This document shows, one piece after another, positions 1 through 64,000 of a stretch of 64,000 nt of DNA. This stretch comes from a plasmid. Positions within the stretch are counted from its first letter, which is position 1, and the number at the start of each line of letters is the position of its first letter. A program made the translations under genes and the position numbers. The DNA is taken from NCBI RefSeq assembly GCF_056746865.1, contig NZ_JBWKMP010000003.1; one strand, 5' to 3'. The notes below the pieces were generated by a model. The model saw only the letters and a list, made by a program, of their open reading frames with translations. It was not told where the DNA came from and searched no databases.

Positions 1-9
1 ATCGGCGGA

Positions 10-1524
10 GTGTCATTTGATGGCAGCGCCAATATCGACCTGCCTGGCGTGAATAAAACGGGTAATCAGAGCACTACCGGCAATGCTGCAACCGCAACGA
101 AACTTCAGACGGCAAGAACAATCGGCGGGGTGGCATTTGATGGCACTGCCAATATCAACCTGCCGGGTGTGAACATTGCTGGTAACCAGAACACAACAGG
201 TAATGCTGCAACCGCTACAAAACTGCAAACAGCCCGCACAATCAACGGTGTTAAGTTTGATGGTTCTGCGAACATTTCGATACCAACAATTACGTCCAGA
301 GGGCGTGTTACTGCGCTCACCAGTACAACGCAAGGTGCTACTACTGGATTGCAGATGTATGAGGCGTACAACAACGGCTATCCTTCTGCTTACGGGAATG
401 TGCTTCATCTTAAGGGCGCAGCTGCCGCTGGTGAAGGCGAGTTGTTCATAGGTTGGAGCGGTACAAGTGGTGCTCATGCGCCTGTACATGTACGTTCACG
501 ACGAGATGCTGATACAGCCAGTTGGTCTGAGTGGGCGCAGGTCTACACATCGAAAGATTCCATCCCTGGTGTAAATACCACGGGCAACCAGAACACAACT
601 GGGAACGCGGCGTCTGCAACGAAATTACTAACGGCAAGAACTATTGGTGGTGTTTCATTTAATGGCACCGCAAATATCGACCTGCCGGGCGTGAATAAAA
701 CAGGTAATCAGAGCACTACCGGCAATGCTGCAACTGCAACGAAACTTCAGACGGCACGCACAATCGGCGGGGTTTCGTTTGATGGTACAGCAAACATCAA
801 TCTTCCGGGCGTTAATATTGCCGGAAATCAAAATACAAGTGGTAATGCAGCTACAGCGACAAAGTTAAAAACTGCCAGAAAAATAAGTGGAGTGGCTTTT
901 GATGGTTCTGCAGACATCAGATTAACGGCAAGTCATGTTGGTGCGTTACCAACAACAGGTGGTACTGTTACCGGTGAAATTATATCCAGCAGCCAAAATG
1001 CTATACGCCTAACTTATAATAATAACTATGGATTCCTAATAACTAATACTGGATATAGTTTCCAGATATCAACCACTGGGCAAAATGTTAATGGTGATGT
1101 CGTTTACACTCCATTAAAGATAGATGGCGGTGATGGTCGCGTAGAATTAGGACGTGCTGATGGTCATGTAAGGGTTATGGGGAATTTATCTGCCGCTGGT
1201 CAGATTACCCCTGGTAACTATAGTAATTTCAACACGAAATATCAGGCTAAAAACACAGCATATGCCAACATTCATGGATGGCATAAGGATACATCAACTA
1301 AGGTGATGATGCAGTGGGGGTTTATAACAAATTTAACTCCAGGAAGCGTGGTTAAATTTCCGACTGCTTTTCCTGAGGCGTGTGCGGTAGTTGTGATTTC
1401 GCCTCACAGCGGGAATGCTGTCAATTCAATTCTTTATACATACAACCACTCAGCCACTGGTTTTACAGTGAAAAGTAGCTCCACTGATAAAATATATGCA
1501 CAGTATGTTGCTTATGGGTATTAA
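10..1524 (+). CDS. Tail fibre protein, C-terminal portion (5' end lies outside the window)
   Basis: ORF open from the window edge; tandem Gly/Asn/Thr-rich repeats (GVNxxGNQxTTGNAATATKLxTARTIxGVxFDGxANIxLP) typical of enterobacterial phage side tail fibres; immediately followed by a Tfa gene. Confidence 0.8.
   Translation: MSFDGSANIDLPGVNKTGNQSTTGNAATATKLQTARTIGGVAFDGTANINLPGVNIAGNQNTTGNAATATKLQTARTINGVKFDGSANISIPTITSRGRVTALTSTTQGATTGLQMYEAYNNGYPSAYGNVLHLKGAAAAGEGELFIGWSGTSGAHAPVHVRSRRDADTASWSEWAQVYTSKDSIPGVNTTGNQNTTGNAASATKLLTARTIGGVSFNGTANIDLPGVNKTGNQSTTGNAATATKLQTARTIGGVSFDGTANINLPGVNIAGNQNTSGNAATATKLKTARKISGVAFDGSADIRLTASHVGALPTTGGTVTGEIISSSQNAIRLTYNNNYGFLITNTGYSFQISTTGQNVNGDVVYTPLKIDGGDGRVELGRADGHVRVMGNLSAAGQITPGNYSNFNTKYQAKNTAYANIHGWHKDTSTKVMMQWGFITNLTPGSVVKFPTAFPEACAVVVISPHSGNAVNSILYTYNHSATGFTVKSSSTDKIYAQYVAYGY
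19..890 (+). repeat. Internal direct repeats in the tail fibre gene (about 230 bp at 19-250 and 661-890, each made of ~38-codon sub-repeats)
   Basis: Near-identical DNA and protein blocks read directly at both positions. Confidence 0.8.
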
Positions 1525-1555
1525 AAATATAGTTAATTAGAATGAAGGTGCTTAA

Positions 1556-1978
1556 ATGGCAAAGTATTACAGCAAAGAGACTGGTGGTTTCTACGACGAC
1601 AGACTAAAAGAAGATTACGATAAAAACGGTTCATGGCCGTCCGATACTGTACATATACCTGATGACTTATATGATGAATTGTTATCAGGGTATGGCAATG
1701 GGAAAATAATAATTGCAAATGGCGATGGTTATCCAATGTTATCTGACCCACAACCTATGAGCTTAGAGGATAGAGTCAGCATTGCTGAAAACACCAAAAG
1801 TAGTCTTATGAATGATGTGAGCATAAAAATATCAACGCTTCAGGATGCTGTTGATATGGATATTGCCACTGATGAGGAAATAGAAATGTTGACAAAGTTA
1901 AAGAGGTATAGAGTTCTTCTTAATAGAGTTGACACTTCTGTTGATGCAGATATCTCATGGCCTGAGATGCCTGTATAA
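1556..1978 (+). CDS. tfa: Tail fibre assembly protein (Tfa chaperone)
   Basis: C-terminus LQDAVDMDIATDEEIEMLTKLKRYRVLLNRVDTSVDADISWPEMPV matches the conserved lambda Tfa C-terminal motif as I recall it; RBS-like aaggtg upstream; sits directly after the fibre gene. Confidence 0.85.
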   Translation: MAKYYSKETGGFYDDRLKEDYDKNGSWPSDTVHIPDDLYDELLSGYGNGKIIIANGDGYPMLSDPQPMSLEDRVSIAENTKSSLMNDVSIKISTLQDAVDMDIATDEEIEMLTKLKRYRVLLNRVDTSVDADISWPEMPV

Positions 1979-2020
1979 ACAATCATAACAATCCAATCAG
2001 CACTGCTTTTTTGATATTTC

Positions 2021-2047
2021 AAGCCCTCTTTTGTTGAGGGCTTTATT
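2021..2047 (+). terminator. Rho-independent terminator-like hairpin after tfa
   Basis: aagccctc-ttttgtt-gagggctt followed by tatt. Confidence 0.5.
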
Positions 2048-2438
2048 AGTGAGTGCTTTTGTGACCTTTTTTAGTAATACAATCCTTTGGTACAAAAAAG
2101 CCGCCGTCCAGTCAATGACGGCGGGCAAAATGAACACTCAGTTAGTTGTATCTGAGAGGGGGGCATTATATTCACTGAATGACGCTTGTGAAGACTCACA
2201 TGTCATCATTTTGTCCTCAAGAATCAGCTCACATCTTGCGCATTCAAGCGTATTTCTCTTTAAAGCCGTGTTTGGACCATTTTGTTGATACGCGAATTTG
2301 GCATCCTCCACGCTCTGAGTGACGAGGTTTACGGACCACCGGGCCATCATATGCATCCATTTTGTGTGAATGGCATTTAGTCGGGAAATAACAAACTGGA
2401 TAAGTTGAAGCCGCGTTAAACGTCATTTCTGGAGGGGT

Positions 2439-2765
2439 ATGTTTGCAGATTATGAAAATCTGGCTGTAGCAGTCATAACATCCCTGCTGAGTGGAACCGG
2501 CGTATTCCTTCTCGGAGTTAGAGACGGGCGCATTTCTGCGTCACTGCTCAACCTCGCGAGTGAATTGTTTACTGCAGTAACTGCCGGGCTTGCGGGGTTT
2601 TGGGTGGCTGATAGCTATGAATGGCCGGAAGGCATCATTTACTGCGTTGTTCTGATTGCCAGTAACAACGGAAGTGAAATTTTACAGGGCTTGAAGTCCA
2701 GAGCTAGTAACGTCTTGAATCTCTTAAGCGTAATAGCGAGTGGGGGAAAAGGTGGAGAGAAGTAA
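2439..2765 (+). CDS. Small three-TM membrane protein, putative holin (LydA position)
   Basis: 108 aa with three hydrophobic segments; RBS ggagg; first gene of an operon that continues into a DarA-sized gene. Confidence 0.4.
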   Translation: MFADYENLAVAVITSLLSGTGVFLLGVRDGRISASLLNLASELFTAVTAGLAGFWVADSYEWPEGIIYCVVLIASNNGSEILQGLKSRASNVLNLLSVIASGGKGGEK

Positions 2766-3211
2766 TGGGTGACTTTGGAAATTATTTCATTTTTATCATG
2801 GCATTTGTTGCCGTTATTGACCGTTTCTTATTTCGTCGCAAGAGTGTTGATATTTTGAGCATTGGCGAAGCTGTAGTGAAAGAGTCTGCTATAGCGTTTC
2901 CCGTGTCGCTTCGCGTTAAGCGAAGCTGGGTAAGCAATGCACAAATCGAATATTGGTTGCAGGACTTGAAAAATCCATCTGTGGTTATTTCGGGGAAAAC
3001 AAGACCAGTTGACGCATCAAAACGCGGTGAGAGAGAAGAATATTTGCTCATCGACACGAAATATCTTGAGCCAGCGAAGTGGGATCTAAAGGTCACATTG
3101 ACTAACGGTAATTGCCGCCTGAATCCGCTTTATCGCATTTTCCCTATCAATGACTGCATAGAACGTCAGTTTATGATTGAAAAGTGTGAAGGAGACTGGA
3201 ATGTCAAATAA
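2765..3211 (+). CDS. Hypothetical protein (LydB position, possible antiholin)
   Basis: 148 aa, start coupled to the preceding gene, RBS ggtggagag; function inferred only from position. Confidence 0.3.
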   Translation: MGDFGNYFIFIMAFVAVIDRFLFRRKSVDILSIGEAVVKESAIAFPVSLRVKRSWVSNAQIEYWLQDLKNPSVVISGKTRPVDASKRGEREEYLLIDTKYLEPAKWDLKVTLTNGNCRLNPLYRIFPINDCIERQFMIEKCEGDWNVK

Positions 3212-3818
3212 ATCTAATTATGTTCTTCTTAATTATGATGAGTTAAACGAAAAGGGGCTGGCAAAACTCGTCAAAGAAATCGGTAAAGGAGGCTACAAGA
3301 TAGCGAGGGTGATCCCCGCCAGTAATGGCAGGAAGAAAGACGGGATCATGACGCGCACGTTTACCCTTATCGGAATCGATGAGCAGACGATGGACGTTCA
3401 GGTTAATGATACTGGTGATATTTCTGGTGTAAAACTGAACGGAAAAATTGTTCCTTTCAAGCCAGTTAAAACGCTGATGGCTTTAGGGCAATCACTGGCT
3501 GCTTTATTTAATAAAGGCGCATCATCATTTCAGAAATCATTGGCGCGTAAGTTAGCTCGTGCGGCGAAAGATATTGATGATGGGAATAAGAAAATAAAAG
3601 GCGTTAAGTCCAATGCGCAGAAACTAGCAGAGGCAAAGGAATCTCGCGATGCGATCCGCGAGGATATTGAAAGGGCCAAAGAAAAATTAAATCAGGTGCA
3701 AGGTAATTCAGACCGCGCAACAAGAGAAACTGAAATCATTAGAACCGAGATGGCGCAGGAACTGGCGAAAACTCGCGTATTGAAAGAAGAAATAGCGCGC
3801 CTGGAGGAAGATGCATGA
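3201..3818 (+). CDS. Hypothetical coiled-coil protein (Hdf position in a dar-like operon)
   Basis: ATG at 3201 preceded by aaggagac; charged coiled-coil C-terminus; ORF-track start at 3177 is probably an over-extension. Confidence 0.4.
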   Translation: MSNKSNYVLLNYDELNEKGLAKLVKEIGKGGYKIARVIPASNGRKKDGIMTRTFTLIGIDEQTMDVQVNDTGDISGVKLNGKIVPFKPVKTLMALGQSLAALFNKGASSFQKSLARKLARAAKDIDDGNKKIKGVKSNAQKLAEAKESRDAIREDIERAKEKLNQVQGNSDRATRETEIIRTEMAQELAKTRVLKEEIARLEEDA

Positions 3819-5740
3819 TAAAGAAACCTATTCGAATAAATATCCAGTCCACTTTTGCAGATACGCTCACTGGATATACGCCTAATCGTTGGGTGGCGGA
3901 AGATATCACCGAGGATGATTTACTTATCGAGCCTGCGACGCTGGAAGATATCGAGCTGGCCTATATGGGCAACGAAATTTTGGTAACTACCAATGAGGCA
4001 ATGTTCGAAGCTTTAACCACAACAAAATTGCGGTTAGCGCAAACAATGCGAGCATTTGTCCGGGCGCTTAATCGCGGCCTGAATGGCACTGACATTGCTG
4101 CGGGTACGGATGAGGCAGGTGAATATGAAGACGGACGTAATAGTATCGGTGGGGCAATCATTGGGCGCGTGCGCCGGGTTGCTAATATCCCTGTTGTAAC
4201 AGCACAAATACCTCTAACCGATGGACAAACGACAAGCATAATTTTCCATTCTCCAACCGCAGACGGCACAAGAATTAAAGGGGATGACGAGCTGGTTGCG
4301 TTTCAGTTTCTTCTTAACAAAAGAAACGTTACGCATGTTGTTGCGCCAATCGGTGGGCGTGATGTATCTCTGAGCCAGGTGTGTCAGGCGCTTTCTAACC
4401 TCATTGAGCGTAACAGTGCAAAATTCAAAAAAGCAAAGGAGCGCCAGGACAAAATGAAGGCTGATATTGAGGGGTATCTCAATGAAGCCGACAAGCTGGC
4501 AGAAGAACGTTCTGTGCTGATTGAGCAGGTTGAAGACGCACAGCGGGGGCTGGCAGAGAAACGCTCAACACTCAATGATATGCAGAATAAATTAGACGCA
4601 CAAAAAGCCCTTAACGGGGAATTGCAGGCTAAGCGCGATAATTTATTGTCAGCTAAGAGCCAAGGAACTAAAGAGCGTGCCTTCAATGATCAACTGCGAC
4701 ACATAAAACATAATCTTGCTACAGAAGGCCAAACAACGCTGGATAATGGTGCTGTAGTTAAGTATGTCACGTCAGGCAGTGATAGCTTTGTCACGATTGA
4801 GGCACCAGAAGGCAATTTCAGTATTGATGTCAGTGCTGTTAAAGGTGGGAGTTCAGCGGACGCTGCAACCAAATTACTTAAAGCCTATCGTGAACATAAT
4901 GCTGATCAATACAAAGTGGATGTGTTGCCGGGCCAGCCTGAGCCAACTGATCAGCCGCAGCCTGAACAGGAGCCACAACCAGCATCACATCCTGATCCCC
5001 TGGAGGTTGGTAAATATCGCTATGCGCTACAATCTCGCCCGGCGGGTGTTGGTGCGGTTCCTGAAGGAAATAAAGCTGTACTTGACCGTCCTGATCAGGC
5101 TGATCCGTATTACGAATATGCTCGTCACGGAATCATTACGTATGACCGCAAACTGACAGACGAAGAAGTCAGTCAGTACGAATTACGCTATCTGCCTGAT
5201 GACGATGAACTGAGAGGGATGGCGAACGAGCTGGTTGCGTCCAGCATGGTAAAACATATTGATGGCTATGTAGATCTGTTTGGAAGTGACCTGAAAACAT
5301 TCAAGGCGCAAGTTAAAATTCTTTTCCGCAAAGCGTTCCCGAACGTGGCATATCCACTTGGTGATGGGGAGAACCTTTTCATTATGGACGTGTATAACGC
5401 CCTTCAAAATCATTCAAGCGAAGTAAAAACAGATCCTGTAGTTGAGCCAGAATCGCAACCTGCACCAGCACCAGAACAGGAGCCGGAGCCAGAAGAAGCG
5501 GGTGAATCAGCAAGCGAAGCTGACCAGGAAGCAGATAAAGCGCTTGAGTACCTGAAATCCGTTCCGGAGCAGTTCACATCCCGCGATCTGACGGTCATAA
5601 GTGCTGAACTTGATCATGTGCAGGAAGCTGCAAACGCTCTTATCAGTGCTGGTCGATATGACGAGAACGAAGCAACTGTAGGTGCAGCCGTTGACTACCT
5701 GATCAATATTCTGGCTGAAATTCAGCAGGGAGGTGCTTAA
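3815..5740 (+). CDS. DarA-like candidate (large head-associated protein with coiled-coil and Pro/Glu-rich linkers)
   Basis: 641 aa, close to my recollection of the size of P1 DarA; operon context lyd-like, this gene, small gene; two PEPxxQP-type linkers. Assignment is from size and position, not alignment. Confidence 0.35.
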   Translation: MIKKPIRINIQSTFADTLTGYTPNRWVAEDITEDDLLIEPATLEDIELAYMGNEILVTTNEAMFEALTTTKLRLAQTMRAFVRALNRGLNGTDIAAGTDEAGEYEDGRNSIGGAIIGRVRRVANIPVVTAQIPLTDGQTTSIIFHSPTADGTRIKGDDELVAFQFLLNKRNVTHVVAPIGGRDVSLSQVCQALSNLIERNSAKFKKAKERQDKMKADIEGYLNEADKLAEERSVLIEQVEDAQRGLAEKRSTLNDMQNKLDAQKALNGELQAKRDNLLSAKSQGTKERAFNDQLRHIKHNLATEGQTTLDNGAVVKYVTSGSDSFVTIEAPEGNFSIDVSAVKGGSSADAATKLLKAYREHNADQYKVDVLPGQPEPTDQPQPEQEPQPASHPDPLEVGKYRYALQSRPAGVGAVPEGNKAVLDRPDQADPYYEYARHGIITYDRKLTDEEVSQYELRYLPDDDELRGMANELVASSMVKHIDGYVDLFGSDLKTFKAQVKILFRKAFPNVAYPLGDGENLFIMDVYNALQNHSSEVKTDPVVEPESQPAPAPEQEPEPEEAGESASEADQEADKALEYLKSVPEQFTSRDLTVISAELDHVQEAANALISAGRYDENEATVGAAVDYLINILAEIQQGGA

Positions 5741-6108
5741 TGGCTATCTCTGTTTTAGAACGCCTGAAATTAGGTAAAGAGCTATCAGATCTAATGCAGG
5801 CGCAGAAAACCGCGCCAGTATTGCAACGCGTCTCAATTGGTAAGCAGATTGTTGATGTGATGCTTAAACTGGGGCTTGGGGCTGCGGCCCAATCAGTATC
5901 GGATCCGCAGGCGCAGCCAGATACTGTTGCAGGTGACATTCCTAAGATAGTGACAGACTTCCTTGGAGGTGCATTCACAAAGTCCACGCAAATGGAATTT
6001 ATTGATGCGCTACGTGGGATCTCAAACTATGTAGGCGAGTTCCTTACGTTGGAACAGGCTAAAGAGCAGACCATAAGCTGGGTGAAAGCCAACGGTTATG
6101 CAGGGTAA
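5740..6108 (+). CDS. Small hypothetical protein (DdrA position)
   Basis: 122 aa, ATGA-coupled to the upstream gene, followed by a terminator. Confidence 0.4.
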   Translation: MAISVLERLKLGKELSDLMQAQKTAPVLQRVSIGKQIVDVMLKLGLGAAAQSVSDPQAQPDTVAGDIPKIVTDFLGGAFTKSTQMEFIDALRGISNYVGEFLTLEQAKEQTISWVKANGYAG

Positions 6109-6111
6109 TCA

Positions 6112-6139
6112 AAGGGGCTGAAATGCCCCTTTCACTTTC
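6112..6139 (+). terminator. Rho-independent terminator-like hairpin
   Basis: aaaggggc-tgaaat-gcccctttc. Confidence 0.5.
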
Positions 6140-6201
6140 CTGTAAGTCCATAAATCACACACTTTTTACACTTCCTGCTTTCTATGTAAGGGGAGTGTAT
6201 T

Positions 6202-7587
6202 TTGAACAAGTCAGTTACTTCCGCGCTATCCGAAGCAGCAGACATTAACAGTGTTATTGCGCTGGTTTCTTCATTAGAGAGGCGAGAAACACGCCAGGGG
6301 CGCAGTAGTTACGTAGTCACCAGTAAAGGGGCAGAGGTAAAGACGGCTTTTAAGGTCGTTGATGCCAGCAGTCTGATCATTTCGAACAACCTTGACGGTA
6401 CGATTAATCCGGCCTTCCCGGAAGAACTCCAACCACGAGATCGTACCCGGCTATCCAGCAAACTCCAGGTTAACCGTATTGCCTCCAATTTACGCCCGGC
6501 ACAATTAACGGATTCCGGTATGAGCAGCCACGGAGCGCCGATAGTTGGTCCGGACAACGTTGTTGAATCCGGCAACGGAAGGAGTATGGGTATCTGGCGT
6601 GCCTATGAGCAAGGACAGGCGGATGAGTATCGCCAGTACCTGATCGACCATGCGAAAGAGTTTGGTCTGAATCCTGACGAAATTTCGCAAATGTCTATGC
6701 CCGTACTGGTGCGAGAAAGACTCACAGATGTAGACCGCGCTCAATTTGCCCGCGATTCAAACATTAGCGATCTGCAAGAGATGGCAGCAAGTGAAAAAGC
6801 GTATGCGGATGCGCAATTTCTCACTGAGAGCGTCATGGCGCTATTTAATCCTTCAGATGATGGAAATCTGCTGGCGCGGTCCAATGATGCGTTTATTCGT
6901 GCGTTTTTGCGCGAAATTGGCGATACAGCGACGGCAGGCTTGCTTACTGCCGATGGGCGTCCCACGAAACAGCTTATCGATCGCATCCAGAATGCAATTT
7001 TTGCCAAAGCGTACAAGGATGAAAGGCTTGTTCGGTTGGTGGCGGAAGAGCCAGATCCGGAAATGCGTAACATCCTTACCGCATTAAATACGGCAGCCAG
7101 CGATTTTGCGCAAATGCAGTCGCTTTCAGGTGATGTTCACCATGACACGGTAACCGGACTGGTAGACGGTATAGAGCAATTGAATGGTCTGGATAAACAG
7201 GCTATAGCAGCACTCCAGGACGCGATTAACCTTGTTCGTGAAGCCAAAGACAACGGTCAGGCAGTGGAAGAGGTGATAGCCCAGCGCGGACTCTTCGGTG
7301 ATAGCACGCCGGAAGCTGAGGCGTTGGCGCTATTCATCGTGGCAAATAATCGAAGCGCGAAGCGCATGGGGGCTGCATTCAAAAAAATGGCACAAAAAAT
7401 CAACGACGAACTGATTCATAAACAGCAGGCGTTGGGCGATATGTTCGGCGGTGGAGATGTCGATCTACGTAGTATTTTGACCGCTGTTTCTAATGAGATT
7501 GAACTGGAACATGGAGAGGGGAAAGGGCTTAACTTCACGATGTTCGAAGCCAAAACAGAACAAAGCGATTTTGGGCTGGAAACCTGA
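6202..7587 (+). CDS. Hypothetical 461-aa protein, probable TTG start
   Basis: Long ORF with RBS aagggga 8 nt upstream of TTG; no recognisable motif by eye; occupies the slot after the dar-like genes. Confidence 0.5.
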   Translation: MNKSVTSALSEAADINSVIALVSSLERRETRQGRSSYVVTSKGAEVKTAFKVVDASSLIISNNLDGTINPAFPEELQPRDRTRLSSKLQVNRIASNLRPAQLTDSGMSSHGAPIVGPDNVVESGNGRSMGIWRAYEQGQADEYRQYLIDHAKEFGLNPDEISQMSMPVLVRERLTDVDRAQFARDSNISDLQEMAASEKAYADAQFLTESVMALFNPSDDGNLLARSNDAFIRAFLREIGDTATAGLLTADGRPTKQLIDRIQNAIFAKAYKDERLVRLVAEEPDPEMRNILTALNTAASDFAQMQSLSGDVHHDTVTGLVDGIEQLNGLDKQAIAALQDAINLVREAKDNGQAVEEVIAQRGLFGDSTPEAEALALFIVANNRSAKRMGAAFKKMAQKINDELIHKQQALGDMFGGGDVDLRSILTAVSNEIELEHGEGKGLNFTMFEAKTEQSDFGLET

Positions 7588-7698
7588 CCTGGCGACCGGA
7601 CACCCCGGATAACCTCCGGGGGATTCGGTATTTCTTCTTTGAATAGAGCGTTTTTAACAAATACCCCGTAAATACTCGCCCAGCAGGGCGGGGAGCAG

Positions 7699-8130
7699 TC
7701 ACCGCATTGGTGTGACAGATACGGCGATATTTTTATTCAGTTGATGCAGTGCCAGCTCGACAGTTTCAACTTTCGATGAATGTTCGACGTCGAGAAGCCG
7801 ATCAATCTGTGTTCCATTTTTTCCGAGTTTGCGCGCCAACTCTGCTTTGCGTGTGCCGGTTTCTATCATCGCGTTGTGGAGTGCAGCCTTCATTGCTGGT
7901 AGCACTGGCAAAGAGACAACGTACTCACCTTCTTTTGGCTCGCTACCAGTGGGAACAGGTCGGCGTTCTTCAATCTCAATCGCAACCGCTGCGACCAATC
8001 CATAACCAGCCTCAAGCAACGCTTCTTCAACTGAGTCACCCACGGAATTAAACAATGGTAGGTCGCGGCATGATACGACATACGCGCCGGTTTTGTCGTC
8101 GCGCTCCAGTTTTACCGGATAGTTAAACAT
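7699..8130 (-). CDS. hicB: HicB antitoxin
   Basis: N-terminal YPVKLERDDKTGAYVVSCRDLP with a C-terminal HTH-like region, matching the HicB family; directly downstream of hicA on the same strand. Confidence 0.85.
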   Translation of the reverse strand: MFNYPVKLERDDKTGAYVVSCRDLPLFNSVGDSVEEALLEAGYGLVAAVAIEIEERRPVPTGSEPKEGEYVVSLPVLPAMKAALHNAMIETGTRKAELARKLGKNGTQIDRLLDVEHSSKVETVELALHQLNKNIAVSVTPMR

Positions 8131-8160
8131 AGAGAAGCTCCTAGTGAAAAAGGCTGGGGC

Positions 8161-8343
8161 TTAAAGCCCCAGGTCCTTCATTATTTTCTTGCGTAGCGGT
8201 TCAGGCATTTCCTTTGAACCGTGGTCCGGGAAAACCGACCGCTTTCCGTTCAGGTTCACTTTCTGATGACTGCCGCCACCAGGCGCTTTCCTGAACTCTG
8301 CCCCTTGCTGGATTAACCAGCGTTTGAACTCTGAATACTTCAC
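8161..8343 (-). CDS. hicA: HicA mRNA-interferase toxin
   Basis: 60 aa, MKYSEFKRWLIQQGAEFRKAPGGGSHQKVNLNGKRSVFPDHG...LRKKIMKDLGL matches the HicA family consensus. Confidence 0.85.
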   Translation of the reverse strand: MKYSEFKRWLIQQGAEFRKAPGGGSHQKVNLNGKRSVFPDHGSKEMPEPLRKKIMKDLGL

Positions 8344-8575
8344 AAGTTTCCTTATGCAATTTATCCATCATGGGCGATAAGAATAGTAACACAAAAGATA
8401 TAAAACACAACAAAAATGTCTATAAACATAACTTCCTTGTTTGGTGGTTGCGTTTTTGGAAAAGCATTTCCGCATATGAAAAAACATCAGCATATGGTGA
8501 AAACAACGAAAAATTACTGATGAAATCACACACTGGATAAGCTGCCACGAAATCGGAAACCTTTTGCGGTGAATC

Positions 8576-10261
8576 ATGGCAACGAAAGACAAAAACAAGG
8601 GCTTTCTGTCGGCATTGAAGAAAGCCTTCAGCGGTGGTGATGTTACGCCTGCCGATCCGGTCGTATTTGCGAGCGGGCATAGCGTCGTTGCTCGTTCTGG
8701 CCTGTCCGCCTTGCGTCCTGGCATCCTGGGGAGCAATAGCGATGGCATGACAAGCGCGGCGGATACTGTATCTATATCGGCAGAATTACCGAGTGACCGC
8801 CTGCAAAAATACAACATACTGGAGACGATGGCGAAAAGTCCGACTATCTCCACAGCATTAAACATTCACATTGCGCATTCTCTGGCTCCATCAAAAAAAA
8901 CAGGCCTCGCATTTATTCTCTCTCCGAAAAATGGGGCGGATAAGGAGGCTGTAAGTCGATGTGAGGAATTGACCGCTGATTTAAGCTCAATGATTAATGA
9001 TGGCCTGCCATCGTGGGCCATGATCATGGCTATTTTCGGTGTGTCGTATATCCGTCCATATGCAGAGCAAGGGAAGGGGATAACTGGAATTGAGTCGAGC
9101 TATTACACGCTCCCTCATTTCGTTCAGGAGTTTTATCGCGGTAGCCAACTTGTCGGATTCAGCGGTGATTATATTCTGGATACGCATACTTTGCGCAGAG
9201 TTATAACCGAACCGTGGAATCTGGTTTCCATGAAAAACCCGTACTGGACGCCTCAGCATAAAGTAATGCCAGTAACTTACGGCACTAAAGGCTATTCCTT
9301 GCTTAGTGAACAGCAGGACAAGCCGTTAATGGAGACGCAGAACTACGGTACGTCGTTTCTTGAATACAGTTATGAACCCTACCTGAATTTATGTGCCGCG
9401 CTTGCTGCGCTGAAAGCAACGCGAAACAACGCTGCAAAAATTGATCGCCTGATTGCACTCACAACGAACACGATAGATCCGGTAAACGCGGCGAATTATA
9501 CGCGCGGGGTCAGCCAGGCACTGAAGCGTCATAGCGACCTCGTAGCGCAACGGTCGATTAATTCTAATGCTCTCCCATCTGTACTTAACCATCTGATACC
9601 CGTCATGGGGGATGGGAAGAACGGGATCACCATTGATACGCAATCTATACCCGCAGATATCAGTGGTATCGAAGACGTTATGTTTCATCTCCGACAGCTC
9701 GCGGCAAGCCTCGGTATTGACGCAACAATGCTTGGCTGGGCTGATCAGATGAGTGGTGGACTTGGAGAAGGCGGTTGGCAGCAAACAGCTATCCAGGCCG
9801 CCTTACGCGCGAACTGGATCAGACAGGCCGCCCAGCGGACTATTTATCGGCTTCATGACATTCACCTCGCTTATAAATACGGGAAGGTTTACACCGAAAA
9901 AAACCGTCCTTATGACGTGCAATTCAACTCAATGAACACAGCTATCCAGGAAGAGGAAAACCGAGAGCTGGATGCGCGCGCCAACTTCGTAGCTGTCATC
10001 TCGCAAATAATGGACCAGATCCAGAACAACCCGAAACTGGCGGGTAGCGACGCGTTTATGCGTTATCTGTTCACCGAACAGCTTCGTATCGACGATGACA
10101 CTCTCAACGTAATGATCCAAGAGTTTAAGGCGAATGAATCAGAGCAAAACAACGAGCATGGTATGTACGAATCCGCGCCGTTGTCGTCCGGTGACGATCC
10201 GGAAAACTGGACGCAAGAACAATTAATCAACTTTGCAAAATTTGTGATGAGCAATAATTAA
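8576..10261 (+). CDS. Putative portal protein (Prt-like)
   Basis: 561 aa ORF immediately upstream of a protease/scaffold-like gene; assignment by size and synteny only. Confidence 0.4.
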   Translation: MATKDKNKGFLSALKKAFSGGDVTPADPVVFASGHSVVARSGLSALRPGILGSNSDGMTSAADTVSISAELPSDRLQKYNILETMAKSPTISTALNIHIAHSLAPSKKTGLAFILSPKNGADKEAVSRCEELTADLSSMINDGLPSWAMIMAIFGVSYIRPYAEQGKGITGIESSYYTLPHFVQEFYRGSQLVGFSGDYILDTHTLRRVITEPWNLVSMKNPYWTPQHKVMPVTYGTKGYSLLSEQQDKPLMETQNYGTSFLEYSYEPYLNLCAALAALKATRNNAAKIDRLIALTTNTIDPVNAANYTRGVSQALKRHSDLVAQRSINSNALPSVLNHLIPVMGDGKNGITIDTQSIPADISGIEDVMFHLRQLAASLGIDATMLGWADQMSGGLGEGGWQQTAIQAALRANWIRQAAQRTIYRLHDIHLAYKYGKVYTEKNRPYDVQFNSMNTAIQEEENRELDARANFVAVISQIMDQIQNNPKLAGSDAFMRYLFTEQLRIDDDTLNVMIQEFKANESEQNNEHGMYESAPLSSGDDPENWTQEQLINFAKFVMSNN

Positions 10262-10274
10262 CCGGAGGGAAATA

Positions 10275-11273
10275 ATGCAATCACTGAATACCGTTACGGA
10301 TCGCTTCTCCCTGGTAGAGAAAATCCGCAAACACACACCTCAGAACAATCGCAATTACGTTATCCAGTCGGTACGAGACACATTCAACTCGCCAGAAACA
10401 AAAGAGCGTATCGCACTGGGTGAGATGTATGGTTATTACGGTCATGGTCGCCGGGCGATGCACTATAACAAAACGAAAAGCCTGGACTTGCCGGAAGTCT
10501 CTGTTGTGATGGTAGATGGGAAGCCTGTTGTATTGGAGAACGTGCCGTCAAACAGGACTATCGACATTTCAATTGACGACAACGGCATTGTTACCCATAC
10601 ACAGGAAATACTGGATACGGACACCGGACGTATTGTTCAGGGTATGATTAATTCTGGCGCAGGTGGTTGGTCATGGGCTACATCTGGTCCAGATTACTCT
10701 GTATCCCTGGTAAAGTCTTTTCACGGTTTTGATTACGTAACTGTGCCTAACTATATCAGCCTCGACAAGAAAAGCCTGATGCTTGAATCAGCAGAAGAAC
10801 GCGACGCGGCGATTCATGCGGCACTTATCGAACAAGGTTTTACCGATAATGCTGCTACGGATCTGGTTCACCACTTTTCAGCAATGAAGAGTCAGCAAGC
10901 CATATTCGAATCAGCACAACGTGAAGTTCTGGAGTCGGAACTGATACATCTTGAAGTGGAAAATATGCAGCTTCGCGACAAACTACGCGACCAGGCCGCG
11001 ATGATGGAAAGCCAGGGGGAGAACGCGAAGAAATGCCGCCGTATTTTGCGTGATGCTATCCAGGAAATGCCTGTTTTTATCAGCGCAGAACAGCGCCGGG
11101 CGCTCTGCCGTATGCAGTCAGAGGATGATGCACGCATTGTCGCAGCGATGCTTGAATCCCTGGGGGCTAATGCCACTTATGGTCTGCCAATATCAGCCAA
11201 TAAACAACAAGAAATACCGGTGAAAGAGAACAAGACGGTGACTCCGCTGATCTTTGTGTCTAAGAGGATGTGA
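10275..11273 (+). CDS. Putative prohead protease / scaffold (Pro-like)
   Basis: 332 aa; globular N-terminal region followed by a coiled-coil C-terminal segment typical of protease-scaffold fusions; coupled to the upstream gene. Confidence 0.4.
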   Translation: MQSLNTVTDRFSLVEKIRKHTPQNNRNYVIQSVRDTFNSPETKERIALGEMYGYYGHGRRAMHYNKTKSLDLPEVSVVMVDGKPVVLENVPSNRTIDISIDDNGIVTHTQEILDTDTGRIVQGMINSGAGGWSWATSGPDYSVSLVKSFHGFDYVTVPNYISLDKKSLMLESAEERDAAIHAALIEQGFTDNAATDLVHHFSAMKSQQAIFESAQREVLESELIHLEVENMQLRDKLRDQAAMMESQGENAKKCRRILRDAIQEMPVFISAEQRRALCRMQSEDDARIVAAMLESLGANATYGLPISANKQQEIPVKENKTVTPLIFVSKRM

Positions 11274-11387
11274 GCTAAAAGCTAGCTTAATTTTCTAACA
11301 CAGTGTGTTTTTATACACTGTTGATCCGACGGCACGTGATCGAGTAGGATCGCGGTCACTGCTCCGGTAGCGACTGCCAAAAAAAGC

Positions 11388-11412
11388 AAAAGCCGCTGAG
11401 TAGCGGCTTTTG
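11388..11412 (+). terminator. Rho-independent terminator
   Basis: aagccgct-gagt-agcggctt followed by tt. Confidence 0.55.
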
Positions 11413-11472
11413 GGTGTATAAATCCACTGGCATAGATTTATACGGTAGATAGATTTTTCACGGAACTATCTG

Positions 11473-12435
11473 GTGAGTATTTTAAATTCAGTTTCAGTTA
11501 CTTTCAACACTTCTGAGTATAAAAACAACACTGAATACCACAAAAAAATCAAAGGTCATCAGTTGAGTTTTTTTGCTCGTCATAGCGGTTTTCTTTCCCC
11601 TTCACATAGCGCCATTATTGCCGAGTTCGCCAACCTGGCCGGAGCTACCGATGAATACATGATCCGTCGCTCATATGCGGATATGTCCGAGATTACAGGA
11701 CGCAGTATTTCTACTGTGCGCCGGGCATTTGCCGAAGCGACGAAGTGCGGAATGCTTGTTAAACAGCATCAGGTAGCGAATAACAATGCTCAGGTGTGTA
11801 ACGTGTACCGGTTTACAACACAATTTCTCCACTTCATTCATGTAGCAATGGAGATAGGGAGTAAGCAGGGCATCAAATTTGCCAACGCCACAAAACTGGT
11901 TAAGCAGTTGATTTCAAAGGTTCGTTATTTTTTTGAAACTGGGAACCCCCTGTTCAAATTGAACAAGTCCCCCCATGTTCAAAATGAACAGCCAATAGAA
12001 AATAAGAGTCACTCTATAGCCAAAAGAAGAGAAAGATCATGCGCGGTTCAGCCAAAGGCTTCACCAGCAGATAGTTCTCAAGCGGATAATGGGGGGCTGG
12101 ATAAAAAACCAGTAATCAGGGAAGAACATACCAACCACTGCCTGGCGGCGGCAAAAGCGAGAGCTGCAAAGCGTCGTTCAGATGAGGGGCACGCAAAACG
12201 GCAGGCTCTGTATCGTACCGCTGAAAAGCTGGCAAAAAAATTTGCATGGATACGTAGTGCCGCTACAGCAGTGAATAAGCCTAAACAATCCAGTGCCCTG
12301 GATTTCTCAATGGATTATTCTGGCTCCCAGGGGTGTGCAACCATTTGTGAAGCCTTTGACCTGATGAAACAGCGTGGCTATCGGTCTGAATTTGACCGGG
12401 AAGACTGGTCAATTCCGGAGGGCTTTCGGGGATGA
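11473..12435 (+). CDS. Hypothetical protein with a winged-helix/HTH-like segment
   Basis: 320 aa ORF, GTG start by ORF track; segment MSEITGRSISTVRRAFAEATKCGML resembles a DNA-binding helix-turn-helix. Confidence 0.4.
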   Translation: MSILNSVSVTFNTSEYKNNTEYHKKIKGHQLSFFARHSGFLSPSHSAIIAEFANLAGATDEYMIRRSYADMSEITGRSISTVRRAFAEATKCGMLVKQHQVANNNAQVCNVYRFTTQFLHFIHVAMEIGSKQGIKFANATKLVKQLISKVRYFFETGNPLFKLNKSPHVQNEQPIENKSHSIAKRRERSCAVQPKASPADSSQADNGGLDKKPVIREEHTNHCLAAAKARAAKRRSDEGHAKRQALYRTAEKLAKKFAWIRSAATAVNKPKQSSALDFSMDYSGSQGCATICEAFDLMKQRGYRSEFDREDWSIPEGFRG

Positions 12436-12492
12436 TGTTGCGATTGACTGTACAATAACCGTGCGGCGGGAATTTCATCGCTCGAAAATGTA

Positions 12493-12522
12493 TGTTAGGA
12501 AATTAAATTGATGTTTCTAATC
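12493..12522. promoter_or_regulatory. Operator-like inverted half-sites (TGTTAGGAAA ... TTTCTAATCA)
   Basis: Member of the dispersed TGTTAGAAA/TTTCTAACA motif family. Confidence 0.45.
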
Positions 12523-12575
12523 AAGAATGTATGATTTACATTGTCACTAAAAAACAGCATTTGATAAAAATTCTG

Positions 12576-12604
12576 TTGATCTTTCTAATGTTCAGGCTTA
12601 TATT
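12576..12604 (+). promoter_or_regulatory. Sigma70-like promoter with an operator motif in the spacer, driving the immI-like module 1
   Basis: TTGATC, 17-bp spacer containing tttctaatg, then TATATT. Confidence 0.45.
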
Positions 12605-12611
12605 CATGCCG

Positions 12612-12850
12612 TCGTAGCAAATTCTGCGACCAGGTTTGACAGCCTGAATACTTACGCGGACAACCGCACATTTCCGATATTGCGGTATTTTTGTGTCCGT
12701 AAAACCACGTTACGCCCGAATTATGGTGGGGCGTGATGGGGAGGCTTCGGCCTGCTGGTTTCGTAAGTGCCAGTCTGTCAACCCTGTCACGTCCTGCCAC
12801 CTGTTTGACAGCGGGTCGCAGGTTGTTTATCAACTTACGAGGCCGTAACT
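12612..12850 (+). ncRNA. Candidate c4-like antisense RNA / structured leader upstream of the icd-like gene
   Basis: About 240 nt without an ORF between promoter and icd-like start; tttgacag (12632, 12811) complementary to ctgtcaac (12773); P1 immI uses a C4 antisense RNA at the equivalent position. Confidence 0.35.
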
Positions 12851-13075
12851 ATGGTTAATGCCAATCATTGCTCACGTCCAGAATTCATCTGGCGTTTCCA
12901 CTCCCTGCAAAAACATTGTGATCACTTCGCAATTGCCGCAACTGAAAAAGAAGCCCGTTCTCTGATCCCTGATCAGTATGGCGTTCTCACTGGTCGTTTC
13001 TCTACTTCCCCACAACCAAACACTAATCCCTGGTATCGCAATATTACCAATCCCGGCATTGCGGAGGCTCACTGA
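12851..13075 (+). CDS. Icd-like small protein (immI-like module 1)
   Basis: 74 aa; paralogous to 54810-55025 (shared EFIWRF...AATE.EAR motif); stop overlaps the start of the antirepressor-like gene. Confidence 0.55.
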   Translation: MVNANHCSRPEFIWRFHSLQKHCDHFAIAATEKEARSLIPDQYGVLTGRFSTSPQPNTNPWYRNITNPGIAEAH

Positions 13076-13782
13076 TGGATATCTGCATTCTCGAAAAACT
13101 ATCAATGACCAGCATTGAGATTGCGGAGCTGGTGGGAAGTCAACACTCTGACGTTAAACGTAGTATTGAGCGTATGGTTGCTCGAAGCATTATCCGAAAA
13201 CCGCCAATGGCTGTTTTCGAAAAAATCAATAACTTAGGATTGCGTCGTGGCGTTGAGGCTTACGTCTTCGAAGGCGAGCAAGGCAAACGAGACAGCATTA
13301 TTGTCGTTGCGCAGCTCTCTCCCGAATTCACCGCCCGGCTGGTGGACCGCTGGCGCGAACTGGAAGAACAAGTACGCCAGCCGTTGACCGAAATAGAGAT
13401 GATCGCTGCAATGGCTGCGAATGCAGTTCAGCAGCAAAAGCGGCTTCATGCTGTTGAGTCAAAGGTTAGCCAGGTCGCTGAAACCGTCGAGCAGATCAAG
13501 AAAGGCAACATACCAGAAGGCTACATTGGCTACCGCCAACTGGCGGCGAAATGCGGCCTGACTGAAGCCAAATGCCGTAACCTGGTCAACGCTTACCGGA
13601 TCCCCACAGATACGCATGAGTTTTTGACGCCAGAGGGGGTATTGTCGCGTCGTACTATTGTGGCCTTATCTCCCTTCATGAATGCCTTTACCCTGATGAT
13701 GTCGGAGGCTGAACACCGAGGAAAACGCTGGTATCACCCAAGGATGGGGCAATTCCAGGTAATCGGTTGGGGAGGCGAGTGA
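13075..13782 (+). CDS. Antirepressor-like protein (Ant/Rha-KilA-type N-terminal domain), module 1, possibly truncated
   Basis: Paralogous to 55025-55966 over the N-terminal and middle regions (identical block EGEQGKRDSIIVVAQLSPEFTARLVDRWRELE); ORF ends early compared with the paralog. Confidence 0.6.
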   Translation: MDICILEKLSMTSIEIAELVGSQHSDVKRSIERMVARSIIRKPPMAVFEKINNLGLRRGVEAYVFEGEQGKRDSIIVVAQLSPEFTARLVDRWRELEEQVRQPLTEIEMIAAMAANAVQQQKRLHAVESKVSQVAETVEQIKKGNIPEGYIGYRQLAAKCGLTEAKCRNLVNAYRIPTDTHEFLTPEGVLSRRTIVALSPFMNAFTLMMSEAEHRGKRWYHPRMGQFQVIGWGGE

Positions 13783-13979
13783 TGGACATCATGCAGGCGG
13801 TAAAAAAAATCGGGGAAGGACAGGCTGAAGTGTGCCGCCGTAAAGCATGGAGTGTTGGTGTATGGGTCTGGCCTGATAATAGCTCTACTACTGGATGGTT
13901 TTGTATTAATGGATACCAGATCCGGGAAGTCGATTTATCGACGGCGGATGCAGTCGGTAATGATTGGATCGTAACTTGA
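13767..13979 (+). CDS. Separate-frame ORF matching the C-terminal DUF2829-like part of the antirepressor paralog (frameshifted ant or ant2-like)
   Basis: CRRKAWSVGVWVWPDN...ADAVGNDWIVT aligns with the C-terminus of 55025-55966; overlaps the 13075-13782 ORF by 16 nt in another frame. Confidence 0.4.
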   Translation: MGRRVMDIMQAVKKIGEGQAEVCRRKAWSVGVWVWPDNSSTTGWFCINGYQIREVDLSTADAVGNDWIVT

Positions 13980-13987
13980 AGTGTGAT

Positions 13988-14012
13988 GCCCCGGCTTGGC
14001 CGGGGCTTTTTT
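13988..14012. terminator. Bidirectional rho-independent terminator between ant-like (+) and the peptidase gene (-)
   Basis: gccccggc-ttg-gccggggc followed by tttttt. Confidence 0.6.
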
Positions 14013-14496
14013 ATGCCTCATTAGTTGAGGTTGCTGCGTCTCCGACTGGTAACAGAGCTGTATTGCGTGGTTCGCCAGCAGGCCAGCGATAGCCAGACAC
14101 TCTTGATGTTGGGAATGCGCGAATATTAACAGCATCCCCCTGGTTCCCACCCAAGACAAGCAGATCGCCATTGGCGCGGTGTCCGACAACAAAGCCTACA
14201 TGCCCACCGCCTGCGCGAGTAAATACAACGATACATCCGTATGCCGGTGTATCTAATTTCTCGCCCCAATCCAGATAGGATTTTGCCGACTCAAATCTTG
14301 TTGAGCGGATACCTACACGTTCCAGCATTGCACCAACAAATGCAGCGCACCACGGCGTTTCGTCGTCTTTAATTCCGCTGCGCTTAATATCCCGCCAGAA
14401 CTGAACGATCTCAGGATTGTGTTTCGCTCCTTTTATTTCGGTGACTCCAATATTTTTACGGGCCTCAATAAGCCAGCGAGGTTCAATGTTTGCCAT
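14011..14496 (-). CDS. NlpC/P60-CHAP-like protein (TIGR02594-type), putative cell-wall peptidase
   Basis: 161 aa; conserved Cys in PWCAAFV and His in GGGHVGFVV, consistent with a papain-like Cys-His peptidase. Confidence 0.55.
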   Translation of the reverse strand: MANIEPRWLIEARKNIGVTEIKGAKHNPEIVQFWRDIKRSGIKDDETPWCAAFVGAMLERVGIRSTRFESAKSYLDWGEKLDTPAYGCIVVFTRAGGGHVGFVVGHRANGDLLVLGGNQGDAVNIRAFPTSRVSGYRWPAGEPRNTALLPVGDAATSTNEA

Positions 14497-14633
14497 ATAT
14501 TTCTCCCGCTCATGGGTTAATAAGTAGGCAAACTATGGTGAGTATGTGATTTTGACGGTAGTGTCGTTCATCCCTGAAAATAACATTCTCCATACCCTCT
14601 CAAACCGAACCGCTTAAGGCGGATTTAACGGTT

Positions 14634-17600
14634 TTGAGGGGGCTTCCTTTGGACAAAATAATTGATTCAATTAGCCAGGCCACCAGCATTGGGGCGCTGA
14701 TTGAAATTGTTAGTCGGTTGCATAAACCGCGAGCTGTAGTGACCTTTGGCGTTAAGAAAGTCGATGGCGTCAGTATTCAGAAAACACGCCGGACAGCAAA
14801 CAACGCCGCAGTAGATCTTCTTAATTCCCTTCCGCCCGGCTTCGATGGAGCGAAATTAACTGACGAACAGCGTCAGATTCTTGCCGGGTATACCGGTGAA
14901 GGCGGCCTGACAGATGGTGAGGGCAGCCAATACGAATACTATACGCCACAGTTTATGGCAGAAGGTATATGGGATCTCTTCGGCGACTACGGTATTGATA
15001 GCGGTCACGTACTGGAACCGTCAGCAGGCACAGGTATTTTCCAGGAGACAAAACGGCAGGGCATGATAATGACCAGCGCCGAACTGTCTCCGATCTCCGG
15101 TCGAATAAACCAGCTTTTGCACCCGGAAGATGATGTGAATATCGGGGCGTTTGAGGCGCTGGCGGCGAAAGATGCAATGTATGACCACGCAGTTGGTAAC
15201 GTACCGTTTGGCGAAGGGCGTTCCGGCGTCGCCGGGCTTGATCCGGCATATGCAAACGAGAAGAACGTTGGCAATTATTTTGTGCTGCGCACGATCGACA
15301 AGGTTAAGCCTGGTGGGCTAATTGTATTGGTGGTGCCGAATGGCATGACCGATGGTACGAAATACAAAAAATTGCGCGATAAAGTCAGCCGTAAAGCGGA
15401 ATTTTTGGGCGCGCATCGTATGCCTTCTGGTACGTTCAGCGAATCCGGTACAGATACCGTGGTGGACGTATGGGTATTGCGTAAACACCCGGAAACCTTC
15501 CTGGAGATGATCCCCGACACGGATGATGCAACGCTCAAATCGGCAAACGTCCTTTGGGATACCTTCCTCAAAGGGAAATGGTTTACAACCGAAGGGAAGC
15601 GATTTGTTTACGGCGACATGGAACGCACCAGCTTCCGCAATACCCTGGTGGTGAAAAAGGACGGTCGTGTATCCAATGAGTCGATGAAAACCGCGTTATC
15701 ACGCCGCTTTGAAAGCCGTATTAATTGGGATTTGCTCGGAGTAACTACCCAGGCATGGCAGGGCGCAAAAGTAGGGGATAAGCGTCTTGTAGGCGGTATC
15801 TGGCATGAGTTTGATGGCCTGAAATGGGTTAAGGACACGACAACCAAATCCTCCGCGCTTGATGTAAGTCGATATGGTGTTTCGACGTTTGGCGATCTGC
15901 AGATCGCGTTCCAGTCAACAAACGGGATTCTGGCTTTGTCATGGGACCAGATATCGGCGATCGCGTCCGACTATCCATCGGTTGTCAGTGATGAAGTGGC
16001 AGCAATGATTCGCTTTGCTGGCAAACAGCGAGAAAAAGACAGGGAGCGCGTTATGCGCGGTGCGTTGATAGGGCAGTTGATCAACAAGGCACTTGATTTG
16101 CGTAACCTGGGGGTGAACGTTGATGACAAACTGGCAGATGCATCCCGCCTGGCGGCAGCAGAAGTTGCGAAGTATGGACCACCGCACGCGATTAAGCTGA
16201 ATGGGCTTGCTGAAGCTGGCGCTAAAAACTGGATGACGTTCACTGGCAATGTGAAACAGGATGGTTCCACTTCTGACCTTCTGGCAGGGCGACTTGATGT
16301 AACGGATGGTGCTGCCGGTATTGACTTTACACGTCCGGAACAAGTGATAGCACATCTTTTCAGTGATGTAGCCCTTAATCCTATAACGCTGGGCGACTTT
16401 CGTGAGGCGTTTGCTGGTGAACTGCCAGAGGACGACGACGCGGCCCTTGAATACCTGGCGAAATTTGATGATATCGCTATTGATGGGTATGGCTGCCTGC
16501 TGCCGATGGACCGCGCCACCAGCGGCGATATTGTAACCAAAACAGCATTGCTGGTGGGCTGGCGTGATGCATCAACAGGTGAGCAGAAAGCGAACTTTGA
16601 GCGTCAGTTGGCGAAAATCGAAGAGAAACGCATTTTCACGCCACTAAATAAAGTCACCGTTAATCTGAACGCCCGCTGGCTGGATCGCCGCTTGATAAAA
16701 GAGTTCCTGGCAGAGCAGGGCTATGACGAGTTTAAGTACACTGAACCTGATCTGAAGGTCGTCGATGGCATTCTGGTATCTCCGGACGATTACGAAGGTA
16801 AGGACGGGGTATTTACCGGCTATCAGCTACGAACCGTAAACGGCAAAAACGGGAATGAGTTCAAGAAGGCCAACAATAAAGACGGCTTCCTGAACCAGTT
16901 AGAAAACTACCTGAACGGTGTTAAACCGCGTGGGCAGAACGCTAACGAGTACCTGGATAAAATTGCTCAACTGGAAGTTAGCTTTAACGACTGGTTACGC
17001 ACCCACCCGCAGGCGGATCAGATAGCCCGTGACTATAACGACGCATTCAATGGCTTCATTCCGTTCACGCACTCTAACGCACCGCTTGGCCTGGAAGGGA
17101 TTAGTGGAAAGCGCATTCCTCTGACTTATCAGAATGAAGAAGTTCGTCGCTTGTCAGAAGATGGGCGCGGCATCATGGGATTTGGTACCGGGCTGGGTAA
17201 AACCACGACCGCGCTTGCGCTTGAGGCGTATAACTTCGAAACAGGTCGTACTAAACGCACGTGTATTGTTGTTCCGAAGGCGGTTTATCAGAACTGGTAT
17301 CACGAGGCACAGAGCTTCTACAGTGCTGATGCCTTCGCCAATATGATGTTTATCGGTCTGGATGAAGTTCGTGATGACAGCGGAAATATTCTGACCGCTC
17401 CGGTGCTTGATGAAAATGGCGAACCCCGCCTCGACAGTAACGGGCAGCCTCTTACCAGAAATGTTGTGAAAGAGTCCGCCAGCGCCGTTATCGTTCAGCG
17501 CATGAACATGATCCCGTCGTCAAATTGGCGAACGGTCATCATGACAAAAGAACAATTCGCGTCTATCCCGCTACGAGAAAAAACCATCGAGGAGAACTCA

Positions 17601-20600
17601 CAGCAAGCTGTCTTTAATGCTGTGGAAATGGGGCGTCTTGACCTGGCGTCTGGTAAACACCGTGATGCGCAGAAGAAGAACAAGATTAAGGATCAGGCCG
17701 CGAATACCGGTACAACGAAGAAGCAGAATATCCCGTACTTTGAGGATATGAACTTCGATAGCGTGATAGCCGACGAGGGGCATAACTACCGCAACTCCTT
17801 TAATGCCGGGCGTGAAGCGGGACAACTGGCATATTTGCCTAACCCGGCAGTATCCAAGATGGCCCGCGACATGGCTGTAAAAGCTGCGTACATGATGAAA
17901 CGCAACAACGGGCGTGGTGTAGTCATGCTGACGGCAACACCGCTGGTGAACAGTCCGATTGATGCCTTCAACATGCTGTCTACTGTCATTCCGCAGGAAG
18001 AGTGGATGCGCATGGGCATCATTACGCCTGATGATTTCGTTCGTGTGTTTGGTAAAACAGCCACAGTTCAGGTCCAGAAAATTTCCGGGGAAGTGGAAGA
18101 GAAGCAGGGGCTGGTTGGCTTCCAGAACCTTGATGGCCTGCGTGGTATTTTCCATCGCTGGACTACTCTGAAGACTGCTGCGGACGTCGGGGCGACGGTT
18201 AAAATCCCTGATATTGTCGAGAATACCTTGCAGATCCCGATGACAGGGGAGCAGGAGGCTGCTTATGAAGAGCTTCGTAAGCGTGCACAGGAGTTAAGTA
18301 GTAAAGATGCGCTGACGGTTGATGAAAACGGGCATATCACAAACGAAAAACCGGATGATTTCATCTTCTCCATCATCCGCGACATGGATAAGGTTGCTAT
18401 AGATCCGGATCTGTATGCCAGTGCGATTACATTCCAGTTCCCCGTTGAGCTTGCAGACAAGGTAAAAGCTATTGCTGATGCCCTGCCAAAAGTAGCTGGC
18501 GGTAAAGTGGCAGATGATGCAGACGAGGCCGAAGAAGACGGCGCTGGTGGGCTGGTTAGTACGCGCACCAGTAAGGTAGTGAAGACCACCTTTAGTGAAC
18601 ATCCGGCGCATGTTGAAATACGTGCCAGCATTGAACTGGAAGCTGAAATACTGAAGGCCATTGCTGCCGCCGGGATTGATATGCAGCAGGTATCACACCC
18701 AATCCCGCCGAAGTATGCCGCGCTGATCGAAAACCTTCGTGAAGGTCTGAAGAACGGTAAACAAATTGTCTTCATTGATGAAAAAGCCCAGCACCAGAAG
18801 CTGCGCCGTATTATCGCCAGTGCACTGCAAATGCCGGAGCAGGAGATAGGCATTATCAATGCGACGACCGTTAGCCAGGCTGGCGGCATCAAGCTGAAGA
18901 AGGTGAATAAGCCGACTGAACCTACTCCGAATAAAAACGGTGAATACAAAGAAGGGGCATGGGAAACCTACTACAGCAAACTTGCCCAATATGAGGATTA
19001 TCTCTCAGCTAAAAATGATGCTGGCCTTGAGGGTATGGAAGGCATTGCCGCCGACTATAACGAAGGGCGCACGCGCATAATTATCTGTAACAAGAAGGCT
19101 GAAGTAGGTATTAACCTGCATATCGGGACAACCGATATCCACCACCTGACACTACCCTGGACACCAGCCAGTATCGACCAACGAAATGGGCGCGGTGCGC
19201 GCGTAGGTTCACCGCAAGAGAAGGTCAATGTTCACTACTATTGTGGCAAAGGCACATTCGACGACTTCCGTCTGGATACGCTGAAACGTAAGAAAGACTG
19301 GATCAAGATGGTAATGACCTCCGACATGTCAGAGATCGCCAATGGTGATGCGGATGATGCTGATGAACGCGCCATTATGCTGGCGGCAAACCCGGAAGAA
19401 CGCCGCGCAATCATGGCTCGCCAGGCGCAAGAGCGTGAAGAACGTCTGAAACTGAAAGCACAGCGCGAGGCCAACAATGCTCTCGATATCTACCTGAAAG
19501 CGGCAAACGCCGCTGGAAAAGATATCGGCATGATGGAGACAGAACTGAAAAGCGCGATGGAACAGATAGAGTATTACCAGCGAAATCTTGACGACCTGAT
19601 AAAAGCGGGTACGAACAGGAATGGGCAAAAATTCGCGCTTGAGCAGTTGAGTAGCTACAGAAAACGTGCGCGGGTGCTGCGGTTTGCGATCACCAGGGCA
19701 AAAGACGCGGATACCATAATGAAACGCTCTCGTGGTGATGTGGAGCGCGCTATTAAGTCTGGTGTGCTGGATATCAGTATCGATGTTATTCAGAACCCAC
19801 AGGAATATATGCGCACTGACAAGAATATCCTGTTGCATAAAGGTAGTTATTACCGTGCAGTCATTGATGATCGCGAAACAACAGCGATTGTCCGGGTGGA
19901 AAAAATTGACGGTGAAAAAGCACAATACCTCTGCCGTATCGCCTGGCTGGATAGAGCAAGTCGTTACGCTCGATCACCGGGGTCAATCGTTACATTGCCG
20001 TTTGACTCTGTGATTGAAGCGGTAACTTTTGAAGAGGGGGTAGCTGAATCGCGCGCAACGGCTGCGCGTGGTGTTCAGTGCCACCAGCTATCAACAATAC
20101 TTACTCGCGATCAGTTCTATGATGCTATTCGCAATGGGGTAATGAATGTTATTGCTGGTAAACCTGGTAATGCATGGGGCGGTGGGTCAGCTATTAAATA
20201 CTGGGCATATCGCACAGATGATGGTCAGATCGCGCTGTCATCGGCCTATGATGGCGTGATAGGCCAAAAAATCGGGCGAGCATCGGATATAGCACCTGAA
20301 CGATGGATATATCCAGATGGCAACGATGAGGCGCTGAAGCGTGAAGTGGCAAAAATACAAGCCAGTGATAACCCGCTGAATATCGTGGACGGCGAGGGAT
20401 TCCTCCAGGCATTGTATGGGTATGATTACATCCAGGGAATGCAGGCATGGGGCGCACAGGCAACGATGGATGATGTTGTCCAGGAGTTCGAAAACTGGAT
20501 GGCTGGGCGTGGTCTGTCAGGTCGTTCGCTTAATAAAGTCACTTCTGAAGATATTCTTAGCTTGTTCCGCAAACCGTCCGGAGAAGGTCTGGAATCATTC

Positions 20601-27424: not shown

Positions 27425-28000
27425 ATGTTAACGGCGAACGATAACGCGTATTTAGAAGATGATCTCGTTTTGAGTGACTTTATAGGGCGACGAGAATGCT
27501 GGACGCAAAAGCGCGAGGAGCTTTATGCAGCGTTAGTTCGTAAAGGCGTCAACATCGAAACCGCACAGAACGGTGATATGACAGTGGTAAGTGTTGGACT
27601 GCACGGCGTAAGTGTGTCAGCAATCAATCATGAGCCGTACATTGCGTTATCCGAGTCGATGGTAAGGTTAGTTAAGTTCCTGAAGTACACAGAAGCGAAT
27701 AACGTGCTCATCGCCAAAAAGAACATCCCGTTCTCATCGGCCTTTTACTGGATGATGAAGGGGCTTGATGCCCGGCGAACATCATGGCCTAAAGGGAGCT
27801 ATATATCGATGCTCCGTGGCAGTGTTGGTAGCAAAGAAAAGCTCGTCGAATTCCTGCCGGAAGAGGCATTCGATATTGTTGAAGGTTGTGATGTGATGGT
27901 TATGCCTCGCCTGGTAATGATGAATGGGGATTTACAGGCGCAGACAGACTGGTTTGCAACTGGAGTTGATATTATCGCTACTGACTGGGAGGTTTTTTGA
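27425..28000 (+). CDS. Hypothetical protein with a C-terminal DUF2829 (Tad2-like) domain
   Basis: C-terminal half carries FYWMMKGLDARRTSWPKGSYISML ... DIIATDWEVF, matching the DUF2829 pattern (G..v.R..W.g ... DllA.DW.iv). Confidence 0.55.
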   Translation: MLTANDNAYLEDDLVLSDFIGRRECWTQKREELYAALVRKGVNIETAQNGDMTVVSVGLHGVSVSAINHEPYIALSESMVRLVKFLKYTEANNVLIAKKNIPFSSAFYWMMKGLDARRTSWPKGSYISMLRGSVGSKEKLVEFLPEEAFDIVEGCDVMVMPRLVMMNGDLQAQTDWFATGVDIIATDWEVF

Positions 28001-28380
28001 TGTACGAGGCTACTAAATTACGCACTGAGGATGCGATGCACATTGGTTGGGACATCATCACCTGCAAGATAACATCATGCAAGGCTACACGCACAGACGC
28101 CGGACACAAGAGCACAATATCAGGTTATGTCGTGATGTCAGTCAGGAGTGTGCGCATACGCTTCAGATGGAAAGCCTGCCAGGTTACATCATCAATGCCG
28201 CTTACCGTCGAGCAGGATTATTTATGCTTACCCGAAATAGACGGAGCGTTGCTGGTGGGCAATAGTGGTCGAAAAGCCGATTTTGAAGCCAGTCTGAAGA
28301 TGGCGCAGGCGGTGATCAACAAACATAAAGGGAAGTGGGAGGCAAAAGTTAAGCATGTTGTTCGTTTATCCCGCTGGTAG
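27997..28380 (+). CDS. Hypothetical protein, start coupled (ATGA) to the upstream gene
   Basis: 127-aa ORF with overlapping stop-start. Confidence 0.35.
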   Translation: MMYEATKLRTEDAMHIGWDIITCKITSCKATRTDAGHKSTISGYVVMSVRSVRIRFRWKACQVTSSMPLTVEQDYLCLPEIDGALLVGNSGRKADFEASLKMAQAVINKHKGKWEAKVKHVVRLSRW

Positions 28381-28410
28381 TGTTAGCAAATTGATATTAA
28401 TTTTCTAATA
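28381..28410. promoter_or_regulatory. Operator-like palindrome TGTTAGCAAATTGATATTAATTTTCTAATA
   Basis: Dispersed motif family member upstream of the lpa-position gene. Confidence 0.45.
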
Positions 28411-28487
28411 CATCATGTTTTTGACAGTCTTCTCAGTATTAACAAGCTGATTATCATCCCCTCGGTCTTTTTCTATCCGGGGGATAA

Positions 28488-28880
28488 ATGGAGCAAATCA
28501 GTAGCGCCGAAATAGCGGATATCATGATCAGGGCTAACTGCTATCTGACGGTCACCGAAATCACCAGCCGTGCAAAAGCACAATATCCTCACCTTCATGT
28601 GTCGCGCGTAAACGTAAATAACATCATACGTTTTTTTGTTCGTTCCAGTCGTGCCATTTGCGAAATAGACGACCGCGTATACCCCCGGAAATATTGGTTA
28701 CATGGCCTGAATGGATACCAGTTCAAGGTGCGCGGGCGCACTCCTGAATTCGGTCGGCTGTTGGTGAAAAACACCAACCGAAAGATAGAAGCTCAATTAC
28801 GAAAGGAGCAGCGTCAGTTGGTGGCGATGACTAACCAGCTATGGAACGCCGCTGTGAAAAAACGTGAGGCTTCCCTATGA
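28488..28880 (+). CDS. Hypothetical regulator-like protein in the Lpa position (immediately upstream of pacA-like)
   Basis: 130 aa, RBS ggggg-ataa-ATG, overlaps the pacA-like start; function inferred from P1 synteny only. Confidence 0.4.
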   Translation: MEQISSAEIADIMIRANCYLTVTEITSRAKAQYPHLHVSRVNVNNIIRFFVRSSRAICEIDDRVYPRKYWLHGLNGYQFKVRGRTPEFGRLLVKNTNRKIEAQLRKEQRQLVAMTNQLWNAAVKKREASL

Positions 28881-30241
28881 CGTTAATTAACTGGGAAGCG
28901 CATCGAGCTAAGTTCCTGGAGTTAAGAGAAGAAACCGGGATCACCATAAAAGAATATTGCGAGCAGCATGACCTCAGCTTTAACACCGCCAGAAAGCATC
29001 TCAATATGAAAAAAAATGAGGTTAAGGCGAAAGCTAAGGCTACCGGGAAAAGTACAAAACAGCGCGCAAAAAGCAGCGCCACCGGCTCAAAAAAAGAGCA
29101 AAAAAAGGCTAATAAAAGCACAGAATTTACAAAAACTGACAAATCGTTGGCTGGTGGACGGTTCCGCGCCATGCCGCAAAAACAAAATGCGGATCACAAA
29201 GAAAAGCCAAGTAATAACAACAAGATACACAAGGATGTGAAGGGATCATTTTGTGATGAAATGGGAGAAATGATCCCTAAAAGCAGCGATAAAGCCCAAC
29301 GAAACAAGGGATCATTGCAAATGATCCCTGATTCATCAGCTCAAAGCACCACTTTGCCTGCCACCAACGTCGCCCGTGAGATGATGAAGAACGGCGCGAC
29401 TGAACATTTACGACTTGCGATACAGATGGCGCAGGAACGAGCAATTCAGTATCAGGCTATCGTTGACCAGGAAGCGGAGCGACTACAGGAAGAGATTGAC
29501 GCCCTCGGTGATACACAGCCAGAGGGGATGCACCCAGGGCAGCGTCTTCTCGGACTGATCAGCGATGCGGCCTACTACATGAATGACTTTATCACCAGGC
29601 TGGCAGCCATCTATCAGAACGAGCAGAAGCTACGCCAGGGGGATGAAAAACTTGCGCAGGGCGCGCGTCAGCAGGCATTCAGGGAGGCTGAGGCCAGAGA
29701 AAAACTGGCGATTGCCCGCCTACAAGCCGAGCAGCGTGGCAAGGAGATTGAGTATCGCATTGGCGCTGACGCACGCGCCGCCAGGGTTATCGCCGCCGCT
29801 ATACGTATGCGTGAGCGCGAGGAGCTGGATGATATAGGTGTTGCTGAATATATCGAGCGGCAGGGCGTCAGTGTCCCGGCTATCCTGGCGGCACGAGCGG
29901 CAAAAGCGATCTCACTTCTGGAGCCTCCGGTTTCTGACGTTAACGATGTTGATGATGAGCAACTGGATAAAGAGGCGAAGCAGTTTGCCGAGCAACAAGC
30001 TGGACTCCCACAATGGCTTGCACAACGCCGGGCTGAAGTAGCGAAAATCGTTGATAGGCTTGGGATGGGGGATTACGACCGGAACGGAGAACGTAAAGCC
30101 GGTGAATTTGAGGCCAATGATGAAGACCTGAATATAGACCCTTCCGCGACGGCTGATATCTACGGTGATTATGACGCGGGGGATACCGGTTTTGATGCTG
30201 TAGATGACGAGATTGCGATAGACCAGCCGGAGGATGACTAA
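28877..30241 (+). CDS. PacA-like terminase small subunit (contains pac-like hexamer cluster)
   Basis: 454 aa immediately upstream of and coupled (ATGA) to the large terminase; HTH-like N-terminus, acidic C-terminal tail; internal cluster of Dam-site hexamers like the P1 pac site inside pacA. Confidence 0.55.
   Translation: MTLINWEAHRAKFLELREETGITIKEYCEQHDLSFNTARKHLNMKKNEVKAKAKATGKSTKQRAKSSATGSKKEQKKANKSTEFTKTDKSLAGGRFRAMPQKQNADHKEKPSNNNKIHKDVKGSFCDEMGEMIPKSSDKAQRNKGSLQMIPDSSAQSTTLPATNVAREMMKNGATEHLRLAIQMAQERAIQYQAIVDQEAERLQEEIDALGDTQPEGMHPGQRLLGLISDAAYYMNDFITRLAAIYQNEQKLRQGDEKLAQGARQQAFREAEAREKLAIARLQAEQRGKEIEYRIGADARAARVIAAAIRMREREELDDIGVAEYIERQGVSVPAILAARAAKAISLLEPPVSDVNDVDDEQLDKEAKQFAEQQAGLPQWLAQRRAEVAKIVDRLGMGDYDRNGERKAGEFEANDEDLNIDPSATADIYGDYDAGDTGFDAVDDEIAIDQPEDD
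29191..29327. promoter_or_regulatory. pac-like site: five GATC-containing hexamers (GGATCA x3, TGATCC x2) including two inverted copies of AATGATCCCT
   Basis: Hexamers at 29191, 29243, 29271, 29309 and 29322; aagggatcatt and aaatgatccct each occur twice. Confidence 0.5.
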
Positions 30242-31749
30242 TGGCTGGTGGTCGTAAGATTAAGTGCGTCACCAGTGATCCACGTTGGCGCGATATGGTT
30301 ATCAGGTATCGATACAACTTTACCCAGGCGGTTGTCGATATTTTTGGGATGTTCCCCTCCCACCAGCAGCAGCAGATCATTCAGTCAGTGCAGGAGACGG
30401 GGAGCAGGACGACCGTTACGTCCGGACACGGAACGGGTAAGTCGTCCCTTACCGCGATGTTGCTACTAATTTTTATGATCCTGTTCCCCGACGCCCGCGT
30501 CATTATTGTTGCGAACAAAATAGGCCAGGTAAAAACAGGCGTATTCAAATACGTGAAACAGTTTTGGGCGAATGCTGTTAAGCGCCACGGCTGGTTACAG
30601 ACCTATTTTGTCCTGTCTGACACCATGTTTTATGAGCGTTCCCGTAAAGGGATATGGGAAGTGCTCTGTAAAGGTTATCGACTCGGTAACGAAGAGGCAC
30701 TGGCGGGGGAGCACGCGGAGCATTTACTGCTAATCCTTGATGAAGCATCGGGCATATCCGATAAGGCGATTAACGTCATGACGGGGGCGTTAACGCAGAA
30801 AGATAACCGTATGCTCATGCTTTCCCAGCCTACGCGTCCAAGCGGTTACTTTTATGAATCTCACCATTCAAGGGCAAAGGCAGAAGGCAATCCGGAAGGT
30901 GTCTGGACGGCAATAGTCCTTAACTCTGAAGAATCACCATTCGTTGAACCGAGCTTTATTCGTGAGAAATTGCTGGAGTACGGCGGCAGGGATTCGCTGG
31001 AGTACATGGTTAAGGTGCTGGGCCAGTTCCCGCGTGCAATTAACGGGTATTTGCTTGGTCGTGATGAGTGCGACCGCGCCGCACGGCGTAAAGTGTTGCT
31101 GGAGAAAGATTGGGGCTGGGTAGCGACCGCTGACGTCGGTAATGGTCGCGATAAATCGGTGCTCAATATATGCAAAGTATCCGGTTATCGTGAGAAACGA
31201 CGCGTTGTGAACTTTAAGATACTGGAGATGCCAGGCACTATGGACCCGTTGGCTTTTGCCGACTTTATCTATAACGAATGCACTCCTGATAAATACCCGA
31301 ACATCACCATTGCTGTGGATGCTGATGGCTTTGGTTCAGATACGTGTGCGCAGCTTGTCCGCCGTGGTGCTAATCCCGTTCGCATCCGTTGGGGTAAGCC
31401 TATGTTTGCGCTAAGAGACAGAGAACGCTTTGTCAATCAGCGTGCTTACGCCAATATTATGGCAGGGGATGCCATTAAATCCGGGCGTATGCGTATCGAT
31501 AGTGACCCCAAAACCGCAGATCAGGCATCAAAAATCCCGTATATGCTTAACGAAGAAGGGAAGGTAGCGATGATGCGCAAGGAGCACATGCGGCAGAAGT
31601 TAAACATCAAGTCACCGGACAGATGGGATACCTACTGCTTCACTATGCTGGTGGATTACGTGCCTGCTAATGAAGACATTGGCGCAGAACTCGCAACATT
31701 CCGCGATCAGGTGTTGGCAGAAGTGGATATTCCTGATATTGACATTTAA
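30241..31749 (+). CDS. PacB-like terminase large subunit
   Basis: 502 aa; P-loop GHGTGKSS, Walker B LLLILDEASG, C-terminal nuclease-like region with VDADGFG; coupled to the upstream small-subunit gene. Confidence 0.75.
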   Translation: MAGGRKIKCVTSDPRWRDMVIRYRYNFTQAVVDIFGMFPSHQQQQIIQSVQETGSRTTVTSGHGTGKSSLTAMLLLIFMILFPDARVIIVANKIGQVKTGVFKYVKQFWANAVKRHGWLQTYFVLSDTMFYERSRKGIWEVLCKGYRLGNEEALAGEHAEHLLLILDEASGISDKAINVMTGALTQKDNRMLMLSQPTRPSGYFYESHHSRAKAEGNPEGVWTAIVLNSEESPFVEPSFIREKLLEYGGRDSLEYMVKVLGQFPRAINGYLLGRDECDRAARRKVLLEKDWGWVATADVGNGRDKSVLNICKVSGYREKRRVVNFKILEMPGTMDPLAFADFIYNECTPDKYPNITIAVDADGFGSDTCAQLVRRGANPVRIRWGKPMFALRDRERFVNQRAYANIMAGDAIKSGRMRIDSDPKTADQASKIPYMLNEEGKVAMMRKEHMRQKLNIKSPDRWDTYCFTMLVDYVPANEDIGAELATFRDQVLAEVDIPDIDI

Positions 31750-31750
31750 A

Positions 31751-31770
31751 AGCCCCGGCGATTCGGGGCT
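31751..31770. terminator. GC-rich hairpin between convergent pacB-like and the repressor-candidate gene
   Basis: agccccg-gcgattc-ggggct. Confidence 0.4.
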
Positions 31771-31786
31771 TGTGGGTGGCTTGCGA

Positions 31787-32824
31787 TTACCAGAGTTTTG
31801 CCGCGTACATCGTTTGTGTGAATGTGTACCCATAGCGTTCTTCAACGCTTTTACCGTATTTTTTCCTGGCTTCAGTAAGGCGGATGCCTGTCAGGTCATC
31901 GCCGGAGGCAATCATAACTTCCAGTAGTTCCAGGTCCATTTTATCCAGCCTTGCCATTGCATCTTTAGCCTCTTGAATTTTCCGGCTAACGATCTGGTGT
32001 ATGGCTGGATCGGCTTCGGCCAGCATTTTATCTGATTTGTTTTTTAAACTCTGATTGCGGATATCAATGTTTCTCAGGATATATGACTTCACGACGTAGC
32101 TTGGCTGCTGCTTTTCCAGATCACGAACCCGATAAAGGTCAAATTCGCCGAGAAGTCCGCACGGAAGCGGTTTAATGCCAGTGTAAATGGTAAGGGTGCG
32201 GCGCTCACCAACGTTGTTAACAACGGGAATCTCTGTGTTTGCTTTTTTTGCAAAGATCAGCGCACCGTGCGTACCCACTCTGAAGCGTGAAAGTCCATTG
32301 TTGCCCTCAATATTGGTGGTAATCACCACATCGGTATAACCTTCTTTTCTTGCGCGGTATACCTCGCCCTCACGTTCAGCGGCGAAGAATCTGCGTTCTT
32401 CTTCAAGCGCACCGACAACCTGTGAAAATATCCTGTTTTTCATGCTTTTCTTTATAGTTTTATCGTATTTTTTCAGCAGGTCTTCGCGCGTAAATGTTCT
32501 CGTTGTGGTTGCGCTTTGCATAACGATGTGCGTACTCTGATTAGTATCCTCAACAATGAATGGGATCGGTAAATAAACCGACTCAACAATGTTTGAGGCT
32601 TTGTCATCATCCTTGCGACACAGATCAACAAAGGCTTTCCATTCGGCTATGCATTTTTCAGCTTCTTCTAATACAGCCGGATCATGTGTTAATGCAACAT
32701 GGCGAAATTCCTCGCCAACATAACTGGTATCATGGAAAACAGAGTTTGCGACCACCAGCTCTTTCCACCTTTCAGCGGTTTGCAGGAACCGTTTGTACTC
32801 ATTCTCGATCGACTTCTTACTCAT
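31787..32824 (-). CDS. Hypothetical 345-aa protein; candidate immunity repressor (P1 c1 position: convergent with pacB, next to lox/cre)
   Basis: Best start is the internal ATG (MSKKSIENEY) with RBS aggaa; an operator motif TGTTAGAAAA lies immediately upstream on the coding strand; no recognisable domain by eye. Confidence 0.45.
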   Translation of the reverse strand: MSKKSIENEYKRFLQTAERWKELVVANSVFHDTSYVGEEFRHVALTHDPAVLEEAEKCIAEWKAFVDLCRKDDDKASNIVESVYLPIPFIVEDTNQSTHIVMQSATTTRTFTREDLLKKYDKTIKKSMKNRIFSQVVGALEEERRFFAAEREGEVYRARKEGYTDVVITTNIEGNNGLSRFRVGTHGALIFAKKANTEIPVVNNVGERRTLTIYTGIKPLPCGLLGEFDLYRVRDLEKQQPSYVVKSYILRNIDIRNQSLKNKSDKMLAEADPAIHQIVSRKIQEAKDAMARLDKMDLELLEVMIASGDDLTGIRLTEARKKYGKSVEERYGYTFTQTMYAAKLW

Positions 32825-32843
32825 TATTCCTACTCGATTTAGT

Positions 32844-32853
32844 TTTCTAACAT
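32844..32853. promoter_or_regulatory. Operator motif TTTTCTAACA in the promoter of the repressor-candidate gene
   Basis: Dispersed motif family member; a second copy at about 32927-32941. Confidence 0.45.
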
Positions 32854-33019
32854 AAAAGTCCTGTGACAAATTTATGCTGAATAACAAGGTGAGTAAAGGA
32901 TAAAACCGCTTTTTTTTGATTGTTCCTATTAGAAAATGTAACCAGGAGCGGCTACCGCATGGCTGACGGATTTGCGAAGTGATCTGGTCGGTGTTTTTTT
33001 GGGAAAAAAGTTCCGATTT

Positions 33020-33053
33020 CTAACTTTAAATAATTGGCATTATTTAAAGTTAG
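33020..33053. promoter_or_regulatory. lox-like recombination site (13-8-13): CTAACTTTAAATA ATTGGCAT TATTTAAAGTTAG
   Basis: Perfect 13-bp inverted arms around an asymmetric 8-bp spacer; same architecture as loxP and 9/13 arm identity to it; 150 bp upstream of the Cre-like gene. Confidence 0.7.
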
Positions 33054-33204
33054 GCTATAATCTCCAGTAAACAGGCAGTATTGACAAGGATGAAAAATCA
33101 TGCCTCGAATCAAAGGCTTGAATTTTGAAAATTAACTTATAACTACCCTGTCAGTTTTCTATTTTTCACGTAGCGTTATCTGTATATAGAGGTTTAATAG
33201 TTTC

Positions 33205-34233
33205 ATGGGTGAACTAGTTATCTCCGGCGGTTCTGGTGGTTTTCTGCGCGATATTGGCACCGAATACCAGGAAGCTGCAAAAAACTTTATGCAGTTCATG
33301 AACGACCAGGGAGCTTATGCTCCAAATACGCTTCGAGATCTCCGTCTGGTGTTTCATTCCTGGGCGCGGTGGTGTAATTCGCGCCAGCGCCCCTGGTTCC
33401 CGATTACGCCGGAAATGGCCCGCGAGTATCTTCTCCAGTTGCATGAGGCCGATCTGGCCTCGACCACCATTGATAAGCACTATGCCATGCTTAACATGCT
33501 GCTTTCGCAATGTGGCCTCCCGCCGCTGTCGGACGATAAAAGTGTGTCTCTGGCCATGCGGCGCATCCGGCGCGAAGCGGCAACGGAAAAAGGCGAGCGA
33601 ACAGGCCAGGCTATACCGTTGCGGTGGGATGATCTGAAATTGCTCGACGTGTTGCTGTCCCGTTCCGAGCGGCTGGTGGACCTGCGCAATCGGGCGTTTC
33701 TCTTCGTGGCATACAATACCCTGATGCGTATGTCAGAAATCTCGCGCATCCGCGTCGGAGATCTGGACCAAACAGGTGACACTGTAACGCTGCATATTTC
33801 ACACACGAAGACCATCACGACCGCCGCCGGACTTGATAAGGTGCTTTCTCGTTACACTACCGCCGTACTGAACGACTGGCTGGAGGTGTCCGGACTTCGA
33901 GAACATCCGGACGCGGTGCTATTCCCGCCAATACACCGCAGTAATAAGGCCAGAATCACGACAACGCCCCTTACTGCACCTGCAATGGAGAAAATATTCA
34001 GCGATGCCTGGGGGTTGCTGAACAAACGAGATGCCACGCCGAACAAAGGAAGATACCGGACGTGGACAGGCCATAGTGCGCGTGTTGGTGCGGCAATTGA
34101 TATGGCTGAGAAACAGGTGTCAATGGTCGAGATCATGCAGGAAGGTACATGGAAAAAGCCCGAAACACTTATGCGATATTTGCGCCGTAGCGGGGCATCC
34201 GTTGGTGCAAATAGTCGCCTGATGGACTCATAA
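33205..34233 (+). CDS. cre: Cre-like tyrosine site-specific recombinase
   Basis: Colinear similarity to P1 Cre as I recall it (SWARWCNSRQRPWFP..., NMLLSQCGLPPLSDDKSVSLAMRRIRRE, WTGHSARVGAAIDMA, C-terminal Tyr in LMRYLRR); ORF-track start is non-ATG. Confidence 0.9.
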   Translation: MGELVISGGSGGFLRDIGTEYQEAAKNFMQFMNDQGAYAPNTLRDLRLVFHSWARWCNSRQRPWFPITPEMAREYLLQLHEADLASTTIDKHYAMLNMLLSQCGLPPLSDDKSVSLAMRRIRREAATEKGERTGQAIPLRWDDLKLLDVLLSRSERLVDLRNRAFLFVAYNTLMRMSEISRIRVGDLDQTGDTVTLHISHTKTITTAAGLDKVLSRYTTAVLNDWLEVSGLREHPDAVLFPPIHRSNKARITTTPLTAPAMEKIFSDAWGLLNKRDATPNKGRYRTWTGHSARVGAAIDMAEKQVSMVEIMQEGTWKKPETLMRYLRRSGASVGANSRLMDS

Positions 34234-34277
34234 ATTAATTTTCTAACAACCTTTTTAGACAGTGCATTTTAATGTAA

Positions 34278-34306
34278 AGTACCCTCGCCTATTGCGGAGG
34301 GTACTT
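34278..34306 (+). terminator. Strong hairpin after cre-like (no T-run)
   Basis: aagtaccctcgc-ctatt-gcggagggtactt. Confidence 0.4.
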
Positions 34307-34650
34307 TGCACAATCGTATTACGGAATCAAAACGCTTCACTGTTGACGGTTACACCATAACCTTCACTGCGGGCGTTAAGCGCGACCAGGCGGTCGTGGT
34401 GTTCGGTGTTATGACCGGACTTGATGCCGTTCCCGTATTTACCCTCGAAAAAAACTGGCGAAATCTGGAGGAAGCTGAACGCTACGTCCGGAAAGTAACC
34501 GTCATTGCTGCTGAAAAACTCCTGGCCCACTATCAGGAAAATTATCGCGCTATGACCGAGAAAATTAACCATGTTTTCACTCGCCCCACCAGCGGCTTCA
34601 TTGCCCCTGATGCGAATGCCGGGCGCTATCCGGCAAGGGGGCGCAAATGA
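34306..34650 (+). CDS. Hypothetical protein (start uncertain, TTG or internal ATG)
   Basis: 114-aa ORF. Confidence 0.3.
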   Translation: MHNRITESKRFTVDGYTITFTAGVKRDQAVVVFGVMTGLDAVPVFTLEKNWRNLEEAERYVRKVTVIAAEKLLAHYQENYRAMTEKINHVFTRPTSGFIAPDANAGRYPARGRK

Positions 34651-35135
34651 AAACTTACTACCCATCCCTGAACTGTTATCCAACCACTAATCCTGAGCTG
34701 TCAGGGAAACTTCTGTCCCTCCTGGCTGATAGTCCTGATGAATGGCATAAGCCTGGTGATATCAACACACAGTTCCCTGAGTACGGGTGTATCCGCACCC
34801 GAAATGAGCTGAAGAACCTCATTGCTCACGGTTTTGTCCGTCACCGTAGCGGGAAAGGCTATCAGTTGGCTATCCCACAAGGAGAGGCAAGAGAACTCTT
34901 TGGCTATCGAGAAAGCCAGACGCAAGCGCGGGTGATCGCAGAAATTATCCGTAATGGCAGCGTCTATGCCCGCAAATTCTGGCTGTCTGGCGGTGGTGAT
35001 GCATCACAGTTCTTGCGTGCTGTGCGATCGCTGGAGGAACAAGGTGTTATCGAGAATACCTGCGTCTCCGTTCCGACCGCTCCGCATATCAAACGCCGGA
35101 TTTATACATTTACCCGGAGAGCTAAAAAGCAATGA
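34647..35135 (+). CDS. Hypothetical protein (162 aa)
   Basis: ATGA-coupled ORF in an operon with dut. Confidence 0.45.
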   Translation: MKTYYPSLNCYPTTNPELSGKLLSLLADSPDEWHKPGDINTQFPEYGCIRTRNELKNLIAHGFVRHRSGKGYQLAIPQGEARELFGYRESQTQARVIAEIIRNGSVYARKFWLSGGGDASQFLRAVRSLEEQGVIENTCVSVPTAPHIKRRIYTFTRRAKKQ

Positions 35136-35626
35136 TTAACGTGAAAGTGAAACGCCTTCATCCGGCGGCAAAACTCCCCGTTTACGCCACCGCCGGATCG
35201 GCGGCGATGGATTTTGTTGCTGTTGAAATAACGCCGGGTATCGATAGCAACGGCGCTATTTCCTCAAGCTGGTGGGTGCATACCGGCCTCGCTATGGCGA
35301 TCCCTCCTGGCTGGTGTCTGAAACTTTATCCTCGTTCCGGATTGGGCTGCAAAAAGCATACGCGCCTGGCTAACTGCGTAGGAATTATCGACTCCGATTA
35401 TCGCGGTGAAATCAAAGCAAAACTGATTACAGATCCCGGTGGTGAAGGCGTTTGCCTCAAGCCAGGAATGGCGGTCATGCAAGGCATTTTTGAGCGTGTT
35501 GAACCGGTATCGCTGGTAGAAGTTGATGAACTCGATGAAACAGAGCGAGGTGCTGGTGGCTTTGGTAGCACATCGGAAGACCGCATTGAAATCAAGCGTA
35601 CACCGCTTCAGTACGCAAAGTTTTAA
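35132..35626 (+). CDS. dut: dUTPase (trimeric dUTP pyrophosphatase)
   Basis: All hallmark motifs: AAMDF, PRSGLG, GIIDSDYRGEI, RGAGGFGSTS. Confidence 0.85.
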   Translation: MINVKVKRLHPAAKLPVYATAGSAAMDFVAVEITPGIDSNGAISSSWWVHTGLAMAIPPGWCLKLYPRSGLGCKKHTRLANCVGIIDSDYRGEIKAKLITDPGGEGVCLKPGMAVMQGIFERVEPVSLVEVDELDETERGAGGFGSTSEDRIEIKRTPLQYAKF

Positions 35627-35640
35627 GTAGAGGAAAGGCT

Positions 35641-36291
35641 ATGAATAACATGCCAACGAAAGAGCTTTTTAAGTTCCTTCCCAAATACAAAGCTCACAAA
35701 AACGTTAGTGCATCGAAAATTAAAAATGTTGTTATTTTCGGAGTAACTGATGCCCCACTTTGGGGCTGCATCGAACTCGTTGAACCAAAAGGGGCAACAG
35801 TTTGTGTTGACGCAATGTTTTTACAAAAACACCGACCAAAAACTGGCGGGTATCTGATCGTTTATGAAAACGGTTATCTGTTCTATGCCCCGGAGAAACC
35901 ATTTGAGGAATGCTATGGCCTGGTTAACGACGCCTCCAAAAATGGAACCACGGTCATCATTACGGATGACAACGGCGTGATGATTAATCTTACTGGGAGC
36001 GTAACTATTTCTGCTGGTGGCATCACCACCCAGCAAGAAGAAATCGACCTTGAAGCAGCCGACTTCTCTGATGCGCTAATGTGGTTGAAGGAAGGCAAGA
36101 AAGTTGCCCGACGCGAGTGGAAAGGCGAAAAGCAATTCTGCTGGTTAGTTCTCGCTGGAAGCGTCAATTTACACGGCATTCACGTTCCTTATGGTGACCA
36201 TTTTGTATTGAAAGATGCACAAAATATGGACAGCGTTTGGTTGCCGTCTGTGGATGATTTACTGGCCTGTGACTGGTTTGTTGTGGAGTGA
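35641..36291 (+). CDS. Two-domain protein with a C-terminal DUF2829 (Tad2-like) domain
   Basis: C-terminal FSDALMWLKEGKKVARREWKGEKQFCWLVLAGS ... VWLPSVDDLLACDWFVVE fits the DUF2829 pattern; N-terminal ~140 aa unassigned. Confidence 0.6.
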   Translation: MNNMPTKELFKFLPKYKAHKNVSASKIKNVVIFGVTDAPLWGCIELVEPKGATVCVDAMFLQKHRPKTGGYLIVYENGYLFYAPEKPFEECYGLVNDASKNGTTVIITDDNGVMINLTGSVTISAGGITTQQEEIDLEAADFSDALMWLKEGKKVARREWKGEKQFCWLVLAGSVNLHGIHVPYGDHFVLKDAQNMDSVWLPSVDDLLACDWFVVE

Positions 36292-36297
36292 TTTAAC

Positions 36298-37104
36298 GTG
36301 GAAAATACCAAGAACATTCAATATCGCTTGCGTAACGGCCTGCTGGTGGATGTAAACGATGATATGTCCCTGCCCTTTGCCACCATTGAGCGAACCATCC
36401 TTACATACCTGGGCTTAGACGAAGAGTTAGATAGTGAGAATGGCATTGCTATCTGGCGTGACGGAAAAACGGGAGTCAGACGTTTTATTACGGCAAGAGG
36501 CATTCAGTGCACACAGGAAGAATTGTTTGAACTGGCGCAGTCTTATGGATGCATCGCGTTAGATCCCCTGTATGACCCAGCCATAGCACAACAACTCATT
36601 CGAGAGCTGTCGCTTTCGGTCACGCCAATAATCTTCCGCCAGGGAACCTTAACCGGCACATGGCGTGTAGAACGCATCTCTAAATATCAGCCATATAATA
36701 TCCATTTGAACGGCACTATTACTGGTGTGGATCAACCAGTAGCAGGTGAAAACAAAGACCTGGAACTTGCAGTAATGATGGCAGCTTGTCGCGTGCTTGG
36801 CCTGGGCAAGCAGATGTTTATCCATTTCCCAAACGGCGCGGAAGGCGAAGTAGAGCTGATTTCCTGCGACTTTTCCTTAACCTGGATGCTTGATGAATTC
36901 CTGGACAAAACAGTATTCCGTGCTGAAGAACTGGATATGTATGTCACCTCAAGTATTCCTAATGACGTGAAAGTTGAGGCCATCGCTACAGCCAGGGCGA
37001 AATGCCGTGCGGCGATTGCAGAACAGGCCAAAGAAGAACAGTCCGATGAAGTCGCGGCAGATGTGGAGGCAGAGGTAGCGGAGGATGCTGATGCTGACGC
37101 CTAA
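36298..37104 (+). CDS. Hypothetical protein with acidic C-terminal tail, coupled to the terminase-like paralog
   Basis: 268 aa, GTG start per ORF track; overlaps the next gene by 20 nt. Confidence 0.45.
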   Translation: MENTKNIQYRLRNGLLVDVNDDMSLPFATIERTILTYLGLDEELDSENGIAIWRDGKTGVRRFITARGIQCTQEELFELAQSYGCIALDPLYDPAIAQQLIRELSLSVTPIIFRQGTLTGTWRVERISKYQPYNIHLNGTITGVDQPVAGENKDLELAVMMAACRVLGLGKQMFIHFPNGAEGEVELISCDFSLTWMLDEFLDKTVFRAEELDMYVTSSIPNDVKVEAIATARAKCRAAIAEQAKEEQSDEVAADVEAEVAEDADADA

Positions 37105-38191
37105 AAACATCACCGAATTACCAGAGTGGAGAGAGCTGGTAAGCAAATATAGCCATGACTGGGCATTAGCAGCAGAAGAGTTGATGGGTGTTAAGTTAAC
37201 CCACCAGCAAAAGCTAATTGTTGAGGCGATTCAACAAAAAGGTTCAGCAGTCAGCGTCACCACTCCTGAAGGGATAGGCCAAAAGACGGTTATCGCTATA
37301 ATTAGTATTCTTTATACAATCCTGATGCCTGAGTCTAAAACGGTTATTGTTTCCCCAAAGTTCTATAATTGTCGCAGGCAAGTTATCCAATACATAAGTA
37401 CGTATTGGGATAGAGTCAGTAACAGAATCCCATTGCTGGGAGAATATTTTAAAGTCGACGGAAACGGCATCAATCATCGTTACCGGGAATATTGGGGCTG
37501 CGAAATTAAGCCATATCACCGAAATTATGAGGAAGGTTTCGGTGGATATTATGCTGAACATCTTTTAATCATTGTTACGGAGGCGGCTCTTGCTGGCGAT
37601 CGGCTATTCAGCATGTTAAGAGCATCGTTAGTAAGTGACGATTCACGTATACTTTTAATGTCCGCTCCTTCAGAGGAGGAGCATGGACACTTTTACGATT
37701 CCCATCATGGTCGTGCAAAATCAGAAGAAAATCCATGTGGTATTTATACAGCCATCAAGCTGAACGCAGAAGATACCCCCATTATTTCACAAGGTTATCT
37801 TGATAACATTGCAGAAATATATGGTGGTAAAAACAGCGATTACTACCGTCGCATGATTCTTGGTGAGTTTCCAGGTATTAGGGAGGCTGTTCTTGAATCA
37901 GATATGCCGAAAACAATGCGCTTTTCGATGCCTGATGGTAGTGAATGGATAATGCCATTACGAGTGATAGCCCGGCATCATGCACAGCACCACGCCAAAA
38001 AACATGGCGTTACAACATTGGAGTGGTTGAAATCGCACACCATTCCACTCTTCACTGCAGATCACAATGCTATCGTTGAGTGGGCAAAAACAATTCCGTG
38101 GGAGAATGTCGCTGAATACGCCCACATGCTAAAACCGCCGAAAGACAGGCAAGAAATTAGCTGGCTGACAGCAGAAAAAATCATTGAGTGA
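37085..38191 (+). CDS. Terminase-large-subunit-like ATPase-domain paralog with degenerate Walker motifs and no nuclease domain
   Basis: Alignable to the PacB-like gene (HQQKLIVEAIQQ / HQQQQIIQSVQE; HGHFYDSHHGRAKSEENPCGIYTAIKLNAEDTP / [33 protein letters not shown]), but P-loop reads GIGQKT instead of GTGKS and Walker B reads VTE instead of LDE; 368 aa without the VDADGFG nuclease region. Confidence 0.6.
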   Translation: MLMLTPKNITELPEWRELVSKYSHDWALAAEELMGVKLTHQQKLIVEAIQQKGSAVSVTTPEGIGQKTVIAIISILYTILMPESKTVIVSPKFYNCRRQVIQYISTYWDRVSNRIPLLGEYFKVDGNGINHRYREYWGCEIKPYHRNYEEGFGGYYAEHLLIIVTEAALAGDRLFSMLRASLVSDDSRILLMSAPSEEEHGHFYDSHHGRAKSEENPCGIYTAIKLNAEDTPIISQGYLDNIAEIYGGKNSDYYRRMILGEFPGIREAVLESDMPKTMRFSMPDGSEWIMPLRVIARHHAQHHAKKHGVTTLEWLKSHTIPLFTADHNAIVEWAKTIPWENVAEYAHMLKPPKDRQEISWLTAEKIIE

Positions 38192-38226
38192 TAGTAGGAA
38201 GCCCGCCTGGTTGAGCGGGCTTCTTT

Positions 38227-38607
38227 TCAAATATTGGAACCATATAGTTCACGTAGTTTATCCGCTACTGAAGATACGGGGATTTCACCAGTTGCAGCCC
38301 CCACCGCAAGTTCCACCAGCACGGGAGAATCATATACCTGTATACCGTTACGGCGTAGAAATAGCAGCGCACTGTTTAGCGCGGTACGCTTATTGGCATC
38401 ATTGAATATATGCCCTCTCGCTGTAGCCACCAGGTAGGTGGCGGAGACTTCGAAAAGGTCGGTGATCTCTTCGTAGGCAACTCTGGCCTGAACTCTCCCG
38501 ATAATGGCCTCTGCCCTGCCCGGATCTGACATGCCAGGCAGGCCGCCGTAGCGGCTTATATTCGCATCATGAAGCGCAATAAGTTCTTCCGGTGATATAT
38601 GCCTCAT
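38227..38607 (-). CDS. doc: Doc toxin (Fic-fold kinase) of the phd/doc addiction module
   Basis: 126 aa; [78 protein letters not shown] matches P1 Doc as I recall it almost residue for residue. Confidence 0.92.
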
Positions 38608-38828
38608 TATCGGTTAACCAGTTCCTTGTTGGTGGAGTCCAGGGTGTCAAACAGGGATGCAAATTCAGCATCCAGCGCCGCTTTTTTGTAGGCTTCGAAA
38701 GTAGCCTTGCTGACAATTACTGCTGGCTCACGGCCTCTGCGGGTGATTTCAACCTCTTCCCCGGCTTCAACATTGTTGAGCACTTCAGAAAGGTTGCCAC
38801 GCGCGGTACGGAAGTTAATGGATTGCAT
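38607..38828 (-). CDS. phd: Phd antitoxin
   Basis: [73 protein letters not shown] matches P1 Phd as recalled; stop overlaps the doc start. Confidence 0.92.
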
Positions 38829-38900
38829 AAACACCTCGTGTACTCGTTATGTGTACACAATTATAAACTTCACAGGCATAAAGCACCAGCACTTTGCAGC

Positions 38901-39290
38901 TTAAATAACCGGACAATCATCAAATTCCCCACTTCGGGCATCATTGATGACATGAGTGATCACACCAAAAACAGCATTACTGCCCGTGTATCCATCGTCA
39001 TCTACTGGTAACGCCTCTTTCTTCCCGGTGCTTAAGTCCTCCAGGTGCTGGCGCGGATACTTCCTGTATCTCTTTATGCGATATTCACCCTCCATAGCGC
39101 ACACAAGCAGAGAACCATCAACCGGAGTAAGCGAGGAATCAACCACCAGCAAAGCACCCTGCAATATTCCCTCACGGTGATGGCTATCAGCTGCCCGCAT
39201 GAAGTAGGTCGCTGAAGGATGTCTAATTATCTGCTGATCAAGAGAAATTCGGCTTTCAACATAATCCGCCGCAGGAGAAGGGAAGCCCAT
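38901..39290 (-). CDS. humD: HumD-like UmuD' homolog
   Basis: GFPSPAADYVESRISLDQQIIRHPSATYF aligns with UmuD; lacks the N-terminal autocleavage segment like P1 HumD; lies upstream of phd/doc as in P1. Confidence 0.8.
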   Translation of the reverse strand: MGFPSPAADYVESRISLDQQIIRHPSATYFMRAADSHHREGILQGALLVVDSSLTPVDGSLLVCAMEGEYRIKRYRKYPRQHLEDLSTGKKEALPVDDDGYTGSNAVFGVITHVINDARSGEFDDCPVI

Positions 39291-39413
39291 AGCGTTTTAC
39301 CTCAATGATACTGTTTATTCATACAGTATACATTGAAAAGGCATAGTTTGTGAAAGCGGGGTTTGTAGGCGCGCCACGCTGGGGGCTAATCACATTTCTC
39401 CCCCATCTTGCCG

Positions 39414-39665
39414 TTATTTTTTTGGTGCATCCTCGTTCTGATACACCGGATCGCTCCCTTTTGGCAACTGGAGGCTTAACTGCCGATAGTGCCGTAACCG
39501 TTCCATGAAATAGGTGCGCAGATTCTCTGGTTGCTCGCGGGCTACCTGTTCAGCTATGACAGGTATGTTCAATCGCTCTTTGTACGCCACACCGCTGGCA
39601 GCCAGATCAACGTTAACCTTATCCCGTTCTTCCTGACTTTTAGCTGCAATATTCCAGTCGCTCAT
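39414..39665 (-). CDS. hot: Hot-like homolog of DNA polymerase III theta subunit
   Basis: [43 protein letters not shown] aligns with E. coli HolE. Confidence 0.8.
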
Positions 39666-39667
39666 AT

Positions 39668-39940
39668 TTAAGGCTCACATTTCCAGATGGTATTCTGAAC
39701 ACCCGAACCGGGCGCAAGATTAGGGTTGGCGTTCGCGCTATGCTGATATACTGCTTTAGACTTCCCATATTGCTGACAGGCTTTATCTGCGGTTTTTTGC
39801 AGGCTATCCAGGCCATACCAACCATCTGACTGTATGCTTACCTTTTCACCGTCGTTGTATTGCACCATTGCACACCCAGATATAGCCAGTATCGCACCGA
39901 CAATAACGCTTTTCCATAAAACTCTATGCAACATATACAA
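39668..39940 (-). CDS. Putative lipoprotein
   Basis: Signal peptide with lipobox LAISGC. Confidence 0.55.
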
Positions 39941-39979
39941 AAATCCCCTCTGTGAATTGAGGGGATTTTAGCATGGTGA

Positions 39980-40615
39980 TCAGATATCGGCCTTATTCGG
40001 AATTTTATCAGCCACCAGCGGCAATAAAGCCTTCGCCATTTCATGAACCAACATGGCATCAATGACGCCTAGCGTATGGCCCGGTTTAATGTTTAATGCC
40101 GCCTCAAGATGACTCCTTTCCAGGCCGCTTTTCTCGGCTTGTTTATGACGATCTGGTGTAATAACTTCGCCCAAAACGCGGCTAATTTTTTCTCGTAATT
40201 GCTGGGTGCCAGCACACTTGATCGCTGTATCGTGGAGACGGTTAACCAGTTCGCGATAAACATGCGGCTTAATGCGGATACGTTCACCGGTGACGCCCTT
40301 TCCTGGCGCTGGCACCGAACTATCCGGATAGTTGCCAGCCTCGTAAGCTACCCGCAGCCAGTGCATGAATGTTTCAGTGGACACACAACCACAGTCCACA
40401 TCGATTTTTCCGCGTTGCTGTTCCAGCCACTGCTCAAAATTCAATCTACACGTATTACTTTCATGTTGCTCTTTTTGTCTCAAGGCCAGCATCTGCTGGG
40501 CTATTTCCAATACTTCATCTGCCGTATATCCAGCACCGTGACCATACATTTCGATACGGGAAATAATCTCTGATATACGCTCTTCAGTGATTCTGGTCAT
40601 TTCTTTTTGCGCCAT
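39980..40615 (-). CDS. Hypothetical protein sharing a ~45-aa segment with the C-terminus of the DUF4406 fusion
   Basis: KPHVYRELVNRLHDTAIKCAGTQQLREKISRVL versus APHIYRELVNALRDIAAVYHGTEQLRERLAHTI in 52539-53150. Confidence 0.5.
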   Translation of the reverse strand: MAQKEMTRITEERISEIISRIEMYGHGAGYTADEVLEIAQQMLALRQKEQHESNTCRLNFEQWLEQQRGKIDVDCGCVSTETFMHWLRVAYEAGNYPDSSVPAPGKGVTGERIRIKPHVYRELVNRLHDTAIKCAGTQQLREKISRVLGEVITPDRHKQAEKSGLERSHLEAALNIKPGHTLGVIDAMLVHEMAKALLPLVADKIPNKADI

Positions 40616-40968
40616 TTCTTTTCACATTCCTTAGTCCATTTTTCAATGTTCATTTTGGCAATATCAGTCATTCCATCACCTAAGAAATACTTTTTCCGGT
40701 ATGTCTTGCACTTAAACCACACTACAACAGCCACCAGCCAGAAAATAAAAGGCCATACAGCAATACCAACGACAGCCGCGATAAAGCCCAATAGCCATAA
40801 ATGAAGCTCTCCAACTTCTGTTTCCGGCAATATTCTTAAAGAATTAAACAGCAGGCTGAACGAATGGTCGTATGCATTGGCGGTATAAGACATGCAATCC
40901 ATATAATTAAAGTCATAGCCTGCGGCTGCCGCCCATAATGGGCGGTCAAGAAAATGTTTTAGTGTCAT
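40597..40968 (-). CDS. Hypothetical membrane protein
   Basis: Two or three hydrophobic helices, basic C-terminus. Confidence 0.45.
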   Translation of the reverse strand: MTLKHFLDRPLWAAAAGYDFNYMDCMSYTANAYDHSFSLLFNSLRILPETEVGELHLWLLGFIAAVVGIAVWPFIFWLVAVVVWFKCKTYRKKYFLGDGMTDIAKMNIEKWTKECEKKWRKKK

Positions 40969-40977
40969 TATATAAAT

Positions 40978-41271
40978 TTAAGGTTCAGACCAGTTATCTT
41001 CAATAGCAATGCTTAATCTTTGTAGCCATTCTGCTAATTTCAGCATTGCTTCTCTTTCGCTTAAACCACGAGGAAAATCATCAAGCGAAATTGTTGGCTT
41101 GAATCCCCCGCAATTATCCATTTCAACTGTCAGATTTTGTTCCAGCACGGTATTTCTTACGCGGCTATTGTGCCGAAGCAAATATACTGAGCGTGATTTA
41201 TTGGTTTTGTGGTCTAGCTTATATTCGGTAAGTATCATCTGGCTTTTGCCATGATTATTACCTCTCCACAT
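40978..41271 (-). CDS. Hypothetical protein (start trimmed to the internal ATG with RBS)
   Basis: ATG (MWRGNN) preceded by tgaggtaag; the longer 129-aa ORF-track version overlaps an upstream small ORF. Confidence 0.4.
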   Translation of the reverse strand: MWRGNNHGKSQMILTEYKLDHKTNKSRSVYLLRHNSRVRNTVLEQNLTVEMDNCGGFKPTISLDDFPRGLSEREAMLKLAEWLQRLSIAIEDNWSEP

Positions 41272-41278
41272 ACTTACC

Positions 41279-41401
41279 TCACTTAATAAAACAACTCCAT
41301 GCGTAGTTGATGATTTTTTCCCACGTAATATAAATCTGCACTCCGGCAGTAAAACCAAAGCCAACAATTGCTGAAAAAATCAAAACATTTACTTTTGACA
41401 T
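41279..41401 (-). CDS. Small hydrophobic peptide (40 aa)
   Basis: MSKVNVLIFSAIVGFGFTAGVQIYITWEKIINYAWSCFIK; below the ORF-track cutoff; stop lies next to the start of 40978-41271. Confidence 0.3.
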   Translation of the reverse strand: MSKVNVLIFSAIVGFGFTAGVQIYITWEKIINYAWSCFIK

Positions 41402-41449
41402 TATAAATTTTCTCTCGGTGTCGTAGGTGATAGCACCATAATTGATAAT

Positions 41450-41683
41450 TTAGTGAGTTAGCAGTTCCATTTTTTTGATGATTTCCGCATGAGCATCATC
41501 GTTATCAACACTTAGCTCGTTTAATGCTTCTCGCACTACATCAACTTCTTCAGGCTGAAAGAAGTCGTCGCGGTAATCACCAAATAGAACCGAAACCAGC
41601 CTGCCACCAGCAACATCAAGATTGGCGCTAACAGGTGGCTCTTTGCCATCCTCAAATTCGACTACAAAAGTTAATTTTCCCAT
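41450..41683 (-). CDS. Hypothetical acidic protein (77 aa)
   Basis: ORF with conserved operon orientation. Confidence 0.45.
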   Translation of the reverse strand: MGKLTFVVEFEDGKEPPVSANLDVAGGRLVSVLFGDYRDDFFQPEEVDVVREALNELSVDNDDAHAEIIKKMELLTH

Positions 41684-41759
41684 CGTTACCCCCAGAAGAT
41701 AAAAATAGCGGCAATCGCCATAGCTACGCCTACAATCGCAAATGCTTCAGGCCAGCTTA

Positions 41760-42017
41760 TTACCTCACCTCCAGTCTCCATACCGCCTGACCAATCCGGC
41801 TGGCATGGGTATCTTTGGATACTGTTCCATCTTTAGCCAGCTCCATAAGAATTTTGCGCAAATCTGCCGAACGCCATTCTTCATCAGGAAATTCCTTCTC
41901 CATTGCCAACCGCAGATTCCAGGTTGCTATCGTGAATGGATATTCCCCGCCGAGAGCTTTCTCTTGCAGGGCAGCACGGGAACGTATCACCTGCAAAACC
42001 TTCTCTTTTACATCCAT
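41760..42017 (-). CDS. Hypothetical protein (start set at the ATG overlapping the upstream stop)
   Basis: Translational coupling with 42017-42715. Confidence 0.4.
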   Translation of the reverse strand: MDVKEKVLQVIRSRAALQEKALGGEYPFTIATWNLRLAMEKEFPDEEWRSADLRKILMELAKDGTVSKDTHASRIGQAVWRLEVR

Positions 42018-42715
42018 CATTTTGCCTCCTGCGGCGGTTCTGGTAGCGGCATCCAGTGTGATGGTATCCACGACGCACCAGGTATTACCCACCCATCATT
42101 AGCGTCAGGATGCCCCGGGATGTAAGTCGCCCATTTCATTCGCCAGTCACCTTTCCTGTCAAACTCCCTGGCAACAAGAACGGCTGTTTTGGTATCCGGC
42201 ATTCGCTCACTACAGCTTATCCAACTATCCGGAATTACCGGATAGTTGCCCGACAGCTTGTTCAACTTGTAAGTCTGGCTTACAGGTTTGGCACCATGAA
42301 GCATGGCGTCGCTCCGCTCTATGCCATCCAGCGCGATTCGCAGTGCCTGAATTGTGGTAGAGCTATCGTTTGGGGCTATTCCATATCGCTCGAATACAGC
42401 TAAATGGTTGCGCATAATCTCAGGCGTAAGCTCTTTGTAAGCATAAGCAAGAGACTCTGATGCATTATCCGGCACAACCGACGCAAGCGCGGCAGCATAA
42501 ACAGGAATAACGTCCACTTGCTCTTTATTGCTTTCATCCGTTAAAGCCCAGAATAATTTCCCGGCCGGATGTTTGAAAATATAAGCAATTGGTTCTGCTT
42601 CCAGCGATGCCAGAGCAATTTCATACGACCGTCGCTCAATATTGTCTCGCACGTCCAGGCTGCTGATACGCTCTTTGATTTCTTTAATCAGTTCTTTGTC
42701 GGTTAAAGTGGTCAT
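42017..42715 (-). CDS. DUF551-like protein
   Basis: C-terminal ...DGWVIPGASWIPSHWMPLPEPP resembles the DUF551 C-terminal motif common in enterobacterial prophages. Confidence 0.5.
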   Translation of the reverse strand: MTTLTDKELIKEIKERISSLDVRDNIERRSYEIALASLEAEPIAYIFKHPAGKLFWALTDESNKEQVDVIPVYAAALASVVPDNASESLAYAYKELTPEIMRNHLAVFERYGIAPNDSSTTIQALRIALDGIERSDAMLHGAKPVSQTYKLNKLSGNYPVIPDSWISCSERMPDTKTAVLVAREFDRKGDWRMKWATYIPGHPDANDGWVIPGASWIPSHWMPLPEPPQEAK

Positions 42716-42725
42716 AAATTATGCC

Positions 42726-42962
42726 TCAGTTGTATCCGATTGGATTAACCGCAACAAGAACGCCATCCGCGAACAAATCTTTAATGAGGTGTTCGCTCGG
42801 CTCGCCTTTTTCGTACTCTTCAATAAGGTAAGTGTCTCCATCTTCATTGATATAAACAGGAAGGATGGAGCCGTTGATAAAGTAGGTTCCGTTGTTATCG
42901 AGGATTTTTGCCTCGGCGATTTGTTTTTTGGTAAAACGCTCTTCTTTTGTCAAAGTTGCCAT
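42726..42962 (-). CDS. Hypothetical protein (78 aa)
   Basis: Internal ATG start MATLTKEERF. Confidence 0.4.
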   Translation of the reverse strand: MATLTKEERFTKKQIAEAKILDNNGTYFINGSILPVYINEDGDTYLIEEYEKGEPSEHLIKDLFADGVLVAVNPIGYN

Positions 42963-42963
42963 A

Positions 42964-43182
42964 TCAGCTTTCCTTATATGGGTTGATTTTGTTGTGCAAT
43001 GTGTTGAACGACGCCCATACCACGTCGTTATACAATTCAATAACTGGCTCAATTATTTTCCCGATTCCCCATACCAGAATTAACGGGGATATCGGTATCA
43101 TCAACACGATAAACAGAATGAGAAACAGAAATTCTGTTATTCGGCTTCTTTGCGGATATTCTTTTCTGAATAATGTTGGCAC
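42964..43182 (-). CDS. Small membrane protein (GTG start)
   Basis: RBS aaggagag 4 nt upstream of GTG; hydrophobic core FLFLILFIVLMIPISPLILVWGIG. Confidence 0.35.
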   Translation of the reverse strand: MPTLFRKEYPQRSRITEFLFLILFIVLMIPISPLILVWGIGKIIEPVIELYNDVVWASFNTLHNKINPYKES

Positions 43183-43183
43183 A

Positions 43184-43405
43184 TCACTCTCCTTTGCCCG
43201 CAGCTTTCGCCTGCTCTTTAGCAAGTCGCTCCGCTTCTCTGAAATCCCAATCCACTCGATGTGCGATATCAATTGCAGAACGCACGGTTCGTTCAATTAG
43301 CGTATCCAGGTTATCAATTGTCATTGCCATATCTGGATTTCGAGATAAAATCTCCGCCCTCTGAATCTGCCAGTTGTTACAGGTTTCAAGTAATGAGTTA
43401 GCCAT
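43184..43405 (-). CDS. Hypothetical protein (73 aa)
   Basis: Internal ATG start MANSLLETC. Confidence 0.35.
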   Translation of the reverse strand: MANSLLETCNNWQIQRAEILSRNPDMAMTIDNLDTLIERTVRSAIDIAHRVDWDFREAERLAKEQAKAAGKGE

Positions 43406-43406
43406 A

Positions 43407-43595
43407 TCACTCTCCTTTAGTGCGCAAGTGGTTTTTCCAGCGGTTTTGCGCCGCGCTGGGCTTTTTGCAAAAACCACAATCCATCATCCCGTAATATTTC
43501 ATCAACCCCATCCGTCGGTTGCTGAGTCTCACCCACTGCCAGACGCCAGGAGCGTTTCTACGAACTAACAGAATCTTTGCTTTACGGTTTTTCAT
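43407..43595 (-). CDS. Small basic protein, copy 1 of a tandem pair (MKNRKAK...)
   Basis: Shares N-terminus MKNRKAK and the DNA block ttacggtttttcat with the upstream copy. Confidence 0.3.
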   Translation of the reverse strand: MKNRKAKILLVRRNAPGVWQWVRLSNRRMGLMKYYGMMDCGFCKKPSAAQNRWKNHLRTKGE

Positions 43596-43768
43596 CTTAC
43601 AGCGTACCCTTTCTTCCGCCTGTTCTGTGACGCAGTAGGCTTACGCTTTGCGGCAAAAGCCACCTGACCAAATGGATGGAGTACCGCTATCTTATGGTTG
43701 CTAATAACCAGCTCCACCACACGCACAGGTCGCTGTAAAAAAAGTCGTTTTGCCTTACGGTTTTTCAT
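43592..43768 (-). CDS. Small basic protein, copy 2 of a tandem pair (MKNRKAK...)
   Basis: 58 aa, stop overlaps the start of copy 1 (ATGA). Confidence 0.3.
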   Translation of the reverse strand: MKNRKAKRLFLQRPVRVVELVISNHKIAVLHPFGQVAFAAKRKPTASQNRRKKGYAVR

Positions 43769-43940
43769 CGCTTTGCTCTCCTGCGTCTCTTTGCTGCTCG
43801 TCGTGCCGCTGCAATACCGGTATGGCGGCGCTTTGGTGCCGGGATGATGTTGTCAGCCATCAGGACATACGGCTTTGCAATTAGCGCAGAAGCCCAAAAA
43901 CGAGTCGGGTACGGTAACAAGCCGATACATGCCACACGCA

Positions 43941-44693
43941 TTACTCACCTCCTTTGATGCGAATGCCTGCGGCGCGGATTGCAGCGATGACTTCAGAAAC
44001 TTTGTATGCCATTACCGTTTGGTAATCATCGTGAAAATCTGTTCGATGAAGCATGCTGCTACGTTCCGGGAGCGATATTTCCCGAGCATCCAGTTCCTTA
44101 ACGCGTTCCTCCAGTTCGTAGACCCTGCATTGTTCTCTATCATCAATCAGATATACCCCAAGACATTCGCTTTCTACCCAACCGCCAAAATCATGATCGT
44201 AACGCTCACATGAAAACTCACCGTCACCGTCCTTTGTTGGAATGGTGTAACTATCTAATGGGCCACCATATGTCGGCACATTTCCCAATGTTGGATGCTC
44301 AATCCACATGAAAAATGCACGTCCGGTTATTGGGCAAATATCTGGCCGCCATTGGTTACGAACAGCCTTGGTTTCGGATAATTCTTCAGCGTGTTGTTTT
44401 ACTTCCTCAAGCTCAACTCTCAGCTTCCCTACCGTTAGCGCAATATCCTCGTTCTCCTGATCGCGGCGTTTTATGTATTGCTGGTTTCTTTCCCGTTCAT
44501 CCAGCAGCGCCAGCACGGTTTCTGGTCCGGTCAGAAATTTGAAGGCGTTGAGCGCATCAATATCCACACCGTAATCTTTAAGTTCCTGTTCACTTAACAA
44601 ATCATCATCAGCTGGCAACATTAACAGGCGTTCCATTGCTGGAATTGCACGTTCCGCCGCCTCACGCAGTGCCTGGTAATTAATTTCGCTCAC
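43941..44693 (-). CDS. ead/Ea22-like family protein
   Basis: Contains [37 protein letters not shown] and C-terminal [10 protein letters not shown], shared with 50855-51529. Confidence 0.55.
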   Translation of the reverse strand: MSEINYQALREAAERAIPAMERLLMLPADDDLLSEQELKDYGVDIDALNAFKFLTGPETVLALLDERERNQQYIKRRDQENEDIALTVGKLRVELEEVKQHAEELSETKAVRNQWRPDICPITGRAFFMWIEHPTLGNVPTYGGPLDSYTIPTKDGDGEFSCERYDHDFGGWVESECLGVYLIDDREQCRVYELEERVKELDAREISLPERSSMLHRTDFHDDYQTVMAYKVSEVIAAIRAAGIRIKGGE

Positions 44694-45352
44694 TGGTTGC
44701 CTCCTTTGCGAAGCTGGGCAGCAAAGTCAACTAACCACTCAGTCATTTCAACCTTCCCTACCAGGTCGGAACCAGGGTGCATACAGCAATCACTCTGCGC
44801 CGCTTTGAAATCCTTACACTCATATTCTTTGGCCACCAGATTTTTTGCAGCTTCTATAGCAGCATCCACCCCCTGCGCCCGCACTTCAGCCAGAAAAGCA
44901 TCGGTAGCTGGAGTTTCGCTGTGGTGTAGGGCATCGTTGATAATCATTGCAGCAACACCAGCCTGCCCTGCATCCGTGACCGACACATGCTCAAGAGTTA
45001 CGGCCATTGCGTGTTTCAGCCCAGCGTTCTCTGCCACCAGCGCAGCGATATTAGTCTCAAGCTCTGAAATTCGGCACGTGGCATCAATATTTGTGTCCTC
45101 CAAGCACTTAATTTCACCAAGCAGCTCCAGTGCAACCTTTGGGTTGAACGCGGCAACATGACGAGCGTTGTTCTCTGCATTTTTCTGTCCATCAAAGCCG
45201 GTCCATTTGATAACGTCTTCACATCGTTCATCACCGGGCGTGTGCACCGCATAAGTACCAGTATCCGTCGAAATAAATGCGACCCATTCGTCTGGTGTTG
45301 CCTTTTCTGCCGCCTCACGCAGTACCTGATAGTCAATTGTCATTCTCGCCAT
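44690..45352 (-). CDS. ead/Ea22-like family protein
   Basis: [14 protein letters not shown] block and C-terminal FAAQLRKGGNQ shared with paralogs. Confidence 0.5.
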   Translation of the reverse strand: MARMTIDYQVLREAAEKATPDEWVAFISTDTGTYAVHTPGDERCEDVIKWTGFDGQKNAENNARHVAAFNPKVALELLGEIKCLEDTNIDATCRISELETNIAALVAENAGLKHAMAVTLEHVSVTDAGQAGVAAMIINDALHHSETPATDAFLAEVRAQGVDAAIEAAKNLVAKEYECKDFKAAQSDCCMHPGSDLVGKVEMTEWLVDFAAQLRKGGNQ

Positions 45353-45966
45353 CCTTCACAGTTGTAATCACTACAGCCTTCAAAATCATATGGGCTGTAC
45401 TGCCAGGTTATTTTTCCGCAATGCGGACAATTCCAACGCACCTTCCCGCTTCGCGACTTCTTTCTTCTGTTCTGCTCTTTCAACCAGTCAGGCATGATCA
45501 AACCTGCGCCCTGAACCATTGTTCTGCGGTTAAAGTTATTGATATTGAACGTCCGGCGCTTTGCTGCATCAGCAATGGAAAATGGCAACCAAACTATTCC
45601 TGGTTCGTTTTTGTTGGCGACGCTAAAGATGGTCGCTTTACTGAAGTCATCTGTTGGCAATCCACCGTGTTGAAGCCAGTAAACATCGTTGCCGTTCCAG
45701 CTACCTTTTTTGTAGGCCACATACGCAGTGCAATCTGACTCAATCAGGCTTTCTGTAGGGATGTACTGGCAATCAACGTGCCACACAGCCATTGCATCCA
45801 CGCTATCAGCGCAAACAGGCTGATCGATATCTCGCCCACAATTCCAGGCTTTTTGGGCTTCTTCCAGCGTGTAAACATGAGCGCGATCGATATCAGAGCT
45901 ATAACCATTGCCGTTATGGCAATGGAATGAGGCGTTATTACCCACAGTTTCACGCAAGCACATCAT
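45340..45966 (-). CDS. Hypothetical protein with a C-terminal zinc-ribbon-like Cys cluster
   Basis: CPHCGK...C..C motif; start trimmed to an internal ATG. Confidence 0.4.
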   Translation of the reverse strand: MMCLRETVGNNASFHCHNGNGYSSDIDRAHVYTLEEAQKAWNCGRDIDQPVCADSVDAMAVWHVDCQYIPTESLIESDCTAYVAYKKGSWNGNDVYWLQHGGLPTDDFSKATIFSVANKNEPGIVWLPFSIADAAKRRTFNINNFNRRTMVQGAGLIMPDWLKEQNRRKKSRSGKVRWNCPHCGKITWQYSPYDFEGCSDYNCEGWRE

Positions 45967-45980
45967 GTAAAAACGGTTAC

Positions 45981-46220
45981 TCACTGGTTGCCTCCTTGGC
46001 GGAGTTGCGCTGCGATGCATGAAAAAAAAGACTCCCGAGTGTGACAGTTAAGAGCTGGTGCGAACGCCGCGTTAAGAACGGCGGCATCACAGCCGTCATC
46101 AATATAGAGCGCAATTTTTTTCTCCAGGCGCGCTTTGGCTTCCTGCAACTGCATACCCCGGCACGCACGCGGGATATAATCAGCAATTTGAGCGATAGCT
46201 TTTTCGTTCTGTTTAAACAT
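45981..46220 (-). CDS. Small protein carrying the Ea22-family C-terminal motif (AAQLRQGGNQ)
   Basis: Motif shared with 44690 and 49817. Confidence 0.4.
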   Translation of the reverse strand: MFKQNEKAIAQIADYIPRACRGMQLQEAKARLEKKIALYIDDGCDAAVLNAAFAPALNCHTRESFFSCIAAQLRQGGNQ

Positions 46221-46416
46221 GCTTCACCTCGATAGGCTTGATGGTGTCTAACAGCAGTCGGCGGCGCGTATTTTCTGCAAAATGGCGGCGTCCAGTTTCT
46301 TTGTGGTAAAACTCGTTTTTGCCGACGACCCACATCCGCTCTGTTTGGTGCAGTTTTTTTACCTTCGGGCCATCTTTGGTGATCACGGTACCGGTATGGG
46401 TTTTTACGATTGTCAT
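46213..46416 (-). CDS. Hypothetical small protein
   Basis: 67-aa ORF. Confidence 0.3.
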   Translation of the reverse strand: MTIVKTHTGTVITKDGPKVKKLHQTERMWVVGKNEFYHKETGRRHFAENTRRRLLLDTIKPIEVKHV

Positions 46417-46499
46417 GCCACTACCTATTCGAACAGATGAACGAGACAGGCCGATGCTCGTCCACCTGAAAAACTGACGATTTGATGCATACTCACGGT

Positions 46500-47228
46500 T
46501 TATTCCTGAATGCGCTTAAACTCGATTACCCACACCCAGGGATTAGCGTTCCAGCTTTCTTCACCATAGATGGATTCCCACAGGCGCTGGAACGCAACCT
46601 TGGCCATTGCGAAATCCCCCTTGGGAGTAAGGAATGTTCCCGGGTGATCAGGAAGCAAACTTCCAGCAGGCGGAACGCCCTCAGCCCTTGCATCGCATTC
46701 GCTGATATCGTTCAACCGTTCAACGCGCACGTTGGTAATTTCCAACAGAATGCGTGATGCCCATCGCGGCATGTGAATTGATGGACGCCACCCACCATCA
46801 AACTTTTCATTCACAGTGTGAGGTTTCCAGTCGGCATCATCGGGTATCGACCATAAGCCGTAATCACCAGGTTTTTGCTCGCAACTGGCCCGATAAATCC
46901 TTGCTGCGTTCTTCTCATCGCCACGACAAAGGTTGTCGTTCCAGTCCACACTGCAACCATCCTCATTGCCTAATATCGCCCATGTTTCACGAACCCAAAT
47001 TCGATCGCCGACGATACCAAATGGGCAATTGAAAACACTGCTTACACCATCAGCCCCGTACCACTGAAAACCTGCACCAATTTTTCTAACCATCACTGGT
47101 GCTTCTGGACCAACTTCCGCAGGCTGATTTTTCATTATCCGCCGCGTCTGCGTTTTCCTTCCTTCGAGGATGGCCCGGACCATCTCATCGTTAAAAATCA
47201 TCCCGCGTTCTTTCATTTTTTGATCCAC
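46500..47228 (-). CDS. ASCH-domain-like protein (start may be the internal MIFNDEMV)
   Basis: EMVRAILEGRKTQTRR resembles the ASCH GxKxxExR signature. Confidence 0.45.
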   Translation of the reverse strand: MDQKMKERGMIFNDEMVRAILEGRKTQTRRIMKNQPAEVGPEAPVMVRKIGAGFQWYGADGVSSVFNCPFGIVGDRIWVRETWAILGNEDGCSVDWNDNLCRGDEKNAARIYRASCEQKPGDYGLWSIPDDADWKPHTVNEKFDGGWRPSIHMPRWASRILLEITNVRVERLNDISECDARAEGVPPAGSLLPDHPGTFLTPKGDFAMAKVAFQRLWESIYGEESWNANPWVWVIEFKRIQE

Positions 47229-47232
47229 TCCA

Positions 47233-48228
47233 TCAGTTATTGAACGTGATCACTCCGCGCTCGATGGCGAAGTCGAAAAGCTGGTTGGCGGCTACGTAAA
47301 GGCGTATGCCATGTGCTTTTTCCCATGCCCGGACATCGTTTTCTGCGCTTCTGGCGCATTCATCGCAAAGAGGAACGGCCCAGCGATCGTGTTCGTTTAA
47401 CGAGCGGGCGCGGTACATGAACGGGTGATTAACTTTGCCTCCGCATCCGATGCACGGACGAGAAATCACAAACCGGAGATAAGCCGGGCTTTTACCGAGA
47501 ACCGCTTTTGGTCGGCGCATATACAGCAGGCCGGAATCCTCATCTACAGACAGGTTGACGATCTGCTCTGCGGTTATGTCCACCAGCTCACGGGTGCTGT
47601 GCTCCCAGGTGATATCCGATTCTTTCAGTGTGCCGGTAGGGATTTCCTGTTTTGGCTGACAAAATGCAATGCGACCGGCTTCATCTGGCAGCTCGTCTTT
47701 CAGATTCCGGCGAATGGCCCAAAAAGTGAGTTCAACCATGCTCAGATCGCGTTCTGGCGGTAGTTTTAACTCGCTCGCAGCCCAGTTCATAACCCAGTTG
47801 GCACGATTCAGGGATAACTGGTCATCCAGCTTGCCGTACCCCTTCATCATGTATTCCGCATCATGCTTCCAGCACAGGCGAACGGCAGAGCCGTTATAGA
47901 AATGAGTGGTTAGCTGGTGGCTGCAATCGCGCTTATCGTGCGCCTGGCAATCGTGGATATTGGAACTTACCCAATGAACAAGCGAATCTTCACCGCCTAA
48001 TGCGTTAAATACGCGCTCGCTTTGAAAAAATGCTTTCAGAGACTGGTTGGCAACCAGCGAATAGTTCAGATCCACTACGCCATCTGGCGTGTTTTCAGCC
48101 TGTTCGCGCGGAAGTGGAGAGATAATGAAACGGCGACCTGCGCCAATGTAGTTGCTGGTGGGCTTGTCTACCGGAAAGACAGCCACACCAGCTCCGTTTA
48201 CGAAATGAGGTGTGATTATTGCACTCAT
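47233..48228 (-). CDS. Hypothetical 331-aa protein with C-terminal Cys-rich motifs
   Basis: CIGCGG...C..C pattern; no confident family. Confidence 0.45.
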   Translation of the reverse strand: MSAIITPHFVNGAGVAVFPVDKPTSNYIGAGRRFIISPLPREQAENTPDGVVDLNYSLVANQSLKAFFQSERVFNALGGEDSLVHWVSSNIHDCQAHDKRDCSHQLTTHFYNGSAVRLCWKHDAEYMMKGYGKLDDQLSLNRANWVMNWAASELKLPPERDLSMVELTFWAIRRNLKDELPDEAGRIAFCQPKQEIPTGTLKESDITWEHSTRELVDITAEQIVNLSVDEDSGLLYMRRPKAVLGKSPAYLRFVISRPCIGCGGKVNHPFMYRARSLNEHDRWAVPLCDECARSAENDVRAWEKAHGIRLYVAANQLFDFAIERGVITFNN

Positions 48229-48270
48229 AATGTATACCGACTCTGTTTTGTTCCGAGCGGTAAAATAATA

Positions 48271-48300
48271 TGTTAGAAAATTAAAATCAATATTCTAACA
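48271..48300. promoter_or_regulatory. Operator palindrome TGTTAGAAAATTAAAATCAATATTCTAACA
   Basis: Inverted half-sites of the dispersed motif, upstream of the minus-strand operon. Confidence 0.55.
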
Positions 48301-48332
48301 CGGTTTTGAGTGCATAAACGATGTGTTCAGGA

Positions 48333-49019
48333 TTACGGCTGGCCTCCCTTCACCTGCTTTAGCGTCAGATTTCCGCAAAAAACCGCGCCAGTGTCTATGT
48401 AGTGCTGGTTCCAGAAAGATTTCGGGCTGTTTACTGGCGTATGCCCGAAAATAAAGCTATCTGCACCAGTGATCATTCCACCAACACCATCAACCGCGTC
48501 ATAAAATCGCTCACGCCGCCAGGTAACATTGAGATCGCTAACAGGTTTACCAAACTGGTATTCGTTATCAGGATAGTCGGCATGGGCTATAACGATAGTT
48601 TCATGCCCGGTGTTCAACTCAATGATATAGGGTAAACGTCTTACCAGCTCCACCAGCGCCCTGGCTAATATTTCCCGATCAGCGTCCAGCATGAAGAACC
48701 ATTGGCCGCCATTCATTAGCCAGTTATTCACGTTGCCTGCGGGGCTTAACGCATCGATCATTAATCGCTCGTGGTTTCCCATAACCGACCGAAACCAGGG
48801 CATCTGCAATAGCTCCAAGCATTCAACATTTTCGGTGCCGCGATCGATAAGGTCGCCAACCGATATCAGTAAATCCTGTGTCGGGTCAAAGTCCACACGA
48901 TGAAGTTCAGACATCAATCTGGTGTAGCAACCATGCAGATCACCAACAACCCATATGTTTCTGTAGCCTGAACCATCAATACGGCCATATAAATTCACTT
49001 CATGCAGCGCCTGGGTCAT
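48333..49019 (-). CDS. Ser/Thr protein phosphatase (calcineurin-like metallophosphatase)
   Basis: GDLHGC ... GDLIDRG ... GNHE motifs. Confidence 0.75.
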
Positions 49020-49327
49020 GCGGCAACCTTCTCCCGCAGCCAGATACAAACCGGGCCATCTTCAGTGTCATGAATAGAGCCAACAAACCATCCTTCGCCC
49101 TCTGGTCGCTCTGGTTCCCAGGCGGCAATATCGGGACCATCTGCGTCCAGATTAAAATGATCTTCATCCATACTGCGAATAGTCCACTGAAGATTATTAT
49201 CCTTCATCCAGGCGTCAAATTCCTCAGTGGATATATATTCACGACCTGCGCAAAACTTTTCATATTCCGGATGTGTCCAGCAGCCATATTCATCACGTTC
49301 TACCGGCATTTCTTTAATGATGCTCAC
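49016..49327 (-). CDS. Hypothetical acidic protein
   Basis: Coupled ORF. Confidence 0.45.
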
Positions 49328-49548
49328 TCTTCATCCTCCAAGTCGGCAACGGCCTCCATCACATCAGAACCGCGAATAACCTCAAAAGCACGGCAGGCCA
49401 TTTCAAACACCTGTTGTTCTTGCGGATGCGGTGACTCCCAATACTTAAAACCAGGTCGATGCTCGTAACCCAACATGGAATAAAAATCGCCAGCAAGTTC
49501 AATCGCTGCATCAACAAGTTCGCGATTTGTCATCGTCTGTTCTGTCAT
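49324..49548 (-). CDS. Hypothetical protein
   Basis: Coupled ORF. Confidence 0.45.
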   Translation of the reverse strand: MTEQTMTNRELVDAAIELAGDFYSMLGYEHRPGFKYWESPHPQEQQVFEMACRAFEVIRGSDVMEAVADLEDEE

Positions 49549-49820
49549 TTTGTTTTCTCCTGTCTGAACATCACTATCATCAGGTCGCCTTTTGTCGCTA
49601 TCCTGGCTGTTGTACCTGGTTCAATGCGGCTAAGCTCAAATGCGTCATAGAACGCTTCTAATGCCTTCTGGCGTAGTTCCTGTTTGCGCCGTTTTTTCCA
49701 CTGTTTTAGGAAAATGGAACCCAGCCATCGCCATGTACGGGACATGATGTAAAGCCAACCGAGAAGTGCCAGACCGGTATTTAGGAGCGTATCGATCGTT
49801 ATTGTCGTGTCGATATTCAC
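49545..49820 (-). CDS. Hypothetical membrane protein
   Basis: N-terminal TM segment. Confidence 0.45.
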   Translation of the reverse strand: MNIDTTITIDTLLNTGLALLGWLYIMSRTWRWLGSIFLKQWKKRRKQELRQKALEAFYDAFELSRIEPGTTARIATKGDLMIVMFRQEKTK

Positions 49821-50584
49821 TGGCTGCCTCCTTTGCGAAGCTGGTCGGCGAACAAACGTACACTAGACGCTTCACTGCGTAGAAACTTAACGGCATAATC
49901 AAAACCACCTCGTTCTGCGTCGTCTGCTCCGTTGTCGAGGTTATCTGCGTACATCTCTACCCCCTGCGCACGTACTTCAGCCAGGAAAGCATCGGTGGCT
50001 GGGGTATCAACACGGATACTGTCGCGCAAGATGAAAAATGCATTGAGCATTCCAGTCTCTGGCACTTCATCCTGATGCTTCTCATACGCATCAAGAGCCT
50101 TCATCATCTCAGCTCCGAATGGTTGAGGGTGCACAGACTTCAGCTCCGCATTCTCCGCCGCCAGCACCGCGCGTTCGCTCTCCAGTTCTGTAATGCGCCG
50201 TCTTGCAGCATCCAGTTCAATCGACAATTTTCCCAACTGCTCTTTATGCTTCTTGTATTCCTGATATGCGTGCCAAGACTGACCTTTGCGCACACTATCC
50301 GTGATATCAGTAATCTGTTCTGGTGTTAGCGTGGTCAGTGGCTGTGCTGGGAAAATCAGCACTTTCCCAGCATCCCAATCAAAACCCACCTGAATTGACT
50401 GAACCTCAACTGATGGTGTTGAACCGATGCGACCAGGCGAATGAACAACGATCGTTACATCCATATCGCGACGATGGCTGTGGTTGTTGGACAAAATACG
50501 ATTCACCAACTCCGAGAATTTGGAAAATTTCATGCTGATTCCCTTTGCTCTTCCTGGATAATGTTGTTGCAATCTTTCACGCAC
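49817..50584 (-). CDS. ead/Ea22-like family protein
   Basis: [14 protein letters not shown] block and C-terminal [11 protein letters not shown]. Confidence 0.5.
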
Positions 50585-50853
50585 TCGTTGCAGATGAAAA
50601 CGTTGTCCCCGGCAATTAACTTTTTAACGGTGTGCTGGGATTTGTTGCAGAAGCTGCAATAAAGCGTTGGACTGGCTGATATGGATGGTGCGCCAGATGT
50701 CAGCCGCGCGATGTCGTTCTTGCGACGCAATATCACACGGCTGCACTCGACCAGCATCTCCGGGGATATATCCTCCTCCGTGGCGAGCGCCTCCAGACGT
50801 TCGAGCAAGCGAAATACTTTTTCCTGGGTGATTGCAGAATGCGATGTGGTCAT
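50530..50853 (-). CDS. ClpX-type zinc-finger domain protein
   Basis: [36 protein letters not shown] matches the ClpX N-terminal zinc-binding domain pattern. Confidence 0.5.
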
Positions 50854-50854
50854 C

Positions 50855-51529
50855 TCACTCTCCTTTGATGCGAATGCCAGCGGCACGGGAGTCATTCCAT
50901 CGCTTTACTTCTTCACGAATTACGTCAATGCATTCTTTCGAATCCATTAGGTAATCTTCATCAAAAAGCCTTTCCTGTTCGTTTTCTATCGCAACAATGA
51001 TTGCTTCAACTAACTTTTGTGCCTGAGAACCACTTTCTAACTCTGCAATGCGCTTCTCTGCGGCTTCCAGCTTCTCGCGCATATCGTCAACGTACTCGAC
51101 CAGAGATCCGCCAGCAGGAATTTCGCACTCCTCGACCAGTTGGAAGTAGATATCAGCTGCGGCCCGTGTGTTGCTATGCCTAGCGTCGCCCATCTCACCT
51201 TCACGAAGAGCATCGCGTTCGGCGGTAAGATTGGCTATTTTGCTGTCTTTGCCTTCAAGCTCAACGCGCAGCTTCCCTACCGTTAGCGCAATATCCTCGT
51301 TCTCCTGGTCGCGGCGTTTTATGTATTGCTGGTTTCTTTCCCGTTCATCCAGCAGCGCCAGCACAATGTGTGGCGTTATCAAGGACTCAAATTCGGCAAC
51401 AGCTTGCTCACCTCGCTTGTAATTCTTAATCCCACCTAAATCTTTCGCGTTCTGTGCCGCCTCACGCAGCGCCAGTGTGTCGATGTCGATGTCGATGTTG
51501 CTCATTGTGCCTCCTCGATTTCGTCCCAT
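50855..51529 (-). CDS. ead/Ea22-like family protein
   Basis: Same conserved block as 43941-44693. Confidence 0.55.
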
Positions 51530-51735
51530 TCCACCCAGGCATTCTCTCCATCAGCATCGATTTCACCTTTGTGACCGCATTTGGAACAAACGGCCTCATC
51601 ACCCGCCCACAAAGAATCTTTGGTTACCGACCATCCTGTTACCCTGGCTTTGCCGTGCTGGCACCTAGGGCAATCATCAAGCCATTCGACTTCGACCGTT
51701 GAAGGACCAAATCCATGTTCAGTTCGGATGCTCAT
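51502..51735 (-). CDS. Small zinc-ribbon protein
   Basis: CPRCQHG ... CSKCGHKG. Confidence 0.4.
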   Translation of the reverse strand: MSIRTEHGFGPSTVEVEWLDDCPRCQHGKARVTGWSVTKDSLWAGDEAVCSKCGHKGEIDADGENAWVEWDEIEEAQ

Positions 51736-52235
51736 GACTGAACTCCTTTGCGAATCTGTTCCGCCCATTCTTCAAGGGATTTCTCCGCATATTCACCGGA
51801 CAGGCCATCAATCGGATGCGGTTCATTAGCCAACTCTTCTTTCGCTGACAAAATCATGCGTGTAACGTCGAAAACTTCACGCAAAGACTTATTGATAAAT
51901 CCGTGATTGAACGCAGCAGCAAGACGGCTTGCGGTGTAGTTAATCCCCTCGTTGCGTGCCTCCGCACGTATTTCAGCCAGGAAAGCGTCGGTGGCTGACA
52001 TATTTCCTGTTGCCTTCATGGCCTTCAAAATAACCAGAACGCCATCTTGCCCAACCAACTCGGAGATAATCTCAGTGTTGTCGCCAACAACCTCACAGAA
52101 TGCCTGAACAGCTTTACGAGCAAGTGCATTCTCCGCCGCCAGCGCCGCGCGCTCTTTCTCAAGTCGGGAAATTTCCGTTACATACTCAGCGTTACGCTCT
52201 GCCAGTTGTGCGGGCGTTAAACCTTCAGACTTCAT
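51732..52235 (-). CDS. ead/Ea22-like family protein ([12 protein letters not shown] block)
   Basis: Paralog of 44690 and 49817. Confidence 0.5.
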   Translation of the reverse strand: MKSEGLTPAQLAERNAEYVTEISRLEKERAALAAENALARKAVQAFCEVVGDNTEIISELVGQDGVLVILKAMKATGNMSATDAFLAEIRAEARNEGINYTASRLAAAFNHGFINKSLREVFDVTRMILSAKEELANEPHPIDGLSGEYAEKSLEEWAEQIRKGVQS

Positions 52236-52542
52236 GCACTCTCCTTTCGAAATAAACGTACTGATTAATCATGCCCAGGGGCATTTCGAACTTTTCTGCG
52301 ATCTCACGGCGGGGAACGCCACACTGATGAAGCTGCCGCGCCAGCTCTATATCGCTCTGCCGGTATTTGGCTGACTGGTGAAAGTCACCTTTCAGAATCA
52401 TGCTGATCCGCAATTGCCGCGCTTTAGTCCTGACAGCACCACCGGTACGCCCGATCAGTCTCCCAATACCCTCGACTGTCATAGTCCCGGCGCACTGGCG
52501 GAGTATCATGATTTCTGCCCTTCCCCATCCCCGCCAGCTCAC
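52225..52542 (-). CDS. Small HTH protein (sigma-70 region-4-like)
   Basis: C-terminal HTH-like RREIAEKFEMPLGMINQYV. Confidence 0.4.
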   Translation of the reverse strand: MSWRGWGRAEIMILRQCAGTMTVEGIGRLIGRTGGAVRTKARQLRISMILKGDFHQSAKYRQSDIELARQLHQCGVPRREIAEKFEMPLGMINQYVYFERRVHEV

Positions 52543-53150
52543 GCAGAACTCCTTCTAACCAAAAGAACGCCATCTTCAGAAACAACGTTGCAGGACTTCA
52601 GGTAATTCATTGCCTCTTTCGGTAATGGATTCTTTGGATCGGCGCTTGCCAGGGATTTCGATAACCTCATGATAAATTTGATCATTACCTTCTGACGGAG
52701 CTTGTGCTCATGGGATGCAGACAGGTAATAGGAAATGGTATGGGCTAAACGCTCACGAAGCTGTTCTGTGCCGTGATATACAGCAGCGATATCACGCAGT
52801 GCATTGACCAGTTCCCGGTAAATATGCGGAGCAACCTGGCATTCAATGTTGGTTGGTGACTCATAAATTACATTCAGCCCCAGCTTTTGAGCCAGCTCGT
52901 GCTCTGCACGAGCGCCAACTGATTCCTCCCACCCCTTGAGCAAATAGACCGCATTAGCCGAACGCACCATTGCAAGGCAAATATCCATGTATTCGCTCTG
53001 GCAGAGGCCAGCAGGTAACAGCGCCGGATTCAGAACAATATGCCCTACCTCCATCAGCTCTTTTGCTTTCGAAAAAAACGCTGTGCGGTTGTAGTCGGGA
53101 TAACCAGTCATCGGACCCGCGATGTAAATTTTCATAATGCGTTTTGACAT
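52539..53150 (-). CDS. DUF4406 (nucleoside 2-deoxyribosyltransferase-like) domain fused to a C-terminal domain shared with 39980-40615
   Basis: MKIYIAGPMTGYPDYN ... LLKGWEESVGARAEHELAQKLGLNV fits DUF4406; C-terminal APHIYRELVNALRD segment is paralogous to 39980-40615. Confidence 0.5.
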   Translation of the reverse strand: MSKRIMKIYIAGPMTGYPDYNRTAFFSKAKELMEVGHIVLNPALLPAGLCQSEYMDICLAMVRSANAVYLLKGWEESVGARAEHELAQKLGLNVIYESPTNIECQVAPHIYRELVNALRDIAAVYHGTEQLRERLAHTISYYLSASHEHKLRQKVMIKFIMRLSKSLASADPKNPLPKEAMNYLKSCNVVSEDGVLLVRRSSA

Positions 53151-53345
53151 CAAAGTTTCCCCAGGAACGTTACGCAAAAGTTAATGAGAGCAAAGAGTTC
53201 AATGCCCAGCTCAAACAACGCCAGGACAGTGAAAAACAGGGCATATAGCAACCCAATTTCTGTACCGGATTGCTGGTGGATTGCACTTATTGCGACAAGC
53301 ATCATGACCTCCTGATATAGCGTCTGAAAAAAGTATCTTCATTTT

Positions 53346-53377
53346 GTGTTAGAAAATCAATTTTGATTTTCTAACAC
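53346..53377. promoter_or_regulatory. Perfect operator palindrome GTGTTAGAAAATCAA-tt-TTGATTTTCTAACAC
   Basis: 15-bp arms are exact reverse complements; sits between the divergent minus-strand operon and the ref-like gene. Confidence 0.6.
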
Positions 53378-53421
53378 TTTTGATCAACCATAGCGGCGAT
53401 GTAGACAAACCGGGTATTTCT

Positions 53422-53997
53422 ATGAAGCAAAGCTATTGGGAGAAACAGACACAAAAAGCCCTGCAAAAACTGGCTGATCCGAAATGGCGGGAGGAACAAA
53501 GGGCAAAGCGTCTTCAGCAAGCTCAACGCCAGCAGCAGCGTGCGCGAGAAAAAGCCGCATCGCCTGAATATCGGCAAAAGAAAATTGAAAAAGCGAAGCA
53601 ATATGAACAGCGAAGAAAAGAGAAGGCCGCTTCTGCTCCTGTCAAAAAAACTCGCGCGTCACGCGGCCTGAAAGGCAGAACACTCACAGCAGATGAGCGC
53701 CGGATACAAACTGCCATCGGTGCTCTCCCCTGCATTGCCTGCCATATGCACGGACAGCATAGCCCTGTGGTATCCCTGCACCACATCTTCGGGAGAACAG
53801 CAGAAAACGCGCATAAATACGTCCTCCCTTTGTGTAAATGGCACCATCAACACGCAGCGCCAGCAGAGATCCGCGAGCAATACCCCTGGTTGGTTCCTGT
53901 TCATGCTGATGGAAAAATAGGCGGCAAAGCAGATTTCAGGCGGCACAATGCTGATGAAATGACGTTGTATCAGATGGTGACTGAATTAATAAATTAA
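53422..53997 (+). CDS. Ref-like HNH-type nuclease with a basic disordered N-terminal region
   Basis: Lys/Arg/Glu/Gln-rich N-terminal ~80 aa followed by Cys/His cluster CIACHMHG ... HHIFG ... CKWHH; same architecture as P1 Ref as I recall it; start could be TTG at 53380. Confidence 0.45.
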   Translation: MKQSYWEKQTQKALQKLADPKWREEQRAKRLQQAQRQQQRAREKAASPEYRQKKIEKAKQYEQRRKEKAASAPVKKTRASRGLKGRTLTADERRIQTAIGALPCIACHMHGQHSPVVSLHHIFGRTAENAHKYVLPLCKWHHQHAAPAEIREQYPWLVPVHADGKIGGKADFRRHNADEMTLYQMVTELIN

Positions 53998-54012
53998 TTT
54001 TCTAACATTTTA
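53990..54012. promoter_or_regulatory. Operator-like motif AAATTAATTTTCTAACATTTTA
   Basis: Dispersed motif family member. Confidence 0.45.
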
Positions 54013-54328
54013 AGTTGAATTGTGAAATTCGCCGTTGTACATTCACAACCGATTGGTACACCGGTCAACTTTTTGAGACAAACCGTTTGGTTTTTCGTAT
54101 GATTGCCGCCGCCATACCAATGGCGGTGCAATATAGGTGGCTGAAAAGCCCCCGTTGACTCACGGTGTTCCAACCTTTATTGCGCCGCCACCAGACCGTG
54201 GAACAGTCGATGGCGGCTCCGAAAGCAAGGAGTCACTACACTATGAACAGCTACTGTCTTTTCCCATCACTCGTTATCCGCCACTCACGCGATAATCTGC
54301 ATTCTTTACTCGCGCTGGGGGTGTCAAA

Positions 54329-54496
54329 ATGACCGTTCGCTATCTCAACTTTCAAATCCAGAACATCACTGGCGGTTGCTATGACTGGTTTGTCACTCTC
54401 GGAAAAGAAGTGATCACCGGGAAGCTGGATGAAGTGAAAGCTAAAGCAATGGCCTACGCCTGCAAGCAAGCCCAAAAGAAGAAAAGAAAAGCATAA
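54329..54496 (+). CDS. Small basic ORF (55 aa), coupled to a 29-codon upstream ORF
   Basis: ATGA overlap with a leader ORF that has RBS aaggag; followed by a terminator at 54603-54624; weak support. Confidence 0.25.
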   Translation: MTVRYLNFQIQNITGGCYDWFVTLGKEVITGKLDEVKAKAMAYACKQAQKKKRKA

Positions 54497-54602
54497 GAAA
54501 ACACACAGTTGCGCCCTGGCATTATCGTGGGGTATATTTCTACGGCACCTTAGAAAAACGGGTGCCGGGATTGGAACCCCGGATAATGTCAAAGGCGACA
54601 CA

Positions 54603-54624
54603 GACGCCGAACGCGTCTTTTTTT
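54603..54624 (+). terminator. Rho-independent terminator
   Basis: gacgc-cgaac-gcgtc followed by ttttttt. Confidence 0.6.
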
Positions 54625-54639
54625 GTGTCATGCCATCGC

Positions 54640-54809
54640 ACAGCCATACTTAGCGTTTAGCTCAGAGATCAATGGTAGTGCTGGCTGGGCTGCCGAAAGG
54701 CAGGCCGGTTCCCTTTGACGCCGGTAGTTCCAACCCAGTCAGTGCTACCGCCATTGAGATTGGAACCTCACGCGGTAGCTCCTTAACTTAGTCAAAGGAG
54801 GCTGCCAAT
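54640..54809 (+). ncRNA. Candidate c4-like antisense RNA / structured leader of the immI-like module 2
   Basis: ORF-free ~170 nt with long-range complementarity (tcaatggtagtgctg / cagtgctaccgccattga; gttccaa / ttggaac) directly upstream of the icd-like RBS. Confidence 0.35.
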
Positions 54810-55025
54810 ATGGCTACTATCCCTACCCCAACTCATTCTGAATTTATCTGGCGTTTCTATTCCTGCCAAAAACACCTTTATATCTGCGTAATGGCTGCTA
54901 CCGAAGCAGAGGCGCGCTCATACCTTCCCGAAGAACCCTGCATTTTTGCTGCTCGCTTCACTCTTGATGCGATGGAGATCCTCAATTACTGGAATCTGCC
55001 AATGAACTGCGTGGAGGTGCACTGA
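54810..55025 (+). CDS. Icd-like small protein (immI-like module 2)
   Basis: 71 aa; paralog of 12851-13075; stop overlaps the ant-like start. Confidence 0.55.
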   Translation: MATIPTPTHSEFIWRFYSCQKHLYICVMAATEAEARSYLPEEPCIFAARFTLDAMEILNYWNLPMNCVEVH

Positions 55026-55966
55026 TGAATCTGTCCATCTCTCAAAAAGCGACAATGACCAGCATTGAGATCGCGGAACTGGTAGGAAGTCGCCCAGATA
55101 GTGTGAAGAGAACTATCGAAACACTGGCTAAAAAGAGTGTGATTCAATTTCCACAATCTGTGGAAATTGAAAATAAACAATCAGTTGGCCCTCGTCGATT
55201 TTCCAAGGCTTACATCTTTGAAGGCGAACAAGGAAAACGAGACAGCATCATTGTCGTCGCGCAGCTCTCTCCGGAATTTACCGCCCGGCTGGTGGACCGC
55301 TGGCGCGAACTGGAGAATGCCCGGGTACAGTTAAAATCCAAAGCCGAAATCCTGGCCGAAATGGCGCAAATGCATCTTGAGCATGAACGCCGGATCAACG
55401 CCGTTAATGCCCAGGTAGCCGAAGTATCGGCACAAGTGTCCAGGGTCACCGAAACACTTGAGCAGATCAAGAAAGGCAATATTCCAGAAGGCTACATTGG
55501 CTATCGCCAGTTGGCGGCAAAATGCGGCCTGACTGAAGCCAAATGCCGCAACCTGGTCAACGCTTACCGGATACCCACTGATACGCATGAGTTTTTAACT
55601 CCCGACGGTTTGCTTGCGCGACGCTCCATTGTGGCCCTGGCCCCCTTCCGGAAAGCCTTTAAGCAGGTTATGTCGGAGGCAGAACCACGTAACAAACGCT
55701 GGTATCATCCCAGGATGGGGCTATTTCAGGCCATTCACCATCCTGTGCCTGAAAGTCCAAAGGCAAACCTGTCGTTGCATACCGCCAGAGAGAAGATTAA
55801 AACAGGGTATGCAACCGTATGCCGTCGAGCATCCTGGCCTGAAAGTGTCTGGGTATGGCCCGAAAGAGGCTCACGGAAAAACTGGCGCACCATTCGCGAC
55901 GGCAAGATCTGTGCGATTGATTTACAGCCAGAAGATGTAGCAGCGACCGACTGGATTGTTAGTTAA
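55025..55966 (+). CDS. Antirepressor-like protein (Ant/Rha-KilA-type N-terminal region plus C-terminal DUF2829-like domain), intact copy
   Basis: 313 aa; N-terminal and middle regions paralogous to 13075-13782; C-terminus CRRASWPESVWVWPERG ... DVAATDWIVS fits DUF2829. Confidence 0.65.
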   Translation: MNLSISQKATMTSIEIAELVGSRPDSVKRTIETLAKKSVIQFPQSVEIENKQSVGPRRFSKAYIFEGEQGKRDSIIVVAQLSPEFTARLVDRWRELENARVQLKSKAEILAEMAQMHLEHERRINAVNAQVAEVSAQVSRVTETLEQIKKGNIPEGYIGYRQLAAKCGLTEAKCRNLVNAYRIPTDTHEFLTPDGLLARRSIVALAPFRKAFKQVMSEAEPRNKRWYHPRMGLFQAIHHPVPESPKANLSLHTAREKIKTGYATVCRRASWPESVWVWPERGSRKNWRTIRDGKICAIDLQPEDVAATDWIVS

Positions 55967-55978
55967 TAGATTTGCCCC

Positions 55979-56000
55979 GGTCATGCCGGGGCTTTAACTA
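55979..56000 (+). terminator. Terminator-like hairpin after ant-like
   Basis: gccccgg-tcatg-ccggggc followed by ttt. Confidence 0.5.
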
Positions 56001-56004
56001 CTAA

Positions 56005-56343
56005 GTGACCGGACACAGCAAAATGTATGCCACGAAAAAAATTGATTTCACTTATTCTTCCGCCACAATTGAGCGGCGCTTCACCCTCATTAGAGAGTTG
56101 GAACTGTCAAAAGTCTGGTATCAAATTCTACTGGATGAAGAGTTCTCACTGATGATAATGGCTGAAAAAGAAGCAATGCCGAATGACCGGCATAAAGTCA
56201 TTGCCAGCCTTGACCTGGTGACAAACAGATACTGGGAGACAGAGGAACTGCGTGAAGCGGGAGTAATTCGTGACCTGATGGAGAGTTCCGTTCCCCGCCG
56301 CTATCGTGCGGGAAACGAAATCTCCGTGATTAAAGGGGCTTAA
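56005..56343 (+). CDS. Hypothetical protein
   Basis: 112-aa ORF; start uncertain. Confidence 0.4.
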   Translation: MTGHSKMYATKKIDFTYSSATIERRFTLIRELELSKVWYQILLDEEFSLMIMAEKEAMPNDRHKVIASLDLVTNRYWETEELREAGVIRDLMESSVPRRYRAGNEISVIKGA

Positions 56344-56732
56344 AGCTCACCAGCACGCTGTTTTTCAAGCGTAGATTTAACATTGGGCGCTTTCCCTTTA
56401 AAAGAATGGAAAGTGCCACATTTTTCTGTTTTAACCTCGCGCAGAGCTTCGCCATCGGCGTTCTGCCATTGATGAGATAACGTCATATCACCGCGAGAAG
56501 GAACATCCAGCGAGTACAACGTGTAAGTTCCCCCCATCTCGGCATACTCCTGGAACACATAGCTCATTACGTCAGATTCAGTTTTCCGGTGCGCGTTATC
56601 GACCTTATTCCCATTCAGAAATATGGCGTTCGGATAGATTTTTATATCAAACCTACCGCACTTCACTTGTAAATTCCCGGCGTGAGCGATCAAAGGGAAA
56701 GCTGCCAATAAAGCAATAGCTAATCTTTTCAA
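56340..56732 (-). CDS. Secreted hypothetical protein
   Basis: N-terminal signal peptide MKRLAIALLAAFPLIAHA. Confidence 0.55.
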   Translation of the reverse strand: MKRLAIALLAAFPLIAHAGNLQVKCGRFDIKIYPNAIFLNGNKVDNAHRKTESDVMSYVFQEYAEMGGTYTLYSLDVPSRGDMTLSHQWQNADGEALREVKTEKCGTFHSFKGKAPNVKSTLEKQRAGEL

Positions 56733-56752
56733 TTCTGCCTCCGCTGCGTAAC

Positions 56753-57373
56753 TTATTGCCCGTATTGTTTACACCATTGCTCTGCCATTTGTGGGGCTAA
56801 AGGCCCAGCCACTGCGCTGTATTCTGCTGTTTTGCTTTGCACGCATGAGGCAGATGGTTTTTTATTGCGCTGTTCCTTGAGTTGTTTTTCATAGGCAACG
56901 ATGGCATCGAAACCAGCTACATCTTCCTCCCTCATGAACCCTTTCTTGATCAGAAACTGCTGACCTTCCGGCACCAATGCTAGAGCATACAACGGCTGCA
57001 ACAGCTCCCCCAATCCTTCCCGGCTATAAACTTGAAACTGCATCCAGCTTTTACTTAACGCTGTCATAGTGTCTTTGGTGGAATAGCCAGCCTTGCGTAT
57101 AGCCTTGTCTAATCGATCTGCTGAATACGCAAACAAACAGAAATCGCCCTTTCCTGTAAACCCCGGTTCAACCGGTTGCAACGTGATATTTTCTTTTTCG
57201 CAAAAGTCTATAAATTCATCAGGTCTATCGGTTTTATAGTCCCGCAATACCTTCAGTCCAGCCTCATACTTTGCAGGTAACGCGCCTGCATAGGCAGCAT
57301 TAAGAGAAACTCCCCCCAATATAACCGCGAGCACTGCTCCCAAAACCCTTAACTTCACAAAACCATCCTTCAT
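56753..57373 (-). CDS. Secreted or periplasmic hypothetical protein
   Basis: Signal-peptide-like LRVLGAVLAVILGGVSLNAAYA; start may be the GTG at 57358 with RBS aagga. Confidence 0.5.
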   Translation of the reverse strand: MKDGFVKLRVLGAVLAVILGGVSLNAAYAGALPAKYEAGLKVLRDYKTDRPDEFIDFCEKENITLQPVEPGFTGKGDFCLFAYSADRLDKAIRKAGYSTKDTMTALSKSWMQFQVYSREGLGELLQPLYALALVPEGQQFLIKKGFMREEDVAGFDAIVAYEKQLKEQRNKKPSASCVQSKTAEYSAVAGPLAPQMAEQWCKQYGQ

Positions 57374-57587
57374 GTAAACAAACTGAAGTTTTATGTTACA
57401 AAAGCAAACATCTACGCCAAAATGACTTAGGCCAAATTCAGCGCGAATAAAAAAATCAAAAAAATTGTTGACACTATTCTGGAAATCACAATCTGGACAA
57501 AATCCATTGCGCAAACGGCTCCCGTTGAAGGTTCTTTTGACGACTAACTTTCAGCCGATGCGCGGTAGGGAGTCATAACGCCAAAGC

Positions 57588-57612
57588 AGGCCGCCATGTG
57601 CGGCCTTTTTTT
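57588..57612 (+). terminator. Textbook rho-independent terminator with no upstream plus-strand gene
   Basis: aggccgc-catgt-gcggcct followed by 7 T. Confidence 0.6.
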
Positions 57613-57638
57613 GTGCCTGCTATCGTGGAGTAAAAGCC

Positions 57639-58292
57639 ATGCAAAAGATCGCAATATTCAGTCTTTCTACTAACAAGCCGCTGATGGCTACGGCAGTCCT
57701 GAAAGACGGCGCGCTTGTAATTGACAAAGTAAAGCCGCTCCCTGCATCTGCTATTGAACAAAAACGAAAAATTCCACCAGCAATTGCCGAGCTGCGTAAA
57801 AGTGAATTTAAGGTGCTGGTTGACGAAATCACGCCAACCATTTCAGCCGGTACAGGTGCCAGCCAGGTAACATTAAAAACACGGCACGCCGACGGCAGAG
57901 CAGCGATCATTGTCGGCATGGAGAGATACCGGGAGCTGAAACTACAAAGGCTGCTATCCCTGCCTGACAAGAACAAAGGGGCATTTGAGATCCCCGACTC
58001 TATCGTCGATACCGAATACAACGGCAACGGTGAAGAGGTTTATCGAGTTAACTGGCAAGATATCCGACCAGAGCACATCCTGATGATTCTGTGCTGCTAT
58101 GCAACGGTATACCACAATGTTGCCAGCGCGGATTACCTGAAACAAATGACAGGAGCGGTAGAGAAAGAAAACAAAGCAGGGATAATGGCCTCGTTCCTGT
58201 CCATTATCAGCGATCAAAAAGCTAAAGCAGGAAATACCCAACCAAAATCGCTGGCCGGGCAAGTAATTGATGAAGATACGGTGATACTTTAA
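57639..58292 (+). CDS. Hypothetical protein (217 aa)
   Basis: ORF with RBS ggag. Confidence 0.5.
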   Translation: MQKIAIFSLSTNKPLMATAVLKDGALVIDKVKPLPASAIEQKRKIPPAIAELRKSEFKVLVDEITPTISAGTGASQVTLKTRHADGRAAIIVGMERYRELKLQRLLSLPDKNKGAFEIPDSIVDTEYNGNGEEVYRVNWQDIRPEHILMILCCYATVYHNVASADYLKQMTGAVEKENKAGIMASFLSIISDQKAKAGNTQPKSLAGQVIDEDTVIL

Positions 58293-58623
58293 TCAACTCA
58301 GTAGCTTTGTTAACTCCCTTAATACCAGGTAGAAGAGTAACAAAAATACTAACGCCAGTATTTGCGTGGTCAACGAGGCGTTCATAAACAGAACAATTAG
58401 CTTTAACAATTCGAGAATAACGTCCATGTCATTCACACTATTTAATTTTTAATCTACAGCCAGCAAACAATGAAGCTGGCCCCCGCATAAAGATTAATGA
58501 AAGTCACTTGTCACCAGTGAGGGGATTTATGAACCACATCCCCCTGAACTGGTGGACTGTCTGTTTCTCGCATTTCACACCCTGCATACAGTTCCCCCCA
58601 GGTTATGACTGTGAGGAACTGTT

Positions 58624-58953
58624 ATGAGTTACAGCAGGCTCGACGATCGATGCATTGAAGACGATGTGCTGCGCGCACTATTCCATCAGGAGATGATCAA
58701 GCGGGTATCGGAGTACCACTCCGATAATTTCCAGTACACGATAAAAATTGATGAGGTTTATCGCTCAGACCTGGCGGCCTATCGCGCCTATGGCAACGCT
58801 GATTTGCGCTGGGTATTTCGCGTGCTGGTGGGCCATGAGTCAGAAATGGAAGAAATGCCGGTCGGGACAACGTTAACTCTTCCTGACGCAGCATGGCTAA
58901 GAAACAAGATTCGCGATTACGCTGGCTCGGCACCGGAGATAGAAAATGCCTGA
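58624..58953 (+). CDS. Hypothetical protein (109 aa)
   Basis: ORF overlapping the next gene start. Confidence 0.5.
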   Translation: MSYSRLDDRCIEDDVLRALFHQEMIKRVSEYHSDNFQYTIKIDEVYRSDLAAYRAYGNADLRWVFRVLVGHESEMEEMPVGTTLTLPDAAWLRNKIRDYAGSAPEIENA

Positions 58954-60142
58954 CTTCCTGAAAAATCAGGACGGGCGATATATCACTGACGGCCTGTCCT
59001 CTAAGGATTTCACACGCGTATTTGAACTCATCAGGAAAGAGCAAAACCGCAAACGCCGCCAGGCGAACAGGACACTCACGCCGGGCAGGCTTAGGAATAA
59101 ATCAGCCGAAGACATTCTTAAGCTGGGGAAAAAGAAAGGCGGCACGTTCTTTACGCGTGACGATCTGAAAGGCTTCGAAAAGCTGCGAAGCAAAGCACGC
59201 GAAAAATATGACAGCAAGACGGCTGGCATTACATACGCACAACTGGTAGCGTCCAGCCAGGCTATCGATATTAAGCGAGCAAATAACGCCGTAGACGACG
59301 GTTCTGGTATCAAAAGAGCTACGCCCGTATCTCTTCGTCACAATGTGATTAATATCCGCGTGGAAGCGTCCGATATATCCGTTCACCAGCACCACATTGT
59401 CCGGGTACGTTTTGAAGAATGGGATCAGATGGTCGATGACATCGCAGAAGACGATAAATCAGCCCTGAAAGTCACAAAATCACTGTGTGCCGGGCGAGTG
59501 TCTTTCGACTGTGACTGCGGTCGCCATCAATACTGGTATCGCTACATCGCCACTGCGGGTAACTTTGCCCTGGCCCCGCCAAAAGAATACGCCTATCCAA
59601 AAGTTCGCAACCCTAAGCTGCAAGGCGTCGCCTGTAAACATGTGATCCACTCAATGACACGACTACAGTCTGCCAGTTGGCAGATGAGTATTGCTCGTGC
59701 GCTACAAAAGGCTGCAACGCAAATTGCATTTGGTGACGATCGCCGCCGTACAACCAAACACTTCTCAAAAGAAGACGAGAAGGAGTTTAATCGCAATCGT
59801 AGCAGTAAAACGAACGTTGAAGCCGCCAAACGCGAATGGAGGCTCTATCAGAAGCGCCAGGCAGCTTTAAGTACAAAACTGGCGAAGGACAACGGCAAGA
59901 TCGACAAGCTACGTGACCAACTGACCAGGGCCAGAAAGTTGTCAGACGCACAGAAAAAACGAGCGGCAGCAAAAGAAGCGGCCTTGCAACGTGAGAAACA
60001 GAAAAACAAGGAGCTTCAGCAACGCCTTGCCGATCAGTTCGCACTGAAGAAGCAGGCGTTCATTGATGCGCTGGTCATGGCAGGAACGTCACCTGGGCAA
60101 GCTGAAAAAATGTTTATGGAGTACGTGAAGAAAGGTTCTTGA
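58946..60142 (+). CDS. Hypothetical 398-aa protein with a Cys cluster and a basic coiled-coil C-terminus
   Basis: CAGRVSFDCDCGRH motif; KR-rich coiled coil. Confidence 0.5.
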   Translation: MPDFLKNQDGRYITDGLSSKDFTRVFELIRKEQNRKRRQANRTLTPGRLRNKSAEDILKLGKKKGGTFFTRDDLKGFEKLRSKAREKYDSKTAGITYAQLVASSQAIDIKRANNAVDDGSGIKRATPVSLRHNVINIRVEASDISVHQHHIVRVRFEEWDQMVDDIAEDDKSALKVTKSLCAGRVSFDCDCGRHQYWYRYIATAGNFALAPPKEYAYPKVRNPKLQGVACKHVIHSMTRLQSASWQMSIARALQKAATQIAFGDDRRRTTKHFSKEDEKEFNRNRSSKTNVEAAKREWRLYQKRQAALSTKLAKDNGKIDKLRDQLTRARKLSDAQKKRAAAKEAALQREKQKNKELQQRLADQFALKKQAFIDALVMAGTSPGQAEKMFMEYVKKGS

Positions 60143-60176
60143 TTGACAACAAAGGCGGTCATACAGACCGCCGAAC

Positions 60177-60557
60177 TCATACACCAACCAGGCTTTCAAG
60201 AGGAATGCCAAACTGGGAATGTAAACGACGAATCATAGGTAACGTTAAATTTCGTGTTCCATTTAGCACTTCGTAAACACGATTTGACTTACCAATCGCC
60301 GGTTCCAGATCCTTCACGGTCAGCCCTTGCTGTTCCATACGGAATTTAATGGCCTCAATAGGTGATGGTGGCTCAATTGGGTAATGTTTTTTCTCGTACT
60401 CCTCAATGAGAAGACACATGACCTCAAAGAAATCACCTTCCGGGGTGTTCATTTCCGGTTCGTTATCGAACATCGGTTCGACCGCACGCAGTGCGGCCTC
60501 ATAATCTTGTTCTGTACGGATAGGTTTAATGTTCATTAATTCCAAAGGAAAGCCCAC
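60177..60557 (-). CDS. Long-form HigA-family HTH antitoxin-like protein, no adjacent cognate toxin
   Basis: C-terminal HTH GKSNRVYEVLNGTRNLTLPMIRRLHSQFGIP and N-terminal PIRTEQDYEAAL region typical of the longer HigA-type antitoxins. Confidence 0.5.
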   Translation of the reverse strand: MGFPLELMNIKPIRTEQDYEAALRAVEPMFDNEPEMNTPEGDFFEVMCLLIEEYEKKHYPIEPPSPIEAIKFRMEQQGLTVKDLEPAIGKSNRVYEVLNGTRNLTLPMIRRLHSQFGIPLESLVGV

Positions 60558-60592
60558 TTGTTAAGTGGGCTTTTTGTATGTGTTTAACTATA

Positions 60593-60931
60593 TCAGGCTG
60601 CTTTTTTATTCAGGTTCCGCTGAGAAATAAATTTTTCAGCAGTATTGATACGACTTAACTCTTCCTGAACGCGCATATCATTTTCGACTTCCCACAGGTC
60701 TACTGCGGTCTGAAGATTAATCCAAAAATCTACAGAAGTATCGAATGCTTTTGCCAGGCGATATGCCATATCCATCGTTAGCTTACGATTGTTATTAACA
60801 AGAGCACTTACGGTGTTACGATGAACATGAAGTATTTCTGCTAACTCGTTGATCTTAAGCTCTAACGGCTCCAGGTATTCGTACAGCAGGATATCACCTA
60901 CAGTCGTCGGTTTTCTGGTTGCCTGTTTCAT
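60593..60931 (-). CDS. higA: HigA antitoxin (Xre-type HTH)
   Basis: TVGDILLYEYLEPLELKINELAEILHVHRNTVSALVNNNRKLTMDMAYRLAKAFDTSVDFWINLQ matches the HigA antidote family; directly downstream of higB. Confidence 0.8.
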   Translation of the reverse strand: MKQATRKPTTVGDILLYEYLEPLELKINELAEILHVHRNTVSALVNNNRKLTMDMAYRLAKAFDTSVDFWINLQTAVDLWEVENDMRVQEELSRINTAEKFISQRNLNKKAA

Positions 60932-61002
60932 TTTTTGCCCTTACTAGCGTGCGTATTAAGTGGACTCTGGTCAGTACCTGGCCCATCCGCCGGGTATTTG
61001 TT

Positions 61003-61305
61003 TTAGTATTTGTGAGGGTCGAGATACAAGTCCTCGGCCTTTCCGTTAACCCACTTAAAAATTAACCTGTATTGCTTATTCACCCTTATTGATGAATAGC
61101 CGTTTAGCTTCCCTGACAATTCCTCATACCGATTACCTGGTGGTGATCTCAAGTCCTTCCAAGTAGTTGCAGCATTGATAATATCCAGCTTCCGCAACAA
61201 TGTAATCTGAATATCAGAAGGTATCTTTTTGTGTGGTATTGAAAATTCAAAAAAATCATCAAGCCACTCATCCCTGAAATTCTTTATGTTAATCTTTTTG
61301 CTCAT
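61003..61305 (-). CDS. higB: HigB toxin (RelE/ParE superfamily)
   Basis: LLRKLDIINAATTWKDLRSPPGNRYEELSGKLNGYSSIRVNKQYRLIFKW matches the HigB killer-protein signature. Confidence 0.8.
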   Translation of the reverse strand: MSKKINIKNFRDEWLDDFFEFSIPHKKIPSDIQITLLRKLDIINAATTWKDLRSPPGNRYEELSGKLNGYSSIRVNKQYRLIFKWVNGKAEDLYLDPHKY

Positions 61306-61468
61306 CGATCATTTTATCCTCCATGATTATTAATGAATGTCATAATGATAGCGCACTGTTGCACCGTGCGCAAGTGCATATTGTAACAATTCCCCTCCTC
61401 CATCCAAAATCACAATCTCCCGAAAATCTTCCTTTCGATACCTGATAAATCGACCTTTGAGGACGCTT

Positions 61469-62263
61469 ATGGGCCGTTTTGATGAATGGCTTGCTGATGA
61501 TGCAAGCCTGATGAGAAAGGGAACAGAACATGACAGCACGCAGAGAGAAGAGACAACGACGGTTGAAGCGAATGAAGGAAGCACAACGGAAAATGGGAAG
61601 GTCAGTACAGGGCCATTCAGTATTCTGGAAGAACACGCTGCCACCGAAGCAGATAGCCGCCATGATAATTGGCCTGATAATGCTGGTGACTCTGTTACGG
61701 AAGTGATTGAACCTGACATCGCCCCCCTACCGGCATCGCTCGCTAACAGAGAACCAAACCAGCAGCTTAAAACCCGATATAACGGACACAAAGCGTTCAA
61801 CGACCAGATCCGCGCCGATTGGATGCTCATTATTGAATCAAGCCCTGACGCATTCGAGGCGCTTTTATATCGCCCGGCTGATGGCACCTATGGCGTCGTA
61901 AACGATGAAACAGGTGAAGAGTCATTCACGCAACTGGACAACAACCAGCGTGAGCTTACCTATCTGGAACCGGAAATCGTATACGTCCTGGACAACCCGG
62001 ACGGAAGGGATTCGTTTCATGCCATTGATGCCGATGGAGAACAGGATGGTCTTGCTGATGAAGTGCTAATCCTGCGTATTGCTGCAAACAACGTACCTGT
62101 TGGTTCAATCCTGGAATGGAACGAAGAAATGGCGAATGGCCTCGCCCGCCGCTGGTGGTACGTGCACCGAATCTTCAGCTACGGAACACAACACGTCGGC
62201 TCCCTTTATTACTGCATCCCGGCCAGGAACTTTGATACCACTCAAAACGGAGTGATCGAATGA
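61469..62263 (+). CDS. Hypothetical protein, first gene of a coupled plus-strand operon (possible virion morphogenesis)
   Basis: ATG at 61469 with RBS gagga; acidic N-terminal region. Confidence 0.5.
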   Translation: MGRFDEWLADDASLMRKGTEHDSTQREETTTVEANEGSTTENGKVSTGPFSILEEHAATEADSRHDNWPDNAGDSVTEVIEPDIAPLPASLANREPNQQLKTRYNGHKAFNDQIRADWMLIIESSPDAFEALLYRPADGTYGVVNDETGEESFTQLDNNQRELTYLEPEIVYVLDNPDGRDSFHAIDADGEQDGLADEVLILRIAANNVPVGSILEWNEEMANGLARRWWYVHRIFSYGTQHVGSLYYCIPARNFDTTQNGVIE

Positions 62264-63027
62264 CATCCAACAAAACTCTCCTGTCCCGCATTGGCGAGTG
62301 GCAGACAACGCGTACTGGAAAATTCCAGACAACTGGTCTGGAAAGAGTGGATAACGCTTTTGCTACGCTAATCAGTGACATTTTTTCTGACGTAACGCTG
62401 GTGGAACCAGCAAAAGAAGAAAGGCGCTTTGCATCATTCCTGAGTCGCCCACCAGCGGAGCGTGTTTATGTTGCCCGTTTTGATAACGCGGTCGAGTTCC
62501 TTAAAGCGGTTCGCCGTGCTAATGCCGGGCAAGGGAGAAAGCCAGAGAATCCGAACATTAATCGCGATGCGCTCCCTCTGATTAATATCTCGCGCTCAAT
62601 GGATATCAGCTATATCAACAATGACCAGCAGATAGACCGCAAAAGCTGTGATCACTTCTGCGAACCTGGCAGCGGTATGCCTTTAGTAGCCCTGGAATAC
62701 ACCCAGGCAAATCTGACGTATGACGTTACATTAATGGCGACGGATAAGGCGACCATGAGTCTGATGTGTAATTCGCTAGGAGCACGTCTTCGCTTGATGG
62801 CAGGAACGCAGTTTGAAGCAACAACCCCGCTGGTACGAGTACCCGTCCCGCTAATTTGCGCGATTCAGGATGCTAAAGACATCAGTTTTACTGATGTTTC
62901 AGCCCCAATTGGGGAAGAGCGTATTTATGCTGCACAAACGGCAATTAGTGTTATAGCAGACGTGATCACCGCCTGGGAGCTGGACGCGAAACGAATTATT
63001 ACTGAAACCTCTCTGAGAATGGGGTAA
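62260..63027 (+). CDS. Hypothetical protein, coupled (ATGA) to the upstream gene
   Basis: 255-aa ORF. Confidence 0.5.
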   Translation: MTSNKTLLSRIGEWQTTRTGKFQTTGLERVDNAFATLISDIFSDVTLVEPAKEERRFASFLSRPPAERVYVARFDNAVEFLKAVRRANAGQGRKPENPNINRDALPLINISRSMDISYINNDQQIDRKSCDHFCEPGSGMPLVALEYTQANLTYDVTLMATDKATMSLMCNSLGARLRLMAGTQFEATTPLVRVPVPLICAIQDAKDISFTDVSAPIGEERIYAAQTAISVIADVITAWELDAKRIITETSLRMG

Positions 63028-63030
63028 GCC

Positions 63031-64000
63031 ATGTCCCAGGAGCTACAGCAATACTTTCTACAGTCCGTTACCATCAACGGAAACAAAGTACCCAGGGAGT
63101 GGATATTCACTGCCGTATATGTGGAAAAGGCAAACCTGCGTGCACCATTGCTGAAACTGGAAATTCACGACATTACCGGCACCATAATTGATGACTGGAA
63201 AACAAAATACGGCGCAGCACTGGTTGCAGAGATGGGAGATCCACAAGGCAATTCAGGCACGTTTAAAACAACTTTTTTCGTAACATCTGCGGTGCTGGCT
63301 GGTGATGTCATCACGGTCATTGCAGTCAGTGAAGACGTTCGGATATTTAAGATCCCCGCCATACGGGCTAACCTGCATACAAATAAAACGCCTGATACCA
63401 TTTTCAAGACGTATACCGGTACACTGAAAATCGCCTCCAGCGCATTGAAACGAAGCTGTACGTACCATCTTTCCGCCGGGGAAAAACCCTCCAAAATGCT
63501 ATCTGAAATGGCCCGCGATAAAGGCGCTTTATGCTGGGCCTGCCGTGGTCAGTTTAACTTTTATACATTAGCTGACCTTATGAAAGCCAAACCATCATTC
63601 ACCTATGAAGGGAACAACCCCAGGGCGGAATACACGATTTCAAAAATGAGGCTTATACAGCAAGAGTATGCCGTTACGGCAAATACTCAGTATCGATTTA
63701 CCGGCTATTCAATGACTGAAGGCTATGTCGAATATGGCGATAGCTCACTTCCAATACGCTATATATCCGATCCGGATATGGAAACTCTGCGCAATATGCA
63801 ATTGTCGCTCGTACCCAAAATGGATATTGAGGTCGCGGGTAATCCCGACATCACGCCGGGAATGGTTATTGAGATCCTCGTGTATCGTTACGACCAGGAA
63901 AATAAGCTGGACGAATCGTTGCCTCGTAAGCTGTTGGTGAAAAACGTAGCCCATTTTGAGGACCGGATCGGCTATACAACACGAATGATATTAGGAGTAC
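63031..64000 (+). CDS. Hypothetical protein, 3' end outside the window (absent from ORF track because no stop is in the window)
   Basis: ATG at 63031 opens a frame that I translated by hand to the window end without a stop. Confidence 0.55.
   Translation, partial: MSQELQQYFLQSVTINGNKVPREWIFTAVYVEKANLRAPLLKLEIHDITGTIIDDWKTKYGAALVAEMGDPQGNSGTFKTTFFVTSAVLAGDVITVIAVSEDVRIFKIPAIRANLHTNKTPDTIFKTYTGTLKIASSALKRSCTYHLSAGEKPSKMLSEMARDKGALCWACRGQFNFYTLADLMKAKPSFTYEGNNPRAEYTISKMRLIQQEYAVTANTQYRFTGYSMTEGYVEYGDSSLPIRYISDPDMETLRNMQLSLVPKMDIEVAGNPDITPGMVIEILVYRYDQENKLDESLPRKLLVKNVAHFEDRIGYTTRMILGV

Follow-up and report, generated by a model that had tools for sequence, protein, structure and literature searches.

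The locus lies in a window of 64,000 nucleotides (the whole stretch of DNA that was analysed, from a P1/D6-like phage-plasmid) that contains one PacB and one paralog of it. The resident PacB is canonical (502 aa, 30241..31749, plus strand), with GTGKSS and LLLILDEA intact and with matches to TerL PHROGs, and is directly preceded by pacA (28877-30241). The paralog, a PacB-derived pseudo-ATPase of 366 aa (37091..38191, plus strand), does not lie in a packaging module beside the small subunit, as a TerL gene would; it follows dut, a Tad2-like gene and a homolog of P1 isaA. The Tad2-like gene (216 aa, 35641..36291, plus strand), the first of the cassette, was assigned through Pfam PF11195 (DUF2829; E 6.1e-18, aa 141-215). 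The isaA homolog (268 aa, GTG start, 36298..37104, plus strand) has GGAG ahead of it at 36285-36288 and is translationally coupled to both flanking genes. On the 3' side of the paralog lies doc (38227-38607, minus strand), which is convergent with it as originally predicted.

The start of the paralog was assigned from the list of open reading frames, the position of the ribosome-binding site and public gene models. An open reading frame at 37085-38191 had been described and is present; its start is more likely to be the second of two in-frame ATG codons. The Shine-Dalgarno sequence GGAGG (37080..37084, plus strand), read from the sequence within the 3' end of isaA, lies 6 nt upstream of the ATG at 37091 and 0 nt upstream of the ATG at 37085, which would give 368 aa. 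Because the spacing fits ATG 37091 and the length in public gene models is 366 aa, this codon was taken as the likelier start. The predicted overlap with the upstream 268-aa gene is borne out by the coordinates and the sequence, and with the start at 37091 it extends over 14 nt up to the isaA stop. The paralog is the final gene of a tightly packed plus-strand run ending at a terminator-like hairpin (38198..38227, plus strand; GAAGCCCGC, 8-nt loop, GCGGGCTTC, then TTTT), which was read from the sequence and the core of which (38205-38220) was independently recovered by a scan. The hairpin closes the operon and adjoins the stop codon of doc. Judged from the sequence, the gene thus has a good ribosome-binding site, translational coupling and a terminator-like hairpin.

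The N-terminal domain (aa 1-261, 37091..37873, plus strand) was compared with the resident PacB by BLASTP, with the product of 37085-38188 as query. Residues 7-263 of this product matched PacB residues 8-264 with 33% identity over 258 aa (E 1e-51), so the relationship to the PacB ATPase domain that had been seen by eye lies far above chance, and the gene is a true paralog of that domain. The resident PacB represents the lineage from which the N-terminal domain derives. The AF2 model of the paralog is very confident (pLDDT 93.4, pTM 0.87), and the best 31 Foldseek matches to it in the PDB are all TerL proteins (P74-26, Sf6 gp2, D6E, T4 gp17 and HK97, with E down to 1e-8); structure matches in BFVD are terminases as well. 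The domain was accordingly identified as an ASCE ATPase domain of the terminase-type fold. The expected kinship with TerL structures was recovered in this way by fold comparison only, since profile searches against PDB sequences returned neither a terminase nor a relative of the C-terminal domain. The paralog and the IsaA homolog had no match in Pfam, NCBIfam or PADLOC, and no family of the PADLOC defence library matched either protein at E≤0.1.

The catalytic motifs were located by ungapped alignment with PacB. A degenerate Walker A motif (GIGQKT, aa 61-66, 37271..37288, plus strand) stands under PacB GTGKSS (aa 64-69), with Q at the position of the P-loop lysine, and a degenerate Walker B motif (LLIIVTEA, aa 158-165, 37562..37585, plus strand) stands under LLLILDEA, with T at the position of the Mg-binding Asp; both substitutions had been predicted. 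The allele in the window has a lysine one residue past the canonical site (GQKT); this lysine is not conserved in the family. The match to PacB stops at residue ~264, and the terminase nuclease domain is absent, again as predicted. The loss of the catalytic motifs and of the nuclease holds for the whole paralog family, beyond the copy in the window: the Walker A lysine and the Walker B DE are absent in 30/30 distinct members from five allele classes, with Walker A variants GIGQKT, GIGHKS, GIGRPQ, GIGETS and GVGT[TK]T (Q, H, R, E or T at the lysine site) and with TE, MD, VD, IN or LN at the DE position. Among true TerL relatives, DE is kept in 113/113 and the strict form G.GK[ST] in 100/113.

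The C-terminus is not merely truncated by loss of the nuclease; it carries a separate conserved domain that the earlier description had missed. Residues 262-366 (~105 aa, 37874..38188, plus strand) have no RNase H-like nuclease and belong to an unrelated family of small domains, as found by homolog search and by a match to phrog_17928 (positions 399-486). No Pfam, NCBIfam or PDB sequence match was obtained for this domain, and its alignment gave a single insignificant match in Pfam (DUF5076). It was matched at E≤1e-3 by 190 representative proteins, mostly of 90-180 aa; the family consists mostly of stand-alone phage proteins of ~100 aa, which are frequently encoded in early regions or recombination regions (near ERF, for instance). 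Some relatives are fused to long coiled-coil proteins, and in one relative the order of the ATPase-like domain and the C-terminal domain is reversed. The fusion partner of the dead ATPase domain is thus an independent domain.

The upstream 268-aa protein had been proposed to form, together with the paralog, a pair resembling TerS and TerL. It had no match in Pfam and no similarity to PacA (hhalign probability 0.2%). It is a homolog of P1 IsaA over its full length (46% identity over 262 aa, E 1e-84; phrog_2326) and is 72% identical to D6 orf113, which is annotated as "similar to P1 gene isaA"; dN/dS is 0.11-0.27. Because the upstream protein is an IsaA homolog and is not TerS-like, the proposed mimicry of a TerS/TerL pair is unsupported. 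The two genes also reassort freely: co-variation of IsaA and paralog alleles was considered and rejected, because several paralog classes accompany window-type IsaA, and the same is true of D6-type IsaA. The acidic tail reported for the 268-aa protein is present in the copy in the window and absent from several homologs.

The mosaic cassette of Tad2-like gene, isaA and paralog recurs in phage-plasmids of E. coli and Salmonella at two genome positions, one D6-like and one P1-like. The D6-like order is dut, Tad2-like gene, isaA and paralog, followed by convergent doc; the P1-like order is ssb, (Tad2-like gene), isaA and paralog, followed by convergent hxr and the dar operon. The Tad2-like gene precedes isaA in D6-like and several P1-like loci and is missing from many P1-like loci. 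Upstream of the operon, a motif scan located a copy (34230..34247, minus strand) of a dispersed 18-bp motif (GTTAGAAAATTAATTTAT), which occurs in 6 copies at ≤3 mismatches, versus 0.06 expected. One half of this motif is similar to the Ossb operator of P1, and the P1 isaA locus follows ssb, which bears this C1 operator; the P1 C1 operator consensus itself was not matched in the window at ≤3 mismatches. The copy at 34230-34247 is therefore put forward as a candidate repressor operator, and the cassette operon may be repressor-controlled and early.

The paralog gene is absent from reference P1 and D6. A tblastn search of reference P1 with the paralog returned pacB only, and at the position where relatives carry the paralog, reference P1 has IS1 and isaB. 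P1 isaB was considered as a possible remnant of the paralog; this was rejected on the basis of the tblastn search and because IsaB has no similarity to the paralog. Of the matches in E. coli plasmids, roughly half have kept nothing of the paralog gene but its final 37-43 nt.

Where the gene is present, it is intact: all 45 of 45 copies are full length and free of frameshifts and stops, and pN/pS within allele classes is 0.12-0.32, which shows purifying selection on the gene. In a phylogenetic tree, the paralogs group together in a single clade, with the PacB proteins of P1/D6-like elements as its sister group; they go back to one ancient duplication, the gene having been conserved since before the split of P1 and D6. 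The paralog family is thus a real, previously unannotated gene family. Between classes, dN/dS amounts to 0.2-0.5 for the N-terminal and 0.04-0.17 for the C-terminal domain and never exceeds 1. The N-terminal domain is hypervariable, with 52-75% identity between allele classes, and the C-terminal domain is 97-98% identical across D6-like alleles. Across D6-like elements, PacB is 91-100% identical, whereas the divergence of the paralog domain among these elements reaches 48%; in elements with 100% identical PacB, the N-terminal domains of the paralogs are only 52% identical and the C-terminal domains 98% identical. The paralog therefore does not track the packaging enzyme, and its ATPase-like domain would seem to diversify independently of the nearly invariant resident PacB. 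The variation of the three cassette genes is mutually independent. Because dN/dS never exceeds 1, recombination among old alleles, and not an arms race, could account for the hypervariability. Because dS of the C-terminal domain is low too, the low divergence of this domain reflects in part recent recombination shared with the doc region.

The paralog is thus neither a second packaging enzyme nor one half of a TerS/TerL pair. From its motifs, the protein would not hydrolyse ATP, would probably not bind ATP and would not cut DNA; unable to hydrolyse ATP or to cut DNA, it would have to act by binding. The reading that we favour tentatively, at somewhat less than an even chance, is that of a non-catalytic mimic of the terminase ATPase domain that may be used in genetic conflict between phage and host or between phages. 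This reading was chosen because the protein appears non-catalytic, its N-terminal domain diversifies apart from PacB, and it has a neighbour of anti-defence type in an apparently early operon. Proteins of the DUF2829/Tad2 family work by capturing Thoeris signals (10.1101/2023.05.01.538930). The argument from the neighbourhood depends on the single Tad2-like gene, which, as noted above, many P1-like loci do not have. The most plausible partner would be one that varies and that recognises the ATPase fold of TerL. Leading candidates would be sensors such as Avs1-3 or Upx, by which hosts detect terminase, with packaging proteins of rival phages as the alternative; the terminase ATPase domain is what Avs2 and Upx recognise, and EcAvs2 makes contact with the terminase-bound ATP (10.64898/2026.04.30.721860).

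A more specific form of the mimic reading, which we consider distinctly unlikely, is that of a pre-emptive decoy: made before PacB, the ATP-less terminase fold would occupy Avs1-3 or Upx and prevent formation of the active oligomer, and the hypervariable domain would track the diversity of the sensors. If true, it would be the first case of an anti-defence protein that has arisen from the same phage protein as the immune sensor detects. Against both the mimic and the decoy, the known anti-Avs proteins are not terminase-like, and in the one case described, the sensor was activated instead of blocked (10.64898/2026.04.30.721860).

Of the other explanations, the one that survives best, although it is rather improbable, places the function in the C-terminal domain: this domain would have a role in the early phage, and the dead terminase domain would do no more than support it or direct it to DNA, PacA or the procapsid. 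The far higher conservation of the C-terminal domain, its occurrence as a stand-alone protein in about 190 clusters, often from early or recombination regions, and the fusion of the two domains in both orders are all consistent with this. The N-terminal domain, however, is itself under purifying selection within classes and is intact in every copy, in at least five old allele classes, and the low divergence of the C-terminal domain is also attributable to the recombination discussed above.

Dominant-negative interference with packaging, in which the dead domain would join or cap PacA/PacB or the PacB ring of a co-infecting P1-like phage and stall packaging, is unlikely. Inactive subunits readily disturb motors built as ATPase rings, and the paralog retains the fold and the N-terminal helices that it has in common with PacB, both of which count in favour of interference. 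Satellites are known to inhibit TerL, as in the case of the PLE protein Gpi (10.1101/2024.04.22.590561). A target as conserved as PacB, however, gives no reason for up to 48% divergence of the paralog, and the hypervariability of the paralog weakens the explanation. The resident PacB would, moreover, be poisoned too, no protecting feature having been seen. With the paralog in an apparently early operon, its product would already be there when the element's own PacB is made.

A regulatory role had also been suggested for the paralog; it might control packaging in its own element, for instance by keeping PacA/PacB inactive until late infection or during lysogeny. The paralogy with PacB, the retained N-terminal region and expression signals separate from those of the pacA-pacB operon would suit such a role. 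It is nonetheless quite improbable and is disfavoured here, because the N-terminal domain is only 52% identical where PacB is identical, with no co-variation between the two, and because P1 and D6, both isolated as phages, do not have the gene; the partner gene isaA, in addition, is non-essential in P1 by CRISPRi (PMC10695390). Finally, a decaying duplicate or unexpressed pseudogene is extremely improbable: the loss of catalytic residues, the outright loss of the gene in P1 and D6 and the short 3' remnants in plasmids would fit decay, but neither disrupted frames nor neutral evolution was found among the intact, anciently conserved copies, and the expression signals and the very confident AF2 model also speak against it.

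The terminase is among the main molecular patterns that bacteria use to detect tailed phages, and satellites target its motor. A family of dead ATPase domains, carried by common phage-plasmids of E. coli and Salmonella and fused to a widespread small phage domain, offers a concrete handle on possible mimicry by a phage of its own packaging enzyme. The analysis defines two protein families that lack annotation, one for the paralog and one for its C-terminal domain; scattered annotations of the paralog as "terminase large subunit" are corrected, and what the model phage P1 is missing at its IS1 site is explained.

Among the known systems close to the paralog is PacB of P1/D6-like phages. Homology between the two covers the whole ATPase domain (33-38% identity), and they have in common their fold and a set of conserved blocks, namely the Q-motif, the P-loop glycines, the motif III serine, FYDSHH and GGxxSxEY. 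Unlike PacB, the paralog has neither the Walker A lysine nor the Walker B DE nor a nuclease and carries a different C-terminal domain; its gene is found away from the pacA-pacB module, and its sequence is hypervariable, in contrast to that of the conserved PacB. The isaA/isaB locus of P1, with its IS1-associated genes, is comparable in that the 268-aa protein is homologous to IsaA and in that the cassette occupies the same ssb-to-hxr slot in P1-like elements, but P1 IsaB (201 aa) has no relationship to the paralog. The anti-Thoeris sponge Tad2 (DUF2829) is comparable only through the neighbouring gene, which carries a Tad2-like domain and the predicted product of which (216 aa) is longer than SPO1 Tad2 (89 aa); Tad2 is unrelated in sequence to the paralog. 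Satellites encode further packaging-interference proteins besides PLE Gpi, such as SaPI Ppi and PICI Rpp. Gpi and similar proteins act on the terminase by binding and not by catalysis, a mode that is putative for the paralog; unlike the paralog, they are satellite-encoded and are not terminase homologs. In the literature on dead or decoy terminase paralogs, nothing was found besides T4 vs.8. By its description, with which the comparison was made, vs.8 differs in that its motifs are reported to be conserved, whereas the paralog family has lost both and has an extra domain; like the paralog, it is an additional, nuclease-less copy of a terminase (gp17) ATPase domain that lies outside the packaging module (10.64898/2026.04.30.721860).

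The window comes from a P1/D6-like phage-plasmid, and its closest records are E. coli plasmids of ~90 kb (99.5% identity). Both ORFs of the feature under study (36298-38191) exist as originally predicted, namely a homolog of P1 isaA (268 aa, 36298-37104, plus strand) and a PacB-like protein (37091-38191, plus strand), referred to here as the paralog, with an N-domain (residues 1-261) and a C-domain (residues 262-366). The resident PacB-like large terminase (pacB, 30241-31749) could be aligned over its first 264 residues with the paralog, with no large gaps (33% identity, 59% similarity, E 1e-51). The motif changes that had been read by eye were confirmed: GIGQKT stands beneath PacB GTGKSS, with the P-loop lysine substituted, and LLIIVTEA beneath LLLILDEA, with the Walker B Asp replaced; the nuclease half of PacB has no counterpart in the paralog. 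The predicted overlap with the upstream gene was also found, although its start at 37085 was not retained: ATG 37091 is favoured by the spacing of a Shine-Dalgarno-like GGAGG (37080-37084), which does not suit ATG 37085, and by public gene models (366 aa). With this start, the paralog and the upstream gene, its stop codon included, share 14 nt. Past the paralog stop codon comes a GC-rich hairpin followed by TTTT (38198-38227), which reaches the stop codon of the convergent doc (doc, phd and humD, 38227-39290, minus strand).

Loss of the catalytic residues was followed across 30 distinct proteins, represented by 45 copies gathered from the protein database, plasmids and IMG/VR; each copy is a full-length ORF of 354-368 aa. 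Not one carries a lysine at the canonical Walker A position or an Asp at the Mg-binding position. Five allele classes were distinguished by the Walker A region and by the pair that stands in place of Walker B "DE": GIGQKT with TE, GIGHKS with MD, GIGRPQ with VD, GIGETS with IN, and GVGT[TK]T with LN. Among full-length PacB relatives, used as control, hhhDE is kept in 113 of 113 and the strict pattern G.GK[ST] in 100 of 113, GK[ST] still being present in the exceptions inspected (P0202 and P0280). The paralog retains the Q-motif glutamine, the P-loop glycines, the motif III serine and the FYDSHH block.

Sequence profiles alone reached no solved structure and no Pfam family, and the link to solved TerL structures came instead from structure prediction. 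An alignment of 52 sequences yielded an AlphaFold2 model of very high confidence (pLDDT 93.4, pTM 0.87). Searched against the PDB with Foldseek, it gave large terminases or their ATPase domains for every one of the 31 top hits (including P74-26, Sf6 gp2, D6E, T4 gp17 and HK97); a lower-ranking hit was the terminase chain of the Avs3 complex. Comparison with predicted viral structures likewise gave large terminases.

The C-domain (window 37874-38188) stands apart as a domain of its own. In a full HMMER scan, 190 of 1.84 billion representative proteins proved related to it at E<=1e-3 (~190 clusters at 50% identity), and on sequence grounds it defines a protein family with no match in Pfam, NCBIfam or PDB sequences; the consensus (P0021-P0168) is MPDGSxWxVP..IA..RA..YA...TxPLF....I.DWA.NNM.W.DV...GW.NG. 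Most of the relatives are stand-alone proteins of 90-180 aa, mostly ~100 aa in early phage regions, encoded among small early-type genes (e.g., near an ERF recombinase or an H-NS-like gene), and in a few relatives the domain ends long coiled-coil phage proteins (phrog_17928). One relative (locus L008, 6001-8384) has the reversed order, the C-domain preceding a dead terminase domain with GSGTGTTT, and its gene is truncated by an opposite-strand Tn3-family transposase gene; the neighbourhood also contains genes for AbiH and a RecA-dependent nuclease.

The upstream protein is 46% identical to P1 IsaA and 72% identical to a D6 homolog annotated "similar to P1 gene isaA". Its pairing with the paralog had been likened to TerS/TerL, which is unsupported: hhalign against PacA gave a probability of 0.2%, there is no Pfam match, and several homologs lack the acidic tail that is present here. 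The invariant residues of IsaA homologs show no evident conserved nuclease motif, and P1 isaA is non-essential by CRISPRi (PMC10695390). The PacA-like protein itself (28877-30241, 454 aa) has a long Lys/Ser-rich low-complexity insert after its N-terminal helix-turn-helix region and is just 27-33% identical to PacA of related IMG/VR elements, with PacB at 73-74% in those loci.

In D6-like elements the cassette reads dut (35132-35626 in the window), Tad2-like gene, isaA, paralog and convergent doc; in P1-like elements it reads ssb, sometimes a Tad2-like gene, isaA, paralog, and convergent hxr with the dar anti-restriction operon. The P1-like MH422554, which lacks IS1, carries isaA and then a 364-aa gene (49% identical to the window paralog) between ssb and hxr. 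Reference P1 lacks the paralog gene, since this slot holds isaA, IS1 and isaB (unrelated to the paralog) and no second terminase-like match was found in its genome. Phage D6 lacks it as well, matching only the first 764 bases of the feature. Pairing with isaA is usual and not obligatory, as a 38% identical paralog (P0007) in a more distant element (L007, 4610-7098) directly follows a DnaB-type helicase gene with no isaA upstream. The gene before isaA (35641-36291) encodes a 216-aa protein with a C-terminal Tad2-like domain (DUF2829, PF11195, E 6e-18); Thoeris signalling molecules are sequestered by members of the Tad2 family (10.1101/2023.05.01.538930). The alleles of this 216-aa protein vary without regard to those of adjacent genes, and its N-terminal half is missing in D6.

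The isaA homolog starts at GTG 36298, directly after the preceding stop codon and behind GGAG (36285-36288). P1 isaA starts 30 nt past ssb, a gene with promoters that overlap the C1 operator Ossb. The window has no match to the P1 operator consensus; an 18-bp motif, GTTAGAAAATTAATTTAT, half of which is similar to Ossb, occurs there in six copies (<=3 mismatches; 0.06 expected) at 11282-11299 (minus), 23452-23469 (plus), 33123-33140 (plus), 34230-34247 (minus), 53348-53365 (plus) and 53989-54006 (minus). The 366-aa repressor (31787-32887, minus strand) may use them as operators. The copy at 34230-34247 lies between the Cre/Dre-like recombinase gene (33205-34233) and the first gene of the run ending with the paralog; from this position, the likeness to Ossb and the location of P1 isaA beside ssb, repressor-controlled early expression of the operon is a reasonable inference. 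Upstream of the recombinase gene, a perfect palindromic arm pair, TAACTTTAAATAAT-TGGC-ATTATTTAAAGTTA (33021-33052), resembles the rox-type recombination site annotated in phage D6 and overlaps the region's best sigma-70-like promoter match (33034-33061, 11/12). A GC-rich hairpin (GTACCCTCGC, loop, GCGGAGGGTAC; 34262-34305) directly abuts the predicted TTG start (34306) of the next ORF and may be a terminator or attenuator parting the recombinase gene from the downstream operon.

The isaA-paralog pair was matched in 130 PLSDB plasmids, and the paralog in 91 of 5,426 complete E. coli genomes, always plasmid-borne and in single copy. Roughly half of the latter (~50 D6-like plasmids, e.g., NZ_CP165739.1 and NZ_CP021537.1) have kept just its final 37-43 nt (100% identity), a stretch that carries no gene annotation; this remnant looks like a deletion scar, the paralog having apparently been lost repeatedly. 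Clustering at 90% identity put 122 E. coli and Salmonella proteins in one cluster and 392 in another; every listed member is named "hypothetical protein".

For the N-domain, pN/pS inside allele classes is 0.12-0.32 and dN/dS between classes 0.2-0.5; the corresponding C-domain values are 0.13-0.19 and 0.04-0.17. In a neighbour-joining tree the paralogs form a single clade, sister to PacB of P1/D6-like elements and with longer branches. A single old duplication followed by loss of catalysis fits these results, and neither the selection figures nor the tree fits the recent decay of a duplicate that had been considered. Two D6-like elements with 100% identical PacB have paralog N-domains just 52% identical and C-domains 98% identical. 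In the nucleotide identity profile, the Tad2-like gene, isaA and the N-domain are three independently varying modules, the C-domain and doc-phd region staying at 96-100%; IsaA and paralog alleles pair in several combinations. N-domain variability is greatest at residues 81-100 and 121-140, and conservation strongest at 201-260. Judged from these comparisons, the paralog varies without following the packaging enzyme.

It is thus firmly established that the paralog is a conserved pseudo-enzyme which derives from PacB and has a small phage domain as its fusion partner. The favoured inference beyond this is that it serves in conflict as a mimic that would act by binding: the ATPase shape of a terminase is preserved, the use of ATP is predicted to be lost, the protein diversifies against a fixed terminase, and it is accompanied by an anti-defence-type gene in an operon that looks early. 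Host terminase sensors would be its most attractive partner: the ATPase domain of terminase is what Upx recognises, and EcAvs2 makes contact with the ATP bound to terminase (10.64898/2026.04.30.721860). The paralog might simply block them, but the result in the same study with T4 vs.8, which activated a terminase sensor rather than blocking it, cuts against so simple a model. Alternatively, the paralog may interfere with packaging by rival phages, or its role may centre on the C-domain. Regulation of the element's own packaging, also proposed originally, is unlikely, since the paralog does not co-vary with PacB and is missing from P1 and D6. A packaging enzyme, half of a TerS/TerL pair and a pseudogene are all firmly rejected.

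No report of a catalytically dead terminase paralog was found in the literature searched. Known anti-Avs proteins are not terminase-like, and the satellite protein Gpi is known to inhibit TerL by binding. The closest precedent found for the paralog is vs.8, a nuclease-less ATPase-domain paralog of the T4 terminase gp17.

Follow-up and report, generated by a model that had tools for sequence, protein, structure and literature searches.

Genes and control elements of the block

The window is the whole 64,000-nt stretch of plasmid DNA that was analyzed, and all coordinates count from its first letter. Positions 38227–39665 are filled exactly by four open reading frames on the minus strand, which we assign to doc, phd, humD, and hot. 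They are given here together with the intergenic features that accompany them.

38198–38223, no strand assigned: G+C-rich hairpin between the convergent doc and PacB-like ORF, from a terminator scan
38227–38607, minus strand: doc, Fic-fold toxin of the phd-doc addiction module, 126 aa
38607–38828, minus strand: phd, antitoxin, 73 aa
38829–38900, minus strand: humD-phd spacer, 72 nt, holding the putative phd-doc promoter/operator (Pphd in P1)
38901–39290, minus strand: humD, UmuD′-like accessory subunit for translesion synthesis, 129 aa
39309–39354, minus strand: humD control region with an SOS (LexA) box and a promoter-like site
39414–39665, minus strand: hot, homologue of the theta subunit of DNA polymerase III, 83 aa

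A preliminary description of this DNA had called Phd and Doc almost exact matches of the P1 proteins. This is borne out by comparison with translations of the P1 reference: Phd is identical in 73/73 residues (221/222 nt at the DNA level) and Doc in 115/126 residues, all 11 changes falling within residues 88–126. HumD agrees with its P1 counterpart in 127/129 residues and Hot in 78/83, the start of the latter being the alternative start annotated in P1.

The family assignments use the curated cut-offs of the respective models, and every one of the four proteins passes them. Doc scores 38 bits against Pfam Fic (cut-off 24) and 121.7 against TIGR01550 (cut-off 38.65), and its motif H66-IFNDANK-R74, as read in the translation, is intact and fits the pattern HxFx(D/N)(A/G)N(K/G)R. 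Phd scores 49.8 bits against PhdYeFM (cut-off 29.8) and is likewise above the cut-off of TIGR01552. A toxin with the Fic-fold motif is thus coupled to an upstream antitoxin gene of the Phd/YefM type, which places the pair among the type II toxin–antitoxin systems. Hot and HumD had been described as theta and UmuD′ homologues, and both assignments are upheld by the family models as well as by solved structures. Hot belongs to the theta-subunit fold family (DNA_pol3_theta, PF06440, 116 bits, cut-off 34.6; NF008207, 104.5, cut-off 97), with P1 Hot (1se7, E 7e-48) as its top structure match. HumD reaches 220 bits with the HumD equivalog model NF051876 (cut-off 120), and its top structure match is E. 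coli UmuD′ (1umu). In addition, residue 2 of HumD pairs with residue 25 of UmuD (8gmt_B), which is the N-terminus of UmuD′. HumD therefore begins where UmuD′ begins, without the cleavable arm, and the equivalog match and this UmuD′-type start together identify the protein as HumD. The top structure matches of Doc are structures of P1 Doc itself (3k33, 3dd7). No Rfam family was found within the block.

The stop codon of phd and the start codon of doc share one base (38607). The spacer upstream of phd is identical to P1 at 72/72 positions, and the P1 record annotates Pphd inside it (87986–88014); by this identity we assign to it a predicted autoregulated promoter/operator. The humD gene is preceded by a near-consensus SOS box, TACTGTATGAATAAACAGTA, at 39309–39328, 19 bp upstream of the ATG, with its CTGT-N8-ACAG core at 39311–39326. 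The box overlaps the −10 element of a promoter-like site (−35 TTCACA, −10 TATACT; 10/12 consensus positions match) and is homologous to the LexA site annotated at 87545–87564 of P1. Judged from its sequence, humD is predicted to be under LexA control.

Upstream of hot lies a lipoprotein-like ORF (39668–39940) whose stop codon is separated from the hot start codon by two bases, and the terminator scan found a terminator-like hairpin between this ORF and the pmgU-like gene. P1 has a late promoter, LPhot, upstream of hot, whereas a scan of the window with a consensus of the 11 annotated P1 late promoters found no match of the LPhot type: the two matches in the window, against 1.4 expected, do not lie near hot. 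As the Lpa protein of the window is only 34% identical to P1 Lpa, the lack of a match to P1-type late promoters is uninformative. At the other end of the block, the hairpin at 38198–38223 has a predicted free energy of −19 to −20 kcal/mol and is terminator-like on the plus strand, where TTCTTTTC comes next. The homology to P1 and D6 stops at this hairpin.

Gene order compared with P1 and D6

The genes between the packaging region and the far end of the cluster to which the block belongs are as follows.

28488–28880, plus strand: lpa, late activator, Pfam family BPP1_LPA
28877–30241, plus strand: pacA, packaging gene
30241–31749, plus strand: pacB, packaging gene
31787–32887, minus strand: c1 repressor gene, between pacB and rox
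33021–33052, no strand assigned: rox, exact site (32/32 match)
33205–34233, plus strand: dre, Cre homologue, tyrosine recombinase, Pfam family Phage_integrase
34306–37104, plus strand: accessory genes, in order two ORFs of unknown function, dut, a DUF2829/Tad2-like gene, and an isaA-like gene
37085–38191, plus strand: PacB-like ORF, a 368-aa paralogue convergent with doc
39668–53177, minus strand: rest of the leftward cluster; the block forms its distal end

The block lies 6.5 kb past the end of pacB and on the strand opposite to pacAB. To call a strand minus is arbitrary by itself; the orientation opposite to pacAB (plus strand, 28.5–31.7 kb) is a true observation, and on this point the preliminary description holds. 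It was also right in placing a cre-like gene and an accessory island between the pac genes and the block, as this interval contains dre and five accessory genes, in addition to c1, rox, and the PacB-like ORF. The leftward cluster originates in the divergent region adjoining ref; between 39668 and 53177 it carries the lipoprotein-like ORF, a pmgU-like gene, an island of lambdoid type, pmgT, a pdcB-like gene, ppp, and small early genes.

The neighbor of the block that had been termed a pseudo-terminase is the PacB-like ORF, which is convergent with doc and directly adjoins it. It is 33% identical to the PacB of the window over residues 8–264 (E 1e-51). In the PacB alignment the Walker A lysine is replaced (GTGKS to GIGQK), as is the Walker B aspartate (LILDEA to IIVTEA). 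The ORF is paralogous to the N-terminal ATPase domain of PacB, but its C-terminal ∼100 residues are unrelated to PacB. Searches of Pfam and NCBIfam with this protein gave no match, so that only PHROGs, where it matches phrog_5902 (unknown function), and the direct comparison with PacB were informative. The ORF stands where pdcA stands in P1 and D6, adjoining doc.

Several further features of the window were recorded. A palindromic motif, TGTTAGAAAAT, has 18 matches in the window compared to 1.6 expected and often occurs in inverted pairs 19 bp apart (e.g., 24696/24715, 28381/28400, 32842/32927, 48271/48290, 53347/53366). Its sites are situated upstream of lpa, repL, c4, c1, the pdcB-like gene (48271–48300), and ref, as well as at the start of the leftward cluster (53347–53376). 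In P1 the operators of the C1 repressor lie upstream of lpa and near c1, which is comparable to the TGTTAGAAAAT sites, and we regard the motif as a candidate operator of the D6-type C1 repressor. Two Tad2-like (Thoeris anti-defence 2, DUF2829) proteins are encoded on the plus strand, one downstream of dre (35641–36291) and the other upstream of lpa (27425–28000). A tRNA cluster at 26040–26972 (plus strand; Asn-GTT, Thr-TGT, Ser-TGA, and a tRNA with the anticodon CAT) is located upstream of the region leading into lpa-pacAB, and D6 carries a similar one. There are two immI-like modules (12598–13075 and 54545–55025), in each of which an icd-like gene comes after a C4 antisense RNA (Rfam RF01695; 69.6 and 77.1 bits). 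A match to isrK stands ahead of the second one; D6 likewise has two icd-ant modules. Within the leftward cluster, 40347–46533 is a 6.2-kb insertion relative to coordinate 85182 of P1, located between pmgT (46500–47228) and the pmgU-like gene (39980–40615). Its part from 41759 to 45997 is 98% identical to Stx2c-converting lambdoid phages and includes Ead/Ea22 and DUF551 genes.

In P1 (NC_005856) the genes hot, humD, phd, doc, pdcA, pdcB, lpa, pacA, and pacB share a single strand. The genes hot-lxr-humD-phd-doc occupy 86567–88647, hot to pacA fall within 86.6–91.7 kb, and lxr is the sole gene off that strand; doc ends 1.9 kb before pacA. The P1 map on which the preliminary description relied is thus right, and P7 and SJ46 have the same one-strand order from humD to pacB. 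The comparison with P1 that had been proposed there as a check did not reveal canonical P1 synteny: the contiguous order humD-phd-doc-pdcA-pdcB-lpa-pacA-pacB on one strand, which is typical of Punavirus (P1-type) elements, does not occur in the window. The four block genes have the same internal order as in P1. However, lxr, which in P1 lies between hot and humD, is absent, reducing ∼700 bp of P1 to ∼70 bp, and pdcA and pdcB, which adjoin doc in P1, do not do so in the window. Compared to P1, the segment ppp…pmgT…pmgU-hot-humD-phd-doc (80.8–88.6 kb) is inverted, and whereas it precedes lpa in P1, it follows the cre homologue in the window. Three pieces of the window (22.4–24.7 kb, plus; 28.5–31.7 kb, plus; 38.2–49.0 kb, minus) correspond to the rightward P1 supercluster pmgL-pacB. 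At the nucleotide level only patchy matches to P1 were obtained, and an ORF-based comparison gave at least a dozen blocks which differ from P1 in order or orientation.

A rearrangement relative to P1, as had been proposed, does therefore exist. One explanation would be that this element alone underwent a recent inversion or transposition which moved the block away from pacAB, and the inverted and relocated position relative to P1 would fit such an event. Nevertheless, we consider a private event very improbable, as phage D6 has the same order and orientation. The D6 record (NC_050154/MF356679; region compared, orf107–orf118 plus orf1–orf4) has lpa-pacA-pacB, c1, rox, dre, orf117, orf116, dut, DUF2829, and the isaA-like gene on one side, and pdcA-doc-phd-orf109-humD-hot on the opposite strand, followed by pmgU, pdcB, ppp, and ref. 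The accessory genes after dre are the same genes in the same order as D6 orf117 to orf113, and the cluster at 39668–53177 is collinear with 76.7–85.3 kb of D6. With blastn, positions 2384–63998 of the window align to D6 from 31533 to 1 and on from 91159 to 64825, that is, collinear over ∼61 kb in a single order and orientation.

The backbone DNA is 80–91% identical to D6, and Lpa, PacA, and PacB are 82%, 74%, and 92% identical to the D6 proteins. Dre of the window shares 94% of its residues with D6 Dre and 42% with P1 Cre. The rox site agrees with D6 rox at 32/32 positions and also equals the ends of the D6 record. The Dre recombinase originates from phage D6 (PMC8762395, citing Sauer and McDermott 2004). 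With Dre and rox present and with its collinearity to D6, the element represented by the window is a D6-type phage-plasmid of E. coli, D6 being a sister lineage of P1. Some differences to D6 exist in and around the block: orf109, which D6 has between humD and phd, is absent; pdcA is replaced by the 368-aa PacB-like ORF; hot is full length (83 aa) compared to the 48 aa annotated in D6; and the 3′ end of doc is a different allele. The D6 genome was reportedly described by Gilcrease and Casjens in 2018. Cyrano of LF82 is irrelevant to the comparison, as it is SSU5-like.

The same layout is widespread among plasmids. Phage D6 is the best phage match of the surroundings of the block; among plasmids, non-mobilizable ones of E. 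coli of ∼90 kb match best, with 98–99% identity. The stretch from pacB to hot is found in the same order in 96 complete plasmids, counting the records that cover at least 80% of 30300–39700 in one collinear place; they come from E. coli, Salmonella, Shigella, and E. marmotae, which again speaks against an event private to this element. Three annotated close relatives have the same gene order as the window. In addition, the leftward cluster is not bordered by IS elements, recombinase sites, or long inverted repeats; the search for inverted repeats around it found no long arms, just short operator-like palindromes. An artefact of assembly, with a chimeric juxtaposition of unrelated DNA, has a negligible probability: we found nothing in its favor, and independent complete circular plasmids have the same junctions, including ∼30 plasmid records with the junction of the PacB-like ORF and doc. 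The D6 record, the ∼61 kb of collinearity, and the 96 plasmids together make the layout a character of the lineage which is already in public records. Thus, position and strand of the block are fixed D6-lineage architecture, and the difference to P1 reflects no rearrangement in this element. The layout is ordinary and already known, known being taken here from the public D6 record and its annotation.

Probable exchange of the block between lineages

The block itself stands out from this backbone, as the preliminary description had suspected in speaking of modular exchange. Its DNA is 94–100% identical to P1 overall: 97.7% in the first 220 nt of hot, 95.9% in humD, 99.5% in phd, and 98.5% in the first (5′) 263 nt of doc. 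On the contrary, the backbone proteins are only 21–56% identical to those of P1 (PacA 21%, C1 22%, Lpa 34%, Cre homologue 42%, PacB 56%). The identity has sharp edges: one inside doc, one where hot starts, and one at the position of the missing lxr. The last (3′) 118 nt of doc (38227–38344, minus strand) are 67.8% identical to both P1 and D6, and beyond doc no DNA identity to P1 is detectable. At the 3′ end of doc, P1 and D6 have one allele in common and the window has another.

These sharp edges point to recombinational exchange of the module between the P1 and D6 lineages. The near-identity to P1 within a diverged backbone, as seen from the three sequences compared, is best explained by a recent homologous exchange between P1-type and D6-type elements. 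We weighed this against vertical descent, in which very strong purifying selection alone, without exchange between the lineages, would have kept the block P1-like. All four proteins have defined functions, and Phd and Doc are required to co-evolve, both of which would favor conservation. However, with the noncoding spacer identical at 72/72 positions and only 1/222 nt different in phd, synonymous and noncoding sites are conserved too, and the identity drops abruptly both within doc and where hot begins. Identical noncoding DNA and sharp breakpoints make selection alone an insufficient explanation. Moreover, the products of the neighboring essential genes pacA and pacB have diverged from P1 to the extent given above, and the same phd-doc DNA is present on hundreds of conjugative and mobilizable plasmids. 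Taking these points together, we regard vertical descent without exchange as quite improbable.

The exchange of phd-doc is probably not confined to the two phage-plasmid lineages. Its DNA was found, with 90–99% identity, in 1260 plasmid records, of which 537 are typed as conjugative or mobilizable, and an extension of the exchange to other plasmids is again the best explanation of these sequences. The cassettes on other enterobacterial plasmids differ from the block in that they lack adjoining humD and hot. It is precisely in this region that relatives of the window differ, with an additional ORF between humD and phd in D6 and CP104667 and an additional ORF between humD and hot in AP027414 and CP104667. 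In NZ_CP085065.1, a 99.5%-identical relative with a D6-type backbone, the type I genes hsdM, hsdS, and hsdR replace humD-hot beside phd-doc (16660–22740). The P1 record likewise links phd-doc to the hsd flanks of EcoDXXI and R124. The simplest reading is that P1-type elements, D6-type elements, and other plasmids have repeatedly engaged in homologous exchange of the module.

Inside doc of the window lies a sharp recombination breakpoint: Doc residues 88–126 are altered, with 11 changes, and Phd is unaltered. A more far-reaching idea is that hot-humD-phd-doc may act as a hot spot where lineages recombine repeatedly, with the selfish phd-doc cassette as its anchor, and that the present copy may be a functional chimera. 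Such a chimera would combine a diverged C-terminal third of Doc (11 of 39 residues changed) with an unchanged Phd, beside a degenerate PacB-like ATPase which replaces pdcA. If this were true, either feature could alter toxin–antitoxin regulation or add an accessory function at the junction, but we judge the idea as a whole to be improbable. In our view it is highly probable that the observations are jointly accounted for by a D6-type element with a lineage-fixed layout whose P1-like block arrived by exchange.

Proposed function and significance

The functions of the block can be proposed from the corresponding P1 genes, which are well studied, and in this respect nothing new is encountered here. 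In P1, Phd neutralizes Doc, and both proteins autoregulate their operon by repression. After loss of the plasmid Phd is degraded by ClpXP, which leads to post-segregational killing; Doc is a kinase of the Fic fold that phosphorylates EF-Tu and halts translation. P1 HumD is made upon cleavage of LexA, can substitute for UmuD′, and acts together with the host UmuC in translesion synthesis. Hot of P1 binds the proofreading subunit epsilon of DNA polymerase III as theta does and can substitute for theta.

By analogy, phd-doc of the window would be a self-regulated type II toxin–antitoxin addiction module, and humD, which encodes a UmuD′ homologue, would be SOS (LexA)-controlled; hot encodes a theta homologue. 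Thus, we suggest that the block serves as the maintenance and DNA-damage accessory cluster of the family. It forms the far end of a leftward cluster of ∼15 kb running from beside ref to doc, which converges with the rightward dre operon, with the hairpin between them. Within this arrangement hot would be transcribable from repressor-controlled promoters, and humD as well as phd-doc would retain promoters of their own.

Beyond correct annotation the importance of the layout is slight. The element should be compared with D6 and not with P1, and when this is done the apparent rearrangement disappears. What remains is textbook mosaicism, that is, a maintenance and SOS module nearly identical to P1 in a diverged backbone of the D6 type. 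The breakpoints of this module can be mapped to within a few bases, which makes it useful for studying gene flow among phage-plasmids.

Follow-up and report, generated by a model that had tools for sequence, protein, structure and literature searches.

Paired small basic genes of the PHROG 1380 family in the lambdoid accessory block of a P1/D6-like phage-plasmid

Genes and overlaps at the locus

The stretch of DNA analyzed here (64,000 nucleotides, hereafter the window) belongs to a P1/D6-like phage-plasmid, with phage D6, P1-like elements, SJ46 and RCS47 as its best large-scale matches. Within it, a minus-strand block of lambdoid 'ea'/exo-xis-type accessory genes runs in the order ead/Ea22-like genes, ORF0, ORF1, ORF2, a 73-aa acidic gene, and genes with DUF4014 and DUF551. 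Across 40500-48500 the minus strand showed no promoter-like site, and the genes of the block abut or overlap, which makes it a single operon. Elsewhere in the window, two separate C4 antisense RNA genes were identified on the plus strand (12598-12650, 12719-12804, 54545-54623 and 54668-54755), one of them with its a1b1 target and the other adjoining an isrK-like sRNA, so that this P1-like element may carry two immunity modules of the immI/ant type. Three tRNA genes clustered at 26040-26969 (plus strand) are typical of P1-like phages. The features of the central part of the block are as follows.

43941..44693, minus strand: ead/Ea22-like gene, upstream; its C-terminal tail carries the ORF0 ribosome-binding site
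43765..43941, minus strand: ORF0, 58 aa, pI 12.0, PHROG 13831, ending in ..APKRRHTGIAAARRAAKRRRRAKR and a stop
43778..43782, minus strand: AGGAG Shine-Dalgarno-like site, 9 nt upstream of the ORF1 ATG and inside the ORF0 tail
43765..43768, minus strand: ATGA stop/start overlap of ORF0 and ORF1, read from the sequence
43592..43768, minus strand: ORF1, 58 aa, MKNRKAK family, MKNRKAKRLFLQRPVRVVELVISNHKIAVLHPFGQVAFAAKRKPTASQNRRKKGYAVR
43755..43768, minus strand: head block ATGAAAAACCGTAA, ORF1 copy, by exact-match scan
43737..43743, minus strand: run of 7 T in ORF1, read from the sequence
43592..43595, minus strand: ATGA stop/start overlap of ORF1 (TGA, 43594-43592) and ORF2 (ATG, 43595-43593)
43407..43595, minus strand: ORF2, 62 aa, MKNRKAK family, MKNRKAKILLVRRNAPGVWQWVRLSNRRMGLMKYYGMMDCGFCKKPSAAQNRWKNHLRTKGE
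43582..43595, minus strand: head block ATGAAAAACCGTAA, ORF2 copy, by exact-match scan
43412..43417, minus strand: AAGGAG Shine-Dalgarno site in the last ORF2 codons (..TKGE and stop), 6 nt before the ATG at 43405
43184..43405, minus strand: downstream 73-aa acidic gene (MANSLLETC.., PHROG 10585), in a slot filled differently among loci

A preliminary description of this locus had proposed that two minus-strand ORFs starting with MKNRKAK share a DNA block, overlap by ATGA and are highly basic paralogues, and each of these points is borne out. Both starts and the shared strand agree with the sequence and the ORF list, and the overlap lies at 43592-43595. The shared block corresponds to a 14-mer, ATGAAAAACCGTAA (ttacggtttttcat on the plus strand), which has just two exact occurrences in the 64-kb window, one at each ORF start, while none of 100 shuffles of the window contained two or more matches. 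ORF1 and ORF2 align by BLASTP with 37% identity over 54 residues (E=5e-10), both match phrog_1380, and they have in common a second motif near the C-terminus, KP(T/S)A(S/A)QNR. Their basicity is pronounced, with a pI of 12.0 and a net charge of +15 for ORF1, and a pI of 11.3 and a net charge of +14 for ORF2.

Directly upstream of the pair lies a third very basic ORF, ORF0, which is absent from the preliminary description. A strong ribosome-binding site, AAGGAGGTGA, stands ahead of it, and its tail is Arg-rich (..HTGIAAARRAAKRRRRAKR). ORF0 was considered as a homologue of the ORF1/ORF2 family and rejected (hhalign probability 0.07). Among related arrays, an ORF0-like ORF overlaps the first family copy by ATGA in 108 of 142, and 107 arrays keep ORF0 whole, starting with ATG or GTG; some loci lack ORF0, apparently through exchange between linker-like gene ends of the K-G-(G)-E-stop type. 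With a pN/pS of 0.36-0.75 in its own frame and about 1 in the others (e.g. 10/9/19 differences by codon position), it gives a moderate coding signal that points in the same direction as that of ORF1 and ORF2 but is weaker.

Family membership and codon-level conservation

Both ORFs belong to PHROG 1380, a phage orthologous group without assigned function and with a 62-position profile. ORF1 matches phrog_1380 with E=6.5e-23 (residues 1-58 on profile positions 1-60 of 62) and ORF2 with E=1e-40 (residues 1-62 on positions 1-62 of 62). The family signature reads M-K-N-R-K-A-K ... [IV]-S-N-[RH]-[RK] ... K-P-S-A-A-Q-N-R-W-K-N-H. In a test based on the motifs NRKA[KR], SN[RH][RK] and AAQNR, both ORFs were recognized as family members, with ORF1 presenting TASQNRR where the family has SAAQNRW. 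The residues that are invariant in the family alignment (N3, R4, N26 and R52) are present in both, and distant members retain M-x-NRKA[KR], [IV]SN[RH][RK] and [KR]xSAAQNRWKNH.

The range of the family is narrow. An exhaustive HMM search over 1.84 billion representatives returned only 49 clusters at E<=0.001, and a word-indexed search returned 60 family clusters, all from Escherichia or Salmonella. By tblastn, the family was detected in 146 of 50,697 phage records, mostly Stx phages, the other carriers being phiV10-like phages, TL-2011b, D6, RCS47, Salmonella phage Sasha and a Yersinia phage; by type, the carriers are Escherichia/Salmonella lambdoid, Stx, phiV10-like and P1/D6-like elements. 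The segment found in the window is also present in 933W, VT2-Sakai, TL-2011b/c, phiV10 and 633 of 5426 complete E. coli genomes. Three distant members occupy other accessory slots, outside the ea block: a gene near terminase (L148, 4001-4591) for a 196-aa protein that begins with the family domain and has an extra C-terminal domain; a gene in the nin region after the replication genes, two genes before HNH_3 and DUF551 genes (L149, 4001-4204); and a gene in the gap between the lysis genes and terminase (L150, 4001-4219). A 264-aa 'four-repeat' protein from the exhaustive search (P0085) was considered as a fused array and discarded as a low-complexity repetitive protein.

The pair is therefore real and already catalogued. 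Proteins identical to ORF0, ORF1 and ORF2 occur on at least 1000 contigs each, under the names 'hypothetical protein' or 'prophage protein', and exact-protein entries have been deposited as WP_000797279.1 (identical to ORF2), YP_009624945.1 and UniRef A0A2H4TWJ6 and A0A0H0H4G1. The literature search turned up no mention of the peptide, its RefSeq accession or its PHROG number. The preliminary suggestion that such a pair is easily missed by annotation holds, since the calls are inconsistent among NZ_CP172147, RCS47, VT2-Sakai and 933W. In NZ_CP172147 PGAP calls only ORF2, in phage RCS47 RefSeq calls only ORF1, and ORF0 is unannotated in both. The VT2-Sakai 'orf8' is over-extended to 155 aa (compare phrog_12350), and in the original annotation of 933W the family ORF (L002, 3662..3850) has no CDS of its own and lies partly under the L0068 CDS, which starts at 3780.

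In order to assess conservation at the protein level, 145 IMG/VR loci were fetched and 78 distinct DNA versions of family members were extracted for codon analysis. Invariant amino-acid columns show free synonymous variation across these versions (N3 AAC/AAT; L9 CTT/CTG/CTA; S26 AGC/AGT/TCA; N27 AAC/AAT, 46/32; G37 GGG/GGA/GGT; R59 CGC/AGG/AGA/CGA). Differences concentrate at the third codon position in each comparison: 7/6/21 for ORF2 versus the L131 type (pN/pS 0.22), 18/14/30 and 16/11/27 for ORF1 versus its relatives ORF1b and ORF1c, and 18/16/33 for the C versus D types. Overall, pN/pS is 0.22-0.46 in the MKNRKAK frame and roughly 0.6-1.9 in the other two frames; for ORF1 against ORF1b and ORF1c the corresponding values are 0.35 and 0.84-1.38. 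Distant relatives, moreover, spell the N-terminal NRKA motif with quite different codons (ATGAAGAATCGCGCGGCTAAA, ATGAATAACCGCAAAGCC). The synonymous variation, third-position bias, in-frame pN/pS and recoded distant motifs together argue for conservation of the ORF1 and ORF2 lineages at the protein level, and the codon comparisons show that both frames are under purifying selection. Conservation of the frames in related elements, which the preliminary description had named as a check, is thereby confirmed: the frames are kept and bear the marks of purifying selection in relatives. Alternative-frame ORFs in the region (e.g. 43417..43536) have no comparable codon support. On this comparative evidence ORF1 and ORF2 are clearly supported and ORF0 more weakly, and it is highly probable that ORF1 and ORF2 are real coding paralogues of the PHROG 1380 family.

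Constraint is distributed unevenly along the protein. Within types, residues 1-10 have a pN/pS of 0-0.36 and the C-terminal motif one of 0.11-0.23, compared with 0.45-0.50 in the middle. This middle region holds an S-N that is invariant and a Gly that is conserved. Its ratio (about 0.45-0.5) gives no support to positive selection, which had been considered, and indicates a region under relaxed constraint.

Two kinds of frame disruption were observed. In two loci (L067 and L081), a frameshift starting where the window has its T7 run cuts ORF1 to 22 aa (around 2327-2395); this could be a sequencing error, a pseudogene or phase-like variation. In P0054 and P0060, the MKNRKAK head and AAQNRWKNH tail are kept while the middle is read in an alternative frame (..GETQQPTDGVNETLRDDGLWF..), a frame that is open for 39 codons in the window (43417-43536, minus strand). 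These frame-switched middles are probably compensated frameshifts, and either the middle tolerates gross change or both copies are pseudogenes.

Array organization, junctions and linkers

Family copies were counted in the 145 IMG/VR loci, two annotated records and the window. A single copy is present in 74 loci and two copies joined by ATGA in 61; one locus has two joined copies and a separate third, another (L112) has three joined copies of 58, 60 and 63 aa, and in 2 loci ORF1 is truncated to 22 aa by a frameshift. The array of L112 (1194-1737), with its two ATGA junctions, is the longest observed. Copy-to-copy junctions in related loci consist of the -4 (ATGA) overlap in 64 of 64 cases. The C-terminal tail type tracks position in the array and not lineage. 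Tails ending in ..NRRKKGYAVR and a stop are followed by another copy in all 64 instances, and those ending in ..NRWKNHLRTKGE and a stop are found on the last or only copy in all 134. In the window, ORF1 combines an ORF1-type body (..ISNHK..) with the 'internal' tail (..QNRRKKGYAVR, stop) and ORF2 carries the 'terminal' tail (..QNRWKNHLRTKGE, stop). B-type and ORF2-type bodies are found with either tail, and an ORF1b-type body occurs as a single gene with a terminal tail (P0052). Since bodies swap between the two tails, recombination within the conserved KPSAAQNR segment may be inferred, and arrays would grow, shrink and reshuffle via recombination in the conserved head and KPSAAQNR segments. 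No description of position-dependent tails or of arrays of one to three copies was found in the literature search; these tails and recombining arrays constitute a modest new descriptive point.

The same data bear on the status of ORF1, which could be a decaying duplicate, either young or serving as a ribosome carrier to ORF2, with only the terminal (ORF2-type) copy being functional. Such a reading would account for the weaker profile match of ORF1, the missing WKNH part of its C-terminal motif, the frameshift from the T run in two loci, the 74 single-copy loci and the omission of ORF1 by PGAP. It is improbable, however, given the third-position bias and the in-frame pN/pS of ORF1 relative to both relatives, a frame kept open in 51 of 53 occurrences (the frameshift affects 2 of about 53 loci), and the fact that an ORF1b-type body also exists as a single gene with a terminal tail. 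We retain the reading of two functional paralogues.

The signals at the junctions differ along the chain in which ORF0, ORF1 and ORF2 are linked by ATGA overlaps. The AGGAG site ahead of ORF1 sits in a junction, ..CGCAGGAGAGCAAA(A/G)CGATGAAAAACCG, that is conserved across loci, while ORF2 has only a weak, distant GAAAGGG 11 nt before its ATG. The anatomy of the ORF1/ORF2 overlap makes it a likely site of translational coupling, and termination-reinitiation coupling would then run from ORF0 through ORF1 and ORF2 to the downstream cargo gene. The terminal tail and its TGATATG junction precede at least 8 different, unrelated downstream genes. Many genes of the operon (41000-46500, minus strand) end in K-G-(G)-E-stop or ..GGNQ-stop (e.g. 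at 43405-43420 and 43941-43960), because their final codons contain the Shine-Dalgarno site of the next gene (AAAGGAG); similar K-G-(G)-E-stop linkers close the Ea22-like gene and ORF3. These Shine-Dalgarno linkers look like exchange points of the mosaic.

Taken further, this organization could mean that head and tail are DNA-level mosaic linkers between accessory cassettes, combining short stretches of homology for recombination with ribosome-binding sites, and that the ORFs between them are incidental and do not encode functional proteins. Head and tail are indeed far more conserved than the middle, the tail holds the ribosome-binding site of the next gene at one junction serving at least 8 cargo genes, similar tails are found on the Ea22-like gene and ORF3, and the middles of P0054 and P0060 have switched frame. 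Yet synonymous variation is abundant in head and tail (pS 0.51 and 0.60, against pN of 0.07 and 0.19), distant members spell the same motifs with different codons, the middle has its invariant S-N and conserved Gly, the AlphaFold model (below) is confident, and there is neither an RNA structure signal nor an Rfam match. Largely refuted by the codon analysis, this alternative is very improbable. Rfam 15 covariance models gave 0 matches at E<=1 on either strand of 43000-44200, and shuffled versions of the junction RNAs fold as well as the real ones (z about -0.4 to +1.0), so that a non-coding RNA or RNA structure at the junctions was rejected. The Pas sRNA, described in a preprint, was set aside as concerning other loci.

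Predicted fold, putative binding and known systems

A first AlphaFold model, built on a 20-sequence alignment, was poor (pLDDT 66.6), and its Foldseek matches, Acb4 among them at E above 1, are meaningless. With 29 more diverse sequences, pLDDT rose to 84.5, with a pTM of only 0.54, and the elements predicted were H4-11, E20-23, E28-32, E38-43 and H48-59. The products would accordingly be compact helix-three-strand-helix proteins, a predicted fold for which no significantly similar solved structure was found. Sequence-profile searches of Pfam, NCBIfam and PDB with ORF1 and ORF2 returned nothing informative, and no nucleic-acid-binding family was matched in Pfam, NCBIfam, PDB sequences or by fold. 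A C2H2 zinc finger (zf-C2H2_jaz), hit weakly and in ORF2 only (C40, C43, H56), was rejected: the score of 13.3 bits (E=0.096) is below the cut-off of 22.6, the cysteines (columns 47 and 50) are not conserved in the family, and a second histidine is absent.

The invariant residues are polar or basic (N3, R4, N26, R52) and not hydrophobic, and the net charge is about +14. From this charge and the conserved Asn and Arg residues, binding to a polyanion may be inferred. Such binding, with RNA or DNA as the most likely partner, may take place early in phage development, and the middle regions, which are less constrained and differ between paralogues, would give different specificities. As judged from sequence features, binding to nucleic acid by the MKNRKAK proteins is a tentative proposal that falls somewhat short of probable, and the high positive charge also fits binding to an acidic protein, ribosome or membrane surface.

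An acidic protein target is, in fact, a serious rival. The proteins would then be real, but directed at a host or phage protein or acidic surface in a host-takeover, anti-defence or superinfection-related role, with the middle tracking the targets. The use of accessory slots by these genes (the ea/exo-xis block and also, as in L149 and L150, the nin region and the lysis-terminase gap, respectively), a middle far less constrained than the ends, the presence of several divergent paralogues side by side and the lack of a match to any nucleic-acid-binding family would all be compatible with such a role. Since pN/pS in the middle stays at about 0.45-0.5 and not above 1, however, there is no signal of diversifying selection, and no known anti-defence protein was matched significantly by structure (Acb4 had E above 1 with a low-confidence model). 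On balance we consider a protein target unlikely, with more in its favor than either of the alternatives weighed above. The explanation that we prefer as a whole, in which functional, translationally coupled paralogues form recombining arrays and bind a polyanion, is evenly balanced between being right and being wrong. A bolder version, in which the family would represent a new fold class of mini-proteins that bind nucleic acid with sequence or structure specificity and are used by temperate enterobacterial phages in recombining arrays, with the target set by the variable middle and with head and tail acting both as protein motifs and as recombination and coupling joints that admit new cargo genes to the early operon, is a long shot.

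The present value of these observations lies mainly in annotation, since ORF0, ORF1 and ORF2 are called inconsistently by current pipelines. If characterized, the family would contribute to an understanding of the accessory block of lambdoid and Stx phages, a poorly understood region that affects whether lysogeny or lytic growth is chosen and, through this decision, the production of Shiga toxin. It would also illustrate cleanly how phages can duplicate and swap small genes by way of short conserved ends.

ORF1 and ORF2 agree with the other members of PHROG 1380 in size and in the three motifs, and nothing in their sequences sets them apart. [quoted passage not shown] According to the same passages, the stretch that contains the family gene in 933W split the ea22 gene, and the passages retrieved from PMC8614690 by term search do not mention the MKNRKAK family. 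The exo-xis proteins have no sequence relationship to it, and its helix-three-strand-helix prediction is unlike the homeodomain-like, TraR-like and Tn916-Int-like folds proposed for them (PMC8614690).

Among beta-sheet DNA-binding domains, those of the AP2/integrase-N-terminal type present the same core topology (three antiparallel strands followed by a helix) and are also basic; membership was rejected for want of a significant structural superposition. The N proteins of lambdoid phages, which are arginine-rich-motif RNA-binding peptides, are, like the MKNRKAK proteins, very basic, short and early lambdoid products. The N peptide contains Arg and Trp and binds boxB. In contrast to N, the genes described here are not at the N position beside pL/nutL, but deep in the accessory block after the ea22-like genes, and a folded beta-sheet core is predicted for their products. 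Assignment to the N-type ARM antiterminators was rejected on the absence of a Pfam or NCBIfam match and on the wrong gene position. Nevertheless, the Q-N-R-W-K segment of the family, located in a predicted helix, recalls the lambdoid N peptide, an analogy that may serve as a lead and not as a claim of membership.

Follow-up and report, generated by a model that had tools for sequence, protein, structure and literature searches.

The locus at positions 43941 to 52235 of this plasmid raises the question of what six neighboring minus-strand genes resembling ea22 are, and how they came to lie together. A preliminary description treated them as one expanded ead/Ea22 paralog family, and all six open reading frames, as well as all of the shared blocks, were located where it had placed them, the blocks also being present as DNA repeats. 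Within the window (the whole 64,000-nucleotide stretch that was analyzed), the region is on balance best read as an early accessory operon under repressor control, carried by a D6-like, P1-related Escherichia coli phage-plasmid and corresponding to the lambdoid exo-xis or P22 'ea' region. It contains two Ea22/EaD-type and three EaE/Oad2-type mosaic genes, a tail that acts as both coupling cassette and mosaic joint, and three genes (B, D, and F below) that may have an anti-defence role.

The operon spans approximately 13 kb of the minus strand (~53.3 to 39.9 kb). A perfect inverted repeat with 14-bp arms (GTGTTAGAAAATCAA, a 2-nt gap, and the complement; 53346..53377), located in the divergent region between the first gene of the block and a ref-like gene, is probably, judged from the sequence, an operator for a repressor that overlaps the promoter of the operon. 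With up to three mismatches allowed, the window contains 17 copies of the half-site versus 2.1 expected, and a search of the window for the P1 C1 operator consensus gave 0 hits. A second operator-like inverted pair lies within the block, upstream of the DUF968 gene (48270..48301), and a strong intrinsic-terminator-like hairpin on the minus strand (39940..39969) is the probable operon end.

All genes described here are on the minus strand. The first encodes a 51-aa hydrophobic protein (53150..53305; GGAGG ahead of the start), and a homologous 156-nt coding sequence is annotated at the same place in plasmid NZ_LR890273 and in phage D6 (orf88). It is followed by a DUF4406/nucleoside 2-deoxyribosyltransferase-like protein (52539..53150; Pfam DUF4406, 1.6e-34; phrog_5781, phrog_355) and a small DNA-binding-type protein (52225..52542; phrog_323; RefSeq name of the homologue, 'DNA-binding protein'), whose gene ends in AAAGGAGAGTGC followed by the ATG of F. 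Between F and E lies a 77-aa zinc-ribbon protein (51502..51735; phrog_4446, matched from residue 11 of a longer ORF); its real start codon, the ATG at 51735, overlaps the F stop codon (ATGA), and its RefSeq homologue is 234 nt long. A stand-alone ClpX-type C4 zinc-finger protein of 107 aa (50530..50853; Pfam zf-C4_ClpX, 2.2e-17; NCBIfam ClpX N-terminus; phrog_6797 from residue 15) starts at the ATG at 50853, 1 nt past the stop codon of E and behind its AAAGGAG. Downstream of D are a DUF4752 membrane protein (49545..49820; Pfam, 1.6e-42), whose GTG start overlaps the D stop codon (GTGA), a NinI/Ppp-like Ser/Thr phosphatase (48333..49019; Pfam Metallophos; phrog_246, 1.4e-105), a DUF968/PdcB-like HNH protein (47233..48228; Pfam DUF968, 1.7e-44; phrog_96), and a phrog_874 protein (46500..47228). 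The phosphatase and ClpX-type assignments made earlier, and those to DUF968, DUF4752, and DUF4406, were borne out; the ASCH-like assignment of the phrog_874 protein had no Pfam match and rests on the RefSeq name of close homologues ('ASCH domain-containing'). A 214-aa phrog_2457 protein with a C-terminal zinc ribbon (45340..45984) starts at the GTG at 45984, overlapping the stop codon of C. Beyond A, three very small basic ORFs in tandem (58, 58, and 62 aa; 43407..43941; phrog_13831, 1.1e-41) each start over the preceding stop codon, the first after AAAGGAGG of A, and the operon runs on past the six genes to an EaA-like DUF551 protein (42017..42715; P22 EaA, 5.9e-12; Pfam DUF551).

The six genes are not one family. 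Based on sequence matches, A and E are of the lambda Ea22/P22 EaD type, and the P22 EaE/HK446 Oad2 type comprises F together with the C-terminal half of B and that of D. Pfam Ead_Ea22 matches only three of the six. A (43941..44693; lambda Ea22, 8.7e-27), whose GTG start overlaps the B stop codon, has its own C-terminal domain and at least 8000 relatives, routinely named ead/Ea22-like. E (50855..51529) matches lambda Ea22 (5.7e-26), P22 EaD (2.5e-16), and Pfam Ead_Ea22, ends in AAGIRIKGE, and likely starts at the ATG at 51505 (MSNIDID...), overlapping the zinc-ribbon stop codon. B (44690..45352; tail AAQLRKGGNQ) is a chimera in which the two types are fused, with an Ea22-type N-terminus (IDYQVLREAAEKA) and an EaE/Oad2-type C-terminal half (Pfam Ead_Ea22, 2.4e-24; Oad2, 7.7e-10; EaE, 2.2e-7). 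D (49817..50533; ORF to 50584) joins a phrog_6026 N-terminal domain to an EaE/Oad2-type half (Oad2, 7.4e-12; PHROGs 6026, 368, 492, and 614); its real start codon, the ATG at 50533, overlaps the ClpX-type stop codon, and its RefSeq homologue is 717 nt long. F (51732..52235; 167 aa; P22 EaE, 3e-21; tail AEQIRKGVQS) has a coiled-coil helix, an 11-aa motif, and as its best PHROG phrog_614 (1.3e-54), which is also the best PHROG of Oad2. C (45981..46220) is a 79-aa protein whose sole PHROG match is phrog_1344, and it carries the tail cassette AAQLRQGGNQ, as do 13 C-type genes of viral contigs.

All-versus-all blastp supported paralogy for A and E (1.7e-22), B and D (3.7e-12), B and F (1e-7), and D and F (2e-5), but not for C, which aligned with the other genes only through the some 10 residues of its tail (E-values 0.02-0.04). 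A and E share an identical 37-aa block (a 119-nt DNA repeat, 94% identity) and, as a pair, end in a different type of tail, AAGIRIKG(G)E (a 29-nt repeat, 93%). A 13-aa block is exact in B and D and variant in F, also as a DNA repeat, and A, B, and E have in common the N-terminal motif I(N/D)YQxLREAAE, again repeated as DNA. The two types have the same architecture, with an N-terminal segment and a coiled-coil helix followed by one or two exchangeable segments in the middle or at the C-terminus and by a short end that is conserved.

Since A and E are clearly of the Ea22 type, the proteins of both types could, instead of acting against defence, be developmental regulators biasing toward lysogeny, as reported for Ea22 of lambda and Phi24B, with the copies tuning establishment or maintenance of the plasmid-prophage. 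Deletion of ea22 shortens the latent period, increases burst size, and decreases lysogenization (PMC7093339), and the block is probably repressor-controlled and early-expressed, as its predicted operator suggests. The published phenotype is 'prolysogenic', and two-hybrid screens yielded no partner (PMC7093339, PMC10834534), both of which speak against an anti-defence role. However, the literature gives Ea22 neither a mechanism nor a partner for a regulatory role. Whole-ORF deletions may also be polar, because the gene downstream has its ribosome-binding site and start codon within the 3' end of ea22, as in P27 and apparently also in Phi24B; more survivors with slower lysis would also fit an interplay with host abortive systems; and Oad2, the only family member with a mechanism described at the biochemical level, inhibits immunity. 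A regulatory role is therefore considered unlikely, though worth keeping in view.

The tails that had been described as a conserved protein motif (QLRKGGNQ in B, QLRKGGSQ in D, QLRQGGNQ in C, QIRKGVQS in F) are also a DNA repeat: the 18-nt cassette AAAGGAGGCARCCAGTGA occurs three times in the window at up to two mismatches versus 0.00 expected. Its AAAGGAG(G) falls on the Lys-Gly codons; after a spacer of fixed length comes a GTG or ATG overlapping or abutting the stop codon, so that each such gene contains both the ribosome-binding site and the start of the gene that follows (translational coupling). Among 75 distinct tails of this type, taken from related genes, all had TGA as the stop codon and a GTG or ATG at -4 that opened a reading frame of 30 codons or more; Lys was AAA in 74 and Gly was GGA in 73, versus 22.5% GGA among gene-body Gly codons. 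A search with the bare cassette found coupling at 101 of 105 junctions, and at 67 of the 105 the next gene is of the Ea22 type. In GenBank, phage P27 has a ribosome-binding site annotated exactly at the K-G-E codons of its ea22, and the published puzzle of an Ea22 "+GE motif of unknown significance" is plausibly explained by such an embedded site. The conservation of the tail is thus largely at the nucleotide level, as a Shine-Dalgarno sequence plus the overlapping start of the next gene.

Alternatively, the tails may be conserved as protein, for instance as a C-terminal docking peptide or degron for a host factor such as ClpX, with DNA conservation secondary. The residues A-x-Q-(L/I)-R persist across 110 clusters at ≤50% identity (A in 99, Q in 101, and R in 107), the tail is only moderately less diverse in synonymous codons (0.00-0.13) than the ATDAFLAE motif (0.00-0.48), lambda Ea22 keeps its tail (...AGIRIKGE) without a coupled downstream gene, and the ClpX-type zinc-finger gene directly follows E. 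In an AlphaFold2 model of F (all-alpha; mean pLDDT 65 and pTM 0.31, low confidence), the last predicted helix ends with these A-x-Q-(L/I)-R residues, but the final four residues, after K163, are disordered. The last three tail residues vary freely (GNQ, GSQ, VQS, ADK, SSQ, AAL, and others) while the first-position G of the next codon, the TGA, and the overlapping start are kept; unrelated upstream genes have only ...KGG(N/S)Q in common, with identical DNA; and the tail Gly is GGA in 73 of 75. In divergent members, Glu replaces the tail Gly (LRQEAAQ and LRKEQGK, seen in protein sequences), and these codons could still spell a Shine-Dalgarno sequence. A motif acting purely as protein is accordingly quite improbable. 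The A-x-Q-L-R part does look conserved as protein and is modeled as helical, and protein and DNA constraints may coexist there.

The domain shuffling suggested earlier is real and can be measured. A three-way alignment placed a recombinant joint within the tail cassette of C (22 nt; 45979..46000, minus strand), upstream of which the DNA is of the plasmid NZ_LR890273 type and downstream of the Stx2c-phage type. Among 113 cassette junctions, 504 pairs had discordant flanks (one at ≥90% identity, the other at ≤45%) and 36 were concordant, in an ungapped comparison of phylogenetically related junctions whose counts are not independent events; there were 45 four-gamete quartets, and the genes that come after the tails belong to at least 34 families. 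Inside the genes, variable segments of 15, 12, and 6 types occur in 27 combinations, with four-gamete quartets for each segment pair. Mosaic joints thus fall at the cassette and at conserved internal motifs, with reassortment of segments and of entire genes between lambdoid prophages and plasmids of the P1/D6 type. The five Ea22/EaE-type genes were assembled by such exchanges and not by local duplication. From the modules in common inside 8.3 kb and from the five members detected by HMM, versus three in D6 and one or two in lambda, P22, and HK446, one could propose that the genes multiplied within this plasmid lineage through tandem or segmental duplication and then diverged. This is very improbable, given that the common DNA consists of short modules of at most 119 nt, that B, D, and F have different segment types at each of the three variable positions, that each sub-block has 98-99% identical relatives elsewhere (A, B, and the gene at 45340 in Stx2c phages; D, E, and F in NZ_LR890273), and that the joint between these two lineages is visible.

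For the proposed counter-defence role, there is one concrete lead, the homology of B, D, and F to HK446 Oad2, and the role itself would follow by analogy. Oad2 inhibits the abortive nuclease OLD of P2 by binding the OLD tetramer and blocking its activation, a function reported in a single 2026 preprint (bioRxiv 10.64898/2026.07.10.737580), in which an HK75 homologue 54% identical to Oad2 did not inhibit OLD. B and D are only ~33% identical to Oad2, and given the HK75 result, activity against P2 OLD itself is unlikely. The Ea22 and EaE proteins may be oligomeric coiled-coil scaffolds whose swappable segments bind proteins of the host or of rival prophages; by analogy with Oad2, B, D, and F would be expressed early and inhibit immunity proteins, whether OLD-like or of other kinds, several divergent copies would widen the target range, and the Ea22-type partners, often coupled or fused to EaE-type genes, might act in the same pathway. 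HK446 keeps a 20-codon Ea22 remnant after oad2. Prophage accessory regions often hold defence genes, and HNH/DUF968, phosphatase, and nucleoside-transferase-like genes are present, but that the block is a defence or superinfection-exclusion island guarding the host from other phages, and not a counter-defence or takeover operon, is scarcely credible, as PADLOC matched none of the 10 proteins scanned and the predicted operators suggest an operator-controlled operon like early lytic operons.

Compared with known systems, the backbone, previously called P1-like, is P1-related and more exactly D6-like, with 50 of 64 kb collinear with phage D6 at 75-96% identity. The block is made up of lambdoid early-left/exo-xis-type genes, as had been recognized, and 2.2 kb of it (43760-46000) matches Stx2c-converting lambdoid phages at 98.8% identity; classical lambdoid prophages contain only sub-blocks of it, without known housekeeping function. 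It is no novel graft, since smaller versions of it, with two or three such genes each, occupy the same position in D6, P7, and many ~90-kb E. coli plasmids, and the DUF968/PdcB-like gene has its counterpart in D6 orf98, annotated 'similar to P1 pdcB'. The families and the type of locus are therefore known ones, to which the present analysis adds a mechanistic clarification.

Six minus-strand ORFs between 43941 and 52235 were compared with one another and with the proteins that give the relevant families their names (lambda Ea22, P22 EaD, P22 EaE, and HK446 gp27, the OLD anti-defence protein Oad2). They are referred to as A (43941-44693), B (44690-45352), C (45981-46220), D (49817-50533), E (50855-51529, with a probable start at 51505), and F (51732-52235). 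All six ORFs and every motif quoted for them in the preliminary description are present, and the motifs are also seen as DNA repeats: a 119-nt block in A and E (94% identity), an ATDAFLAE block in B, D, and F, one tail in B, C, D, and F, and another type of tail common to A and E. All-versus-all alignment with blastp bore out the relationships between A and E (1.7e-22), B and D (3.7e-12), B and F (1e-7), and D and F (2e-5), while the match of C to the other five was confined to its last ~10 residues. The reading of the set as a single ead/Ea22 family did not survive in that form, as the ORFs comprise Ea22-type genes, EaE/Oad2-type genes, and the unrelated C; the term 'family' is defensible only in the sense of a mosaic superfamily, because at the looser PHROG level A, B, D, E, and F all have matches to phrog_368. 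The original observation is confirmed and its interpretation is partly supported.

A and E are of the lambda Ea22/P22 EaD type (lambda Ea22, 9e-27 and 6e-26, respectively) and contain all four elements of that architecture, namely a SEINxQALREAAE N-terminus, a coiled-coil block, a variable C-terminal domain (CTD), and an ...IRIKGE end, of which B has only the N-terminal motif. F is of the P22 EaE type (3e-21; tail AEQIRKGVQS, compared with AAQLRKGVQS in EaE), and the C-terminal halves of D and B are of the Oad2 type (7e-12 and 8e-10, respectively). Taken whole, B is a chimera of an Ea22 N-terminus and an EaE C-terminal half, D is a fusion of a phrog_6026 N-terminal domain to an EaE C-terminal half, and C matches phrog_1344 only. 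Three of the six proteins matched Pfam Ead_Ea22 (PF13935; best member 2.7e-29, B i-Evalue 2.4e-24); the two besides B are presumably A and E, in which case C, D, and F would be unmatched. Membership of the EaE/Oad2 family (phrog_614/492) was defined by homology extending from the coil through the ATDAFLAE(V/I)RA motif to the C-terminal end, which was found in F, D, and B and was lacking in A, C, and E. The phrog_614 profile, the best PHROG of both F and Oad2, scored 1.3e-54 with F, 8.3e-53 with Oad2, 3.4e-29 with B, and 4.3e-20 with D. The EaE/Oad2 profile has 699 clusters at 50% identity (E <=1e-10), and A has at least 8,000 relatives. None of the six proteins matched an NCBIfam family; among the 10 block proteins scanned, only a zinc-finger protein gave a match, to the ClpX N-terminus. 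A PDB sequence search with the EaE/Oad2 profile and with protein A gave no meaningful match. Identification of A with the biochemically studied Ea22 V3 of phage P27 was rejected, since the two proteins have different CTDs and resemble each other only in the N-terminal coil region and in the tail. In thousands of E. coli prophages and plasmids, the genes that go by the names 'ead/Ea22-like' or 'hypothetical' in fact fall into two families.

The C-terminal tail had been taken for a conserved protein motif; it is largely a DNA signal, a Shine-Dalgarno (SD) sequence with an overlapping start, although its A-x-Q-(L/I)-R part is also conserved at the protein level. The DNA of every tail reads ...CGC AAA GGA GGC AAC CAG TGA or ...ATC AAA GGA GAG TGA, with AAGGAG(G) located 5-7 nt before a GTG or ATG that overlaps the stop (GTGA, ATGA, TAATG) or comes one base after it. 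A junction was scored as coupled if an SD lay 5-8 nt 5' of a start overlapping or abutting the upstream stop, with an ORF following. These features were present in 6/6 window tails and, in related loci, in 75/75 tails of the QLRKG+3 type, 32/32 tails of the IRIKG(G)E type, and 101/105 junctions with a bare cassette (the short 3'-end DNA that holds the SD and the start of the next gene). Tail statistics were taken from 80 related viral loci. All 75 distinct QLRKG+3 tails end in TGA, with GTG (63) or ATG (12) at -4 opening an ORF of 30 codons or more. Lys is encoded by AAA in 74 and Gly by GGA in 73 of them, compared with a GGA share of 22.5% among the Gly codons of the gene bodies, and the three residues past Gly are variable (GNQ, GSQ, VQS, ADK, SSQ, AAL, and others). 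Unrelated upstream genes have only ...KGG(N/S)Q in common as protein, with identical DNA. Divergent family representatives, compared as proteins only, often have Glu in place of this Gly (LRQEAAQ, LRKEQGK), a change that is non-conservative in the protein and compatible with SD-like codons. The GenBank record of P27 annotates an RBS exactly at the K-G-E codons of its ea22. In an AF2 model of F (25-sequence alignment; mean pLDDT 65, pTM 0.31), the last helix stops at K163, leaving the final four residues disordered; A-x-Q-(L/I)-R, which is conserved in distant members, is helical in this model. The confidence of the model is too low to support a fold search. Synonymous diversity in the tail differed only modestly from that in the ATDAFLAE motif, so this test is not decisive alone. 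The 3' end of lambda ea22 (2848-2875 of the lambda record) keeps ATTCGCATCAAAGGAGAGTGAG, with GATCGG instead of GATGAC; because the following ATG has been lost, the lambda RBS cassette is a relic. The tails are best described as SD/start coupling cassettes, with coupling predicted from sequence and with part of the tail probably under constraint other than at the DNA level. The C-terminal '+GE' motif of Ea22 is on record as 'of unknown significance' (PMC7093339, PMC10834534), and two later Ea22 papers make no mention of it; the motif is plausibly the embedded RBS of the next gene. A 'protein tail' conserved among unrelated proteins can be a DNA-level signal and a recombination handle, which calls for caution in inferring motifs from phage proteins.

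First-ATG ORF calls were too long for several genes, the true starts overlapping upstream stops (GTGA/ATGA). Corrected minus-strand starts are GTG 45984 for the phrog_2457 gene (45340-45984), ATG 51735 for the zinc-ribbon gene, ATG 50853 for the ClpX-zinc-finger gene, and ATG 50533 for D, and they agree with PHROG match boundaries and with the RefSeq gene lengths of homologues. The ClpX-zinc-finger gene (50530-50853, minus strand) encodes a stand-alone C4 zinc-finger protein of 107 aa, junction-coupled to the Ea22-type gene E, and genes of this type are also found 3' of Ea22-type tails in other phages. The protein could act as a decoy for ClpX N-domain-dependent recognition of substrates or adaptors.

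Phage D6 aligned with 50,084 of the 64,000 window bases in one collinear series at 75-96% identity. Membership of the D6-like group was assessed as gene order collinear with D6 over structural, replication, and immunity genes, and on the collinearity found the window belongs to a D6-like, P1-related E. coli phage-plasmid; the records nearest to it are ~90-kb E. coli plasmids. The six ORFs lie in a long minus-strand operon that begins beside a divergent ref-like gene at ~53.3 kb and extends to a strong terminator-like hairpin (39,940-39,969). The corresponding D6 block (orf88-orf103) has the same orientation and likewise lies between the ref-like gene on one side and pmgU/humD on the other, and both blocks contain DUF4406, DUF4752, phosphatase, and DUF968 genes. 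D6, however, has three HMM-detected family members compared with five in the window and lacks approximately half of the DNA of the window block. In the window, the module formed by A, B, and the phrog_2457 gene originates from a Stx2c-type lambdoid phage. P7 (upf87.4-upf88.3) and P1 (ppp-pdcB region) contain reduced versions of the block. No public record holds at least 80% of 43,500-53,500 in one piece, yet pieces of it were found in 3,211 of the 5,426 complete genomes of E. coli, chiefly in chromosomes. The block is therefore a mosaic assembled from lambdoid accessory genes in wide circulation. A population study of D6-like plasmids (PMC6799933) does not discuss this block.

Several further genes were noted in the operon. 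It opens with a 51-aa hydrophobic ORF and a DUF4406/nucleoside 2-deoxyribosyltransferase-like gene (52539-53305, minus strand), both kept in D6, and it extends past the six ORFs to an EaA-like DUF551 gene (42017-42715, minus strand; P22 EaA, 6e-12), whose 3' end, encoding ...PPQEAK, again embeds CAGGAGG plus ATG, and then to several small ORFs within 39980-42100 (minus strand) that D6 lacks; nothing in D6 matches the segment 40341-42590. Between 43407 and 43941 (minus strand) are three tandem ORFs, tiny and very basic (62, 58, and 58 aa), each start overlapping the preceding stop; two of them, both with MKNRKAK at the N-terminus, are paralogs (E 2e-7), and the third, a full-length member of phrog_13831, is also found 3' of ...IRIKGGE tails in other phages. 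The Stx2c phage has an insertion of ~1.3 kb at the boundary between two of these ORFs. A PAPS-reductase-family gene present in the block of closely related plasmids is absent from the window.

Two tracts of different affiliation meet at C. The first (43,760-46,000) is 98.8% identical to a Stx2c phage and the second (45,979-46,433) is 98.7% identical to plasmid NZ_LR890273, and they overlap in exactly 22 nt, the cassette of C, with nothing else common there in a three-way alignment. An ungapped comparison of 120-nt flanks at 113 distinct bare-cassette junctions yielded 504 pairs with one flank at >=90% and the other at <=45% identity, compared with 36 pairs concordant on both sides. The flanks fell into 31 x 33 classes in 86 combinations, with 45 four-gamete quartets; because the comparison was ungapped and the sequences are related, these pair and quartet counts do not represent independent events. 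Within EaE/Oad2-type genes, 15, 12, and 6 discrete types could be distinguished for the segments between coil, ATDAFLAE motif, and tail; they occur in 27 combinations, and every pair of segments yields four-gamete quartets. B (0,0,1), D (3,6,3), and F (5,3,0) have no segment type in common, which excludes recent local duplication; their origin by duplication in situ was rejected on this ground and because sub-blocks are near-identical to two other lineages, with a recombinant joint. The families, their mosaicism, and the type of locus were already known. What is new is the split into Ea22-type and EaE/Oad2-type genes, the tail as coupling cassette and recombination joint, and one crossover inside a cassette; recent exchange, at 98.8% identity, between Stx-converting lambdoid phages and D6-type phage-plasmids is also documented.

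The P1 C1 operator consensus ATTGCTCTAATAAATTT had no window match at <=3 mismatches, and a P1 C1-controlled operon was accordingly not indicated. A different motif, GTGTTAGAAAAT(C/T)AA, was found at 17 window sites at <=3 mismatches (2.1 expected), which often form inverted pairs separated by 2 nt; the sites are at 53346-53377, 48270-48301, 24695-24726, and 28380-28411, with 9 further single sites. The motif probably serves the D6-type C1 repressor as its operator, and the sites would then mark out the regulon of that repressor. Judging from the operator-like palindromes at 53,346-53,377 and 48,270-48,301, the block would be expressed early.

The two families recur as neighbors: 67 of 105 cassette junctions open into an Ea22-type gene, as does B into A in the window. 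In HK446 (8450-8512), 3' of gp27/oad2, a GTG overlapping the oad2 stop opens a 20-codon Ea22-type remnant, VSKIDYQALREIAK... (VSKIDYQALREIAKHQRLTE*), which is the scar left by an earlier pairing of oad2 with ea22. B is itself a fusion of both types, and the Oad2 preprint mentions fusions to EaD/Ea22 (bioRxiv 10.64898/2026.07.10.737580). The pairing, the HK446 remnant, and the fusions suggest that the two families work together.

Reading the block as a defence island is disfavored, because none of the 10 block proteins scanned matched PADLOC-DB v2 at E <=0.01. Oad2 binds the P2 OLD tetramer and prevents tRNase activation; HK446 gp27 is the only protein for which anti-OLD activity is reported, a homologue of 54% identity being inactive (bioRxiv 10.64898/2026.07.10.737580). 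The targets of B, D, and F, with ~33% identity and different segments, are for that reason probably other than P2 OLD, and by analogy these proteins would be early-expressed inhibitors of the Oad2 kind with other specificities. The name 'Oad1' refers to an unrelated vibriophage inhibitor, which was set aside. As one of the two families now has a member of defined anti-immunity mechanism, B, D, and F are concrete candidates and OLD-family nucleases a concrete assay. A wider scheme is speculative and considered rather unlikely: SD/start cassettes and intragenic anchors would form an exchange system by which lambdoid prophages and P1/D6-type phage-plasmids trade inhibitor segments and genes, the three Oad2-like proteins and the Ea22-type partners coupled to them would make up a battery of several specificities directed at nucleases of the OLD family (ABC-ATPase/TOPRIM) or at other abortive-infection nucleases, each paralog acting against a different variant, and the 'prolysogenic' Ea22 phenotype would arise as a by-product, either of this activity or of polar effects on the genes coupled downstream.

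Experiments on lambda, Phi24B, and P27 have described Ea22 as a tetrameric coiled-coil protein with variable CTDs, a 'prolysogenic' deletion phenotype, and no known partner (PMC7093339, PMC10834534). In Phi24B (HM208303, ~2830-2845), the ea22 homologue vb_24B_6c ends in CAGGAGGTTAACCGTGGCTAA, with CAGGAGG, 6 nt, and GTG, and this GTG opens the frame of the downstream vb_24B_4c, whose annotated start is further upstream inside ea22. The arrangement in which an ea22-type gene carries the RBS and start of the next gene is present in P27 too, and apparently in Phi24B. Whole-ORF deletions of ea22-type genes may be polar for this reason, that of vb_24B_6c possibly among them; they may silence the next gene, and published phenotypes may need non-polar controls.

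With respect to known systems, A and E have in common with lambda Ea22 and P22 EaD the 37-aa coiled-coil block and the ...AGIRIKG(G)E end. Their C-terminal domains are unlike the solved CTD of lambda Ea22 and likewise unlike the P27 V3-type CTD, and they belong to a phage-plasmid, not to an integrated lambdoid prophage. Mosaic C-terminal domains of Ea22, with up to three variants per genome, have been published (PMC10834534). F and the C-terminal halves of B and D have in common with EaE/Oad2 the LAAENA coil, the (T)PATDAFLAE(V/I)RA motif, the QLRKG+3 end, and the same PHROGs (614/492/368), and the HK446 junction from the oad2-like gene into ea22 is the same as that from B into A. Identity of B, D, and F to Oad2 is, however, only ~33%, all three variable segments are of different types, and B and D have extra N-terminal domains. 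Lambdoid phage mosaics are reportedly marked by conserved linker or boundary sequences at module junctions, as in Susskind and Botstein's modular theory and in later comparisons of HK97, HK022, and HK620. Like those linkers, the window cassettes (17-27 nt) are short conserved gene-boundary sequences at novel joints. Unlike them, they have an identifiable function of their own, an SD with an overlapping start, and they appear as a protein motif because they sit in the coding sequence of the upstream gene.

Follow-up and report, generated by a model that had tools for sequence, protein, structure and literature searches.

The gene at positions 50530 to 50853 of the window, the whole stretch of 64,000 nucleotides of plasmid DNA that was analyzed, encodes on the minus strand a 107-aa protein in which a conserved orphan domain, predicted to form a helical hairpin, is joined via a flexible linker to a C4 zinc-binding domain (ZBD) of the ClpX type, without any AAA+ module. 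Considering the domain identity, the conservation of fold and pocket residues, the selection acting on the gene and its genomic context, the protein is tentatively interpreted as a trans-acting mimic of the ClpX N-domain that would sequester adaptors and substrates docking to the ZBD. This interpretation, the possibility favored here, is derived from the published in vitro competition by the isolated ZBD.

Gene and Translation Signals

Gene and protein are organized as follows:

50530..50853, minus strand: ZBD gene, whose 107-aa product combines the orphan N-terminal domain with a linker and the ClpX-type ZBD; from the ORF list and matches to Pfam and PHROG 6797
50860..50865, minus strand: Shine-Dalgarno sequence AAGGAG, 6 nt 5' of the ATG and within the end of the upstream Ead/Ea22-like gene; direct reading
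50698..50832, minus strand: orphan helical hairpin, codons 8-52 (helices 10-25 and 31-52); from the AF2 secondary structure
50668..50697, minus strand: Ser/Pro/Ala-rich flexible linker, codons 53-62; pLDDT < 50 at residues 56-59
50548..50667, minus strand: C4 zinc-binding domain, codons 63-102; from PF06689, identity to ClpX and the AF2 fold

The ORF of 107 codons gives a protein ending with ...EEQRESA. Its ATG at 50853 is located 1 nt past the TGA of the upstream Ead/Ea22-like gene, and its stop shares an ATGA with the ATG of the next gene; the ZBD gene is translationally coupled inside its operon. A longer version starting from the ATG at 50895 (121 aa) was rejected, as it would overlap with the upstream gene, is not preceded by a Shine-Dalgarno sequence and is not used in RefSeq. 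Except for one change in the linker (I58V), the deduced protein is identical to RefSeq entry WP_021551796.1, which bears the name 'ClpX C4-type zinc finger protein'. At the nucleotide level, the gene shows 99.7% identity to the annotated gene on E. coli plasmids of about 90-95 kb and is 88.6% identical to its counterpart in phage D6.

The ClpX-Type Zinc-Binding Domain

From the sequence, a stand-alone ClpX-type zinc-finger domain protein had originally been predicted, and a profile search for zf-C4_ClpX had been named beforehand as a check. In this search, the Pfam model (PF06689) matches residues 65-101 at E = 9.8e-18 and 64.2 bits (cut-off 27), covering profile positions 2-39 of 39, whereas the ClpX equivalog models of NCBIfam (NF003745 and TIGR00382) only score 47.5 and 43.6 bits versus cut-offs of 359 and 371, with nothing but model positions 5-50 being covered by the 107-aa protein. 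Hence, the AAA+ module is absent, and the prediction is confirmed in both respects. The motif reads C66-x2-C69 ... K78-L-I-A-G82 ... C88-x2-C91, i.e., a CxxC-x18-CxxC arrangement, with C66, C69, C88 and C91 as zinc ligands by motif. The predicted ClpX pattern including KLIAG is thus present, but its assignment to the C-terminal 35 aa was too short, as the domain spans about 40-45 aa (residues 63-106).

A phmmer search against all PDB sequences exclusively returned ClpX ZBD entries (1OVX, 2DS5-2DS8), with E = 1e-15 for 1OVX, and the ZBD is about 70% identical to residues 12-50 of E. coli ClpX. The identity of the domain is therefore genuine and far above a chance match. When modeled with AF2 from a family alignment of 16 sequences, the whole protein reaches a mean pLDDT of 74.7, with values of 81-90 for the ZBD. 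The latter is predicted to fold into a zinc knuckle, a β-hairpin and a C-terminal helix, where KLIAG forms a strand (residues 78-82) and the helix comprises residues 89-106. By Foldseek, the predicted ZBD is superimposed on 2DS5, 2DS6 and 2DS8 at 0.7 Å rmsd over 38 residues with 71% identity. An AF2 model of a tandem copy connected by a (GGGGS)6 linker did not give a confident ZBD dimer (pTM 0.43); here, the pLDDT of the ZBD dropped to 65-75, while the N-domain slightly increased to 85-86.

In ClpX, the ZBD is a docking site with a hydrophobic side pocket using F16 and I46, and this pocket overlaps the λO-binding site in a region also bound by trigger factor, SspB and RssB (PMC7804408). Residue-level statements on the XB and dimer interfaces made here partly draw on the same study (PMC7804408). 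Among 23 distinct family sequences, the four zinc ligands are invariant. In ClpX numbering, F16 is likewise present in all 23, an I, V or L at position 46 in 22, and KLIAG (K26-L-I-A-G30) in about 20 of them. Besides the four cysteines, invariant or near-invariant positions are L12, S15, F16, K19, V24, L27, I28, G30, V33, I35, V40, N44 and I47, and Y13 also belongs to the ZBD positions conserved family-wide. Conservative changes are found at R25 (to K), Y34 (to F) and I46 (I or V). As judged from this alignment, the adaptor- and substrate-docking residues of the ClpX ZBD (F16, I46 and KLIAG) are retained in the phage ZBD. Variable are positions 18, 23, 31, 32, 41, 42 and 45; P31-S32 of ClpX is replaced by D/E-D/N in the family, K-D is found in place of D41-L42 in the subclade of the window protein, and another subclade (P0019, P0021) bears the changes A29T and Y34C. 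Due to these surface differences (P31-S32, Y34, D41-L42; A29T, Y34C), partner specificity may have diverged from that of ClpX.

The N-Terminal Hairpin

The original description correctly referred to the ZBD but left out a second conserved domain located N-terminally (residues ~8-52). Invariant residues of this domain include E11, K12, E18, R19, E21, E26, E27, E36, R43, R44, D47 and L51, while the length of the linker connecting it to the ZBD differs between family members. Searching 1.84 billion representative proteins with a profile of residues 1-61 resulted in only 10 matches, eight of which show the architecture of N-domain plus ZBD or are truncated or frameshifted fragments of the same family; the other two (P0041 and P0047) are multi-stretch repeat matches. 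For the N-domain, Pfam gave no match below E = 0.04 (searched to E up to 10), solely phrog_6797 matched among the PHROGs, and Foldseek did not return any fold match in PDB or BFVD. In addition, neither sequence nor fold likeness to the known ClpXP adaptors and anti-adaptors SspB, RssB and IraD/M/P was found. By these searches, the N-terminal half is thus a conserved orphan domain occurring only fused to the ZBD. Since half of the protein consists of this helical domain always attached to the ZBD, the protein is more than a bare free ZBD. The motif 'LRRK' within helix 2 (residues 42-45) was considered as an XB-like self-ligand but dismissed as coincidence, as the motif is part of a helix and lacks a hydrophobic residue at its fourth position.

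Selection and Origin of the ClpX-Like Sequence

Comparison with clpX of E. coli MG1655 over 44 codons of the ZBD gives 66% amino-acid but only 61% nucleotide identity. Of the 29 conserved residues, just 15 have the same base at the third codon position, with a switch of class among the Ser codons. With so low a nucleotide identity and changes at half of the synonymous third positions, a recent capture of the host clpX is rejected, and the ClpX-like sequence must be regarded as old by this comparison. For six family genes, the Nei-Gojobori method gives dN/dS values of about 0.14-0.35 for the N-domain, considering pairs with unsaturated synonymous sites, and of about 0.2-0.45 for the ZBD in divergent pairs, whose synonymous sites are nearly saturated. 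Among close relatives, the ZBD values are higher (0.4-0.9). Both domains are thus under purifying selection according to these substitution ratios. Taken together, the excess of amino-acid over nucleotide identity, the third-position differences and the ZBD ratios of 0.2-0.45 indicate that the ClpX-like surface is kept by selection and does not represent a recent gene fragment.

Distribution of the Family

The protein matches PHROG 6797 over its full length (E = 1.5e-56, residues 1-106 on profile positions 1-106 of 107). Megablast against 5,426 complete E. coli genomes located the gene in 108 of them, on plasmids at 103 places and on chromosomes at five. Many GenBank homologues, including D6 orf93 and P88 gp19, are labeled 'carboxylate-amine ligase', which is an annotation error, as PF06689 is the sole domain and neither a ligase nor an ATP-grasp/GCS2-type catalytic domain was detected in Pfam and NCBIfam searches of the protein. 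More divergent members come from P2-like prophages and, as gp19, from the isolated phage P88, where their genes lie in the interval bounded by gpA, the replication gene, and the portal gene. There, the family gene is on the gpA strand, tightly packed with the early gpA operon, and often adjoined by Ead/Ea22-like genes. In P88 gp19 and P0044, the members that have diverged most, the N-domain is about 50% identical to that of the window protein, while the ZBD still shows 65-75% identity to ClpX. Some copies of the family are truncated or frameshifted (P0042, P0045 and P0043). The habitat of the gene is hence the P1/D6-type phage-plasmid and the P2-like prophage, not the lambdoid phage.

The gpA-portal interval of P2 is a published anti-phage hotspot (PMC9122126). 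A search of PADLOC-DB v2, however, gave no match for the ZBD protein or five neighboring proteins. Moreover, among the D6-like plasmids and P2-like prophages examined, no neighbor gene is conserved across all contexts; therefore, the protein probably works with host components and not with a phage-encoded partner.

Replicon and Operon

The window represents a D6-like phage-plasmid from the P1 family and also encodes ref, a DarB-like gene of 2,283 aa, ppp, a pdcB-like DUF968 gene, phd-doc and humD. Two features frame the expression of the ZBD gene:

48333..53305, minus strand: operon with the ZBD gene, 12 small genes in about 5 kb, abutting or with overlaps of 1-4 nt; from Pfam/PHROG and RefSeq annotation of near-identical plasmids
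53346..53377, no strand assigned: perfect palindrome GTGTTAGAAAATCA-ATTT-TGATTTTCTAACAC in the gap separating the operon from the divergent ref; from an inverted-repeat scan and direct reading

In the order of transcription, the operon comprises a 51-aa hydrophobic ORF, a DUF4406 gene, a gene for a 94-aa 'DNA-binding protein', a 167-aa ORF, an 88-aa Zn-ribbon ORF and the Ead/Ea22-like gene, followed by the ZBD gene, a 238-aa ORF, a DUF4752 gene, a 74-aa ORF, a 103-aa ORF and a gene for a Ppp-like metallophosphoesterase. The region around the ZBD gene is highly mosaic, with pseudogenized neighbors. The half-site TGTTAGAAAATCA, allowing for up to two mismatches, is found 14 times in the window versus 2.0 expected, a number reached by no shuffle, and most of these sites fall between ORFs when compared with the ORF list. 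Scattered C1 operators are known from P1, and the half-site pattern recalls them. The P1 C1 operator consensus itself is absent from the window and was consequently discarded as regulator site, with a different scattered motif being present instead. The palindrome at 53346-53377 is a putative repressor operator that would overlap the divergent promoters. The operon is thus presumably repressor-controlled and might be switched on early after induction or infection.

In some sister plasmids, hsdR/hsdS genes are found near the ZBD gene. A link to the alleviation of type I R-M restriction by ClpXP was nevertheless set aside, as the window does not contain any HsdR-sized ORF besides the DarB-like gene and no hsd genes are present in the 12-16-kb P2-like loci examined.

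Possible Mode of Action

Several findings on ClpX bear on the proposed decoy function. Lacking the ZBD, ClpX lets λO escape degradation (PMC7804408), and the isolated ZBD added in trans inhibits the RssB-mediated σS degradation in vitro (PMC7226468). The ZBD(1-52) alone is capable of binding XB-containing peptides with KD values of 35-82 nM (PMC12373786). With the four cysteines, the KLIAG strand as well as F16 and I46 being kept, the titration of ClpX adaptors or substrates by a free ZBD, as originally put forward, appears to fit the data. Wojtyra and co-workers (in 2003) are said to have blocked degradation of λO and MuA with the free ZBD, and Thibault and co-workers (in 2006) reportedly employed the recombinant isolated ClpX ZBD as in vitro competitor.

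In the proposed mechanism, the gene would be expressed together with its surrounding operon, in the phage-plasmid a presumably repressor-controlled accessory operon and in P2-like phages the early one. Having no AAA+ motor, the protein would bind partners of the ClpX N-domain and could neither unfold nor deliver them. It would compete with the ClpX ZBD dimers for the XB tail of SspB, RssB, the UmuD tether, trigger factor and substrates of the λO or MuA type. The result might be a selective damping of adaptor- and N-domain-dependent proteolysis and remodeling by ClpXP, whereas substrates directly recognized by the pore would be unaffected. The amphipathic N-terminal hairpin probably self-associates, which would provide the multivalency for trapping dimeric adaptors with an avidity like that of the ClpX hexamer, or else it might bind a second partner. 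A host target would fit, as no obligate partner gene is found across D6-like plasmids and P2-like prophages. Speculatively, candidate beneficiaries on the replicon are Phd and the UmuD'-like HumD. UmuD reportedly tethers UmuD' to the ClpX N-domain (work of Neher in 2003), and P1 Phd is said to be a ClpXP substrate (work of Lehnherr and Yarmolinsky in 1995). Phd and UmuD/UmuD', the P1 and E. coli counterparts of phd-doc and humD products of the replicon, are ClpXP clients, in line with the decoy function.

Against the decoy function speaks that the free ZBD is effective in vitro only at micromolar excess and that it is not obvious why blocked delivery of the SspB or RssB type should benefit a phage like P1 or P2. 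The missing confident ZBD dimer in the AF2 tandem-fusion model has to be counted on the same side, as does the invariant tie of the ZBD to the orphan hairpin, which suggests more than a passive titration. A more far-reaching proposal would be that the protein is the first natural viral mimic of a docking domain of a bacterial protease, trapping adaptors multivalently or pairing with ClpX N-domains, while its hairpin redirects the substrate choice of ClpXP, thereby protecting Phd/HumD or destroying a protein of the host or a rival phage; this combination is considered quite improbable.

Alternatively, the protein might be a generic zinc-ribbon module for peptide binding or dimerization having its target outside the ClpXP network, such as a phage replication, partition or regulatory protein, with the likeness to ClpX merely reflecting ancestry. 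The variation at the seven ClpX surface positions given above, A29T and Y34C in one subclade and the elevated ZBD dN/dS among close relatives would be in line with this, as would neighbors without known function (Ead/Ea22-like, and ParM/StbB in P88-like phages); PF06689 reportedly also appears in work on the modular make-up of cyanobacterial sigma factors, which we counted in favor of such a module. However, the positions that do not vary belong to the strand and the pocket of ClpX (L12, F16, KLIAG, I46/I47), the high identity of the ZBD to host ClpX persists even in P88 gp19 and P0044 despite their diverged N-domains, and a conserved partner gene across contexts is missing; a generic module is judged unlikely. 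A target within the ClpXP network is also assumed when regarding the protein as an adaptor hijacking ClpX, where the phage ZBD would dock on ClpX, for example, in mixed dimers, and the hairpin would recruit a specific host or rival-phage protein to be destroyed by ClpXP, or ClpX N-domains would be blocked stoichiometrically. A conserved N-domain under purifying selection that is always linked to the ZBD is expected of a target-binding module tied to a docking module. On the other hand, ClpX ZBD dimers are stable, which counts against mixed dimers, and the N-domain does not show a recognizable binding fold. Position 42 in the helix beside the pocket residue I46 also varies (V/L/A/I/D), being Asp in the window protein. 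In favor of hijacking, the ZBD is a constitutive dimerization module in ClpX (PMC7226468), to which the phage copy is about 70% identical, and a recent review expects protease hijacking by phages, although none has been found yet (PMC12707154). Considering both sides, hijacking is judged clearly unlikely.

Regarding a role in prophage exclusion or defense, the protein made by the lysogen could deny superinfecting phages the function of the ClpX N-domain, for example, in remodeling of the Mu transpososome, or could stabilize σS and thus alter stress physiology. The location between gpA and the portal gene in P2-like phages corresponds to the published hotspot (PMC9122126), and many unknown genes at this locus proved to be defensive (bioRxiv 10.64898/2026.02.27.708500). 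In contrast, PADLOC does not give any match, the P2-like copies run in the direction of the early gpA operon and are closely packed with it, and the window copy is placed behind an operator-like palindrome in a coupled operon, which suggests lytic or repressor-controlled and not constitutive expression in the lysogen, so that exclusion appears very improbable. Finally, one might think of a non-functional remnant, i.e., a 5' end of clpX acquired by illegitimate recombination, in view of the short gene, the highly mosaic region with pseudogenized neighbors and the truncated or frameshifted copies P0042, P0045 and P0043. Yet, the ORF is intact, with length and start conserved across P1-like plasmids and P2-like phages, and is translationally coupled with a good Shine-Dalgarno sequence. 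With clpX, it shares no more than 61% of its nucleotides, and both domains show dN/dS values below 1 at nearly saturated synonymous divergence. A dead remnant is hardly tenable and effectively refuted by the selection analysis.

The ClpX N-domain is a docking hub for adaptors and many regulatory substrates. If the decoy function holds true, phages would tune the regulated proteolysis of their host by imitating the docking site of the protease. In that case, the protein might also be used as a selective genetic tool for shutting down N-domain-dependent ClpXP pathways (SspB, RssB/σS, UmuD', λO and MuA) while leaving clpX intact, and could account for the control that P1-type plasmid prophages exert over the stability of those of their proteins that are sensitive to ClpXP. 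If, however, it is a generic zinc module, the gene would be just one more uncharacterized accessory gene.

Comparison With Known Systems

In the full-text literature searched, neither a functional study dealing with this protein or with stand-alone ZBDs of phages nor a description of a phage-encoded mimic of the ClpX N-domain was found. The domain call is already public in the RefSeq annotation, whereas the two-domain architecture, the spread among temperate phages of the P1-like and P2-like types, the signs of selection and the proposal of a specific decoy mechanism are new. Other phage proteins of this kind are ZBD-only miniproteins resembling zf-C4_ClpX, namely phrog_12435 (65 aa, labeled 'protease'), phrog_5259 (70 aa) and a 65-aa protein of Pseudomonas phage PP9W2, which lack the N-terminal hairpin, give weak matches (E = 3e-9 to 3e-5) and are equally uncharacterized. 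A zf-C4_ClpX-like region is also present in Caulobacter phage Cr30.

With the ZBD of E. coli ClpX (residues 1-60; 1OVX, 2DS5-2DS8; PF06689), the phage ZBD shares the predicted C4 fold of treble-clef type, the four cysteines, KLIAG and F16/I46. In contrast to ClpX, however, it is placed at the C-terminus and not at the N-terminus, follows an orphan helical hairpin and is not connected to an AAA+ ring. In addition, acidic residues occupy its β-turn (P31-S32 in ClpX), and the helix differs at positions 41, 42 and 45. The isolated recombinant ClpX ZBD is likewise a free ZBD without motor, but represents a laboratory construct blocking RssB/σS delivery (PMC7226468), whereas the phage protein is the product of a natural, selected gene, possesses an extra domain and has a putative decoy activity.

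If acting as a decoy, the phage protein would be comparable to the E. coli anti-adaptors IraD, IraM and IraP, small proteins that block one branch of ClpXP while the protease itself is left untouched. The latter, however, bind RssB by unrelated folds and do not show any sequence similarity, whereas the phage protein would copy the docking site of the protease. Phage modulators of host AAA+ proteases include the Lon inhibitors PinA of T4 and Gp4.5 of T7, RexB of λ, which stabilizes ClpP-dependent substrates, and the ClpC adaptor-like Gp53 of SPO1. With these, the protein described here would share the concept of host proteolysis being tuned by a phage, but not homology, and none of them is known to copy a protease domain.

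Annotation and operon neighbours of the zinc-binding domain gene

In the family of the gene for the small protein with a ClpX-type zinc-binding domain (ZBD), orf93 of phage D6 (locus L002, 6986-7306), gp19 of phage P88 (L013, 4432-4764) and many GenBank homologues are named "carboxylate--amine ligase". No domain backing this name was found in the ZBD-gene family, and we reject the assignment as a propagated annotation error. Two other genes of the operon are relevant here:

51732-52235 (-), 167-aa ORF with the N-terminal module MKSEGLTPAQLAERNAE
51502-51768 (-), 88-aa ORF with two CxxC pairs, weak zinc-ribbon matches and a phrog_4446 match

The module MKSEGLTPAQLAERNAE also precedes, by fusion, some homologues of the ZBD family (P0001, P0008 and P0017; 119-120 aa), which shows that genes of the Ead/Ea22 region exchange modules. 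The 88-aa ORF, lying two genes upstream of the ZBD gene, encodes a putative second small zinc protein of the operon. In the P88-like P2 prophages (L007-L011 and L013), the interval that separates gpA from the ZBD gene holds ParM/StbA-like and StbB-like partition genes, placed about 1.5 kb upstream from the ZBD gene; this is unusual for integrating P2-type phages.

Possible ClpXP clients and restriction systems

The replicon bearing the ZBD gene also carries a phd-doc-humD region (38227-39290, -):

38610-38828 (-), phd, 100% identity to P1 Phd
38236-38607 (-), doc, 94%
38934-39287 (-), humD, UmuD'-like, 42% to E. coli UmuD

Since the P1 and E. coli counterparts of these products are documented ClpXP clients, they could possibly gain from a decoy of the ClpX N-domain. 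A further large gene of the window probably encodes a DarB-type antirestriction protein as in P1-family phages:

14634-21485 (+), 2,283-aa ORF with N6-methylase, SNF2/ResIII and helicase-C domains

Besides this gene, the window holds no HsdR-sized ORF. In some sister plasmids (L001 1-3876, NZ_CP085065.1), the ZBD gene and a type I restriction-modification system (hsdS, hsdR) are about 5 kb apart; when a new host acquires a type IA or IB system, its establishment requires ClpXP (PMC12707154).

Scattered operator-like motif

With up to two mismatches allowed per half-site, the window contains 14 copies of the motif TGTTAGAAAAT[T/C]A versus 2.0 expected, for the most part in intergenic positions and including two palindromic pairs:

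53346-53377, palindromic pair
24696-24725, palindromic pair
10 other sites, e.g., 11288, 23451, 28398, 34236, 48271 and 53995

The P1 C1 operator consensus does not occur anywhere in the window. The motif set probably represents the operators of the D6-type immunity repressor, the scattered sites resembling the dispersed C1 operators of P1.
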